Assembly (NCBI GenBank): GCA_000934665.2
Contig: JYFJ02003222.1
Location: 1 to 46,112 of the forward strand
Reading direction: 5' to 3'
DNA length: 46,112 nt
DNA from: Catajapyx aquilonaris
Lineage: Eukaryota
Part shown: piece after piece, positions 1 through 46,112 of the stretch
Position numbering within the stretch: position 1 is the first letter of the stretch
Layout of the letters: the number at the start of each line of letters is the position of its first letter
Made by a program: the position numbers and the translations under genes
The notes under the pieces: model-generated
What the model saw: the letters and a program-made list of their open reading frames with translations, nothing else
What the model was told of the DNA's origin: nothing
The model's database searches: none

Positions 1-238
1 TCTGCTGTTGCCACGTTGTGGCACATCGAATCGTTGGTTACTATCCGAGCGCCATCTATCAACAAAACAGACCGCTCGACTTGCGCCTCTCGCGTGACGC
101 GTCTGAGCGCACCCGTTCCTCGTCTATGAACCCCCTCTAGATGGGGGTTTCCGGACACGGTTTCCTATGTCAAAAATGTTTGTCTTGGTCCCCTCTATCA
201 CCCCTAGAAGTTTGTCGGTTGAATTCATTTACACCCTG
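1..238. mobile_element. Right arm of a Tc1/mariner-type foldback MITE, truncated by the window start
   Basis: Ends ...TTTACACCCTG followed by TA (CAGGGTG terminus). About 95-232 is nearly identical to the right arm of the palindromic element at 23830-24303. Confidence 0.75.
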
Positions 239-393
239 TATAATATAGCAGAACTATTTGAGCCAGACTCAACCATGAATCTCACAAATACGTTACTATG
301 AAAACAATGAATCGACAACAATCAATTGATGTCATAGTAACCAGTTGGCATGGACAAACGAACTAACTTTTCTTAATTTTGTTTACTTTGTTA

Positions 394-554
394 GGCCGGG
401 TTGCACCGGCTCCCGGAAAATTTGTCTGGCCGATGAAGAGCCAGGATAGTTTGCTATTCATTGTTGTCAACAATATTCTGTCAACAATGAATAACAAACT
501 ATTCTGGCTCTTCTTCGGCCAGACAAATTTTCTGTGAGCCAGTGCAACCTGGCC
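394..554. mobile_element. Palindromic PIF/Harbinger (Tourist)-like MITE
   Basis: Whole element is an imperfect inverted repeat: GGCCGGGTTGCACCGGCTC...GAGCCAGTGCAACCTGGCC, flanked by TTA and CTA. Confidence 0.7.
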
Positions 555-787
555 CTACTGTTATGTGTATTTTACGTTTCCCGTGTTTAATCCTAAGAAA
601 ATGAACATTGTCAGAAAGTCACCCCCACAATGCTGGGTGACTTTGTGACAAATGTAAATGCAACTATTTTTTTGTAATGTATAAAGATTAGTAATGGTTC
701 TGATATGGATATGTAGATGAAGAATGATGGTACAAAAATCAGAAAGAAAACATTTGTGTCACATTGTGGCTTTTGTGGGACAATTAC

Positions 788-1357
788 CTGCATCTCTTCA
801 ATTGGGCCTGGTTTCTCTGTAGCGTTATCATCATCGTCGGAGTAATTAAGTTCTTCCATGTTGATTTTTACAAAACGGGGCGTATCACTGACATCTCTTG
901 TTTCCATCCACTCTTCCTACATGAAAGAAGGGACAGGCAACGTTAATACCACCAAAATGGGGGGGAAAAAGGTCACCACAAATTTCTGAAATAATCCTTA
1001 TTTCCAGGACAAACTCACCTCAAAGACCATACCACGAGCTGGTTCTACTTTGGGAAGCATGACCTCATGCAGTGGAAGACAGTTTGAATCTTGTGATATT
1101 GTGGGTAGAATTTCATCATTTCCTTCCCTCCCTGGCTCAGGGTCTGATTGGGTAGCCGCATCCTTCCTGTGGAATTTCTCCATGAATCCATCCTTCCTGT
1201 GGAATTTCTCCATGAATCCATCCTTCCCGAGGAATTCCTCCATGAATCCAATCTTTCTCCCTATGTCGTCCAGCTGCCTCTCCATCCTCAGAGACTGGTT
1301 CAGGTCCCTCTTCATGAGGCGCATCAACTGCTTCCAAGGCGGCACGTCCTCGGCCAT
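788..1357 (-). CDS. Gene A (partial): coiled-coil-cassette family member; exons 1357-1019 and 916-788, terminal exon(s) not found in the window
   Basis: QLMRLMKRDLNQSLRMERQLDDIGRKIGFMEEFL aligns with IYQMLERSLAQSDRIEKKLDEVEKRVGRLEAVI of genes B/C. Has a PKVEP motif. GT-AG phase-0 junctions join in frame to an acidic exon starting EEW, like the ENW/DDW/ANW exons of B-D. Confidence 0.7.
1161..1250. repeat. 30-bp coding tandem repeat, 3 copies (KDGFMEKFHR-like unit on the minus strand)
   Basis: TCCTTCCTGTGGAATTTCTCCATGAATCCA twice plus a variant third copy. Confidence 0.95.
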
Positions 1358-1867
1358 GTCTCAAGCTTATTGCAGGCCTCGAATCTGCGGAGAAAAACCA
1401 GGAGGAAATCCGAAGCCGTTGGACAAAGAAAAAAAAAAGACGCTACTAGGCAGACATCTTGGAAGGTGCGTTCGAACCACCGTCAGGGCCGAACTGTTCT
1501 GTTCCGTTCCGTGGTCCAAAAAAATCGTTACTTTAAAATTTTGTTTTTTAAAAAAAGCTGCGGAACAAATCGATCAGAATTTAAGGGACAAAAAAAAAAA
1601 TGTCTGAATTGTAGAAACACACTGCAATTTTTTTCTGATTTATTAGTCATTCTTATTCACATATATTTTTCTGAGAGCTGGACAATTGAAGTGTAGATTA
1701 ATAGTACAGCTTACATGTTGGTTGTTTCACAACAACTGGAGATTCAAGAAAACTTCAATTGCAAGCATATACACAATGTATGGCCACAAATAATATGTTT
1801 AGTAGTCTGGCAATATTATTGACCTATAGCATAAGTTGACGAAGTTTATTACAAAAATCCCAACTTT

Positions 1868-3260
1868 TCAGTCGGAGTTGCAATTAGATAACGAGACAAA
1901 CCAGTCGTAAATGCTCTCGTAAGTATGATAAGATTGGTCAAAGTGCAACTTGTGGCAGAGTTGGCAGAATCCTTCCATGTGCTTGTGTTCGTCTCCGCCT
2001 CGACCAGCAGCAACTGTGTAATATTTCTTCCACCAAAAGTGTTGGTTGTACAATGTGTTGTTTTCGTCCAGCATTATGAGATAAGCAGCAAGTTCCTTTA
2101 CTGATTGGAAAGAGTGGACGTCAATGTAAGATCCTGGTGGTGCCACTGCTGAGTAATTTGCATTGCCAAACACAACCGGTACTATCTGAAATATATATAA
2201 TTTAAAAAACACAGCTCAGTAAAACTATTTACAGCAAATAAGTGAATAAAATTGCTAGTACATCTATTCTCATCATGTCGAAGAACTTCTCAGTCACATA
2301 GTCCTTGCACAGGGAATTCTCAAAGGACAGGTAGAACTTGTAATTCAGTTCCAAAATCTTCATGCAGGTTCCTGCTATTTCTCTTGGGCACACCAACTTT
2401 CCGCATGGTCCAAATGTATGAACTGGAATGTACTTTGATAGTTCATCTACTAGCATTTCTCTCTTGCTGGGAGTGTGGCAATTGGACACAAACCAAGCCA
2501 CCAGTCTTTTCTTCTTCAAAGCCACATCAGGACCATGGTATGGGATTTGTGGCCTCCATTTATGCGTACGTTTCATGACCTCTCCTTCGTCTGGCATGGT
2601 TGATATCAATGAGTAAGGATGGACTATATCAGAATCAAGCCTGATAAATAATAAACAATACGGTGTCATACTAATTTTCATCTGATTGAGCAAAGAGTCT
2701 CTTTATCATTATGTAGTCTGAAGGAGTGAAAGATAACAATTGCCATTTTTGTAACCTGTAAGTCATGGTCCAGTTGAAAAAGTTGTAATATTGCTCCAAA
2801 GGTATCCTTCTTGTACTGGGCGTTTCCATCATGAAGAAAATGTATCTTTGTTTTGCGGACCTCTTTGTTGGCAGGTCTGCATGGGTGAGATCAATCCCAT
2901 TGAAGATGATTGCATCCCAATTTTCCACTGGAATAAGAGACCTATATAGGAGTAATTAAAAACCTACTCTGCATAATGCAGTATCATACTAGATGAAATT
3001 ATGCAGGAATACCTGTTGTTTGTTATGAAGCATCGAGATTCAGGGCAATTTGCCGTCACAAACGGTTTATGACCTAATCCAAAGTAAAAGTCAGTCTTGC
3101 CGAAGAAGGTGTTCCAAAAAAGTATGTTTTTCACTGGTTTATCACGTGCCTTGTGCAATGGTATGTTTTCATACAATTCGTATGTCAGGTACGTCACTGT
3201 CAGAACCGATAACGCAAATACGCGTCTAAAGCCAGTGGTGTAACAACATTTAGCCACCAT
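1868..3260 (-). CDS. Alpha-1,3-fucosyltransferase (GT10, FucTC-like), about 376 aa; exons 3260-3013, 2941-2756, 2640-2262, 2185-1868
   Basis: N-terminal TM anchor, ILFWN, C-x4-CFIT, FNWTMTYRLDSDI, VAWFVSNC, the GT10 motif YKFYLSFENSLCKDYVTEKF, IVPVVFG and FCQLC. GT-AG introns keep the frame. Confidence 0.95.
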
Positions 3261-3812
3261 TGCTGCACTTTGATTCTAATAACTATCAGGAAGGATCACT
3301 TTCACTATATTAAAAAATGCGCACAATTCCATCGGTGACGACACTAAAATGCTTCCTGTCTGACAGTAGAAAACAATGCCTTGCATGAGCCGGGTCATGA
3401 AGCTTACTATCAAAGTGTACACATAAAGAAGGGAGATAACGTGGGAGACAAGATAAGCTGAACTCCTTGGCGATTACAACTGCATATATTTTAGACTAGT
3501 TGTTTCTCGTCTTAAAGTATGAGTTTTTTTCTTTTACTGTGTAACACTCATATTTATCGAAATTATTATTGCTGATCCCTGGTGGATTACTCCGACGTGG
3601 TGACGAAACGGCCCATCCATAACGCCTTCCCCCAACAACACTGACCAATAAACAGAATGTTCGACCCATACTGTCGCAACTTATGCGACAGGCCAAGCGA
3701 CTTATTGCACACATCTGTTGACAACACTTGCATGTTTACCAATATTGACATACATATAGGGTATTCTTTCCCTTCATGAATCCAAGACAATCTTTAGTCC
3801 AGTGTGTGAATA

Positions 3813-5585
3813 ATGACTTGTACAATGATGTTAGTCCGAAAATATTTGCTCCTTTGTTGGTCAGTGTGCAGCGCTCTAATTTTACGGAAGTTTGACAATA
3901 CGGACAACAAAATGTTGTTCGAACATTACCTAAGCGAGTTAGTGCAACATCATCAATTATCCAGTTGTACTTTAAACCTAATGATGGACAAAGAGACAGT
4001 TCTGTCATCTGCTTCCGGAGTTTCAACAGATCTTTACATTCCACAGTTAGTGAGTAATGTATCAGAGAATTTGCTTCCCGAGAAGTTGATTCATCAAGTT
4101 GTTGTGCCCATGCAGTTCGGTCAGTGCGTATTTCACGTGTACTACTGTCACCCAGCACACATGCAAAAATTTGCAAATTACACCATGCAAGGCATCACTT
4201 TTGGAGACGCTGTAAGGACAGACTACCACCTTTTCTACCACGATGAGGACATTCCAATGGACTCTGTTCTCCAGGACCCCCACTTCAAGTTCAAGGTGGG
4301 GATACAGAACCTGAGGCGTGAATCGGAGCATATAGTCGCAAGGTGGTTGCAAGTCTGCCATTTTTGCAACAATGGTGAGCTCGCAATAATGGCAGAGGAT
4401 CGGTCTCATCTTCCGATCGAGCTCTTTCCTGACACAACCCGCAACTTCAAAGGAAGGGCTATTCAAATGCTGTATTCTCAAGCACATTTAGATCATTTGA
4501 TTTTCAAGACTTTAGGATGCACTCCAATCCCGAATATTGCACATCCTCGGGACATGAAGGACGGATTCTTTGTATCATATTGGAATGACGAAAGTGAAGA
4601 AGAAGAAGCCTACTTGGCCTACACTCATCCCATAATGATAAATCACATCGTATTTGTTACGAAGAAATTCCCTCATGCTTTGCCCTGGAATTTGCTCGGT
4701 AATCCGTTCAGATGGGAAGCCTGGATTTTTCTATTGATTTTGAGCTGTATGAACTTGCTGGCTGCCAAGCTCATCTCAAGATATGAAAATGTTGAATATG
4801 TAACGGTGCCTGTGTATTTATATCACTACATGTTGCCTTTGCTGTTGGCCCAGGGGTCACGAGAAGTCAGATCAACCGCCATGAAATGGGTGCTTGGATT
4901 CTGGGGATTCTTCGCAGTGATTGTGTGCACCCTGTACAACTCAAAGCTGACATCGTTCATGATGAACCCACCGCAATTCACGATCGAATCAATGGAAGAT
5001 TTGATCCGCCTGAATTATGGATGGGGAACTCACAAACTTCATTTTGGAGGATACTACAACCAAACAGACAACAAGACCATTGCTACCATTGCTCAAAAAA
5101 TGGAAATGGTAGAACCTCCTGAGTGCTTCGGGCGTGTCCTAACAGAAGAATATGCATGTTTTGGTCCAGCCGTTTATTTCAATGTTCTCTACAGTTTTGA
5201 TATGCAGAACAAGTTCCATGAGGAGCAAGTGGTTCTCACTCCCGCAGGGCTTACCTGGCACTACACGTTCATTAAAGTCCATAAACATTACCCCTACTTA
5301 GACAGTTTTAACCGAGCAATGTCCTTCTATTGGGCTACCGGATGGCATCATTACTTGATTGATTTGTTCGCCAAAAACCTCCGATTCAGGAAGAAATTCA
5401 TATTGAGCAAGGCAGGTTTGTTGCATGAAGAAACTGGCCCTTCTAAAACCACCCTGTGGGACATGATAGTCACTCTTTCCTTGATGATCTGCGGCTGTGG
5501 GATCTCACTGGCAGTATTTGTTTTCGAGGTTGCAAAAGGAATTAATAAGAAAGCGCGTCGTTATCGGAAACCATTTCTGAAATAG
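3813..5585 (+). CDS. Divergent ionotropic receptor, copy 1 (intronless, 590 aa)
   Basis: Signal peptide, CHFC...LFPD.T.NFKG, pre-M1 NPFRW, M3 FWGFFAVIVCTLYNSKLTSF followed by IESMEDL, C-terminal TM ending VFVFE. Confidence 0.88.
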   Translation: MTCTMMLVRKYLLLCWSVCSALILRKFDNTDNKMLFEHYLSELVQHHQLSSCTLNLMMDKETVLSSASGVSTDLYIPQLVSNVSENLLPEKLIHQVVVPMQFGQCVFHVYYCHPAHMQKFANYTMQGITFGDAVRTDYHLFYHDEDIPMDSVLQDPHFKFKVGIQNLRRESEHIVARWLQVCHFCNNGELAIMAEDRSHLPIELFPDTTRNFKGRAIQMLYSQAHLDHLIFKTLGCTPIPNIAHPRDMKDGFFVSYWNDESEEEEAYLAYTHPIMINHIVFVTKKFPHALPWNLLGNPFRWEAWIFLLILSCMNLLAAKLISRYENVEYVTVPVYLYHYMLPLLLAQGSREVRSTAMKWVLGFWGFFAVIVCTLYNSKLTSFMMNPPQFTIESMEDLIRLNYGWGTHKLHFGGYYNQTDNKTIATIAQKMEMVEPPECFGRVLTEEYACFGPAVYFNVLYSFDMQNKFHEEQVVLTPAGLTWHYTFIKVHKHYPYLDSFNRAMSFYWATGWHHYLIDLFAKNLRFRKKFILSKAGLLHEETGPSKTTLWDMIVTLSLMICGCGISLAVFVFEVAKGINKKARRYRKPFLK

Positions 5586-6219
5586 GATACCTCTGACAGT
5601 GAGTGGCCTCAGTTTGTCACCTTTCTGTACGCAATGCTCTATACATATTATAATATTTACCAGAATTAATAATAAAGAAAAAGGGTTTATGCACAAAATA
5701 ATAAGAAAGTACAGAGCATCAGAAATGAATGAGCTGGGTCATTTTTAACCAAGTTTGGATCATTATGTTTTTGTGTGTAATATGAGCAAGAAGTAATATT
5801 TATGAAAAAATAAATTTGCACTCCAAAAATTATTATGCCTGCCCGCTCTCCCATCTAGTAGATTTATCATTATTTTTGGTACATATTTATGATATTTGAG
5901 ACATGATATTTATTCCTTAGGATTGAACCTGTCCCGCTGTCCTCTCCTCAAACCTATCTTTCGTTTTTGGTATACACGTATTGCTTTTCATACGCTGATG
6001 CTGGTTCATACAATATTTAAACACATACATGTAATTGCTCCGCATGTGCGCATATTTTCGTCGAAATGGGATAGTGGCAAGCCCAGCGAAGCGGATATGG
6101 ACAGGAAAGGGAATTCAGAGAACACTGATCAAAGCCAACTGAAATGGCTGCGAGCAACACTATACATCAAAAAATATGGGATCAGTAGTCCTAATCCAGT
6201 GTAACAGTTAGCATCAACC

Positions 6220-7989
6220 ATGTTTATAATGTGTCTCACTTTTCTTATTTTATGCAGTGCACAAGAGTCGGTGTGGAAGACTCTCATTCCCAATGATACA
6301 AGTTTATTGTTTAGAAATACAGAATTAGAAATACAGCTAATACGCAATCCGAGACTCTCCAAGTGTACTTTAAACTTGATGCTTGATAGCCAAACAATTT
6401 CAGCACCAATTTGGAAAACTTATTTAAATTCGGACGTCCCTCAGTTAGTGCACGATATATCAAAGAAGTTGCCTTCAAGGAAATATGCAGTTGTACCTCT
6501 TGAGTCTGGCCAGTGTGTCTTGCACGTCTACTATTGTCACCCAACACACATGTCAGAATACATTAATTTCACCCTGTATGACATCGCGTTTGGAAACGCT
6601 GCCAAGACAGACTACCACCTCTTCCACGGCGGTGATTTGCCAATGGATGAAGTGTTGAAGGACCCACACTTGAAGTTCAAGCTGGGGATTGAAAGGCTTA
6701 GACTGGAATCAGGAGGAGTGGTTGGAAAGTGGCTGCAGGTTTGTCACTTCTGCGACAAAGGTGAGGTCAAAATCACTCCTGAGGACGTCCGTGGTATTCC
6801 CGACGAACTGTTCCCGGACACTACCAGGGATTTTCATGGGAAACCACTTGTATTGTTGCTACCTTATCACTTGTTCGGTTATATCATTTGCCAAGTACTA
6901 AAGTGTACCTTGGATGATAGTATTGGTCGTTTTCATCCTCGAGACGTAAAAGGCGGTTTATACATATCTTTCTGGAGGGATGTCACTGATGAGGAAAAAG
7001 ATTACTTGTCACACATAAATCATCCTACAACGATGGAGAGAACCGTCTTTGTCACTAAATGTATACCTCCTAAGATCACGTGGGACCTGCTTATCAAACC
7101 GTTTAATTGGAAAACCTGGTTGTACGTGACATTTCTAACTATTACGAACTTGATAACTGCTTACCTGCTCTCGAATTCAAGATATGTCGACGAAGCAACT
7201 TCAGCGTTTTCATACTTCTACTTTTACATGTTGCCTTCATTCTTTGGGCAAGGTGGGACACGAAAAACGAGATCTGAAGTTATGAAGGGCTTATTCATAT
7301 TTTGGGCTATCTTCTGTGTGATAATATCTACCCTGTACATCTCAAAAGTGACATCATTTCTTACGAATCCCGGATCCTTCAGATTTGAATCAATGGAGGA
7401 CTTAATAAGGATGAATTATCGGTGGGGCATTAATCCATTATTTTTTAGCGACTACTACACCTCTTCTGAAAACGAAGTCATTGCCACAATTGGCAGCAAA
7501 ATGATGCCAATTGAATTTATCGATCAGTGCCTGCTGCATGTCATTGCTGACGATCATTTCGCTTGTTTCGGTCTCGAAACTAACATTCTCATACATTACA
7601 CCGTAGATTACAAGAACGAGTTTCATGAGAGTCAAGTAGACATTACTGTAGCTGAAATTCCTACTGATATGTGGCTTCCCAAAGTCCATAAACATTACCC
7701 TTACTATGACAGTTTAAACCGAGCTCTGTCGCCTTTTTGGTGGGCAGGAATGTACAACTATTGTGTCAAAGTTATGCTGGAGCAGAACCGGTACTTGAAA
7801 AACTACGTCCTGTACAAAGCAGGACAATTGGAAGATGTCACAGGTCCAATTAAAATTGGCCTCAGAGGAGTGGCAGTCCCCTTTTGTTCCCTTGCCGTGG
7901 GTTGGGCTATAACATTAATATTATTTATCGTGGAAGTAGTGAAGGGATGGAACCGTACTTCTCCAACAAGATACCCTTTTTTGAGATAA
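6220..7989 (+). CDS. Divergent ionotropic receptor, copy 2 (intronless, 589 aa)
   Basis: Same IR topology (KPFNW, FWAIFCVIISTLYISKVTSF, FESMEDL, terminal TM); clear paralog of copies 1, 3 and 4. Confidence 0.88.
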   Translation: MFIMCLTFLILCSAQESVWKTLIPNDTSLLFRNTELEIQLIRNPRLSKCTLNLMLDSQTISAPIWKTYLNSDVPQLVHDISKKLPSRKYAVVPLESGQCVLHVYYCHPTHMSEYINFTLYDIAFGNAAKTDYHLFHGGDLPMDEVLKDPHLKFKLGIERLRLESGGVVGKWLQVCHFCDKGEVKITPEDVRGIPDELFPDTTRDFHGKPLVLLLPYHLFGYIICQVLKCTLDDSIGRFHPRDVKGGLYISFWRDVTDEEKDYLSHINHPTTMERTVFVTKCIPPKITWDLLIKPFNWKTWLYVTFLTITNLITAYLLSNSRYVDEATSAFSYFYFYMLPSFFGQGGTRKTRSEVMKGLFIFWAIFCVIISTLYISKVTSFLTNPGSFRFESMEDLIRMNYRWGINPLFFSDYYTSSENEVIATIGSKMMPIEFIDQCLLHVIADDHFACFGLETNILIHYTVDYKNEFHESQVDITVAEIPTDMWLPKVHKHYPYYDSLNRALSPFWWAGMYNYCVKVMLEQNRYLKNYVLYKAGQLEDVTGPIKIGLRGVAVPFCSLAVGWAITLILFIVEVVKGWNRTSPTRYPFLR

Positions 7990-8993
7990 ATATTCATAAT
8001 AAATTAATATTTTTCCCAATGTAACGCCCAGGTCAAAGTGCAGAGTGTCATTCCTATTAAGTACATTGGTACTGGCACCTTAAATACGCATTGCCAGTAA
8101 ACGGACCACCATAATCTTTTTATGTGTCTGGCATATAATATGCTACCCAGAATGTACGTATAAGTTGATAGCGCTGCTATTATTTGTTAATTATGGCGTG
8201 GATCTTTTAACTTTTAACACTTCATGCTTTGTGTACTGATGAACATGCAAAAAAAAAAAATGCTTGTAAACTTCCATGATGCCTTTCTTTTCAAGTCATG
8301 TACGGTTCCTTCAGCAATTTAATGTCCACTTTTCTCATGGCCGTAAACCATTTTATATTCCATTATAACCCACATATTCTTAATCACGATGTCCATTTAT
8401 ATATTAAAACATTCGCCAGGCAATCGTCTTTGCGATGGAAAACCAATGCAATCGTCATGTCATGTGCTGTCAGTACCTCATCTTGTAACAAAATAAATAA
8501 TTGGCAAAGGAAAGGATAAAACGAACGTAACTCGGAACGTAAAAGTTGTCGCCTCACTGCTTCATTGTAGAAGTCGAGGATTTCAAAAGTAAAAGGGTTT
8601 TCCTATATCATGCGATGTAATCTAACCTGACAGCCAAATGAGTTAGACAAAAAGTTCTTGTTTTGTAGTCGTATGATGAGGACACTACAATGTAATGCAA
8701 AGATATTATTAATTATTAATTTATTGTAGGTGTTACAGGAGGTAGATGAAAGTACGATACGAGCATGACACTACGGGTAATGAACCTCAGTCCAAATAGA
8801 AAAGCTATATTAATTTGGCAAAGAAAATACACAAATCAATTATTCCTTTTGCCGTGCAATATATTTAGGTGATAAGGCTAGCTAAAGCACACAAATTGTA
8901 CGATATGTTTACTTCTCCAATGTTGACACATATAGGGTTCTTGTCCCTTCAATATCACTTTATTTTAGTTGTAGTGTGTGAACGAACGTGGAA

Positions 8994-10784
8994 ATGGTGT
9001 TTCTCAGAATAATTCTCCTCCTTTATTATTCGTTAGTGTGCAGCGCACTCATTACACCAACGTTTGACGATGCAGACAGCAAAATAATGTTGTTCGCAGA
9101 TTTCCTCAATGAGTTCTTAAGTCACCCTCAAATTTCAAGTTGCACTTTAAACCTGATGATGGACAACAAGACAGTTCTGTCACCTGCTTCCGGAGTTTCA
9201 ACAGAGCTTTACATTCCCCAGTTGTTGCGTAACGAATCAGGACCATCGTTTCCGGAAATGATGTCTCATGTGGTACCTCTGCACTCTGGTCAGTGTGTCT
9301 TGCACGTGTACTATTGTCACCCAACACACATGTCTGAATATGTTAATTACACCCTGTATGACATCAAGTTCGGAAGCGCTGCCAAGACAGACTACCACCT
9401 TTTCCACGGTGGTGATTTGCCAATGGATGAAGTGTTGAAGGACCCACACTTGAAGTTCAAGCTGGGGATTGAAGGATTGAGAAGGGAATCAGAGGACTTG
9501 GTTGGAAAGTGGCTGCAGGTTTGTCACTTCTGCGACAAAGGTGAGGTCAAAATCACTCCTGAGGAAATCCGTGGTATTCCCAGCAACGAACTGTTTCCTG
9601 ACACTACCTTGGATTTTCATGGGAAACCACTTGTAATGTTGCTGCCTTATCACTTATTTGGTTATATAATTTGCCAAGTCCTAAAGTGTACCTTGGAAGA
9701 TAGTAGTCTGCGTCCTGGACGCGTCCAAGGCGGTTTATATATCTCTTTCTGGACTGATGTCACTGAGGAGGAAAAAGATTACTTGGCATACTTAAATCAG
9801 CCTACGGCGATGGAAAGAACTGTCTTCGTCACTAAAAGCATACCTACGAAATTTTCTTGGGATATGCTTATCAAACCATTCGTGTGGAAAACGTGGCTGT
9901 ACTTGTCACTTCTTACTTTTATGAACTTGATAACTGCTTACTTGCTCTCGAAATCAAGATATGTTGACGACGCAACTTCGGTTTTTGCATACTTCTACTT
10001 TCACATGTTACCTACATTCTTTGGGCAAGGTGTGACACGAAAAACGAGTTCAGGAGTGATGAAGTTCCTATTCATATTTTGGGCCATTTTCTGTGTCATA
10101 ATATCTACCCTGTACAGCTCAAAAGTGACATCCTTCCTCACGAATCCTGGTTCCTTCAGATTGGAATCGATGGAGGACTTAATAAAGCTTAATTATCGGT
10201 GGGGGATTCATCCATTCTTTTTTCGAGATTTCTACAACTCTTCTAAAGACAAAGTCATTGGTGCAATTGGCAGCAAAATGATCAAATACAACTTATTGGA
10301 AGAGTGCTTGATGCGTGTCATTGATGACGATCACTTTGCCTGTTTTGGCCTGGAAAATCTTTTTCGTTTGTATTATGCCGGAGATTTCAGGAACGAGTTT
10401 CGTGAGAATCAAGTAGATTTTACTCTAACTGAACTTCCCCCTGATATGTGGCTTCCCAAAGTCCATAAATATTACCCTTACTATGATAGCTTAAATCGAG
10501 CTCTATCTCCTTTTTGGTGGGCAGGAATGTACACTTTCCATGTAAAAGTTGGGCTGGAGAATAGACGGTACTTTAAAAACTACTTTCTGAACAAAGCAGG
10601 ACTGTTGGAAGAGGTCACCGGTCCTATTAAAATTGGCGTCAGGGGAGTCGTAGTCCCCTTTTGTTCCTTGGCCTTGGGATGGATGACCACTTTGATTATA
10701 TTCATTGTCGAAGTTTTGAAAGGACGAAATAATATTTCTCCATACGAGACACCCCTTTATAGGGGAAAAAAACTGTGCCATTAA
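8994..10784 (+). CDS. Divergent ionotropic receptor, copy 3 (intronless; ATG at 8994)
   Basis: Same motifs (KPFVW, STLYSSKVTSF, LESMEDL). The ORF track starts at an upstream GTG. Confidence 0.88.
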   Translation: MVFLRIILLLYYSLVCSALITPTFDDADSKIMLFADFLNEFLSHPQISSCTLNLMMDNKTVLSPASGVSTELYIPQLLRNESGPSFPEMMSHVVPLHSGQCVLHVYYCHPTHMSEYVNYTLYDIKFGSAAKTDYHLFHGGDLPMDEVLKDPHLKFKLGIEGLRRESEDLVGKWLQVCHFCDKGEVKITPEEIRGIPSNELFPDTTLDFHGKPLVMLLPYHLFGYIICQVLKCTLEDSSLRPGRVQGGLYISFWTDVTEEEKDYLAYLNQPTAMERTVFVTKSIPTKFSWDMLIKPFVWKTWLYLSLLTFMNLITAYLLSKSRYVDDATSVFAYFYFHMLPTFFGQGVTRKTSSGVMKFLFIFWAIFCVIISTLYSSKVTSFLTNPGSFRLESMEDLIKLNYRWGIHPFFFRDFYNSSKDKVIGAIGSKMIKYNLLEECLMRVIDDDHFACFGLENLFRLYYAGDFRNEFRENQVDFTLTELPPDMWLPKVHKYYPYYDSLNRALSPFWWAGMYTFHVKVGLENRRYFKNYFLNKAGLLEEVTGPIKIGVRGVVVPFCSLALGWMTTLIIFIVEVLKGRNNISPYETPLYRGKKLCH

Positions 10785-11329
10785 TATAGTTCACAATAAC
10801 ACTCCTAAGGTCAGAGGGCACTTCATCGCTTCGGCATTCATTGTTGTCTAAGTGTTTCATGGCTGTTGTCTCGGCATTTTTCTCTCCTACAATAATATCC
10901 ATTGCAACATTCCACTTTGTATTCTAATAGTCTATGTACGTATTTCATATTTCCGGATTTCGGAAGCTATGAATATGATGGGAGGAATGGTAATTTCCGT
11001 GTAACTGAGATTTTGTTATCCTCGATGTGACTATATGAAATAAATATTATATGTAATAAATTTAATTGAGAAAATACAAAACACGTGTTTTGATTACACT
11101 GTTGTAAGCTATACATTGCTGTAACTATCGTGTTTCATTGTCTTTTTCGATGTTTTAATATGTGTATTTTAAAAAATTAAACTGCTCAATAGCCCTACCA
11201 ATCAGGAGGGATTTGGGGGGGGGGGGGCGTAAATCCCCGAGAAACAAAAGACCTATTCGGAATACGATCCGACCACAAAAGAAGTAGCCTATTGAGAAAG
11301 GCGATTGTGAAACTTACGCAGAAAATCGG

Positions 11330-11560
11330 CCAGTTGTTATTGACTCGTGTTTCACAACAATGAATAGTGGGAATGACCGAGAATAATAATTTATTAATCA
11401 ACCCACTTGCAAAAGGACGAGGCCAACATGAAAAAGGCGTGTGATCTTTCAAAGTCAAAGGCACTAGTGCTTGTGTACTTCACCTGCTTATTTGAAGGTT
11501 ATTGAACATTGACAGTATATTGACCCTAGACATAAGCAACTCACATTGAGCAATGACACC
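11330..11560 (+). repeat. Duplicated non-coding block, copy 1 (between IR3 and IR4)
   Basis: Alignable with 15284-15507, e.g. AAAGGCGTGTGATCTTTCAA.GTCAAAGG, GAACATTGACAGTATAT and GCAACTCACA.TGAGCAATG. Confidence 0.85.
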
Positions 11561-12216
11561 CTCAGAAATAGGGTCTATCTAGATTCGAATTGTTACAGAT
11601 ACAATCTTATTATAATAATTTTATGATTATGAAAATGACCTAAAAGGAACATCCAATGCATAGCCTTTTCAGTCGTTTACGATGTTCGGATCCAATATTA
11701 TAATGACACCCTTTGTCATAAATAAGATGTTAGGCTGTCAGGCTTTGGTATTTCATGCGTTTGAGAGATATATTGACATTTTTTGGACTTTTATTTCTAA
11801 CTTAACTATTTGCCAATGCACGGATAATCGGCAGCAGCCAGCAAGACAATATTCCCAGGAAGGGATATCACACAATGCCTGAAATTGTGGTAGAGAGAGA
11901 GAGAGAAAAGAATCACAACGTGGCAAAAGCCAACAGACGACAGTGTGCTCAATAATGTGCCAATGAAATAATTGGCAAAAGGATTATAATATAATGGATG
12001 CCCTGTGATGGGCCTCCTTGGGCCTCTTAGGACCTTATGACCTAAGACCTATATGATAAGTGTAAATCAATTCCTTCTGCAGTGTAATAATTGAGGTGAT
12101 AGCTAGAGCACACATTTGCTGACGCAACTGGTATGTTTAGTCTACTTCCGCAATATTGACATGGACACTCTTCCCTTCATGAATCCGAGCTTAGTGTGGG
12201 AACGAACATCGAAGCG

Positions 12217-13995
12217 ATGTTTCTCATAAAATATTTTCTCCTTTTTTCGTCAGTGTGCAGAGGACTCTTTGAACTCAAGTTTGACAATGCAGGCAACGAA
12301 ATGATGTTATTTAAAGATTTTCTCAACGAGTTCGTGAGACACCCTCAAATATCAAGTTGCACTTTAAACCTGATGATGGACAGCAACACAGTTCTGTCAC
12401 CTGCTTCCGGAGTTTCATCAGATCTTTACATGCCCCAGTTAGTGCACAACGCATCAAGACAGTTGGTTCCGGTGCTTTTGTCTCATGTGGTGCCTCTGCG
12501 CTCTGGCCAGTGTGTCTTGCACGTCTACTACTGTCACCCACCACACATGTCTGAATATGTTAATTTCACCCTGTATGACATCAAGTTCGGAAACGCTGCC
12601 AAGACAGACTACCACCTTTTCCACGGCGGTGATTTGCCAATGGATGACGTCTTGAAGGACCCACACTTGAAGTTCAAGCTGGGGATTGAAGGATTGAGAA
12701 GGGAATCAGAGGACTTGGTTGGAAAGTGGCTGCAGGTTTGTCACTTCTGCGACAAAGGTGAGGTCAAAATCACTCCTGAGGAAGTCCGTGGTATTCCCAG
12801 CAACGAACTGTTTCCTGACACTACCAGGGATTTTCATGGGAAACCACTTGTAATGTTGCTGCCTTATCACTTATTTGGTTATATAATTTGCCAAGTCCTA
12901 AAGTGCACCTTGGATGATACTATTGGTCGTTTTCATCCTCGAGACGTACAAGTAAAAGGCGGGTTATATATATCTTTCTGGACTGATGTCACTGAAGAGG
13001 AAAAAGATTACTTGGCATACTTAAATCAGCCTACGGCGATGGAAAGAACTGTTTTCGTCACTAAAAGCGTACCTCCGAAATTATCTTGGGATACGCTAAT
13101 CAAACCATTCACGTGGAAAACGTGGTTGTACTTGTCATTTCTAACATTTTTGAATTTGATCATTGCTTACTTGCTCTCCAATTCAAGATATGTTGACGAA
13201 GAAACTTCGGTTTTCGCATACTTATACTTTCACATGTTACCTACATTCTTTGGGCAAGGTGTGACACGAAATACTCGATCTGGGGCGATGAAGAGCTTAT
13301 TCATATTTTGGGCCATTTTCTGTGTAATAATATCTACCCTGTACATCTCAAAAGTGACATCCTTCCTCACGAATCCTGGTTCCTTCAGATTTGAATCGAT
13401 GGAGGACTTAATCAAGCTTAATTATCGGTGGGGGATTCATCCATTCTTTTTTCGAGATATCTACAACTCTTCTAAAGACAAAGTCATGGGTGTAATTGGC
13501 AGCAAAATGATAATATATAACTTATTTGAAGATTGCCTGATGCGCGTCATTGATGACGATCACTTTGCCTGTTTTGGCCTGGAAACTTTTTTTCGTTTGT
13601 ATTACGCCGGAGATTTCAGGAACGAGCTTCGTGAGAATCAAGTAGATTTTACTCTAACTGAACTTCCTACTGATATGCTTCTTGCCAAGGTCCACAAACA
13701 TTACCCTTACTATGATAGCTTAAACCGAGCTCTGTCGCCTCTTTGGTGGTCAGGAATTTACACCCTCAATTGTAAAGTTCTTGTGGAGCAGATGCAGTAC
13801 TTAAAAAACTACCATCTGTACAAAGCAGGACTGTTGGAAGATGTCACCGGTCCAATTAAAATTGGCCTCAGAGGAGTCGTAGTCCCCATTTGTTTTCTTG
13901 CCTTTGGTTGGACCATAACATTTATATTATTTATTGAGGAAGTAGTGAAGGGACGGAAGCGTACTTCCCCAATGAGATACCCCTTTTTAAGATAA
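12217..13995 (+). CDS. Divergent ionotropic receptor, copy 4 (intronless; ATG at 12217)
   Basis: Same motifs (KPFTW, STLYISKVTSF, FESMEDL). The ORF track starts at an upstream GTG. Confidence 0.88.
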   Translation: MFLIKYFLLFSSVCRGLFELKFDNAGNEMMLFKDFLNEFVRHPQISSCTLNLMMDSNTVLSPASGVSSDLYMPQLVHNASRQLVPVLLSHVVPLRSGQCVLHVYYCHPPHMSEYVNFTLYDIKFGNAAKTDYHLFHGGDLPMDDVLKDPHLKFKLGIEGLRRESEDLVGKWLQVCHFCDKGEVKITPEEVRGIPSNELFPDTTRDFHGKPLVMLLPYHLFGYIICQVLKCTLDDTIGRFHPRDVQVKGGLYISFWTDVTEEEKDYLAYLNQPTAMERTVFVTKSVPPKLSWDTLIKPFTWKTWLYLSFLTFLNLIIAYLLSNSRYVDEETSVFAYLYFHMLPTFFGQGVTRNTRSGAMKSLFIFWAIFCVIISTLYISKVTSFLTNPGSFRFESMEDLIKLNYRWGIHPFFFRDIYNSSKDKVMGVIGSKMIIYNLFEDCLMRVIDDDHFACFGLETFFRLYYAGDFRNELRENQVDFTLTELPTDMLLAKVHKHYPYYDSLNRALSPLWWSGIYTLNCKVLVEQMQYLKNYHLYKAGLLEDVTGPIKIGLRGVVVPICFLAFGWTITFILFIEEVVKGRKRTSPMRYPFLR

Positions 13996-15283
13996 AAATC
14001 CGCAATTAATACGATAGGCTATACAGTATAGTATTTTTCAGCATTACACCCATATGTCAGAGGGAAATGTATCTTGTCTGCATTCATCGTTTTATACATC
14101 TTTTGTGGCTGGTGTCTGTGCATGTTTGGCACCCACGCGTACACATCCTGCACCTGCAACTAATTATAACTTACAACAATAAATTTCCAAAATTTTATAG
14201 TTTCACCTTTCTTTAAGTAGTGAAGCTGTGGGAATAATAGTGAAATGCATGTAGCCTATAATTATGTCTTATTGTTTGTGATAAAGTGTATACAGTACAT
14301 AGCAATAAGAGAGAATGCACATGTAGCATTTTAATACCTTGCTACTGTTTACTGTAATTTACACATTACTTTCGTTATTATTGCAGGACTAACGTGAACA
14401 ATTGAAAACAATGTTGTATACTGTGCTTTTAAACATTAATATTTGCAATATAAATATGAAACCAGTGTTATGCCATCGTGCATATTTTAGTGCATTATTG
14501 TCTGAGACTTAGAAGGAGTTTCACTTTGTAGCATAAAACATCAATCACGATTCTCATAAGTCCTCTCTGAGATTAGAGAAGACGTAATGATATTGTATTA
14601 ACAATATAATACCACCATCTACACTCCATTGCTAGCAGTCATAAACAATGTCTTTGGCTTTGGACAAACTACAGTAATTATATTATAATGACGCTGAATG
14701 GCTTTTATTCTTTCAAGTTCGAGTATTCACTGGGAAACAATATTTCCAGTGGTGACATGACAAAGCCCTTTGCAGCATATTTGCAACATCTTGGAGATTT
14801 GGCTCTTCAATATAATCCAAAATTACTGAGATAATAATGTCTTTCCTAAAAAGTTCCATCATCTGCTCGTATGCTGGGGACCACCATACTGTTTTAAGAA
14901 TCTGTTATGTAATATGCTTATACTGTCAGTAATGCTCAAGAATTTAGACGTTCAATAGCCGTTGTCATTATTTTCAATTACAATATATTGTATAGCTGTT
15001 ACTTTCTGTTAAATTACTTTATCTGTGTGCAATGGTGAATGTACTGTATAAAACAGCGCTTGCAAACATCACATGCGCCTTTTCTTTTCCAGTCGTTGAC
15101 GTTCCCTCGGGGATTTCAACAACGCATTTTTCTTCTTCCTGTAAACCCAAGTGTAAAACATCCTCATGTAACCACGGTTTAATTATCCCCGAACGTGTAA
15201 AAATGGTAAGTAAATAGGCCTACAATCAGGTTAAAAGCTTGCACTAGAGCGAAGTGTCATTATGAAACCTACCCAGAAATGAG

Positions 15284-15507
15284 CCAGTTATTATTGACCT
15301 ATTTCACAACATGATATACTGTGAACGGCCAATAATAAATTTATGAGTCGGAGTTACTCCCACTTCCAAAGAGACATGAACATGACAAAGGCGTGTGATC
15401 TTTCAATGTCAAAGGTGTACTCCACCTGCTTATACATGAAGGTTAGTGAACATTGACAGTATATATCGACCCTACACATACGCAACTCACACTGAGCAAT
15501 GGCCACC
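15284..15507 (+). repeat. Duplicated non-coding block, copy 2 (between IR4 and gene B)
   Basis: Direct-repeat partner of 11330-11560. Confidence 0.85.
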
Positions 15508-15780
15508 AAACAAACCCATGAAACAAACGCATACTAATCTTCTATAGCAATAAGCTATACTGTACTGTGTGGCGGCACATATGACCTGGCTGTCAACTTC
15601 ATAATTAAGTCAAGTGTCAACCCTAGTCAACCACATGTTTCTTACGATCATAATTTATGCACTATTGATTGATTTCAATACCTCGTGCTAAGACCAAAAT
15701 CCTCTTTTGAGGGAGATCATGAATTATTATTTATTAATTACTACCTGATCTTAATTTTTAATACATAATATAGTTTAGCT

Positions 15781-15903
15781 ACCGTATCACACAATACGGT
15801 TGGAAAAAGAATCCGTTCCCTATTCAGGTCCGTTCCTTTTCTAATCGATTCCAAAGTTGTCCCTATAGCCAGGGTGAGGAATGCGCCCAACAACATGGCG
15901 TCC
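15781..15903 (+). promoter_or_regulatory. Probable gene B promoter: CCGTAT-N6-ATACGG palindrome and YY1/Pho-like CAACATGGCG
   Basis: Both motifs recur in the same order upstream of gene C. Confidence 0.5.
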
Positions 15904-16111
15904 TATCCATGAATATATTTTCTCACATTTCTTTCTAATAATTCTGCAAGAGTCTTCCTGGAGTCCCTTTTCCTCCTGTGAACTCAAGAATTGTGCCAGA
16001 TTAGACACTTCTGAATGGTACATTGGTTGTAAGTCCAATTGTAGCACTTTACCTGTAACGCAAGTGTAACACACTATTATAATTTTTATAGGTCCAGCCT
16101 TGCCGTACGCA

Positions 16112-18451
16112 ATGGATGCATTTGCTGTGATTATAGGTGCTGCTGGGCATCAGGGCAACGGAATGTCAGCGTCGGCTGCTGGTAATGGTAATGGGGAGGT
16201 GTTGCAAATGCTGTGTGGGATATACCAAATGCTGGAGAGGAGTCTGGCGCAGTCGGACAGGATCGAGAAGAAGCTGGATGAGGTTGAGAAGAGAGTTGGG
16301 AGGCTAGAGGCCGTAATTCAGAGGGAGAGGGAAGAAAGTACTGCGCAAGGTCAGACGACATTGCACACTCTTAACATGGCTCCTTTAATGAGCATTAAAA
16401 GCCTAAAATTATTAAAAAGCAAAAAAAAAAGAGAAAAAGGCTCACATTAAAATTTTACAGGTGGAAGTTCTGAAGACCATACTATTTCTGACGTCAAGTG
16501 TGAAGCAGAAAAGTGTTTCATTCAAGAACGTCCTGGCAGGAGCCGTGACGCCTACATGCCGGCAACAGATTTAACAGCGTTCAAGCAGGTGAATTTATTC
16601 GAATGTGATTTTGTTTTTGATTCTGCAAATGTTTGTATTAGATATTAACTGAACCACAAATTGGACTGTCACTTGGAAAATACTATTCTTGGAATGATAT
16701 AATCTGCATGTCACCTCAGCTGTTGTTAAAAACACAAGAAATTTAGTTCATTATTTTTGTGAACGAATAGTTCCATGCACTAAGTTATATTTGAATGCTG
16801 TATCATATATGCATTAAAAAATTGCATCATTTATGACATTGGCTTCTGTTTTCGGTTTAGGAGAATTGGAATCCAGACCCCACAGAATTGACACAAGACG
16901 AGAACATAGATGAGACTGATGAAATTGGCCATGAAGATCCTCTTCGCATGGAAGTATATCATTCTGCAAGTGATCCGCTGGGATTTGTCCTATCCGCAGG
17001 AAATCAGGCAAGCCTACAGATAGTGTTGAATATACTTCATCTAAACTTACCCTTTTGTAAGTCTGCCAGCCAATCATGTATATACACCATTTATATACGT
17101 ATGTTATAGGCTGGCACAACTGGCAGGAAGCAAAGAGCAGTACTTTCGAGATGTGCCACACATGCATTACAGCTTTGTAATGATAATTTGTATTACTCAT
17201 TAAAACTGCGCTGAATGTGAGTGTTTCCAAATGGTATGAAGACATACACACTTTGGTACACCCAGATCGCATGTGTGCTGAAACATCATTTACATTGAGA
17301 ACCTAGCATCAAGCTGAATTACACTGTTGATGGAAATAATGTTTTGTATTTGGACATGGCACAAGTATAATCAATTTTTCCGATTTTATTGTTATCACTT
17401 TCAGGATTGGAAGCAAGTTATGAGATTAAAATTCAGCCATTTCAAGTTCACACCAGGCTTACACAAGCTACTTACAAACACAGAGATGGTCCCCCAAGAG
17501 CACTGCAAGCTGTTGTCTCTAGCCAAAGATGAAGTCATCAAGTTCTTGGAGTAAGATTACTTCAGAGTACTGTTTCTTGTGTTTTAGACTTGAGTCACAT
17601 TGCTATCAAGGCGTCTTTCTTCACTCTACACTCTTGTTTCCATTCACTATCTATCGCTATCTATCCTGCATTCTTATGCAGTAACAAGATAGCCGTAGTT
17701 TCTTCGTCTTCTTTCCACTCAAATAACCACCTGGGCACATGGGGATCACCTTAATCCAGGAGAGTCCGTGAAATTTTTAACTGATACAAAATGTTAGCTC
17801 AATTCTGAAGCACATGATATGTGACACTGTTTATTTTACTATTTTGCTTTCTTTACAGTGAGGAAGAGTTAATTGAAACAAGAAATACGAGATGTGCTGG
17901 ACTTCAATATAAATACCTGGGTGATCTCATTTGCAGTACTTACCCTGATTTCCAGTGGGATAAGTGGAAAAGAAAGGATAAAGAGCTCGTGCCAGCACAT
18001 CAGAGGCAGGTTAGTACAGTGGTGGAAATTAATGGATATCCACAAGTATGACCATCTGGCGGAGTTTGCCCTCTACATGAAGCTGCTTCGTCCATTAATT
18101 TCCACCACTTTACATACATTATGGCAGGAATTATATTAGTCAGAGAAGTATCTAAATTATAATAAGACAGGCACTGTTATAACTATAAACTGGATGTTCT
18201 GACAACAACCAAACAATCCTTAGTTACAGCAGTTTCTGTTATAAAAATAGAAAACTGCGTTTGGTGACATACTGTAGAAAATTAATGGAACTACTTACTT
18301 TGGTATATACAAATGTGGCAATTTCATTTTACAGCAGTTTTTCATTAGAACACTTGCTGAAAGGAGGCGCATGCGACGGCTGCGAAAGATTTGGCAAGGA
18401 CCGAGGAAGAAAACTTCAATGGAAAACGTGCAGTGCACCCCCATGTCTTAG
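16112..18451 (+). CDS. Gene B: coiled coil + acidic linker + unknown helical/basic C-terminal domain, about 308 aa; exons 16112-16349, 16461-16588, 16861-17007, 17405-17550, 17859-18009, 18335-18451
   Basis: Exons splice in frame (phases 1,0,0,2,0) and match gene C exon for exon. Intron 3 needs a GC donor. Confidence 0.82.
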
Positions 18452-19833
18452 GTTACCATTTAAAAAATAGTTTGGAAACACATGTGAATTCAGAAACTTC
18501 GACACACTTGTGCCATTGGTGAGTCCATGATCATGGGTAAACTTGAAAGCCCTGCCGAGAGTATTACATTGTTTTTACATTCTCCCACTACTCCTGGGCG
18601 TAGTGTGTTGTTCCCTAAATGATTCTCATCAGGTGTATTCTGTTAGACCTGGACACTTTTGCATCTCCGACTGAAGTTTTATTAAGTCCACTGTCGCAAA
18701 GTACAGTGTAAGTACGAGTACAAATGGGATTATTATATGTGTTGAGACCTTACTCAAAATTTAATAGGAAACGTTCTATTTACGTCGTATTCATTATTAG
18801 CCATTAGTATCCAGATCAGAAATCATAATGAGTTAAATATTTGACAAATAAAGAAGTCGCTATTAGTTTAACTACCTAGGAATTAGATTCCTGAAAGTAC
18901 GAGAAATTGAGTAATTTAATTTTTAATTGAGTATAGTGGAAACTTGAAATAAAGGTCTTCTATTGACTTTTATTTTCCTCTTCAGAAGTAGAGCTTTTGT
19001 GTACCCATTTTTGATGAAGTGCCTGGGTCCGCAAGCAGGGCAGGGTGACTGGGAGGTGCAGGATGCACATGTAATGTTGTTGCTTGGCCATTCTGTGAGT
19101 TCACCCGGATATCTATGCACCTGGGCGGTTAGCAGCTATGAAGCAGGTGTACGCCAGTGTATGGCGTATACCCATAGGGTAAAAGCGACATGTTAGACTA
19201 TATGCAACTATACACTGCGCTGAGTATACCTTATATTTGGAATGGTGCCCAAGTCTTATTCGCTTCATTTCCCCTCCTGTTGTTTTTAAATTATAATACA
19301 CAGTAGGACTATAAACCACGTTATCTGCTGCCAATATCAAATGTATATTTTCTATGTACTGTTAGTGTAGTCGAATAAAACCTGCATAACATTTTTTTAC
19401 AAAAGCATTCTTAGCTCAATATTCTGCAAAAAAATATGCTCGTGTATTTATATGTGTTTGTCAAGTGTAGAAATATTGGTAGGCCTAATTTACCTCGAGG
19501 CGCATTCGCCCGATACGATTAATTTTCAGTCATGAACATTATGCGCCAAATTGCAGAAAAATTACTTTACTTCATTACGTTATTATTACAATTAACAGAC
19601 ATATTCTGCTGGAAGTGGAACAGTCATAATATCTGATTGACAAAATAATAGAAAAATTTCCCAAGTAAATTGGGATCTTCGTTTTTATTGAAAGAACGAG
19701 GTGCATATTTTTACTAGTCCATAAAACGGGAGGAACAGCAACGTATTGTGCTGTACCTGCTTTGTATCTTATTAACACCCTTACATTAAATTAATCAATA
19801 TGTATTAATAGTTATTAACAAAAAAGTCCAATG

Positions 19834-19954
19834 CCGTATCACGCGATACGGTTAACTGGCAGTCCATCGTTCCTACTAATACTATCCCTTATTTCTGAAC
19901 CGTTCCGAACTGATCATGGCGCACTGGTAGGAATGCGTCTTCCAATATGGCGTC
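19834..19954 (+). promoter_or_regulatory. Probable gene C promoter: CCGTAT-N6-ATACGG palindrome and YY1/Pho-like CAATATGGCG
   Basis: Paralogous to 15781-15903. Confidence 0.5.
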
Positions 19955-20237
19955 TTGTGTAATGATTTTTTTCTTTTCTTCTTTTGTCGGCTGCCAATAA
20001 TGAGTCGCTTTGAGTGAAAATTCGCATGTTATTCATACACCAGGAGGACATACTGAACAGGCAATTACTGTAAGTATAACTAGAACGCATTTGGAGAATT
20101 TTGCAATTTGTTTATACCGGTCCATACTTTGCAATATGATATTAATATTTATCAGCCGGTGTAGTACGGATGTGACACTTAATGGAATGTAAGTACACCA
20201 GATAATTGTAGAGTGCAACGACTAGGTACATCAGCTC

Positions 20238-20287
<50 letters not shown>
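20238..20287. repeat. (AAT)n microsatellite
   Basis: About 16 AAT units, with GGTACATCAGCTCATAA occurring on both sides. Confidence 0.95.
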
Positions 20288-20424
20288 CCGGGTACATCAG
20301 CTCATAAACTAGTAGATGTAACGAGCGATGGCATTAATTCACACCTTTTTTTTACAGGCAGCTGGAATACATATTTGGCACACTTGCTGTGTGACTACTT
20401 ATTGGACAAAGTAATTTCGACAAA

Positions 20425-22173
20425 ATGTCAACCGCAGATGGTAATGGGGATGTGTTGCGGATGCTGCAAGGGATATACCAAATGCTGGAGAGGAGTCTGG
20501 CCCAGTCGGACAGGATCGAGAAGAAGGTGGATGAAGTTGAGAAGAGAGTTGGGAGGCTAGAGGTCATAATTCAGAGGGAGAGGGAAGGGAGGGAAAGTAG
20601 CGGCCAAGGTGAGACTAAAAACAGCATAATTTAATTCAGTCATGCACTTGAAAACACATTAATTTTCCATTACTATGGATGGCATAAGCAGTATATTGTA
20701 CATTTTTTTACTAAAATCCTACCCTAGTTCTGTAGTATAAATGCACTGTCCTGACAGATTACAGTTCTGAAGAACATCCTGTCACCGATGTGATTAAGTA
20801 TGAACCGGAAGAGTCTGTTGAAGCTCACATAACTGCGGAAAGTACCAGCAGCAGCAACGCTGCCTACATCCGGACAACAGATTTTAGTCGCACCTTACGA
20901 AACGAGGTGACGAGATTACATTCTGATTTTATTAAAACAATTGTTGTTGTATTGTGTTCCAAGTATGTTTCCAGTTTTACAGGGAAATTTAACGTGGCGT
21001 AATTGATGTAACACAAAATCATGCGTTGCTAATGTCGATGTGCATTCTGTTTTTGGTTAGGATGATTGGAAGGAAGAGCCTGCAGAATTTGCACAAGATG
21101 AGAACATGGATGAAACTGATGATTTAACTCATGAAGATCCTCTTCAGAGAGAAGCGTATGTAACTGGCCATCCTTCGGATAATCAACCAGCTGCAGCAAA
21201 TCAGGTGCAGATGCAGATATGTAGTACATATATGCTAAATATGGTTTGCAGCTATGTAATTGTTACGTCATATGTAAAAATTGCATTGAATGATTCATTT
21301 TCAAAGGACTCTAAGTGCTCTAATGACCATGATACAAAAGTCTGGACTCAGTTGCAAAAATGTAAGCTACATTTGTATTGATGAAACAGCTTCATTGTCA
21401 CACATTAATGTCCATGGATGAATGGATGGATGAAACAAGTTTTTTGAAACATGAAATTGGCAAGATCAATTTTTCTAATAATTACTCTTTGCAATTACAG
21501 GATTGGAAGCACAAAATGAGGGACAAATTTAACAGTTTCTGTTTCACAGCAGCACTAGAAAAGCTAATTACAAACATAGAGATGACTCGGCAAGAGCACA
21601 GCAAGCTCGTGTCTGTCGCCAAAGATGAAGTCATCTCCTTCTTGGAGTAAGTTTATTCCAAAGCATTCTATGCTCTCAGTTCTATTGCCATCAATGATTC
21701 GTTTACAGCAGGGAAAAGTTAATTCAAACACGCAACACTAGAAACGCCGGACTTCAGTACAGATACCTGGGACATCTTATACGAAGCTCATACCCTAATT
21801 TTCAGTGGGACATGTGGAAAGGAGGCAGTGAAAAGCCTGTGCTACCTACTCAGAGGCAGGTTAGTATACATAAATGGCAGGAATATTTTTTTCACAAACA
21901 TGTCCAAATAATTTTGTGCGACTGAGCCAAGCGTTGCGTTTGGATTATCTCAACCGGTTTTTGGACCTGGTGTATTTTTGTGTTGGACTAGTAACTTCGC
22001 ATTTAACGTAGAATTATGTCGATGTAAATTTTACAAGTCGAAACTTCAATTTACAGCAGCTGTTCATTGGGAGACTCGCTGATAGGAGACGCAGAAGACG
22101 GCTTCGAAAGTCATGGCAAGGTCCGACTAAAAATAGCAACATGGTACACTTGCAATGTACCCCCATTACTTAA
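20425..22173 (+). CDS. Gene C: paralog of B, about 296 aa; exons 20425-20608, 20758-20906, 21061-21204, 21501-21646, 21709-21859, 22057-22173
   Basis: In-frame GT-AG splicing. The last three exons have the same lengths as in B (146, 151, 117 nt) and conserved AKDEVI.FL, AGLQY.YLG.LI...YP.FQWD.WK and FI..LA.RRR.RRLRK. Confidence 0.85.
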
Positions 22174-22745
22174 ATTTGCATTTATAATAATTTCCATAGT
22201 TTTATCAGAAGCATTTAAAATATTGGTAAGTTGAGGTCCTGAAGTGTTGTGACTTTTTTTTTTTTTCATTTTTGTATATGTATCGTACAAGAAATTTTTT
22301 AAATATTCAGGCTACACGTTTCTATGGGTTCCTCCTAGGCATTATGTACAAAGGTAACATGTAATGTAAGATAATAAAATTAATATCTGTAATATTAAGT
22401 ACATAATGTGTCGTCGTTACGAACAGTTCATGATCAGCCACCCGAATGCAGCCGGCATCAAACATGGCGACGTCGGAAATTCTCATTGTTCTTCTCTGAA
22501 TTTTGTCCCACTTATTTGTCCTGGTTCTGGAAGGATTATCTGGACGTCCGTGTGAGTATTGGGTCAGGACAAATCAGTGTTTAAGATGGTGAAGTAAGAT
22601 GGTGAGTTTGGCTATGCAGAGGGGGGCTCGCATGTTCATTTTTTGATGGGGAACGTAAGCTAATCGCATTAACGACGAGCTGAAATGACTGAATTTTAAT
22701 TAAAATTTTCATTGGTTTTCCTGACATGTTCTTACCGCAAGAAGA

Positions 22746-23694
22746 ATGATGGAAGCAGGATCTGTGAATGATGCGGGCATAGCGATCTCGGTGGATATGG
22801 AACAAGATGTTCTTCAGATGCTGCATGGTATCTACCAGTTGTTGGAGAAGAGTCTGGTTCAGTCGGATAGGATTGAGAAGAAGGTGGAGGAGGTGGAGAA
22901 GAGGGTAGAACGGATTGAGAAAGCTATCCAGAAGAGGACAAGCGAGAGAGGAGAAGGAGAGGGGCAAGGTACATGACTGGAGTTGACAGTTTTGTCACTT
23001 CCTTATCTAAGGTTGATGGGGCTTGATAACTTTGTAGCAAATGGATTATTTTTGGTTCATTATGTAAGTTAATATCTGCTGTCATGTTATTGAGGTGAAC
23101 GCTATGAAGGTGCAAAGTCCACATTGTCGCACTAGGTGACAAATGCGGCGTGGTGGGGGTTTTTATGTCACAGAAATGAATGTGAGCTGTCACACTGAAG
23201 CAGCTCAATCTGGTTGAAGTTCTTACCACACTATCCTTTAAAAACTTTTACATATTTTTTTCTTTCACAAGGCAAATAATACCAACATGACACATTTATG
23301 GCTTAATTATTTCAATTCTGCTGCTAAAAAATTTTGATTTTTAAAATGTTAGTGAAAAAACCCAATGGTTATTTTGTGGAGAAAGACGTGAGTTTCGCCA
23401 ATACTCATATATGCAGGATGTTCCTTCCCAGTATGTTGTCCAGGCAGCGACATACTTATTGTCCAAAAACAAGTCAAAAATGTAGTGTGGAGAAATGTTG
23501 AGAGACCAAAAGGTAATGGGAGAGACGACCAGAAACATTGGCTTGCCCTTAGACACATGTGTCACCACACCTCTTTGTAGGGAGATAACCTGACAGGTAG
23601 ACCTGCATACTTACAGTGGTTGCCTAGAGAGCAGGATATGAGGAATAGCAATCACTAGGCACCAACTTGCCAAAATTAGGCAAAATTGCCAAAG

Positions 23695-23744
<50 letters not shown>

Positions 23745-26356
23745 GACCAGGCAGTGACATTCGACGACGAAGTACCGAAGTAAGACGGTGCGGAGGTAGC
23801 GCCTGCGCTGCTGGAGCGGCGTTTATGGGAACTTCTAGGGGTTATAGAGGACACCAAGACAAACATTTTTCACATAGGAATCCGGGTCAGGAATGCCATC
23901 TAGAGGGGGTTCATAGACAAGGAACGGATGTGTCACTAACGAGCAGACTGTTTAGTTACTAGGTGATGCACGGAGAGTAAACACCGTCTCGACGAGCAAT
24001 AACCTGGCAACAACAGATCCACCTAGCAACTAAAGCTCTCTTGCTAGGCAGCCTGCAGATAGTAAACAACGGCTCTGTTGTTGCCAGGTTATTGCTCATC
24101 ATGTCGGTGTTTACTATCTGCTTGTCACCGAGTAACTAAACAGTCCGCTTGTTCGGCCCTTCTGCCTGACACGTCTGAGCGCACCCGTTCCTTGTCTATG
24201 AACCCCCTCTAGATGGCGTTTCCGGACACGGGTTCCTATGTGAAAAATGTTTGTCTTGGTCCCCTCTATTACCCCTAGAAGTTTGTCGGTTGAATTCATT
24301 TACGCTCCCCAATAATTGCAAGATGTCATACCAAAAAAAAAAAAAATTGTAGGCCTACTCATTACTTTTTATTATTTAAAACAAAAATCACACAATCTGC
24401 CCCCACCCTCCAAAAAATAACTTCAAGTGGAGTATAATTGATGATCTTTGTTTTCCGCACAGGTTATTCGTGTTTAGAATTTACTCCTGTTGATGGTATC
24501 AAGTGTGAGCCGGAGGAGTTTCAGGAAGATCCTGAAACTGCAGAAGTTCCGTGCAGTTCAGATTTTCATGAGCCAATGTTCATGCAAGGATCTGAACAGG
24601 AAAGAGGTTTTGAAAGTGAGGTAAGGTACTAGTGCTCATAGCAAGGTTTACAGTTTTAACATTAAAAAAAAGTCATCATAGAAGGAGAGTTCATGAAAAA
24701 GTAGCTTTAATTCCTATTAACATTATATTCAAATCACATTCATTTAAATAAATGGGAAGTATTTACCTATCAGCAAATTAATCCAATTGTTACATGCTGT
24801 GTGCTGGGCATGATCTACCTTGATACTGATTGGGCACTACATCAAATTTTGTAGCTGTGGCCTCATATAAAGGGACATTTACAGTACCGTTTATACTAGT
24901 GATTCCTTCTTGTTGGTTTAGGCAAATTGGAAGCAGGAGACCACAGAATGTGCCCAAGATGAGATGGTCACTGAAGAAGCAAGTGTACTTTCTGAAGGAG
25001 ACCCCCTGCTGAGAGGAGCCAACATGTACGGTCAGCCTGCAGAATTTGGCACAATAGCAGAAAAGGTGAGCTAGATACATTGCTGCTGTGTAATTTGCCA
25101 TCATGCAGATAAATAGTTCATGAGTTTGTGGAAGACAACATTTCATAAGAACAAATGGTGTTCTGACAATATCAAGCCATCATTTAGAAAGAGAATATCT
25201 GCTGCTTTCTTGCTTTAAATTTAGTTAAAGGACCATCAAAATGAGATATAATACAGGGATGTGACAATATGTTGCTTTTAGACAAAATGGTTACAGCTCT
25301 CTGATAATAACTGATAATAAAGATCTAAATCAGCATTCTACAAGATCAGGTGCTTATTCTAATTATTCTGTTTTTGACATTTCCAATCATGTCATATGCA
25401 TGAATAAGTGTACCTGCTAGACCGACCTCATGTGCGCCACCCCTACGTGCATTGTACTGAACTTGTGCAGCATATCTTATTTGTGCCTCTGTTAATACAG
25501 GGGCACAATCTCAAGGAGCAATGAAACAATATTTTATAATATTGTAACAAAATTACAAATTATGCATGGCATAAAAAATTATATAATAATAATTATAATC
25601 CATTGAATCAATTACTTATGTGCATGTGTATGCGTTCTCTTTTAGAGTAACTATCAGCAGGGCAAGCTGATGGATATGCAAGATTCTTTTCAATTTGGAG
25701 CTGGAGATAAGAGATCTAATACTACCTCAGAACTGGAAGCAAGATCAAATCTGTACACTGGAATTGCGGAAGGTCATGGAACATACGAATTCAGCGTCAA
25801 GCATGGTGATAGTTCAGTCCTTATGGTTACAAATAGTAGAAGAGGCCGCCCTTCAAGAAGTGATTGTGGTAACTCAGCTTCCGAGAGGTCAGGTGTGATG
25901 CCAGCTAATGTGTCAAGCAATAATGCAGTCTGTTCAAACAGCCTTAGGACTGCAACAGAGTATGAATTGCCAGGTCACCAAGGAAAGAAAGAGCAAGTTT
26001 GTCCTATTTGCAAAAAGGTGTTTACTTTGAAGGGAAATATGGTGAAACATTTGCGAGCCACACATTGGGGAGTGCGACCATTTTCTTGTGACATATGTAA
26101 CAAGGCCTTTAGTCGACGCAGTCATTTGAAGGCGCATGTTCATTTGCACACTGGAGAGAGACCGTATTGTTGCAAGGTTTGTGGAAAATCATTTAGTCAA
26201 AAGGGTGCTTTGCGTGCACACATGACTCTGCACACCAGAGAAAAGATTTTTTCTTGTGATGTATGTGGTATTACATTTGCTACCAAGAGAAATTTGGCTA
26301 CCCACAGAAGGGTTGGCCACTTGCCAGGAATCACACTGGAGGAAGAGCCCCATTGA
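22746..26356 (+). CDS. Gene D: coiled coil + acidic linker + 4 C2H2 zinc fingers, about 411 aa; exons 22746-22968, 24463-24620, 24922-25065, 25646-26356
   Basis: Exon 1 VLQMLHGIYQLLEKSLVQSDRIEKKVEEVEKRVERIE, exon 2 IKCEPEE, exon 3 ANWK...GDPL. The last exon has four C2H2 fingers including a TGERPY linker. Phases 1,0,0. Confidence 0.85.
23697..23741. repeat. (GA)n microsatellite
   Basis: Pure GA run in intron 1 of gene D. Confidence 0.95.
23830..24303. mobile_element. Foldback MITE with eroded termini, same family as 1-238
   Basis: AACTTCTAGGGGT.ATAGAGG...CCAAGACAAACATTTTTCACATAGGAA pairs with TTCCTATGTGAAAAATGTTTGTCTTGG...ACCCCTAGAAGTT; inner arms GAGCAATAACCTGGCAACAACAGA / TCTGTTGTTGCCAGGTTATTGCTC. 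Confidence 0.85.
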
Positions 26357-27928
26357 ACTGTTCCTGGCAGGAGAGAGTAAATCATGCGCTTAGAGCAGTG
26401 ATCTGAAGAGTTACGTTGCAATGACTGAAGAAATGATCTGATTGTGAATCAAGATCTGCAAAGCAAGGTACTAGCGCAAAATTACACTATTTCTACAGCA
26501 ATTTAGTTTTGAGTGTAGGCGCAAGCGGAAGATGGAGTGGTTTGGCCATGAGGCAATTAGAGGACATTATGCACATATAGGGAAGGCGTATGAATGTGGA
26601 TGGTACAGTACTATAGTGCCACCGGTGTTCAGGTGCAAATGGTATGCTCACCCACCAGCGTTCAAGATCTGGCGTAAGAGACTTTCATATTCATGTCTGT
26701 TTTCTTCCATAAGAATATTCCAGCATTTCAGGAACATCAACAGATTATGAGAGGACACTGGCTGATATTTAGGGCACTGCAGACTACCTAAGGTACAGTC
26801 CCGAGCATAATGTTGGAGATGCTGCGGGCCTTCTCTGACCTTCTCTGACCTTCCTTCAACCAACTCAAATTAACTGACCGTTTTTAGGCCAGGTTAGCTG
26901 CTGTAGGCATGTGTTCGTGTATTTAGAACCATATATTTTATACCGTAATGGCGGGGATTGGCAGAGCACCCTGCCGGAGGGGAAGGCCTGCTGTCTCCAA
27001 CTTTATGCTTGGGACTGTTCATTCCTGTGAATGTAATGGACCCTAAAAAGATGCGATATTGCAACAATGTCTGGTTTTTCTATAGGTGGTAAACTGGTTT
27101 TATTTTCCCAGAAGGATAATCATTTCTTCATATTCCAGCATGACAATCATAGGTTAAAGGTACAGATACATATTTAAAATGGAGACTGTTTCCAGAAACT
27201 ACAAGCCCAAGCGACGCCATTCTCATGATGTCACACAGCGACGGCATTCTTTGGGGCAAAACATCACTGACGGTATACACTTATCTGCAACTTCAAGCCA
27301 CTGGATAATATACTCTGGAATAATAATTGACTATGACCTCAAGCAAGGCACATTTTGTATGAAGAAAAATACTTCCTGGTAATGAGGCAGAAGTTTTTGT
27401 AGGATGGGCAACTCTCATCTAAATGTATATTATTTACCTATTTGTTTATTTTTTTACTTATGAAATTCTGATGGAGCATTTAAAATTATTATGGCATTCA
27501 AAAGTTGTGACTAACTGACAAGTGAGTATAACAATATGGCAAGAACTTTCATAGTTGGTGTTCCCGGAAAACATGACCTTATCGCAGTGTACACATGTTT
27601 TCATTAAAATTTCAGTGTTGCGCCATAATACCCAAAGTGTGATAATAACCTGGAGCAGTTCTCAGGTGCAAGACAATATTTTCAGCACTGCCTCCCTGAC
27701 CGCCAATTTCCTTGCATTTTCATATTATTTTATTGGTCTTGTGAGATGAGAGGAGAAGTGTTGAGTTTGTCCGCATAGGGCGCCCCACTCCAAGGCAAAA
27801 CAATCAGCGCCTCCAAACGGACAGGGGTTGAAACAATCTACAGGCACATCTTCTGGACCGTCCATGTACGTGTTGCACCTCGTGGCAGCGCAAAATTTTC
27901 GCAAAACCACCAGTTGCACTGTGATCTG

Positions 27929-30900
27929 ATGGAGGGGATGGGGATGAACGAAGAAGAGGTGGCAATGGAGACGATTGTGGCGAGGCTCCTTCCGGACGAC
28001 GGAGACGGCGGGGAACTGGTCCGGATGCTGAGGGACATACACGTGTTGCTGGAGAGGAACCTGCTTCAGTCCCAGAGGACAGAGGGGAAGGTGGACCAGG
28101 TGGGGATCCGTCTGGAGGAGGTCCACAGGAGGGTGGGACGCATAGAGGAAGCCGCGCTGGTCATCGGGGCGGGCAAAAGAAATGGAGATGCAGCAGGTGA
28201 GACAAAGGAGTCCTGCAGGGTGTGACTTATTAGTCTGTCGTCTGTGCAGCGGCATATTCATTGGCCCAAAACAAGTCGAAAATGTAGGGGGAAGAAATGT
28301 CATAGGACAAACCAGTAACGAGGTAGAGGACCAGATAATTGGCAATACATTACACAGGTTGTTCCCTTAATATTTCTCACCCCTACATTTTCGTCTTTTT
28401 TTGGCCCCACAGGACTAATGAGTCACAATTCCCATACATCAATTATTGATGTATGGGAATTGTGACTCTATTGATGTATGGGAATTGTGACTCATTAGTC
28501 CTGTGCAGCAGTGTATTCCTTGGGCCAAAAAAAAGACGAAAATGTAGGGGTGAGAAATATCAAGGGAACAACCTGTGTGATGTATTGCCAATGTATCTGG
28601 TCCTCTACCTCGTTAAGTCAAGGAAAAAACTCCACAGTCAAAGGGTTAATGCAATTAAATTATTTAATTACATTAACCCTTTGACTGTGGAGTTTTTTTC
28701 TTGACCAAAATTTGTAGTAGGAGTGATGAAAAGCAATATGCTCCAATCATTTCAACTCGGGGTGGTGCTTCTGATTGTAAAATGCTGAAAAATTCATCTA
28801 GAGGGTGTTCCAGAAACAAATTTAAAGTGCAGTTAACTTTAAATGTAATTAGATTTATTAAAATTTTTAAAGTCACTACAAAATTGTTACTATGGTACCA
28901 AAATAATACTATAACTGTTTACTATGAGAAAAAGTCCTGACTTACGGGACCCCCAGTTCTGCGGGAGGGGGTATATTTAGCTCACGCTGGGAGGCGGAAA
29001 AACTGATTAGCATATGCCATGGTAGTTGAGCCCCCTTCACGAGGTGGTAGGAGCAGGAGTTTAAACTCTAGCGTGCCCAGTTCACAAACCCGCAGGACCT
29101 CATATGAGGCACGTAGCCCTCATATGGTTAAACAATCACATTTCCAGTGTTGTCTGAGATCTGTTGATTTTCTCTGTGTAAGAAATAGCAGTTTTCTAGT
29201 TTGATACTTTTAAGCAAGACTAGAAAAACCCTCGCTTCACTCACATTTCTCTATGGTGCAGGCCAAGAAGGCCTCTTCGTTCGCTTTTTCTAGGCCTGCC
29301 GCCTGGGGTGGTGGAGGCCATACTGTTAATCCCTCCAGATTTACAGCCAGTGATGATGCCCACCCCCCAATCATATGCACCACCCCCATCCGTTCCTCCG
29401 TTGTAAGGTGCATTCGCATATCCATGATTCCATATTAGAAGCCTTTCAAAATTTGACCACAATTGATTATGCAATTGAATTTTCCATTATTGCAACGTTC
29501 CTTGAATGTTCCAAACAAAGGGTCACTAACACACAGCAATGTTCCAAACTCCACCGTTCCAAACAAAGGGCTGCCAACATTATTTTCCACATGTGTATGT
29601 GTATGATTAGCATTGGGCATGTTCATCTTGATTATCCAAATGCCTGATTAACGCGCCCATTGACACTCCGAGTAATAGAAGTTAGTGATAATAATTAATT
29701 CTCACGAGTATTAACATACTATCGTAACATTCAAAAGGGCATACATTTCTTCACCCGCGCATACAACAATTCTTTTAGATATGTAGTGTCCAACGTCAGG
29801 AATTAATTAATTGCACAGCCCATGTGCCAGCGTGCCAAGTAAAACCTTGGCTAATTCCGCGACACACATGGTCAGGAATCCTGGGAAACTAATTTCGAAA
29901 TCCAACAATAAGTAAAGTAGACTTGTGCGGATAGAGTGAACCCGGCAAATTGGAAGTTGACCATGTCACCTACTTAGGTTACACTAAATCTGAATATAAG
30001 AACAGTTTGCAGCTGTCTTTTGCGGTTTAGGCCCTGATACCTGTCCACGGACAGACAGACAGACAGATGTTCTATAAGATTTTTTTTCGATGATGAGAAA
30101 AAGTTTAAAACTGTGTCCATATTTTGTATGTAACATGTATTTATTTTTTTTTGCAGGGGAGGATTATTATGAAGATGACAAAATACACATTATCAAGACT
30201 GAACCAGGAGAAGTTGAAGCACCTTTGGAATCCTCTTTAACCCCAAGTCCATGCTTCCTTGGTGCCTTTGATGAGATTATCTTCACACAATTAACAGAAG
30301 ATATTGCCAATGATTTTAGTCCAGAGGTGAGATCAAGAGTTGCTAATGATCACATATGTATAAGTTACCTCTAAGAAGGGGGAATTCTGGCAAAGAATGG
30401 CAGATGTGGACAGAAATTGAGCAGTGGGAAAATCACGGGAATACTATAATTCATTGGAAAGCATAAAAACACGTGACATGCACCCATTTTAAAAATATGA
30501 GTAATGACAGATCCATGGTGCTGATTAAAAGGGAAACAGATGCATTCTGCACCTGGGGAAGTGTTTGGAGCTTGGTCTCTGAATCCAAAGGTTCCGTGTA
30601 CTCGTAAAGTACAAATCAATAATTGTGAGGCCAAGTGTTTCCCCTCCTCCCTTCTTGTTTTCTTCTGAAGTTCTTTTTCTGCTCTTACATTTTGCTGTTA
30701 CACTGTTCTACAAAATAACACATTTCTATTTTCTGAAGATTTGAATAATAATTCCTATTGTACTTTCTGCGCTGAATCCGAATATCTGCTCAGAAGGTTT
30801 CCGTCGGGCACAGTTTTTGAGATATACCATTTTAAAGTTTGGAACGGTTTACTAGGGGTCTTTCCGAATCAAGTGGGCCTAAATGTTGCTAGACCGTCTC

Positions 30901-33900
30901 GGATCTTGGTGAAAATAATCACCCACAAGAATTCCAAAATGGGAATGTCCGCATATGTGGACAATAGGTCACAGTTTAACCCAGAGGAATGACTGTTTCT
31001 GTTGCATTTTCTGGGCACTCCATCAGTGCCAAGCAGGAATAATGTTAGGCTTGTCCAATATAACCCACCAGAATGTCAAAATGGTAATGTCCATATGATG
31101 TTCAATGATGATGGCTCTCCCCGCCAACCTACTGGAAGAGCAGAGGCGAATATATAAACCAAGGCCTGCTTCTGGTGTCTGGTGCTCTTAAGTAGTCATT
31201 TCTGGCCACCTTAAATGTACCAGAGCATTTCTCTTGCCCATGGGCAGAGAAGGGAATGCAATTCAGTCAATTCTACCCGGACATGTCGGGTGAAAAGCGG
31301 AAAAAGACCCGACCAAGCGAAGGTGACTGCCTGATGCGGACGGGATTTGAATCCCGGACCTCCCGCTTGGCTGGCCAGTAGAATAGCCACTAGACCACCA
31401 TGTCTGCCGCTGCCAAGTGACTTTCGCCTGTCCGAATGTATTTAAAAAGTCCCTTCGCCGATGCCATTTCGAGGGCATTTTTTACTGTGAAGAGTTGTCC
31501 TGGAGTCGGTGCGCCGCACCACCAAAAAGTGGTATTTTTCACAACACTGAGAAAGCAACTTAGTAATACGTTTTACAGACTAGAAAAAAGTAACAGTCTC
31601 TGAATGTCACAGAACGAATACTGTTTAGGCACTTAAATATTTTATTACTATGTTCTTCAGTGCAAAACTAAATGATCCTTTATTGATTCAGGTAAAGATA
31701 GAAGATACTGAGGACATTAATGATGAAATAGAAGCAGAAAGTCTTAGCCTTGGAAGTGAGGATCCACTTCAGCTAGACGCTGCCGACAATGTCGACTGCT
31801 CAGATGGACAGCCAGACAGTGGCACAGCTGAAGAATATAATGTGAGTTTTCCAGAAGATTGCATGATTTACCGACTGGATGGTTGTCATGGTGTTATTCC
31901 TTTCTGCCTTACCTAACCCTGTTGTAGCAGGACGGTGTTGCTATTATACAGTAGACTGTGGATATAACAAACTTCAAGGGACTGCTGAAATCTGTTTTTT
32001 ATAAGCAAGGTCTGTTATAGTTAAATACACAGGCCATATACAGTGGTGGCCACAATTATATTACTGTACCTTTTTGTATTTTGGGCACAGGTTTTTCAGA
32101 ATTTTCCGATTGAGCTGAAATTTTAACATGCCATGCACAAAGGCATTTGAAGAGAATATGTAAGATTGGAAGAATTTTTGAGTTGTATTTAATAAAAATA
32201 AACAATGTTTTTGTTTATTTTTTCACGTACTTCAAAATTCAACAAAATCTTCAAACAACCATAACATTCTGAAAACTCAACCAAATGCTACAAAATATGA
32301 CAAGCCAGTCACTCACCTCTTGTAATTGGTCTGGTACCCTTGGCGTTGGTGACAGTTTGACATCTGCGAGGCATTGAGGCGACACACTTGCCTAACACCG
32401 ATTGTGGGATCTTGTTCCACCCTACCGCCAGTTGCTTGTACCTATCGGTGGTCCTGGATGCTATTTTGTTCTTCAGATGACATCCAAGATCCTCCCATAA
32501 GTGCTCGATCAGATTGGGGTCCGGAGATCAGCTTGGCCAGTCCATTATGGCCACCCTCTACTAGTGCAGCCAAGTGCGGACAAGCGTGGAGGAGTGCTTT
32601 GGGTCCTTGTCATGCTGGTACAGTAGAGACTGGCCAAAAGCACTCCTTGCATATGGACACATGACTTGGAGGATATCCCTGAACACCTCCTTGGTCAGAA
32701 TGCCTATAATTCGGTGTAGGAGATTGATTCCAAGAAAGCTGAAGCAGCCCAATCTCAACTGGACACAGATACAGTGGGTGAAGTCTTCTGGTTAGACGAA
32801 TCAAGATTTCTGATGTTTGGAACTGATGGAATAACCTACGTTCATCGTCCCAAAGGTGACCAATTTGATCTCAAGCACTAGATACTGACCGACAGGCAAG
32901 GTGGAGGATCCACGATAGTCTGGGGCTGCTTCAGCTCTCTTAGAATCAATCTCCTGCACCGAATTATAGGTATTTTGACCAAGGAAGTGTTCAGGGATAT
33001 CCTCCAAGAAGTCATGTGTCCATATACAAGGAGGGCTTTTGGCCAGTCTCTACTATACCAGCATGACAAGGACCCAAAGCACTCCTCCACGCTTGTCTGC
33101 ACTTGGCTGCACCAGTAGAGGGTGGCCATAATGGACTGGCCAAGCTAATCTCCGGACCCCAATCTGATCGAGCACTTATGGGAGGATCTAGGAACAAAAT
33201 AGCATTCATTAGGGGGGTGGAACACCACCATACTTTCCATTTTCTTGGTTTTTTCCTTCAAATTCCGGTGCAGGGAAATCGGGGAAAGTGGGTAAGGATA
33301 GGGATTTTTTTGAGGAGGGGATGCGGGTGCAAGTGCAATGTCTCAAACTGGGCCATGTGCAGTCCCCCAGGAGGTTAGGTTGCCAGACACCTCCTTGGTG
33401 CAGGTCAGAGACCCTCCTGATGCAGCCGAAAGGGAAATCCCGTGCGGGGATCAAACCCGGGACCTTTCGATCAGCAAGCCAAGCCGTTACCAGCTCAGCC
33501 ACCACACCTCCCCCAAAAAGGCAATATAATTATGGCCACCACTGTAATTATGGAAATATTGTGGAACCAGCCTTTCGAGCCCGCTAATACCAGAGTTTGT
33601 TACAGCCGAGGGTGTAATATCCATAGTCAACTGTATACATGGAGTCAATGTAGCTTACCTCTCCTCTGTCCTGCTATTCCCATTACATCTGGCATCCATC
33701 TTCCATGCGAAATACTAGTCCAAAACACTAGTTTCAAGGTAAAATTGCAAAATTATAAATGCTCTGCATGATAAGCAGGCATTGATGATTGAGTGGGGAA
33801 AAATTCCTTTTGACCTCTTATGCAACGTGTAGTTAGTCTTGTGAAGAAGGAGGAGAGTCGGCCAAGCGGCATGGGCTGCAGGCCGACAGAGTCTAAATAA

Positions 33901-35257
33901 AGAAACGAACAAACAACAAACAAACAACAAACAATGTGCAGTTAGTAATAACTGGAAACTGGGTTTTAACACAAATTCATTTAAATGTCAGGGGCCACTT
34001 TTAGTACGCCATATTTACAGCCGCATGGTCAGAGCTGTAATTCTCTCCATATTACTTGTAGTGAAGCAACCGATGGGACAGTTACACCCTAACTTATACT
34101 GTATGAAAATTCTGAAGGTTATGGGGATGAGATTATTGTGCATGAAGATTTTTAAAATGACCATGTGTCGCCTTGGTGTATTTTCCCATACTAATTTAAT
34201 TTCTTTAAAGGATAACTATCAACTGGTTGTGCCAGGAACATCTCAGGACTGTGGTAAGGAATGTTACCCCAAGACTTCTAAGATAACATGTGAGAAATCT
34301 CACTCAGCGAAGCTTCAGGATTTCATGAGGCAGAGAATTGATCTTATGGAAAGTGCCAATAGTACAATAGTAATAAAGAAACGAGTGCCAGGGAGGCTGC
34401 CTGAGAAAGAGGACATCCAGGACAATGTGGCCTGCTCCAACAGCGATGCAGAACCTCCAGGGAAGCTCAAAAAAGGCAGACCTAAGAGCAATTATGAACA
34501 GGAAAGTAGTTCTGAAGGTTCATCATCATTAGTCAAGGGCAAGAAACAATTAACAAAGAAAAAACAGGGATTACTTTCATTGCGTACAAAAACATCAGAA
34601 AAACGGAAGGTGAGCAAATTGGGAGGTCATCAAGGAAATACAGTGATGAAGATATATTCTTGCAAAGACTGCAAGAAATTATTCACTTGTATGGCAAGTG
34701 TGACCAGGCATTACCAAGCCATTCACATGGGTATAAGACCATACCCTTGTGGATCTTGTCACAGGACATTTTATCGTCCAACTGAATTGAGAAAGCATGT
34801 CCTATCACATGGGATGGAAGAGGGGAAATTTAGTGGCAAGGTATGCTCAGAAAAATTTAATGAGGCTGAGAACTTGCCTGATCACAAGCACACTAATAAG
34901 CAAAGTCAAGGGAAGCAGGAATATAGGTGCAAGATTTGCTCAAAAGCTTTTAATCAGCGTAGGAGCATGCAAATTCATATGGGTGTGCACACCAGACTCA
35001 AACGGAGATTGCATTTGGTGCCACCACTGGATAAGAAAATCACTGTTTGCACTGTTTGCACTGTTTGCGATAGAAAATTCTCATGCCAGGCCAGTCGGCA
35101 GCTCCACTACGATGCCGTTCATTTGGGGCTCAGGCCTCATGTGTGCAGCATTTGTGGAAAGTCATTCCATTACAAAAGTAACTTGCAGGTTCATCTGATA
35201 CGTGTCCATGGAGAAACGAACCCACTTCCACGTAAGAAGCGGCAATCTTTTAAGTAA
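27929..35257 (+). CDS. Gene E: coiled coil + acidic linker + 5 intact and 1 degenerate C2H2 fingers, about 544 aa; exons 27929-28196, 30157-30326, 31692-31841, 34211-35257
   Basis: Exon 1 LVRMLRDIHVLLERNLLQSQRTEGKVDQVGIRLEEVHRRVGRIE, exon 2 IKTEP, exon 3 VKIE...EDPL, last exon starts DNYQ (gene D: SNYQ). Phases 1,0,0. The start codon and exon 3 acceptor are less certain. Confidence 0.8.
28316..28615. mobile_element. Palindromic MITE-like element
   Basis: TAACGAGGTAGAGGACCAGATA...TATCTGGTCCTCTACCTCGTTA with pairing to the centre; internal tandem duplication of TATTGATGTATGGGAATTGTGACTC. Confidence 0.8.
28617..28705. repeat. Inverted repeat made of two piggyBac-like termini back to back
   Basis: ...CTCCACAGTCAAAGGG|TTAA, an AT-rich spacer, then TTAA|CCCTTTGACTGTGGAG... 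Confidence 0.6.
29220..30079 (-). mobile_element. Non-autonomous Helitron (Lep1-like organisation)
   Basis: Minus strand begins A|TCTTATAG followed by (CTGT)n and ends GAGTGAAGCGAGGGTTTTTCTAG|T. This gives 5' TC, 3' CTAG, an A|T target and no TSD. Confidence 0.65.
31095..31404 (-). mobile_element. tRNA-derived SINE (tRNA-Gly(GCC)-like head)
   Basis: A box TGGTCTAGTGG, GCCAGCCAAGCGGGAGGTCCGGG, B box GATTCAAATCC; (CAT)n-like 3' tail. The 3' boundary is approximate. Confidence 0.65.
32041..33544. mobile_element. Defective Tc1 (DD34E) element with inverted-duplicated transposase fragments
   Basis: TA|CAGTGGTGGCCACAATTATATT ... AATATAATTATGGCCACCACTG|TA. Plus strand reads VFWLDESRF, GGGSTIVWGCFS, YQHDKDPKHSS and WPS*SPDPNLIEHLW (34 residues between D and E). 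The same D..E segment plus the C-terminal SMPRRCQTVTNAKG is on the minus strand. Confidence 0.9.
33206..33508 (-). mobile_element. tRNA-derived SINE inside the Tc1 element
   Basis: A box TGGCTGAGCTGG, B box GGTTTGATCCC, AATG-type tail at the point where Tc1 arm homology stops. Confidence 0.7.
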
Positions 35258-37212
35258 ATCGGTTATTCCTAGCTTGCCTGCCAAGAAGGATAATTCTTGA
35301 AAGTCACAGTGACAACCCAGTGTTGGGGTGAAAGTGTCAAAGGTGGTGAGGTTCGAATCTGGAAGTTTTTAATGTTGGAATTACTTTTGTTTCGATAATT
35401 ATGCTTCAAGAAAGGAAAACCAGAGTCATGAGAAACAGATTTCATGTTGCTCTCAATAAACTTGAGAACTGGGAGAGGGATGGAGATTATCGTAATCTGT
35501 GAATTGGTATTTGTATGATGCCTTACGATATGACCTGAAACTTGTGAAGCATTGCACATTACTCAAAGGTTAAGTTGCATCTGTAACATGTAGGTTAATT
35601 GGATATCAGTCAACTCCATGCGTAATATGTGCATTGGTTTTCTTGCATGTTATTTATCTGGGTACAATGTATTATGTAGTTCAGTTGGCTGTTAGCCAAT
35701 ATTATTCGGATGGTATGAGTTCCTACTTTTGATACACTACCTATTTCTTCATATTATTTAGGCAGGATGAATAAAGTTGTTTTTCAATGTACTGTATTTT
35801 ATGGAGATGTGCAGCTTCATTTGCAGAATCATCATCCATCACAGCATATTGGAGTTTATTTTGCAAGTGCATTATATCCAATGCATGCGTTATACTGTGA
35901 AAACACTGTATGTGAATCTCAATATGCGAAAATGATGGCGATCAGTACAGCATGCCACATTATCATCCCACTATTGCAACTGTAGAGATTGTTCAACACT
36001 ACGGCAAGTCTGTCCCCCTCCCCCCCCTGCATGGAAAATAATGCAAGTGAGTATCAGGAATTATCACCACCCACTCAATTCACTCTCAATGAGCCCGTTG
36101 TTGCACATTGAAGGCTGAAATAGACAGATATCTGAAATAATGTACTATTCTTTCCAGCGGCACTATTACCTGGTACTGTAATGACACAACTCTTGTGGTT
36201 CTCTGAGCCCAGAAACTCCATCACAGCAAGCTGGAGATGACCTTTCAGAGCTGAAACAATGCATGCGACATCACTTGCAGGTGAATAGGTAAAGAGAGAT
36301 TGTCCTCTTGTGTGGTACGTACTGTACTGTGGTTGAGCCTGAATGCGTAAATTAATCCAGAATGCCAATTTTTTATTAGTTTTTTTCACTTTTCAACTTC
36401 TCCATAATCTCTGTACATGTAGCCCTTTGTTGCTGAACACACATAACGGAACAGTCACTTTTGACATCTCAACTCAATATGCCAGGAACAACACCTTTTA
36501 GCTTACAAAATAATAAAAATACATTCGTAGTTTAAAAAATAGTGACATTCAGGAATATTATGATAACTAAAACTCATGTGCATCATGTTATCATGATTTT
36601 GCAACAAAAAATGCTTACAATAACTATGGGTAGTAAATAAATAATGGGTGAAAATATTGCTAAATGAACTAAATTGCTTGAACTTCTTTACTGAATTGCT
36701 GCTTCTTCCATTTTAAGCCTGGTCCATCCTCATCATCTTACTGGGAGATTCCCCCAATTCCAAAATAGATGTATCCATTGGCTCTTCTTCAATCCTGAAG
36801 GACCTCTTGAACTGAAAGAAAACAATACATGATGATTGAGAGTTACTAAGGCTTACTGCAGGATAGGAATATTCAAATGTGAAACCCTAAATTGTGATAC
36901 GTCATTGTCGGACTAGTACCTTCCTGAAATTAAGGCACATTTGATGAGGTAGTATCTGATAATGCGAGGGCTGGAGTTTGAATATTAATGTACTAATATT
37001 AATAATATAATAATATTTTAATATTAGTCATGACAACACTGGTATACTTTGAAAGAGGATAAGGGGCTGAACCGGTCTGAGCCAACCTACTGGTCCTGCA
37101 GCCCAACAACACTGGTTTATTAATTACACTACTTTTTCCTACAACTTTTGACACTTTTTTCACATCCGGATTTTGCTACCACTGTCCTATTGCATGTCAC
37201 ATGTTATACTAA

Positions 37213-37338
37213 GGGTCGGTTTCACCGAGCTCGGTATAAGATAAAACCAGGTTTCTTTGGGAAAATCCATACAAATATGTAGGGATTTTCCGAAAGAACC
37301 CTGGTTTTATCAAATACTGAGCTCGGTGAAACCGACCC
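37213..37338. mobile_element. PIF/Harbinger (Tourist)-like MITE
   Basis: TAA|GGGTCGGTTTCACCGAGCTC...GAGCTCGGTGAAACCGACCC|TAA. Confidence 0.9.
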
Positions 37339-37345
37339 TAAGGCA

Positions 37346-37481
37346 TTATTGCAACTCTGAACTATTGTCCAAGTGTCAAATTTACTATGGAAAACAATGT
37401 ATTAATATATGTGTAGTGAGTGGATGTCCCCCCACACGAGCCTATGGCTCGCAACACGGGGCTGACAAATAAATAAATAAA
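37346..37481 (+). mobile_element. 5'-truncated retroposed fragment (LINE/SINE 3' end)
   Basis: Ends in (AAAT)n and is flanked by the direct repeat ACATGTTATACTAAGGCA, whose left copy is split by the MITE. Confidence 0.65.
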
Positions 37482-38506
37482 ACATGTTATACTAAGGCAG
37501 GCATGAAAAAATATGTAAGTATCACAGGAGAAGTGTGTGCGCCACTTTGCTACCAAGTTACAAATAATGACTAATGAACTATATACACGTATAGCTGTAT
37601 TTACCTCCATTTGATCACACTGGCTTGAATCTTTCTGGCAGGACTGCCGCATGAGTGAAGGAGGCTGGATTGCAGGCATCATTTCGGGAGTGGAAGAGAT
37701 TGATTTGGCAGACTGCTTCGAGTCATCCACAGTGCATTCCATCTCAGCTATTCTTCCGTCCTTCTGTTGGATCAGGTTACGCAACTTTTGTTCTTCAGCA
37801 GCATGATCATCTATCACTTTCATCAATGATTCTATTTCATCCTGCATTTTCTTGTGTTTGTCCCGGAACTTTATTCTCGTATCATACATCCTTATCTTCA
37901 GTTCCGTTATCATAGTTGTCACATCCTTCTCCTCAGTTCGGTTTCCACTAACAAAAAAAAAAGTTAATTCATGGGTTTTGGATTTTATTGCCAAACTATA
38001 GAGAATACTCTACCTCATTTCTAAGATCATATCTGGACCAAGCTTCTGCGCTAACACTTTCTTTCCAGACATGCTCATGCTCTCTGTCAAATTCAGGCCT
38101 TCTTTGTGAAATTCGACAGATTCTGAGTCACATTCACCTCGCATTCAGAACGCCTGCGCACAGTAAAAATGGTGTCATGCACAATTATCCGGATGTATAA
38201 TCTTTCTAAACAGTTCTAAAAAGAACTTGCATCACATTCTCACCCGGATTCTCACCATCATAGTAATTATCCGGTTCATCTTCCAATAGTTTCTTTAATT
38301 GGTACTGCATCAGCCACCGCTTTTTCACAGGAGAAGCAATCCTGTTAATGATTATCATTAGTAGATGTAATGTATAGCAGTAGTTTTGTCTTACACATGA
38401 TTGATTTTGAGTTAATTAACAGGATATGGTTCTGCTACGGGGAATGTGTTAAAGGTTAATATTTATGATACTCATTTTGTAATGTGTAGTCTAGTTTAGA
38501 CTGTAA

Positions 38507-38781
38507 CGGTTTGTTCAGCGATATAATGCCATGATATTATGAGTACATTGCTCAACTCAGCTGCTGCGGCAGCGAAACAAAAGAGTAACAATAAAATAAC
38601 AATAAGTCATATTGCTATTTTATTGTTACTCTTTTGCTTCGCTGCGGCAGCAGTGGAGTTTAGCAGCGTACTCTATCACTCCAACAATGAATGACTCGCA
38701 GGTTGCCTGGCGACTTCTTCCTTGTCATTCATTGTTAGAGAGAGAGAGTGACGTAATGGAATTCTTTCGCTGAACAAACTA
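38507..38781. mobile_element. TAA-flanked MITE containing an internal palindrome at 38541-38673
   Basis: TAA|CGGTTTGTTCAGCGA...TCGCTGAACAAACTA|TAA; inner GAGTAC...AAAAGAGTAACAATAAAATA / TATTTTATTGTTACTCTTTT...GTACTC. Confidence 0.7.
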
Positions 38782-38955
38782 TAACTGCAGTATATTTGTT
38801 TGCATTATTATTCATTTGCAAGTATGACATTAGGTGCTTAGATCAAAAGGGGGACATGTCCACATATTGGGGATACATGAGTTAACGCTGCATAAATTTT
38901 ATGGTACCCATAAGTAGCTAGGCTAGTTGAAAAGTTGGAGAACCCGGGCATAAAT

Positions 38956-39203
38956 GAAGAGGCGGATTCCAAAGTCCCCTAAGCCCATTTTTGTTGTTTT
39001 GAGAAATTTGAGTTATTATTGGTATCAATAACATGGGATTATATGGGATTTGAGAAAACTCTGATTTTTGCGCTTGGAGTTAGGGACACATTTGGTGTGT
39101 TCTAACCTTGGGAGGAGGTGGGGAGTACCATAAGCTACCAATAGATGCCATCAGCTCATTTTTCATGAAAATGGACTTAGGGGACTTTGGAATCCCACTC
39201 TTC
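38956..39203. mobile_element. MITE with about 35-bp TIRs and a 4-bp AAAT TSD (possibly Sola-type)
   Basis: AAAT|GAAGAGGCGGATTCCAAAGTCCCCTAAGCCCATTTT...AAAATGGACTTAGGGGACTTTGGAATCCCACTCTTC|AAAT. The superfamily call is tentative. Confidence 0.8.
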
Positions 39204-40100
39204 AAATATTCCAGACATTCTAACATTATTTTACTGCGCTGCAATTCTGTCATATATTTAAGAATCTTTTGGCTCCTTCTTTGAACCTGACCCTTCCATT
39301 GCTGCCTTTTACCTCAACATGTTTCTGATGCTTGGATCCGACTCACTACCAGAGGCGGATGACCACGGTGCGTGGCAGCACTGCTGACTCCAACGCTGAT
39401 CTGGTCAAGTGGTCTCCTTTAGTTCTTTTTGTCCTATCTTTTGAGACAGCCTGACACCGGTTGAGCAACTGTTGATCTTCCAGCCACTTCCAGCCTTCTG
39501 CTGCGATTGTTTATTTGGAACAACAGAGTTTCCAATGGTGACTTGGCTGACATTTGACCAGGATTTGACTCTACTTGAGCCATTAGATGAAGCTACCACT
39601 GACACAGCTCTTGGGGTTCTCTGAGCACAGAAACCTCACCACAGAAAAGTTTGAGATTACTTGTCATCAATCCCTAAATTAATGCCTGTGACAGCACTTG
39701 CATGTAATGAGAGCTTTTCATGGTGTGAAGAGGTTGAGCCTGCATCCATAATAATCCAGAATGCCAATTTTTAAATTCTAGAGTATTTCAATTTTCAACT
39801 TTGTCATAATAATCTCAGAATTCATTTAGCCCTTTATTGCTGAACGCAAATAACAGAACAATCACTTTTGACATCTCAACTCAAAATGTCAGGAACAACA
39901 TTTTTTAAACTTACAAATGACAACATTCTCAGTTAAGAAAATTAGCGACACTCAGGAATATCATGAGAACTAAAAGGCATGTGCATCATATGATTTTGCA
40001 AGAAAAAAAACATGTGCTTAACATAACCATGAGTAGTCAGTAAATGAGATGAGAATTTCTGGCCGAACTTCTTTGCCGAATAGGTGCTGCTTAATTCATT

Positions 40101-41509
40101 TTAAGCCTGGTCCTTCCTCTTCATCTTCCTGGAAGGCTCCCCAAATGTCAATGCAGAGGCATCCATTGGCTCTTCTTCAACCACGAAGGACCTGTTCTGC
40201 TGAATAATTATATTGTTGGATAGTTGCGAATGATAACTACTGATGGGGTACATACATACAGTATACACATGTTTTAACTGTATTACCTCAATTTGTTGAC
40301 TGGCCTGCCACATGAGTGGAGGAGACTGGATCCATCCATCGGGATTGGACGAGATGGATTTGGCAGACTCCTTCAATTTATCCACAATGCACTCCAGCTC
40401 GACAATCCTTGCATCCTTCTCTTGGAGCAGGTTACGCAACTTTTCTTCTTCAGCCTTATGCTCACATATCACTCGCATCAATGATTCTGTCTTGTCCTGC
40501 ATTTTCTCGTGATTGTCCACAACCTTTCTTCCCATATCATACATCCTTTTCTTCCATTCCATCACCACAGGTGTCACATCCTTCTGCTGAGTTGGGTTGC
40601 CCCTAAAGAAAAATAAAGTGCTTCATTCATGTGCCTGAGATTTTATTGCCAAACTAGAGCATAACTGTTGGCCTACCTCGTTTCTAAGATCATAACCTCT
40701 TCACCCTGGTTCTCATCTGACCCCTTCTTTCCATCAGACTTGCTCGTGCCGCTCTCTGTCACATCTAGGTCTTCTGCGTGCAAGTCCACAGATTCTGAAT
40801 CAGCCACATTCACCTCACCTTGTGACGCACTCTGGACGCCTGTGCACAATTTTGTTTTTTTAAAAAAGTGTCATACACAATATTAATTATTACCCATTCT
40901 CTAAACTAAAAAAAAAAAGAACTTGCAATATATCACATTCTCACCATCATAGTAATAATTATCTTCCAGGATTTGCTCCAACTGGTACTGCACCAGCCAC
41001 CAATACTTCGATTTCAGGGCCATCCTGTAATAAATGATTATCATGAGAATGATGCACTGTATAGCAATTTTTTTTTTTTTTTGCCTTACGTACAATTTGA
41101 TTTTGAGTTTTAATTAAAAGGATATGGTACTGCAGTGAAGGGGTAAGCTATAACTTCATATGGTTCAATCGAATTGCTATAAAGGACCGGTTACACCGAG
41201 CTCAGTACATTATAAATCCGAGTTTATTTGCGAAAAAATCATCAGTCTTCATTGTTGACGACAATGGTTGCTATGGCAGCATTTTTTTTTTGTTATGACC
41301 CCAGCAGGTTCTATACTGAGCTAGGTGAAACTGGCCTTTTTGTTTAAATAATTATTCATTTTCTGGGATGGCATTTAAGGTTCCGTAACCGGGCATAATG
41401 ATTCGAACATAATTATATTTACTGTACCGGTACTGTAATATTTTAGAACGTTTTTTTTTTTGTTTTTGTTTTTTTTTGTTTTTTTGACCCTTCCCGTTTA
41501 CCTCGACAT
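40101..41509 (-). CDS. Gene G: uncharacterised coiled-coil protein; exons 41509-41502, 41024-40945, 40839-40677, 40602-40287, 40199-40101
   Basis: In-frame GT-AG model MSRMALKSKYWWLVQYQLEQILED...KLRNLLQEKDARIVELE...EEEPMDAS...KDQA*, with every junction mirrored in gene F. Confidence 0.75.
41183..41337. mobile_element. Degenerate Harbinger-like MITE related to 37213-37338
   Basis: AGGACCGGTTACACCGAGCTCAGTA...TACTGAGCTAGGTGAAACTGGCCT. Confidence 0.65.
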
Positions 41510-42582
41510 GATGCTCGATGGATCAGACGCACTGCCGGACTTCGATGACCACAGTGCGTACCTGCACCGACTGATTCGAACTCTGACCCGTTTACCTTCA
41601 CGTCCGTTCTTTCCAGAGAGCCCTCCACCACTGAAGCCGCTTCAGCCGAAATTGTTTACAATAGTTTGTTTGGAACGACAAATGTAGCCAACATGACGGG
41701 TTACCTTGGTGACCTTTGACTCCACTTTTTTTAAGTATGGGACGCGGTCTTTATTTTACATGTCTCAATAATATTGAAGCTCGGTGGTCATGCTGTACTG
41801 ATTGGTATAACAATGGCTCGGTTCATGGACCTGGTTCACTTACGTCTTGAGTTACGTGCGATTATCAGGTGGCTAGATTTTTCAGCTGATCACCTGCGAG
41901 TGAATGTTTTAAATCAATTAGTACACCACAGAATCGCATTTCTTTTGGAGAAAATCATACAATTTCAGCTAATTTTGATGTCAATAACAGTTACAAATTT
42001 ACGTTGTTGGAATCGTACGGTACTTACTCGTTGTTTATTTCCCGGAAAAATTAAGCATCGGTACGCTTTAATTGCGCCCGGGGTCCAAAGAGTTTTGTCA
42101 TCATTTTTATTTGCAAAGGGACCAGAATGAGTTTCCAATATTTTAAAAATGTTCTCCTTTTTTTCTACTCATCCGTTCGATTGCTTTAAAACAAATTTTC
42201 CCAGAATTGGGGCAATGCAACTTGAAACCGCCAAAATCTCGTAAGAAGTCAATTGTGACTATAATCGTTCAGCATTTGAGGTCTTCAGTTGTAAATGTTA
42301 GTGACACCACAGCACGTGGAATTGCTCAAAAATTGCTAGTGACTCTTTCCAATTGCCTCTGAAATTCAAGAGTGAATAACATGAGTCAACTCACAGGATC
42401 ATCAATTTTATGATCTTCTCCATGCAAAATGTGAACCTGAAAGAATATATTATAACTTATGATGGAATGGTAGGTGTCAGATTGCAGTCATTTGTTCAAT
42501 GTCTTGCGATACTCTTCGATAGAAATATCGTGATCATTGATATGATCACTTTTGAGTTTAGAATTCAGAGTTCACACACTAA

Positions 42583-42690
42583 GGGCCGGTTTCACCAGGT
42601 TTCTTGAGGAAAATCCATACAAATATGTAGGGATTTTCCGAAAGAACCCTGGTTTTATCATAATTATACCGAGTTCGGTGAAACCGGCCC
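42583..42690. mobile_element. PIF/Harbinger-like MITE, internally deleted copy of the 37213 family
   Basis: TAA|GGGCCGGTTTCACC...GGTGAAACCGGCCC|TAA; shared core GGAAAATCCATACAAATATGTAGGGATTTTCCGAAAGAACCCTGG. Confidence 0.9.
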
Positions 42691-42796
42691 TAAGGTAACC
42701 TTTTTTTTGATAAGTTTTATTTAGAACATGAGTCATATCTCTGCATCGAAACAATTACAAGACAGGTTTTAACTATATATACTTCGACACAGATTG

Positions 42797-42804
42797 TATC
42801 GATA
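42797..42804. promoter_or_regulatory. DRE motif TATCGATA
   Basis: Exact match, lying between the 5' end of gene G and the decayed plus-strand region. An 8-mer can occur by chance. Confidence 0.35.
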
Positions 42805-42836
42805 CACTCATCCACAGATATAGAGATATAGAGAAC

Positions 42837-42966
42837 ATAGATCGGTCGCTGTGAATGCAACCGAGGGGCCAATTTTATTACATGAAGGAATAGCTACAGC
42901 AGTTTGTAATAAAATTCCTGTAATATAATTGGCCACTCAGTTGCGTTCGTATAGCGACCGATCTAT
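42837..42966. repeat. Imperfect palindrome, probably a MITE
   Basis: ATAGATCGGTCGCTGTGAATGCAACCGAG...CTCAGTTGCGTTCGTATAGCGACCGATCTAT. Confidence 0.7.
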
Positions 42967-45067
42967 ACAACCAGCAGAAAAAAGTGTCGCTACAAAGGAA
43001 ATTAAAAAGCTCTATATTCTGGCAGTAAATGTAAGGGGCTTTAATTTTCATCTTCGCCCTTTTTTGCACGGGTCAAATTGTCCAGCGTGCTGACCTTATC
43101 ATCTTCATGGATAATGTAGACATGCGCGCACGTTGGAAGCGTCTTCTGGTACAGCTTTCAAGAAAATACAGTATATATATACTGACTCCGGTTGACAGTG
43201 CCTGATCAGTTATTTCCAAATTGACAGCAGTACCTTGCAGCAGACCTTGTAGGTTGTCTCAGAGGAATGCGTCCCTCCAGTTGCTGATGTTTTCGTGTGG
43301 CTAAATCATGATGCAATGAGCCTGTAACATATGTTGATGTATGGCAGGCCTTTCAATAACTGAGGAGAGAGAATGACAAGACGTATATCCCTTACTTTAG
43401 AGTTTAGACAGTATAGACCTGATAATATGCGGAATTATTATTATCATTCAACCCTCGCATTACTATTGTCAATGATACCAAGAAAGATACCATGTTTCCT
43501 AGAAATAACTGGATGTATTTCCCCGCTCTCCTATAATTAACTTATATATATCAACACCTAGACATCATTCTTTCGACAGGGGTTAGAGATAAATTATTTT
43601 GTTGAACTGGTTGAACCATGTGTTATCATTTTTCCAGTTTAGTATCTTTGTATTCTTAACCTTTTGGACCGATATGGCCATGATTTCATTCCCGCGGGAA
43701 ATTCCCTCACACTGCTGTATGTATATGTACCAGATATGTACAGTACATTGCACTTGTGTGCGTAAGTTGATACATATCCCTTTATCATATATGCAACCAG
43801 CATATTGGAATGTAGGCCTATATCAAGAAAGGCTATACGGCAGTTTGAAACTTCTTTAAAAAAATGAAGTTTTATCAATTGCTTTCCATGTTTTCTGTAT
43901 TCTCTGTCCTTAATTATTATGAAGTGGAACACAGATGTATGTGCTTCATTTCTGGATGATTTGATGATATTTCTACAGGAAGAGCTTGGTTCTTCGGCAA
44001 GTTTGGCTCCAAAAATGATTTTAAAAAGCCACAAATACCAGTAGCCTATGTATTCCTGTTGGCTTATTTTAAAGGCATGCACCGGTGTTTCTGGATTACA
44101 TGCACATTGCAACGAGAAGGTGATTGTCGCCTACGTCGTATATGAGTTAGTGTCTGTTTACCTGGAAATAAAAGGTGAACGTACGTACGGCTGTATAACT
44201 TTTATGTGTATTCATAAAAAAATGCATGATAATTGTGACTCATGAGTACACGCGTAATGATCGGCTCGATAATGAATTTAAGTAAGGTTCGTGCGTAACG
44301 TATAGAGTACGTGTACACCAGCACATTTTTTTTTGATCACTGAAGCAATGATGTCGTGCTAATTTACATTTATTAAAATGTAGTGGCTCTGCACACTCAT
44401 CAGTAAAATGTATACCGGTATTGTACATAAAATATCTTCATAGTTATCTAGATAAGAAAAGGTATACGCCTACTAGGCCTGTTGAAGTTGTCTGCTATTG
44501 ATACCTGCCACTATTACAAGTATAACCGAATCGTTGTATCTGGCTACAACCTGCATGATCGTAGGAGCAGTCACACTTGCCTCAAATCCAGTTAGAAATA
44601 TTGTCACTTTCATCTGACAAGGCCACCGAGAGCGTCGAGAGGATTCCCTGGAAGATGTAAGTAGACATATTCTTACTTTTCGGTGAGCACCATCACCATC
44701 TACAGTAGGACTCACGACAGTAAATAACCTAATAATTAATATTATAGGCTGCTAGCTATCGCTTTGCAGGTATGCAGCAGGGTGGCACACTACCAAAGTT
44801 GACATAATTATTATCCAACCGTGTCTAGAAATGGGTAAAACATGATGGATGACTCGCTAAGTCACAGCAGGTGGCTGTGCAGGTATATATGCATGCACAT
44901 CACAGTTCCGCGTCTACATTTGGGTCTAAATGCGACAGCTCACGAGCGACTGGAGCAAGTAATTCATCATGTTTTACATCAGCTCATTGTTGGGCAGTGT
45001 AGGTGTGTACCAGCCTGTATACAGTATAGTGTGCATTTAAAAGACATCAGAGTGGCAATCTCACTGA

Positions 45068-45310
45068 CTGACAAAATTTAAAAAAAGGGGTGAATCAAGA
45101 ACAGCCCTTCAAGTTCAGATCAATTCACTGATGAGGGAAGGCGCTAACCAGGATTTGAAGATTGAGTTTTACAAGCGTGACTTGCAAGAACTGAAGGACA
45201 AACTGAGCTCCGCTGAAACTGAATTAAATAAGCTTCGCGAAGAAAAACGGACCCCATGCCCACGCTGTGGTGCTGCTGACGAAAAAACAAGGAATTCAAA
45301 GCATCAATAG
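45068..45310 (+). pseudogene. Coiled-coil-like terminal coding segment of a probably decayed gene
   Basis: Open frame without ATG: ALQVQINSLMREGANQDLKIEFYKRDLQELKDKLSSAETELNKLREEKRTPCPRCG...*. Upstream exon-like blocks contain stops. Confidence 0.4.
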
Positions 45311-45651
45311 GATTTATATGCATCAGGTAATATAATACTTGACAAAATAAATACGTTGACTTTTATGGTAATTCATTGTTTTTATTTTTACGTAGTTGCA
45401 GAAAATGGTCGGAAAACAACCAGCTGAATACACTGGAAAATCGTTGTTCCCTCTGTGATGTAATGAGCTATTAAAATAATAACAGTAGATGTGGGTTGAA
45501 TTTTGTGAAACTTTTCTTTGCACTTCCTAATTTCAGAAGAGTGGAGCAACACTGGGAAAACTTTTTGACGTGGATACGTCCTTAAAATCGGATCCGCATG
45601 GGGGGGGGGGGCATGCAGGCAAACTCGAGCGTTACGGAAATTCATTACAGT

Positions 45652-46056
45652 TGTGACCGAATTTTATCGTGCCCATATGATGCCCCACTTAACGGATGTT
45701 ATTTTGTACCACACTGTACATGTACTTTTCCAACTTGGCTTCCCACGTGCCGCATACCTGTCACGTGACTCCTGCCAACATCCATACCCACCTCGCATTG
45801 GGGCGCTACCTATATAACCAGCCGCCGACCAACACTCGAGGCTTAGTAGCCAGGAGAATATCCTGGTCAACAGTCACTCCTCTCCGGAGGTTACCTACCC
45901 ATACCTGGTTATCCTTGCTACCTCTCTGGTTACCTTAAATTCCCTCCTTAACATTGCTATCCTCACGTACTCAGTTTTGCTTGCAAATAAACTCACTGTG
46001 CTTGAACCAACCCATCTTGCTTTTTCTTCAGTATGTACCCAGCCGCTCGGGTCACA
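45652..46056 (+). mobile_element. 5' LTR of an LTR retrotransposon (probably Ty3/gypsy)
   Basis: TGTGACCGA...TCGGGTCACA termini, internal TATATAA and AATAAA, followed by a PBS. Confidence 0.85.
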
Positions 46057-46064
46057 TATAAACG

Positions 46065-46082
46065 TGGTGTCAGAAGTGGGAT
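46065..46082 (+). other. Primer-binding site complementary to the tRNA-Leu 3' end
   Basis: TGGTGTCAGAAGTGGGAT is the reverse complement of ATCCCACTTCTGACACCA, the 3' end of eukaryotic tRNA-Leu(CAA) as recalled. Confidence 0.85.
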
Positions 46083-46112
46083 CGGTTTCTCCTTCGAGAG
46101 TTACTGATCGGT

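Follow-up and report, generated by a model that had tools for sequence, protein, structure and literature searches.

In the SCAN-ZNF family of vertebrates, a helical oligomerisation module, which is a multi-helix domain-swapped dimer, is encoded on its own 5' exon(s) ahead of a C2H2 array; the family occurs in tandem clusters, and some members lack fingers. The BTB/POZ factors join one N-terminal oligomerisation module, about 95 amino acids in a globular alpha/beta fold, to varied DNA-binding modules (BTB-ZF versus BTB-BEN or BTB-HTH) and form homo- and hetero-oligomers. ZAD is a Cys4 zinc-binding fold. FiNZ is described as Glu-rich, 28 amino acids long and confined to cyprinid fish, and it heads about 700 zebrafish genes (PMC10547256). 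DUF3669, found in some KRAB zinc-finger proteins, is reported to oligomerise (PMC6923878), and a preprint derives it from the coiled coil of LINE-1 ORF1p and reports that it drives trimerisation (bioRxiv 10.1101/2025.03.01.640934).

The genes analysed here form a modular family of an ordinary, familiar architectural kind, with a front module that matches no catalogued domain. Four intact genes on the same strand, B, C, D and E, lie within positions 16163-35257 of the window (the whole stretch of 46,112 nucleotides that was analysed). With moderate confidence in the explanation taken as a whole, we read them as a tandem cluster of paralogous regulator genes, probably nuclear.

Gene structure of the cluster

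Splice-site models give intact spliced reading frames in all four genes, encoding 291 (B), 296 (C), 411 (D) and 544 (E) amino acids (Table 1). Each gene opens with an N-terminal cassette of three coding exons, its introns being in phases 1,0,0, and the exon order and boundaries are the same in 4/4. Over the whole gene the phases are 1,0,0,2,0 in B and C and 1,0,0 in D and E, and the introns are GT..AG throughout, with the sole exception of intron 3 of B (GC..AG). Leader introns at 20070-20357 in C and 22552-22741 in D place the starts of their first exons at 20358 and 22742. An in-frame ATG at 16112 is a possible alternative start of gene B.

The heptad exon occurs in four plus-strand copies in the window, near 16211, 20464, 22821 and 28028. 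Pairwise tblastn within the window relates exon 1 of B to that of C (3.7e-26), D (4e-17) and E (4e-8). Exons 2 and 3 are less similar than exon 1, but their order and phase are the same: exon 2 gives 0.001-0.003 for C versus D and 0.01-0.02 for B versus C, and exon 3 gives 2e-12 for B versus C, 2e-5 for C versus D and 0.004-0.005 for C versus E. Taken by itself, the similarity of exon 2 between D and E is non-significant (E 0.17-0.43). The splice models and these comparisons together bear out the claim of the earlier sequence-only reading that B, C, D and E have a three-exon cassette with identical phases in common.

That reading had also counted five exon-1 sequences. A fifth copy, gene A, was indeed found (hmmsearch E 2.5e-4), but it is divergent, spans 1357-788 on the minus strand and has a first exon that corresponds to a fusion of exons 1 and 2. 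The remainder of gene A is past the window edge, and below 788 tblastn gave no match resembling exon 4 or the finger exons.

Table 1. Positions of the exons of genes A to E in the window. X1 denotes the public sequencing run described in the text; joints are written as last base>first base.
Feature	Positions	Strand	Remarks
Gene A first coding exon	1019..1357	-	divergent heptad region and LPKVEP in one exon; ends phase 0
Gene A second exon	788..916	-	acidic; begins with EEW, as exon 3 does in B, C, D; phase 0/0
B exon 1	16163..16349	+	heptad helix about 16199-16324; ends phase 1; X1 joint 16349>16461
B exon 2	16461..16588	+	acidic; psi-K-x-E (VKCE) 16493-16504; ends phase 0; X1 joints both sides
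B exon 3	16861..17007	+	acidic, ENW...HEDPL; ends phase 0, GC donor; X1 joint 17007>17405
B exon 4	17405..17550	+	helical/basic domain, first part; 3 helices folded alone; ends phase 2; X1 contig cover
B exon 5	17859..18009	+	TRNTR.AGLQY.YLG...YP.FQWD motif region; ends phase 0
B exon 6	18335..18451	+	Arg-rich tail (RRRMRRLRK), stop codon
C exon 1, coding part	20425..20608	+	heptad helix about 20452-20577; X1 contig and leader joint
C exon 2	20758..20906	+	IKYEPEE at 20793-20804; X1 joint 20906>21061
C exon 3	21061..21204	+	DDW...HEDPL; X1 joints
C exon 4	21501..21646	+	helical domain; X1 joints 21204>21501, 21646>21709
C exon 5	21709..21859	+	X1 joint
C exon 6	22057..22173	+	Arg-rich tail, stop codon
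D exon 1, coding part	22746..22968	+	heptad helix about 22809-22934; X1 leader joint 22551>22742
D exon 2	24463..24620	+	PVDGIKCEPEE at 24498-24509; no read support
D exon 3	24922..25065	+	ANW...EGDPL; no read support
D last exon	25646..26356	+	RRGRPSR linker 25838-25858; 4 C2H2 fingers 26000-26320; zf-C2H2 E 1.3e-24; X1 contig 26307-26673
E exon 1	27929..28196	+	heptad helix about 28016-28162; 7-residue (one heptad) insertion
E exon 2	30157..30326	+	IKTEPGE at 30192-30203; no joint in X1
E exon 3	31692..31841	+	VKIEDTED...SEDPL; no joint in X1
E last exon	34211..35257	+	KKGRPK linker 34469-34486; 5 C2H2 fingers and 1 degenerate, 34661-35209; zf-C2H2 E 2e-12; X1 contigs 34672-35243

The heptad helix

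Exon 1 encodes 61-89 amino acids, of which about 42-49 make up the heptads, so that the earlier description of a heptad exon of some 40 amino acids suits the repeat but not the exon. There are six heptads in B, C and D and seven in E, where the insertion is exactly 7 residues and the register is kept. In B, C and D the six heptads run in one continuous register that has strong hydrophobics at 10/12 a/d positions (10/15 when the count is taken over a longer segment), and the two non-hydrophobic positions are invariant Ser. AlphaFold2 folds exon 1 as a single helix from residue 7 to residue 71; in 10-residue blocks across residues 21-60 the mean pLDDT is 95-97. The register and the single helix uphold the earlier identification of a coiled-coil exon, and the four aligned genes have no conserved cysteine in exon 1, in keeping with its statement that the cysteines of ZAD are missing. 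The weak Pfam and PDB similarities of exon 1 are to coiled coils only, HSBP1, SNARE and GCN4 among them (E 0.02-0.95). Exon 1 is under purifying selection, with dN/dS of 0.10 in both the B-D and C-D comparisons, at a dS that is saturated (about 2).

An amphipathic helix of six to seven heptads would most likely form a parallel coiled coil and thereby make the proteins oligomeric. Beta-branched Ile or Val at d positions favours trimers and tetramers over dimers, and the occurrence of such residues here, along with the invariant Ser-Ser polar layer, suggests that the assembly is trimeric or tetrameric rather than dimeric. Since B, C and D hardly differ in their core a/d residues, hetero-oligomers of these three proteins are plausible on sequence grounds.

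It is also conceivable, though we think it unlikely, that the helix does not self-associate and serves instead to dock a cofactor common to these proteins, for instance a co-repressor, in the manner of a KRAB-like effector. The most conserved stretch of exon 1, LxQSxRxExK, is polar and invariant in 4/4 genes, which one would not usually expect of a coiled coil with a purely structural role and which suits a surface for specific binding, and the acidic exons 2-3 resemble effector peptides; the regular a/d spacing through six heptads and the indel of exactly one heptad in E, however, typify self-associating coiled coils. Heptad spacing could also be retained in a docking helix, and docking and self-association are not exclusive.

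The acidic exons

Each exon 2 has one psi-K-x-E site (4/4 genes), located 10-11 codons past the exon's first complete codon, and there are only two further matches elsewhere in the four proteins. The exon had been described as of KxEP type, which is correct for three of the four genes but not for B, where the sequence is VKCEAE, without the proline. We take psi-K-x-E followed by acidic residues to be a SUMO-consensus or synergy-control-type motif; the site would be a candidate for SUMOylation and would serve as a switch for repression or modulation. Exon 3 is acidic and carries an (E/G)DPL motif, and exons 2-3 together have a pI of 4.05-4.23. The acidic Trp...(E/G)DPL segment of exon 3 could be an effector or partner-docking peptide.

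Two kinds of C-terminal module

After the cassette, D and E continue into one exon with an AT-hook-like motif and C2H2 fingers. There are four regular fingers in D and five in E, which match Pfam zf-C2H2 at E 1.3e-24 and 2e-12, respectively, and the linkers of both proteins contain a GRP core with basic flanks. The AT-hook-like GRP and the four to five fingers would bind DNA sequence-specifically. The C-terminal module of B and C is encoded by three exons (phases 2,0), is basic (pI 9.8-10.6, within the 9.5-10.6 of all four C-terminal parts) and comprises 137 amino acids. It has no Pfam match, and no match to a family, fold or solved structure backs a DNA-binding role. Exon 4, folded alone, gives three helices (pLDDT 82.5), and exons 4-6 have a dN/dS of 0.24-0.26 between B and C. 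B and C may have a nuclear or DNA-binding role.

By tblastn in the window, exons 4-6 of B and C match only each other and the finger exons likewise match only their own kind, and the C-termini are therefore unrelated and mutually exclusive within the window. The splice phases and these searches agree with the earlier proposal of two C-terminal kinds following the same phase-0 boundary. We infer a direction for the shuffling event: local duplication would have come first, and the 3' module would then have been replaced at the phase-0 intron, giving the B/C and D/E types.

The layout of B and C, a coiled coil at the N-terminus followed by a basic C-terminal region, is generally like that of ORF1p, so that the coiled coil, or perhaps the whole B/C-type protein, might be a domesticated transposable-element protein. 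Repeat remnants are present within the introns of E, the beta-branched d positions fit a trimer by the rule given above, and the reported derivation of DUF3669 from the coiled coil of LINE-1 ORF1p is a precedent (bioRxiv 10.1101/2025.03.01.640934). We nevertheless regard this origin as distinctly unlikely: each gene contains 3-5 conserved introns, next to the genes there is no ORF for a reverse transcriptase or a transposase, there are no copies in the 46 kb beyond those listed, and no exon matches a Pfam transposon protein family at E <= 1, albeit in an insensitive exon-wise scan.

Evidence for the exon joints

The sequence-only reading had called for the junctions to be checked against transcripts, and contigs from a single public run (X1), whose library type is unrecorded and whose contigs are most simply cDNA, allow this in part. 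They join exons 1-2-3-4 of B (16349>16461, 16588>16861 and 17007>17405, the last listed as 17003>17401, with 5 shared letters) and exons 2-3-4-5 of C (20906>21061, 21204>21501 and 21646>21709) exactly at the predicted sites, and they include the leader-exon joints of C (20069>20358) and D (22551>22742). No joint between exons 1 and 2 of C, between exons 4, 5 and 6 of B or between exons 5 and 6 of C is listed among the X1 contigs, nor is any coding joint of D or E.

For D and E, the splice that links exon 3 with the finger exon is predicted from splice-site quality, phase and the shared [S/D]NYQ start. The finger exons could instead be separate genes or alternative terminal exons, with the real cassette transcripts of D and E ending somewhere else and the domain swap an artefact of annotation, which we consider very unlikely. 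No X1 contig joins exon 3 to a finger exon, D exons 2-3 are uncovered in this run (two empty depth bins), and the finger ORF of E meets no stop in the 366 bases that precede the proposed acceptor. The donors are nevertheless strong (AAG/gtgagc, AAT/gtgagt), the acceptors have pyrimidine tracts and phase 0 matches; [S/D]NYQ opens both finger exons at the acceptor, a stop overlapping the acceptor closes the frame in D, no exon 4-6-like sequence lies downstream of exon 3 in D or E, and the arrangement of exon 3 plus finger exon occurs twice independently, in D and in E. Both finger exons have internal ATGs and so could in principle be translated alone.

Database and literature searches

In an exon-wise scan of a 2025 copy of Pfam-A, an insensitive procedure, none of the cassette exons reached the gathering score of any family, and no scanned cassette exon matched KRAB, SCAN, BTB or ZAD at E <= 1, which supports the earlier assertion that the N-terminal domain is not BTB, KRAB or SCAN. 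Sequence searches of the PDB gave nothing significant. Large protein collections returned nothing for exon 1 or exon 5, and nothing for an adjacent ORF of 600 amino acids encoding a ligand-gated channel; they apparently lack this animal's relatives, and their silence is uninformative on animal proteomes. In the collections searched, no relative outside the window was found; the family could be very small.

Another possibility is that the family is real and has been annotated or described before in this lineage, with the cassette a known lineage-specific zinc-finger-associated domain missing from Pfam and from the collections searched. We regard this as doubtful, while giving it some weight: the collections are blank even for the neighbouring channel ORF, and lineage-specific N-terminal domains such as FiNZ have been named only recently (PMC10547256). 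On the other side stand the failure of every cassette exon to reach the gathering score of any Pfam-A family and a literature search by keyword, a weak method, that found no description of a heptad N-terminal cassette common to C2H2 and non-C2H2 paralogues.

Comparison with known systems

The cassette family resembles the SCAN family in its helical module on a 5' exon, its C2H2 arrays, its finger-less members and its tandem clustering, but the module here is a single heptad helix with no Pfam SCAN match at E <= 1. FiNZ and ZAD provide the parallel of a short, lineage-restricted N-terminal sequence that marks a zinc-finger subfamily; the sequence here, in contrast, is a heptad helix of 42-49 amino acids with no conserved Cys, seen in 4-5 genes, and the finger arrays are short. 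As in the BTB factors, paralogous genes pair one N-terminal module with different C-terminal modules, although here that module consists of a coiled coil and acidic peptides, with no Pfam BTB match. DUF3669, reported to oligomerise, is likewise an N-terminal module of coiled-coil type on zinc-finger transcription factors, whereas the present genes have no Pfam DUF3669 match and no KRAB, and carry their module on a non-finger domain as well. The cluster is plausibly viewed as a modest variation on the theme set by SCAN, BTB and DUF3669.

Gene models and exon layout

Four plus-strand genes (B, C, D and E) carry a cassette of three N-terminal coding exons with the same intron phases, and after one phase-0 junction they continue into one of two kinds of C-terminal sequence, namely exons 4-6 of B and C (the B/C module) or the single finger exon of D and E. 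The surrounding DNA is eukaryotic in character, with about 40% GC, GT-AG introns and C2H2 finger exons. A motif search of the window places four plus-strand copies of the heptad exon, exon 1 of the cassette, near 16211, 20464, 22821 and 28028. The exon junctions of all four genes were read base by base (see the table), and each of the four reading frames is open as far as one terminal stop. The first three introns have phases 1,0,0 in each of the four genes, and the two further introns of B and C have phases 2,0; all introns of the four genes run from GT to AG, the sole exception being B intron 3 (GC..AG). A fifth and divergent copy of the cassette, gene A, is found on the minus strand.

Coordinates of the genes that carry the cassette (exons in order of transcription)
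Feature	Exon positions	Strand	Product or content
Gene B	16163-16349, 16461-16588, 16861-17007, 17405-17550, 17859-18009, 18335-18451	+	291 aa
Gene C	20425-20608, 20758-20906, 21061-21204, 21501-21646, 21709-21859, 22057-22173	+	296 aa
Gene D	22746-22968, 24463-24620, 24922-25065, 25646-26356	+	411 aa
Gene E	27929-28196, 30157-30326, 31692-31841, 34211-35257	+	544 aa
Gene A, first exon	1357-1019	-	heptad region and LPKVEP together; phase 0 end; hmmsearch E 2.5e-4
Gene A, second exon	916-788	-	acidic 'EEW' exon, phase 0/0; remaining gene off the window

Pairwise tblastn within the window relates the cassette exons to one another, most strongly exon 1 (E 3.7e-26 for B-C, 4e-17 for B-D and 4e-8 for B-E), then exon 3 (2e-12 for B-C, 2e-5 for C-D and about 0.005 for C-E), and more weakly exon 2 (about 0.002 for C-D, about 0.01-0.02 for B-C and 0.17-0.43 for D-E). 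In the same comparison, exons 4-6 of B and C match only each other and the finger exons of D and E match only each other, so the two modules are unrelated and, here, mutually exclusive. The sequence-only reading had described a shared coiled-coil cassette spliced onto interchangeable C-terminal domains; with the tblastn matches, the base-by-base junctions and the intact frames in hand, the cassette architecture is real and that observation holds.

Exon joints in a public sequencing run

The same reading had proposed that the junctions be checked by RNA-seq. No RNA run was listed as containing the sequence; the contigs of one public run (X1), which contains 0.22 of the sampled words and whose library type is unrecorded, were compared with the gene models. 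For gene B, X1 contigs contain the joints 16349>16461, 16588>16861 and 17007>17405, the last of which appears as 17003>17401 with 5 ambiguous letters and fits the GC..AG intron, and a single contig of 511 bases covers exons 1-4. For gene C the joints are 20906>21061, 21204>21501 and 21646>21709, and leader-exon joints are present for both C (20069>20358) and D (22551>22742). All of the X1 joints agree with the models, which had been drawn up earlier, and the simplest reading is that the joined contigs are transcript-derived. B exons 1-4 and C exons 2-5 are joined in these contigs; coding joints of D or E are not among the contig joints of this single run of unrecorded library type, which also leaves D exons 2-3 uncovered, and these gaps count neither for nor against the models. 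The finger exons of D and E are covered in part by X1 contigs (records 4-6), and we infer from the sequence that exon 3 is spliced to the finger exon in both genes, because the splice sites are strong, the phase matches at 0, a stop overlaps the D acceptor and the two finger exons share an [S/D]NYQ start.

Some further X1 observations concern the sequence around these exons. Downstream of the B stop codon and ahead of the C leader exon there is an unspliced contig of 380 bases (19006-19385) that ends close to an AATAAA at 19374; it may represent a long gene B 3' UTR. Three bins (23812-24462, 30973-31623 and 32926-33576) have a summed contig depth of 72-119, where about 1-10 is usual elsewhere, and their loose ends are numerous; they are probably interspersed repeats within the D and E introns. 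Gene E intron 3 also contains an inverted pair of similar ORF fragments (32309-33144) with a weak Pfam DDE_3 match (E 0.22), which by their motifs look like remnants of a Tc1/mariner-type transposase.

The N-terminal cassette

The exon-1 alignment has 17 invariant columns, among them L..SL.QS.R.E.K..EV..RV.R.E. In B, C and D, as read from the listed sequences, Leu, Ile or Val occupies 10 of the 12 a and d positions of six heptads in one register, and the remaining two, which are central, are an invariant Ser. Gene E has an insert of exactly seven residues, or one heptad, so that the register is kept. AlphaFold2, given the 4-sequence alignment, predicts one unbroken helix over residues 7-71 of D exon 1, with a mean pLDDT of 95-97 per 10-residue block across residues 21-60. 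By sequence and predicted fold, exon 1 is thus of the coiled-coil type, its heptads running unbroken along an extended helix with hydrophobic residues at a and d. Its dN/dS is about 0.10 in the B-D and C-D comparisons, in which dS is saturated. When D exon 1 and B exon 1 were modelled together as a complex, the score was 0.11, with the mark at 0.34; controls were not folded in this trial, and the score counts neither for nor against binding.

At silent sites the B and C copies of exon 1 (16185-16356 and 20438-20615) resemble each other far more closely than do the remaining parts of B and C, with a dS of 0.11 as against 0.87-0.95 in exons 4-6 and a DNA identity of 87.6% as against 73-79%. The low dS and high identity suggest either recent gene conversion or constraint at the nucleotide level.

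Exons 2 and 3 encode acidic segments (pI 4.05-4.23). The SUMO consensus, or synergy-control motif, is psi-K-x-E, with optional Pro flanks and acidic residues after it. One such sequence occurs at an equal offset in exon 2 of all four genes (VKCE in B, IKYE in C, IKCE in D and IKTE in E), followed in C, D and E by Pro and acidic residues, and the motif is present at the sequence level in all four. Every one of the four exon-3 segments contains (E/G)DPL, and those of B, C and D begin with [E/D/A][N/D]W.

The C-terminal modules

The finger exons were assigned by tandem C-x2-C-x12-H-x3-5-H repeats together with a Pfam zf-C2H2 match above the cut-off of 25.2 bits, and both D (E 1.3e-24, 85.6 bits) and E (E 2e-12, 47.3 bits) have these features. 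Regular fingers found by regular expression number four in D and five in E, which has one further degenerate finger. In both proteins a long linker is followed by a GRP core in basic surroundings and then by the fingers. An AT-hook consists of a GRP core between Arg or Lys residues (R-G-R-P); the core of D, RRGRPSR, is canonical and that of E, KKGRPK, is a variant, and neither has a listed Pfam match.

The B/C module is 137 aa long and basic (pI 9.8 and 10.6), with an Arg-rich stretch at its end. B and C are 62-65% identical across exons 4 and 5, and the module is under purifying selection (dN/dS 0.24-0.26 between B and C). Exon 4 by itself is predicted to form three helices (pLDDT 82.5). When the exons of the module were taken one by one, there was no Pfam match, and PDB profiles gave a best E of 0.85 or nothing; fold searches with the exon-4 model gave a best E of 6.6 in Foldseek and a best Z of 5.1, in generic helical rows, in VIA-align.

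Three named domains were considered for the module and set aside. The DWKxxMR start of exon 4 resembles the KDWK of SAND domains, yet the preceding sequence does not suit and the exon-wise Pfam scan gives no match. BEN was prompted by an F-L-D-E-E-E-L stretch and likewise has no Pfam match, and MADF, prompted by a YPDFQWD stretch, has too little sequence after it.

Searches of domain and sequence collections

Exons 1 and 2 of all four genes, together with exon 3 of genes B, D and E, were scanned against Pfam one exon at a time, a procedure that is less sensitive for domains spanning exons. None of the cassette exons scanned reached a Pfam gathering score, and the weak similarities were solely to coiled-coil families, namely HSBP1 (E 0.02-0.6), BLOC1_2 and DUF7310. 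KRAB, SCAN, BTB, zf-AD and DUF3669 were absent from this exon-wise scan at E <= 1, in keeping with the earlier statement that the N-terminal module is not KRAB, SCAN or BTB. The ZAD is an N-terminal domain with four conserved zinc-binding cysteines; the exon-1 alignment has no invariant Cys, so the claim that ZAD cysteines are lacking also stands. Transposon protein families, including LINE ORF1p-like proteins, gave no Pfam match at E <= 1 with single exons, and PDB sequence profiles gave no significant match.

In the protein collection, C exon 1 yielded 35 candidates and B exon 5 yielded 3, of which none was scored. The neighbouring channel ORF of about 600 aa (8982-10778), used as a coverage control, gave 4730 candidates and again none scored, which argues that the silence of the protein collections reflects coverage, not novelty. 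A 4-sequence exon-1 profile run against 1.84 billion proteins found two matches, judged to be chance because they had 12 and 5 matched stretches and Pfam placed them as a repeat ATPase and a long coiled-coil protein. Among metagenome contigs the exon-1 profile gave 127 pattern stretches and no relatives; the lone 'relative' (L001) among 95 exon-5 pattern stretches is a bacterial-type membrane protein that shares only YPDFQWD. The ESM Atlas returned unnamed clusters only, with low recognition, and a keyword search of the literature found no account of such a cassette.

Neighbouring features

A tandem array of four ORFs (3810-13992, plus strand), all without introns and 591-611 aa long, resembles ligand-gated channels. 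The two that were scanned (3810-5579 and 12160-13989) have weak Pfam Lig_chan matches (E about 1e-8), from which the ORFs are read as divergent ionotropic-receptor-like genes. A minus-strand ORF (2235-2702) matches the C-terminal part of Pfam Glyco_transf_10 (fucosyltransferase; E 4.6e-28); it is probably a single exon belonging to a gene situated between gene A and the channel-like ORFs. Two paralogous minus-strand ORFs (37365-38009 and 40104-40622) encode another coiled-coil region (…KMQD.ESLM.VI..H.AEE.KLRNL…), and the latter has an acidic EEEPMD segment that is matched in an ORF at 36716-36886 (minus strand); this second gene pair has no detectable kinship to the cassette (best E 0.087, tblastn within the window). 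A plus-strand ORF (45068-45307) matches Pfam PUMA_CC at E 1.8e-6 (28.3 bits, below the cut-off of 30.1), is followed by a CPRCG motif and is probably an exon of another gene. Rfam gave no matches and ARAGORN no genes.

Proposed origin and function

Most likely the cluster arose by tandem duplication, and one lineage or the other swapped its 3' module at the phase-0 intron that follows exon 3; the four sequences yield only an unrooted split (B and C from D and E), and gene A reaches its C-terminus only beyond the window. The heptad helix, as modelled, most likely renders the proteins oligomeric. Under coiled-coil rules, the Ile or Val at d positions of exon 1 and its Ser layer would favor trimers or tetramers. 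Nearly all core residues are common to B, C and D, which makes mixed assemblies plausible. A modifiable surface for effector functions would come from the psi-K-x-E site together with the acidic peptides, and binding of nucleic acid would fall to the basic C-terminal modules.

A more far-reaching reading is that a lineage-restricted, previously undescribed coiled-coil and SUMO-switch cassette would serve as a shared oligomerisation and effector platform. Exon shuffling would have put it both on AT-hook/C2H2 fingers and on a new helical domain rich in Arg, modules that would each bind nucleic acid and are unrelated to one another, with finger-bearing and finger-less paralogues co-assembling as mixed trimers or tetramers. 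We consider this full account rather unlikely to be correct. If it is true, mixed trimers or tetramers would provide combinatorial DNA specificity or built-in antagonism. For the cluster itself, the testable questions are whether the finger-less paralogues modulate the finger-bearing ones via the common coiled coil, whether the fixed SUMO-type site acts as a switch, and what the B/C domain is.

Comparison with known systems

The pairing of one oligomerisation or effector module with varied DNA-binding modules, as with BTB, SCAN, KRAB, ZAD and DUF3669, shapes the expansion and rewiring of transcription-factor repertoires. The present genes belong to a well-known type of modular regulator family; their N-terminal module has no match among catalogued domains in the exon-wise Pfam scan, and the second C-terminal module, that of B and C, has no family assignment. 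The cluster is a small and clean case, in which the swap falls at a single phase-0 intron and the two architectures are adjacent. Should the cassette turn out to be common across the source lineage, it would be another independently invented zinc-finger-associated N-terminal domain; if it is limited to these few genes, this is an ordinary local gene family.

The closest analogues that surfaced in the literature are DUF3669 and FiNZ. DUF3669 is described as an oligomerising domain in some KRAB zinc-finger proteins (PMC6923878), and a preprint reports that it trimerises and that it derives from the coiled coil of LINE-1 ORF1p (bioRxiv 10.1101/2025.03.01.640934). FiNZ is described as an N-terminal sequence, 28 aa long and rich in Glu, in the zinc-finger genes of cyprinids (PMC10547256), and by that description the cassette is set apart from it in length and in its heptad nature. 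The KRAB- and FiNZ-type families have long finger arrays, whereas the arrays of D and E are short.

Follow-up and report, generated by a model that had tools for sequence, protein, structure and literature searches.

The question raised by the 46,112-nucleotide stretch of Catajapyx aquilonaris DNA analyzed here (the window) is what kind of domain closes two of its genes, B and C, in the place where the neighboring genes D and E appear to carry zinc fingers. The present study suggests that the domain is best read, with a probability of roughly 0.4, as a module for nucleic-acid binding or nuclear targeting that is carried by an oligomerizing scaffold.

Both genes lie on the forward strand and have the same structure. 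In gene B (16112-18451), six coding exons join into an open frame of 308 residues. A coiled-coil exon (16112-16349), a further exon (16461-16588) and an acidic exon (16861-17007, with a GC donor at its 3' end) are connected by the splice joints 16349/16461 and 16588/16861 and are followed by the three exons of the domain. The first of these (17405-17550, 146 nt) opens with a DWK motif, ends in phase 2, is bounded by an AG acceptor and a GT donor and is tied to the acidic exon by the joint 17007/17405; the second (17859-18009, 151 nt), placed by its splice-site letters, encodes the motifs TRNTR, AGLQY and YP-x-FQWD-x-WK; and the last (18335-18451, 117 nt including the stop), placed by its acceptor and stop codon, encodes an arginine-rich RRR-x-RRLRK tract, the motif WQGP and a conserved tail with a QCTP-x-x end. 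Gene C (20425-22173) has a coding frame of 296 residues. Its coiled-coil exon (20358-20608, coding from 20425) is entered through the joint 20069/20358, and the next exon (20758-20906) has an acceptor that was picked by phase and by similarity to gene B, without a joint, and a donor fixed by the joint 20906/21061. An acidic exon (21061-21204) leads through 21204/21501 into the first domain exon (21501-21646, 146 nt) and from there through 21646/21709 into the second (21709-21859, 151 nt, supported also by splice-site letters), while the last exon (22057-22173, 117 nt including the stop) is again placed by its acceptor and stop codon. Across the domain exons of the two genes AG is present at all six acceptors and GT at all four internal donors, the cumulative phases over the six coding exons are 1, 0, 0, 2, 0 and 0 in both, and the frames are closed by stop codons at 18449-18451 (B) and 22171-22173 (C).

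These models are backed by transcripts. Intron-free contigs of the public run X1 carry the joints 17007/17405, 21204/21501 and 21646/21709, and hence support the acceptors of both first domain exons together with one domain-internal intron of gene C; a separate X1 contig spans 18351-18582, the region of the last exon of gene B. For the introns flanking the B exon at 17859-18009, no joint was present among those listed. The sequence-only reading, an earlier interpretation of this DNA that proposed a BEN/SAMD3-like DNA-binding domain, had made its proposal depend on expression, and both genes are indeed expressed and spliced.

The N-terminal regions of the two genes link them to their neighbors. 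With the coiled-coil exon of B as query, tblastn finds matches in D (E = 6.6e-15, 65% over 55 residues) and E (E = 3.6e-6), and with the acidic exon of C it finds one in D (E = 6.4e-4); B and C possess both the N-terminal coiled-coil exon and the acidic linker exon of the coiled-coil zinc-finger family represented by D and E. What they do not possess is a C2H2 array, as zf-C2H2 matched none of their six domain exons. In gene D, also on the forward strand, predicted splice sites (from the letters) delimit an acidic exon at 24922-25065 (144 nt, phase 0) and a zinc-finger exon at 25646-26356 (acceptor at 25646; Pfam zf-C2H2 E = 1.3e-24). This zinc-finger exon thus follows the acidic exon across the same phase-0 boundary as the domain does in B and C, in agreement with the earlier claim that the domain sits in the zinc-finger slot. 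By this argument from position, B and C would be finger-less members of a lineage-specific family marked by the N-terminal coiled-coil exon and acidic linker, in which the slot after the acidic exon would hold a C2H2 exon in D and E and three exons for the 137-residue domain in B and C.

Similar exchanges have been described elsewhere. In the BTB proteins, as presented in PMC7764960, one oligomerizing head is combined either with C2H2 fingers (BTB-zinc-finger proteins) or with another DNA-binding domain (the BTB-BEN proteins NAC1 and NAC2), much as the coiled-coil/acidic cassette is followed across the same phase-0 boundary by a C2H2 exon in D and E or by the 137-residue domain in B and C. In contrast to the BTB families, the head in B and C is a coiled coil and the alternative domain has no family assignment. 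Lineage-specific zinc-finger subfamilies with an N-terminal domain of their own include KRAB in tetrapods and FiNZ in cyprinid fish (Wells et al. 2023, PMC10547256), which, according to the abstract of that paper, are likewise arranged in tandem, evolve fast and are recognizable by a sequence conserved at the N terminus. Unlike those families, B and C lack zinc fingers, and their C-terminal replacement has no counterpart in the same abstract (PMC10547256).

Comparison of B with C bears out most of what had been noted about the domain from the letters. A C-terminal domain of about 135 residues with equal exon lengths in the two genes had been described; the exons give 137 residues and measure 146, 151 and 117 nt in both, with the same phases, and the conserved residue pattern was recovered in the B/C domain alignment. 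Identity is 86 of 137 residues (63%), made up of 31/48, 31/50 and 23/38 in the successive exons plus the split junction codon. The conservation, which had been called strong against divergent linkers, is so in a relative sense, with 63% in the domain and 46% in the linker exons, but the coiled-coil exon reaches 80%. Aligned by blastn, the B and C regions gave five matches, all on exons (72.8-87.6% identity), and no alignable intron; the domain introns also differ in length (308 vs 62 nt and 325 vs 197 nt). The dN/dS of the domain is 0.32 (Nei-Gojobori, 137 codons; bootstrap 2.5-97.5% range 0.18-0.52) rather than the value near 1 that had been taken to speak against a domain, and that part of the proposal stands: the domain in B and C is under purifying selection. 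The conservation pattern is nevertheless thin because just two copies are known, B and C being the only ones that tblastn found in the window.

The same comparison provides a foothold for the main rival of the nucleic-acid-binding reading. Under this alternative, B and C are finger-less adaptors or decoys whose domain is a protein-binding module with a nuclear-import signal, and which join their zinc-finger paralogues via the coiled coil to modulate them or bring cofactors, without touching DNA. The coiled-coil exon is the best-conserved part of the two genes (80%, with a dS of 0.26 vs 0.80 for the domain) and is common to D and E. We consider this explanation somewhat unlikely, and the remaining evidence on it comes from the family searches and from the charge of the domain.

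The profile and fold searches took single exons of 38-50 residues each as queries, and a control search indicated that this lineage is poorly covered in the database. The domain had been called unrecognized, and no relevant Pfam family was found for the six domain exon translations at E <= 10, the sole match being a sub-threshold one to DUF2205. Searching the sequences of the PDB with a profile for each of the three exons gave no credible match. Taken over Pfam, PDB and fold searches on single exons, no homology to a DNA-binding family was found for the domain, a result that also favors the adaptor or decoy. A HECT assignment (Pfam PF00632), suggested by a protein-atlas feature score of 0.97 to HECT-fragment clusters, was rejected: recognition stood at 1773, below the 2300 mark, no exon matched at E <= 10, and the HECT domain has about 300 residues compared with the 137 here. 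SAMD3-like proteins, as the family name indicates, have an N-terminal SAM domain, and no SAM family was detected at E <= 0.01 in either gene when its coiled-coil and acidic exons were scanned; the literature search, too, yielded nothing about a SAMD3 domain. The BEN/SAMD3-like fold that had been proposed thus gained no link to either family from these single-exon queries, and its likeness to BEN is one of general pattern. Overall, these searches assign the domain to no known family, and BEN membership is possible.

The case for BEN is chiefly architectural. BEND5/BEND6 and Insensitive share with BANP the layout of a coiled coil plus a BEN domain, and BEN factors with a coiled coil are similar in size to B and C (about 300 residues). 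A true but divergent BEN domain would bind DNA by inserting its C-terminal helix into the major groove and would oligomerize through the coiled coil as BANP does; the modeled exon fragments are helical, and the hydrophobic spacing around the boundary of domain exons 1 and 2 appears similar to that of BEN domains. In BANP, the N-terminal coiled coil sets the DNA selectivity of the helical DNA-binding domain (PMC11472053), and B and C would share its layout of an oligomerizing N-terminal coiled coil, then a helical domain near the C terminus with a last helix that is basic or DNA-contacting. However, the Pfam BEN model (PF10523) matched 0 of 6 exon translations at E <= 10, although a BEN match would have to run from one exon into the next, and no BEN chain appeared in the PDB sequence searches with three exon profiles or among the matches listed for the first-exon structure model. 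These tests are weak because only pieces of the domain were used. The BEN domain also has some 90-100 residues (PMC7764960) and five conserved helices, with two short N-terminal strands in NAC1 and BANP (PMC7764960, PMC11472053), whereas the domain of B and C has 137 residues, strandless fragment models and, with single-exon queries, no sequence or profile link to the BEN factors. We hold a divergent BEN domain to be improbable.

Two other origins were weighed. The sequence-only reading had raised a transposon origin, in which the coiled-coil gene family would have captured and domesticated a mobile-element fragment, for instance a helical domain of capsid-like or transposase-accessory type. 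A family that evolves through C-terminal module swapping would suit such a capture, and an intron of gene E contains fragments that are presumably Tc1/mariner-like, Pfam having found nothing in them. But viral contigs contained no relatives in searches with two exon profiles, two introns interrupt the domain at positions that are the same in B and C, and the window contains only two copies, so that neither the viral contigs nor the intron positions lent the suggestion any support and we judge it highly unlikely. The lone metagenome locus matched is a bacterial permease with a chance motif.

Still less probable, and barely so at all, is membership in a module of about 75 residues repeated in the uncharacterized proteins P0001, P0003, P0004, P0005, P0008 and P0010. 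The profile of domain exon 2 finds each of these members of the protein library through 3-9 weak stretches, with summed E-values from 1e-8 to 9e-4, and hhalign against 30 extracted repeat units aligns domain positions 64-86 (23 columns) at a probability of 95%, a figure that is circular because the repeat proteins were selected with the same motif. What the module has in common with the domain is a YP-x-aromatic-x-W-x-x-W signature preceded by a helix; the hhalign probability falls to 0.7% for the first domain exon alone and 0.6% for the last, which indicates a shared motif and is not evidence of a shared domain. When the profile covered all 137 positions, no stretch scored above 15 bits and all of them fell within positions 46-110. 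P0008 reaches 44 bits (E = 3e-11) against the Rap1 Myb model of Pfam, above the cut-off of 27.1, but the other five have no Pfam family above threshold and are annotated at most as "hypothetical protein."

The domain itself is basic, with a pI of 9.8 and 10.6 in the two genes, and follows a linker that is acidic (pI 4.1-4.2; 4.2 in gene B). Its positive charge sits mainly in the last exon (in gene B, pI 12.0 and net charge +9 across 38 residues, the first 99 residues having a net charge of just +2), a distribution that counts against the nucleic-acid-binding reading; in gene C, the whole domain has a net charge of +15. AlphaFold2 fragment models of gene B predict helices at 2-11, 17-24 and 30-47 of domain exon 1 (mean pLDDT 82.5) and at 2-27 and 33-41 of exon 2 (mean pLDDT 67), with no strands in either, and from these two single-exon fragments the domain is predicted to be mostly helical. 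The basic charge and predicted helices are compatible with nucleic-acid binding. The arginine cluster lies within the first 21 residues that the last exon encodes, and over this stretch the hydrophobic moment is not above that of shuffled sequences, a fraction of 0.72 (B) and 0.57 (C) of which reach the observed value. Therefore, the arginine stretch may be just a nuclear-import signal; the result fits an arginine-rich tract or such a signal equally well as a packed recognition helix, and the resemblance to a plain basic signal, not an amphipathic helix, is a further point for the adaptor or decoy. Against that explanation, the charge of +15 on the domain of C exceeds the needs of an import signal, and the conserved helical body of the domain is silent on its ligand.

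An orphan basic helical domain in the zinc-finger position may therefore represent a new module that binds either DNA or a partner. Under the nucleic-acid-binding or nuclear-targeting reading, the coiled coil would bring the proteins into an oligomer, the C-terminal domain would direct them to the nucleus and then onto nucleic acid, most likely DNA, and the acidic linker would be the effector part. The more specific claim that the 137 residues form an undescribed DNA-binding fold, interchangeable with C2H2 arrays on a coiled-coil/acidic scaffold in one animal lineage, is in our view doubtful; if true, it would add a new class to the DNA-binding domains of transcription factors, one born inside a fast-evolving zinc-finger family.

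The usual picture of such families is of a single effector head with changing finger arrays. Here, two expressed and constrained members would have had the whole array swapped, in the same splice phase, for an unrelated and unrecognized basic helical domain. If that domain binds DNA, B and C provide a new DNA-binding module and clearly exemplify the evolution of transcription factors by exchange of modules at the exon level; otherwise, they are natural finger-less partners that could reveal the role of the family's conserved coiled-coil head. In both cases the genes can readily be cloned and tested from the exon coordinates and the joints confirmed here, and an AATAAA lies downstream of the last exon in each gene, at 18847 for B and 22373 for C.

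In the Catajapyx aquilonaris window, which is animal-type DNA of ~40% G+C with short introns, four plus-strand genes between 16.1 kb and 35.3 kb each start with a similar coiled-coil exon. Genes B (16112-18451) and C (20425-22173) end in a shared domain of 137 residues, and their sister genes D (coiled-coil exon from 22746, zinc-finger exon 25646-26356) and E (coiled-coil exon near 28000, zinc-finger exon 33845-35257) end in C2H2 zinc fingers. The domain is encoded by three exons, located at 17405-17550, 17859-18009, and 18335-18451 in B and at 21501-21646, 21709-21859, and 22057-22173 in C, with AG acceptors and GT donors. As the sequence-only reading had reported, the exon lengths are identical in the two genes (146, 151, and 117 nt), and so are the phases; the conserved pattern it described is also correct, with 86 of the 137 residues identical. 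Its contrast between a strongly conserved domain and divergent linkers stands in part: the domain (63% identity) exceeds the linkers (46%), but the coiled-coil exon is higher still, at 80%. A blastn comparison of the B and C gene regions yields just five aligned segments (72.8-87.6% identity), which correspond to the coiled-coil exon, the acidic exon, and all three exons of the domain; intron sequences show no alignment, and their lengths vary between the genes. The dN/dS comparison that had been proposed as a check on the domain gave 0.32 (Nei-Gojobori, bootstrap 0.18-0.52); the corresponding values are 0.50 across the linkers and 0.40 in the coiled-coil exon. The domain is thus under purifying selection. 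Taken with the exon-only alignment, this shows that the likeness of B and C exceeds chance.

Contigs from X1, one public sequencing run whose kind is not on record, match the exons of B and C exactly and lack the introns between them. Thus, lack of expression, which the earlier reading had raised as a point against its proposal, is not the case: contigs from both genes are spliced. Eight joints are listed from these contigs, seven of which fit GT-AG introns at the predicted borders, while the eighth, joining 17007 to 17405, fits a GC-AG intron. The joints cover the acceptor of the first domain exon in each gene (17007 to 17405 in B, 21204 to 21501 in C) and one intron within the domain (21646 to 21709), and a separate contig (18351-18582) covers the last exon of B together with 131 nt past the stop codon. 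None of the joints listed connects 17550 to 17859, 18009 to 18335, or 21859 to 22057, and these other three within-domain introns are based on splice-site letters, phase, and comparison of B with C. Joining six exons yields open frames of 308 residues (B) and 296 residues (C), the acceptor at 20758 in C having been picked by phase and likeness alone. The B intron ahead of the first domain exon (17008-17404) has a GC donor and its C homolog a GT donor. X1 contig depth reaches 124 over an intron of gene D (24073-24423) and 14.7 over a bin of gene B (17755-18105) that includes the second domain exon, and these two bins probably represent repeated or separately transcribed elements. Loose contig ends, at 18014 and 18049, fall within the intron downstream of the second domain exon of B. 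A trinucleotide microsatellite (20228-20295), which would read as an Asn run in one frame, is located in the C intron after the 5′ untranslated exon and was passed over as a repeat during read placement.

Three parts make up each of the B and C proteins. A coiled-coil exon is followed by a pair of strongly acidic linker exons (pI 4.2 and 4.1, net charge -14 and -20, respectively) and then by the domain, which is basic (pI 9.8 and 10.6, net charge +11 and +15). The last exon (pI 12.0, net +9) accounts for most of the positive charge of the domain and combines a WQGP motif with an RRR-x-RRLRK tract and a tail, both of which are conserved. In both genes the domain begins past a phase-0 boundary that follows an acidic exon. 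The homologous acidic exon of D (24922-25065) is 144 nt long, as in C, with the same phase-0 end, and is followed by the zinc-finger exon, which starts in frame at an AG acceptor at 25646; the D splice sites are predicted, as no joint covers them. In structural terms, then, the claim that the domain replaces the zinc fingers is borne out, as an argument about the position of the domain in the gene and not about its function. The combination of a shared head with an acidic middle and with a basic, helical domain that is under constraint and stands at the position of a DNA-binding array fits a transcription factor-like protein. In such a protein the shared head would oligomerize B and C, the acidic middle would act as the effector part, and the C-terminal domain, in place of the DNA-binding array, would provide nuclear targeting and nucleic acid binding. 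We assign this reading, that B and C are transcription factor-like proteins whose C-terminal domain confers both activities, a probability of roughly 40%. A BTB precedent is described in the available portion of one report, in which most members carry C2H2 fingers and NAC1 and NAC2 carry a BEN domain (PMC7764960). The case of B and C would be a variation on the already known modular transcription factor families with exchangeable C-terminal domains.

The main rival is a model in which B and C would not bind DNA at all. They would dock on their zinc-finger paralogs by way of the coiled coil that all have in common and work as adaptors or decoys, and the arginine tract would serve nuclear import only. 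Bearing on this, the arginine cluster lies within the opening 21 residues of the last exon, a stretch whose helical hydrophobic moment does not exceed that of shuffles, and so it is not called an amphipathic recognition helix. The coiled-coil exon (16112-16349 in B, 20425-20608 in C) has a dS of 0.26, a third of the 0.80 of the domain, a difference that could stem from gene conversion or from added constraint on this exon. The low dS shows that the head has been kept especially alike between B and C, which is compatible with docking and with a transcription factor-like role equally. We regard the docking model as rather unlikely.

The sequence-only reading had gone further and proposed a BEN or SAMD3-like fold as a candidate for the domain. 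The spacing of its hydrophobic residues does, to our eye, resemble that of BEN domains. The accessible portions of two reports describe a typical BEN domain as 90-100 residues with five conserved helices, to which NAC1 and BANP add two short strands, and contact with DNA is made through the C-terminal helix (PMC7764960, PMC11472053); BANP oligomerizes through an N-terminal coiled coil (PMC11472053). On that description the layout of B and C, an N-terminal coiled coil and a C-terminal helical domain, is like that of BANP, whereas the domain, at 137 residues, is longer than a typical BEN domain. AlphaFold2 models of the single first and second domain exons, built from two-sequence alignments, consist of three helices (pLDDT 82.5) and two helices (pLDDT 67), respectively, and fold searches with the 48-residue model of the first exon gave, among the matches listed, generic helical hairpins only. 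Co-folding of the three exon-encoded pieces as separate chains scored 0.02 and 0.01, where the mark is 0.34, and so weighs neither for nor against a joint fold. None of the computations, which used single-exon queries, supports BEN membership, no SAM domain was detected on the scanned N-terminal exons of B and C, and a literature search on a SAMD3 domain returned nothing relevant. The observation of the shared domain is confirmed and has been strengthened by the expression and selection data, its proposed function is plausible, and its BEN/SAMD3 family assignment is unsupported; true BEN membership appears quite improbable.

Because introns interrupt the protein's coding sequence in the window, the Pfam, PDB, structure-prediction, and large protein searches for relatives of the domain used single exons of 38-50 residues rather than the spliced domain. 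Six exon translations of the B and C domain had no relevant Pfam match at E ≤ 10. Among the three exon profiles searched against PDB sequences, that of the second exon gave three unrelated entries at E of about 1 and the others gave none. In a word-index protein collection, the second domain exon drew three candidates among longer proteins and the coiled-coil exon drew 35, none of which scored. A control with a neighboring ion-channel ORF carrying Lig_chan drew 3870 candidates, none at E ≤ 1e-5, which indicates that the collection covers this lineage poorly and that its blanks say little on novelty. No relative was found among viral contigs with two exon profiles, and the sole locus from metagenome contigs was a bacterial permease with a chance heptapeptide. 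In a protein atlas, the best score of the second domain exon was 0.87; the first reached 0.97 to HECT fragments, a match rejected for its low recognition and lack of Pfam support. By tblastn, the window contains neither a further copy of the domain beyond those of B and C nor a remnant of one. A mobile-element origin, which had been entertained earlier, seems to us very unlikely. The domain is so far an orphan.

When 1.84 billion representatives were scanned in full with HMMER, the second-exon profile gave 10 matches at E ≤ 0.001, all of them repeat proteins whose scores are sums of 3-21 weak stretches. Six of these uncharacterized proteins (P0001, P0003, P0004, P0005, P0008, and P0010) have a clear ~75-residue module, the end of which resembles the YP-x-FQWD-x-WK motif of the second domain exon. 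Kinship of the domain with this module might be proposed from an hhalign probability of 95% over 23 columns, a value that is circular because that very motif had served to pick out the repeat proteins. Taken alone, the first domain exon gave 0.7% and the last 0.6%, so that these independent parts do not match. We conclude that what is shared is a motif and not a domain, and we consider kinship with the module highly improbable. The module, with signatures W/NQR/DWY/GG/YP-x-x-x-W, may itself be an undescribed repeat family. P0008 passes the Pfam Rap1 Myb model through four weak stretches. The remaining five match no Pfam family above threshold and are named only as "hypothetical protein," and PDB searches with P0005 and P0001 gave nothing useful.

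Elsewhere, the left part of the window contains a minus-strand GT10 fucosyltransferase gene and, at 3810-13995, a tandem array of four plus-strand ORFs of ~590-610 residues that lack introns. Each of the three ORFs scanned matches Pfam Lig_chan, although barely above threshold (34.5-37.6 bits vs. 30.8), and the one searched in the word-index collection, the control mentioned above, had no relative at E ≤ 1e-5; the four may form a lineage-specific cluster of ionotropic receptor-like genes. The long intron of gene E contains, at 32300-33150, two oppositely oriented ORF fragments encoding a nearly identical peptide, which we take to be the C-terminal part of a Tc1/mariner transposase; these fragments and the gene E linker ORFs gave no Pfam match (0 of 6). 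Coiled-coil-like ORFs also lie on the minus strand. Those at 37362-38009 and 40101-40622 are alike by eye, with only weak Pfam matches, and that at 998-1360 is weakly like the coiled-coil exon of B (tblastn E = 0.005).
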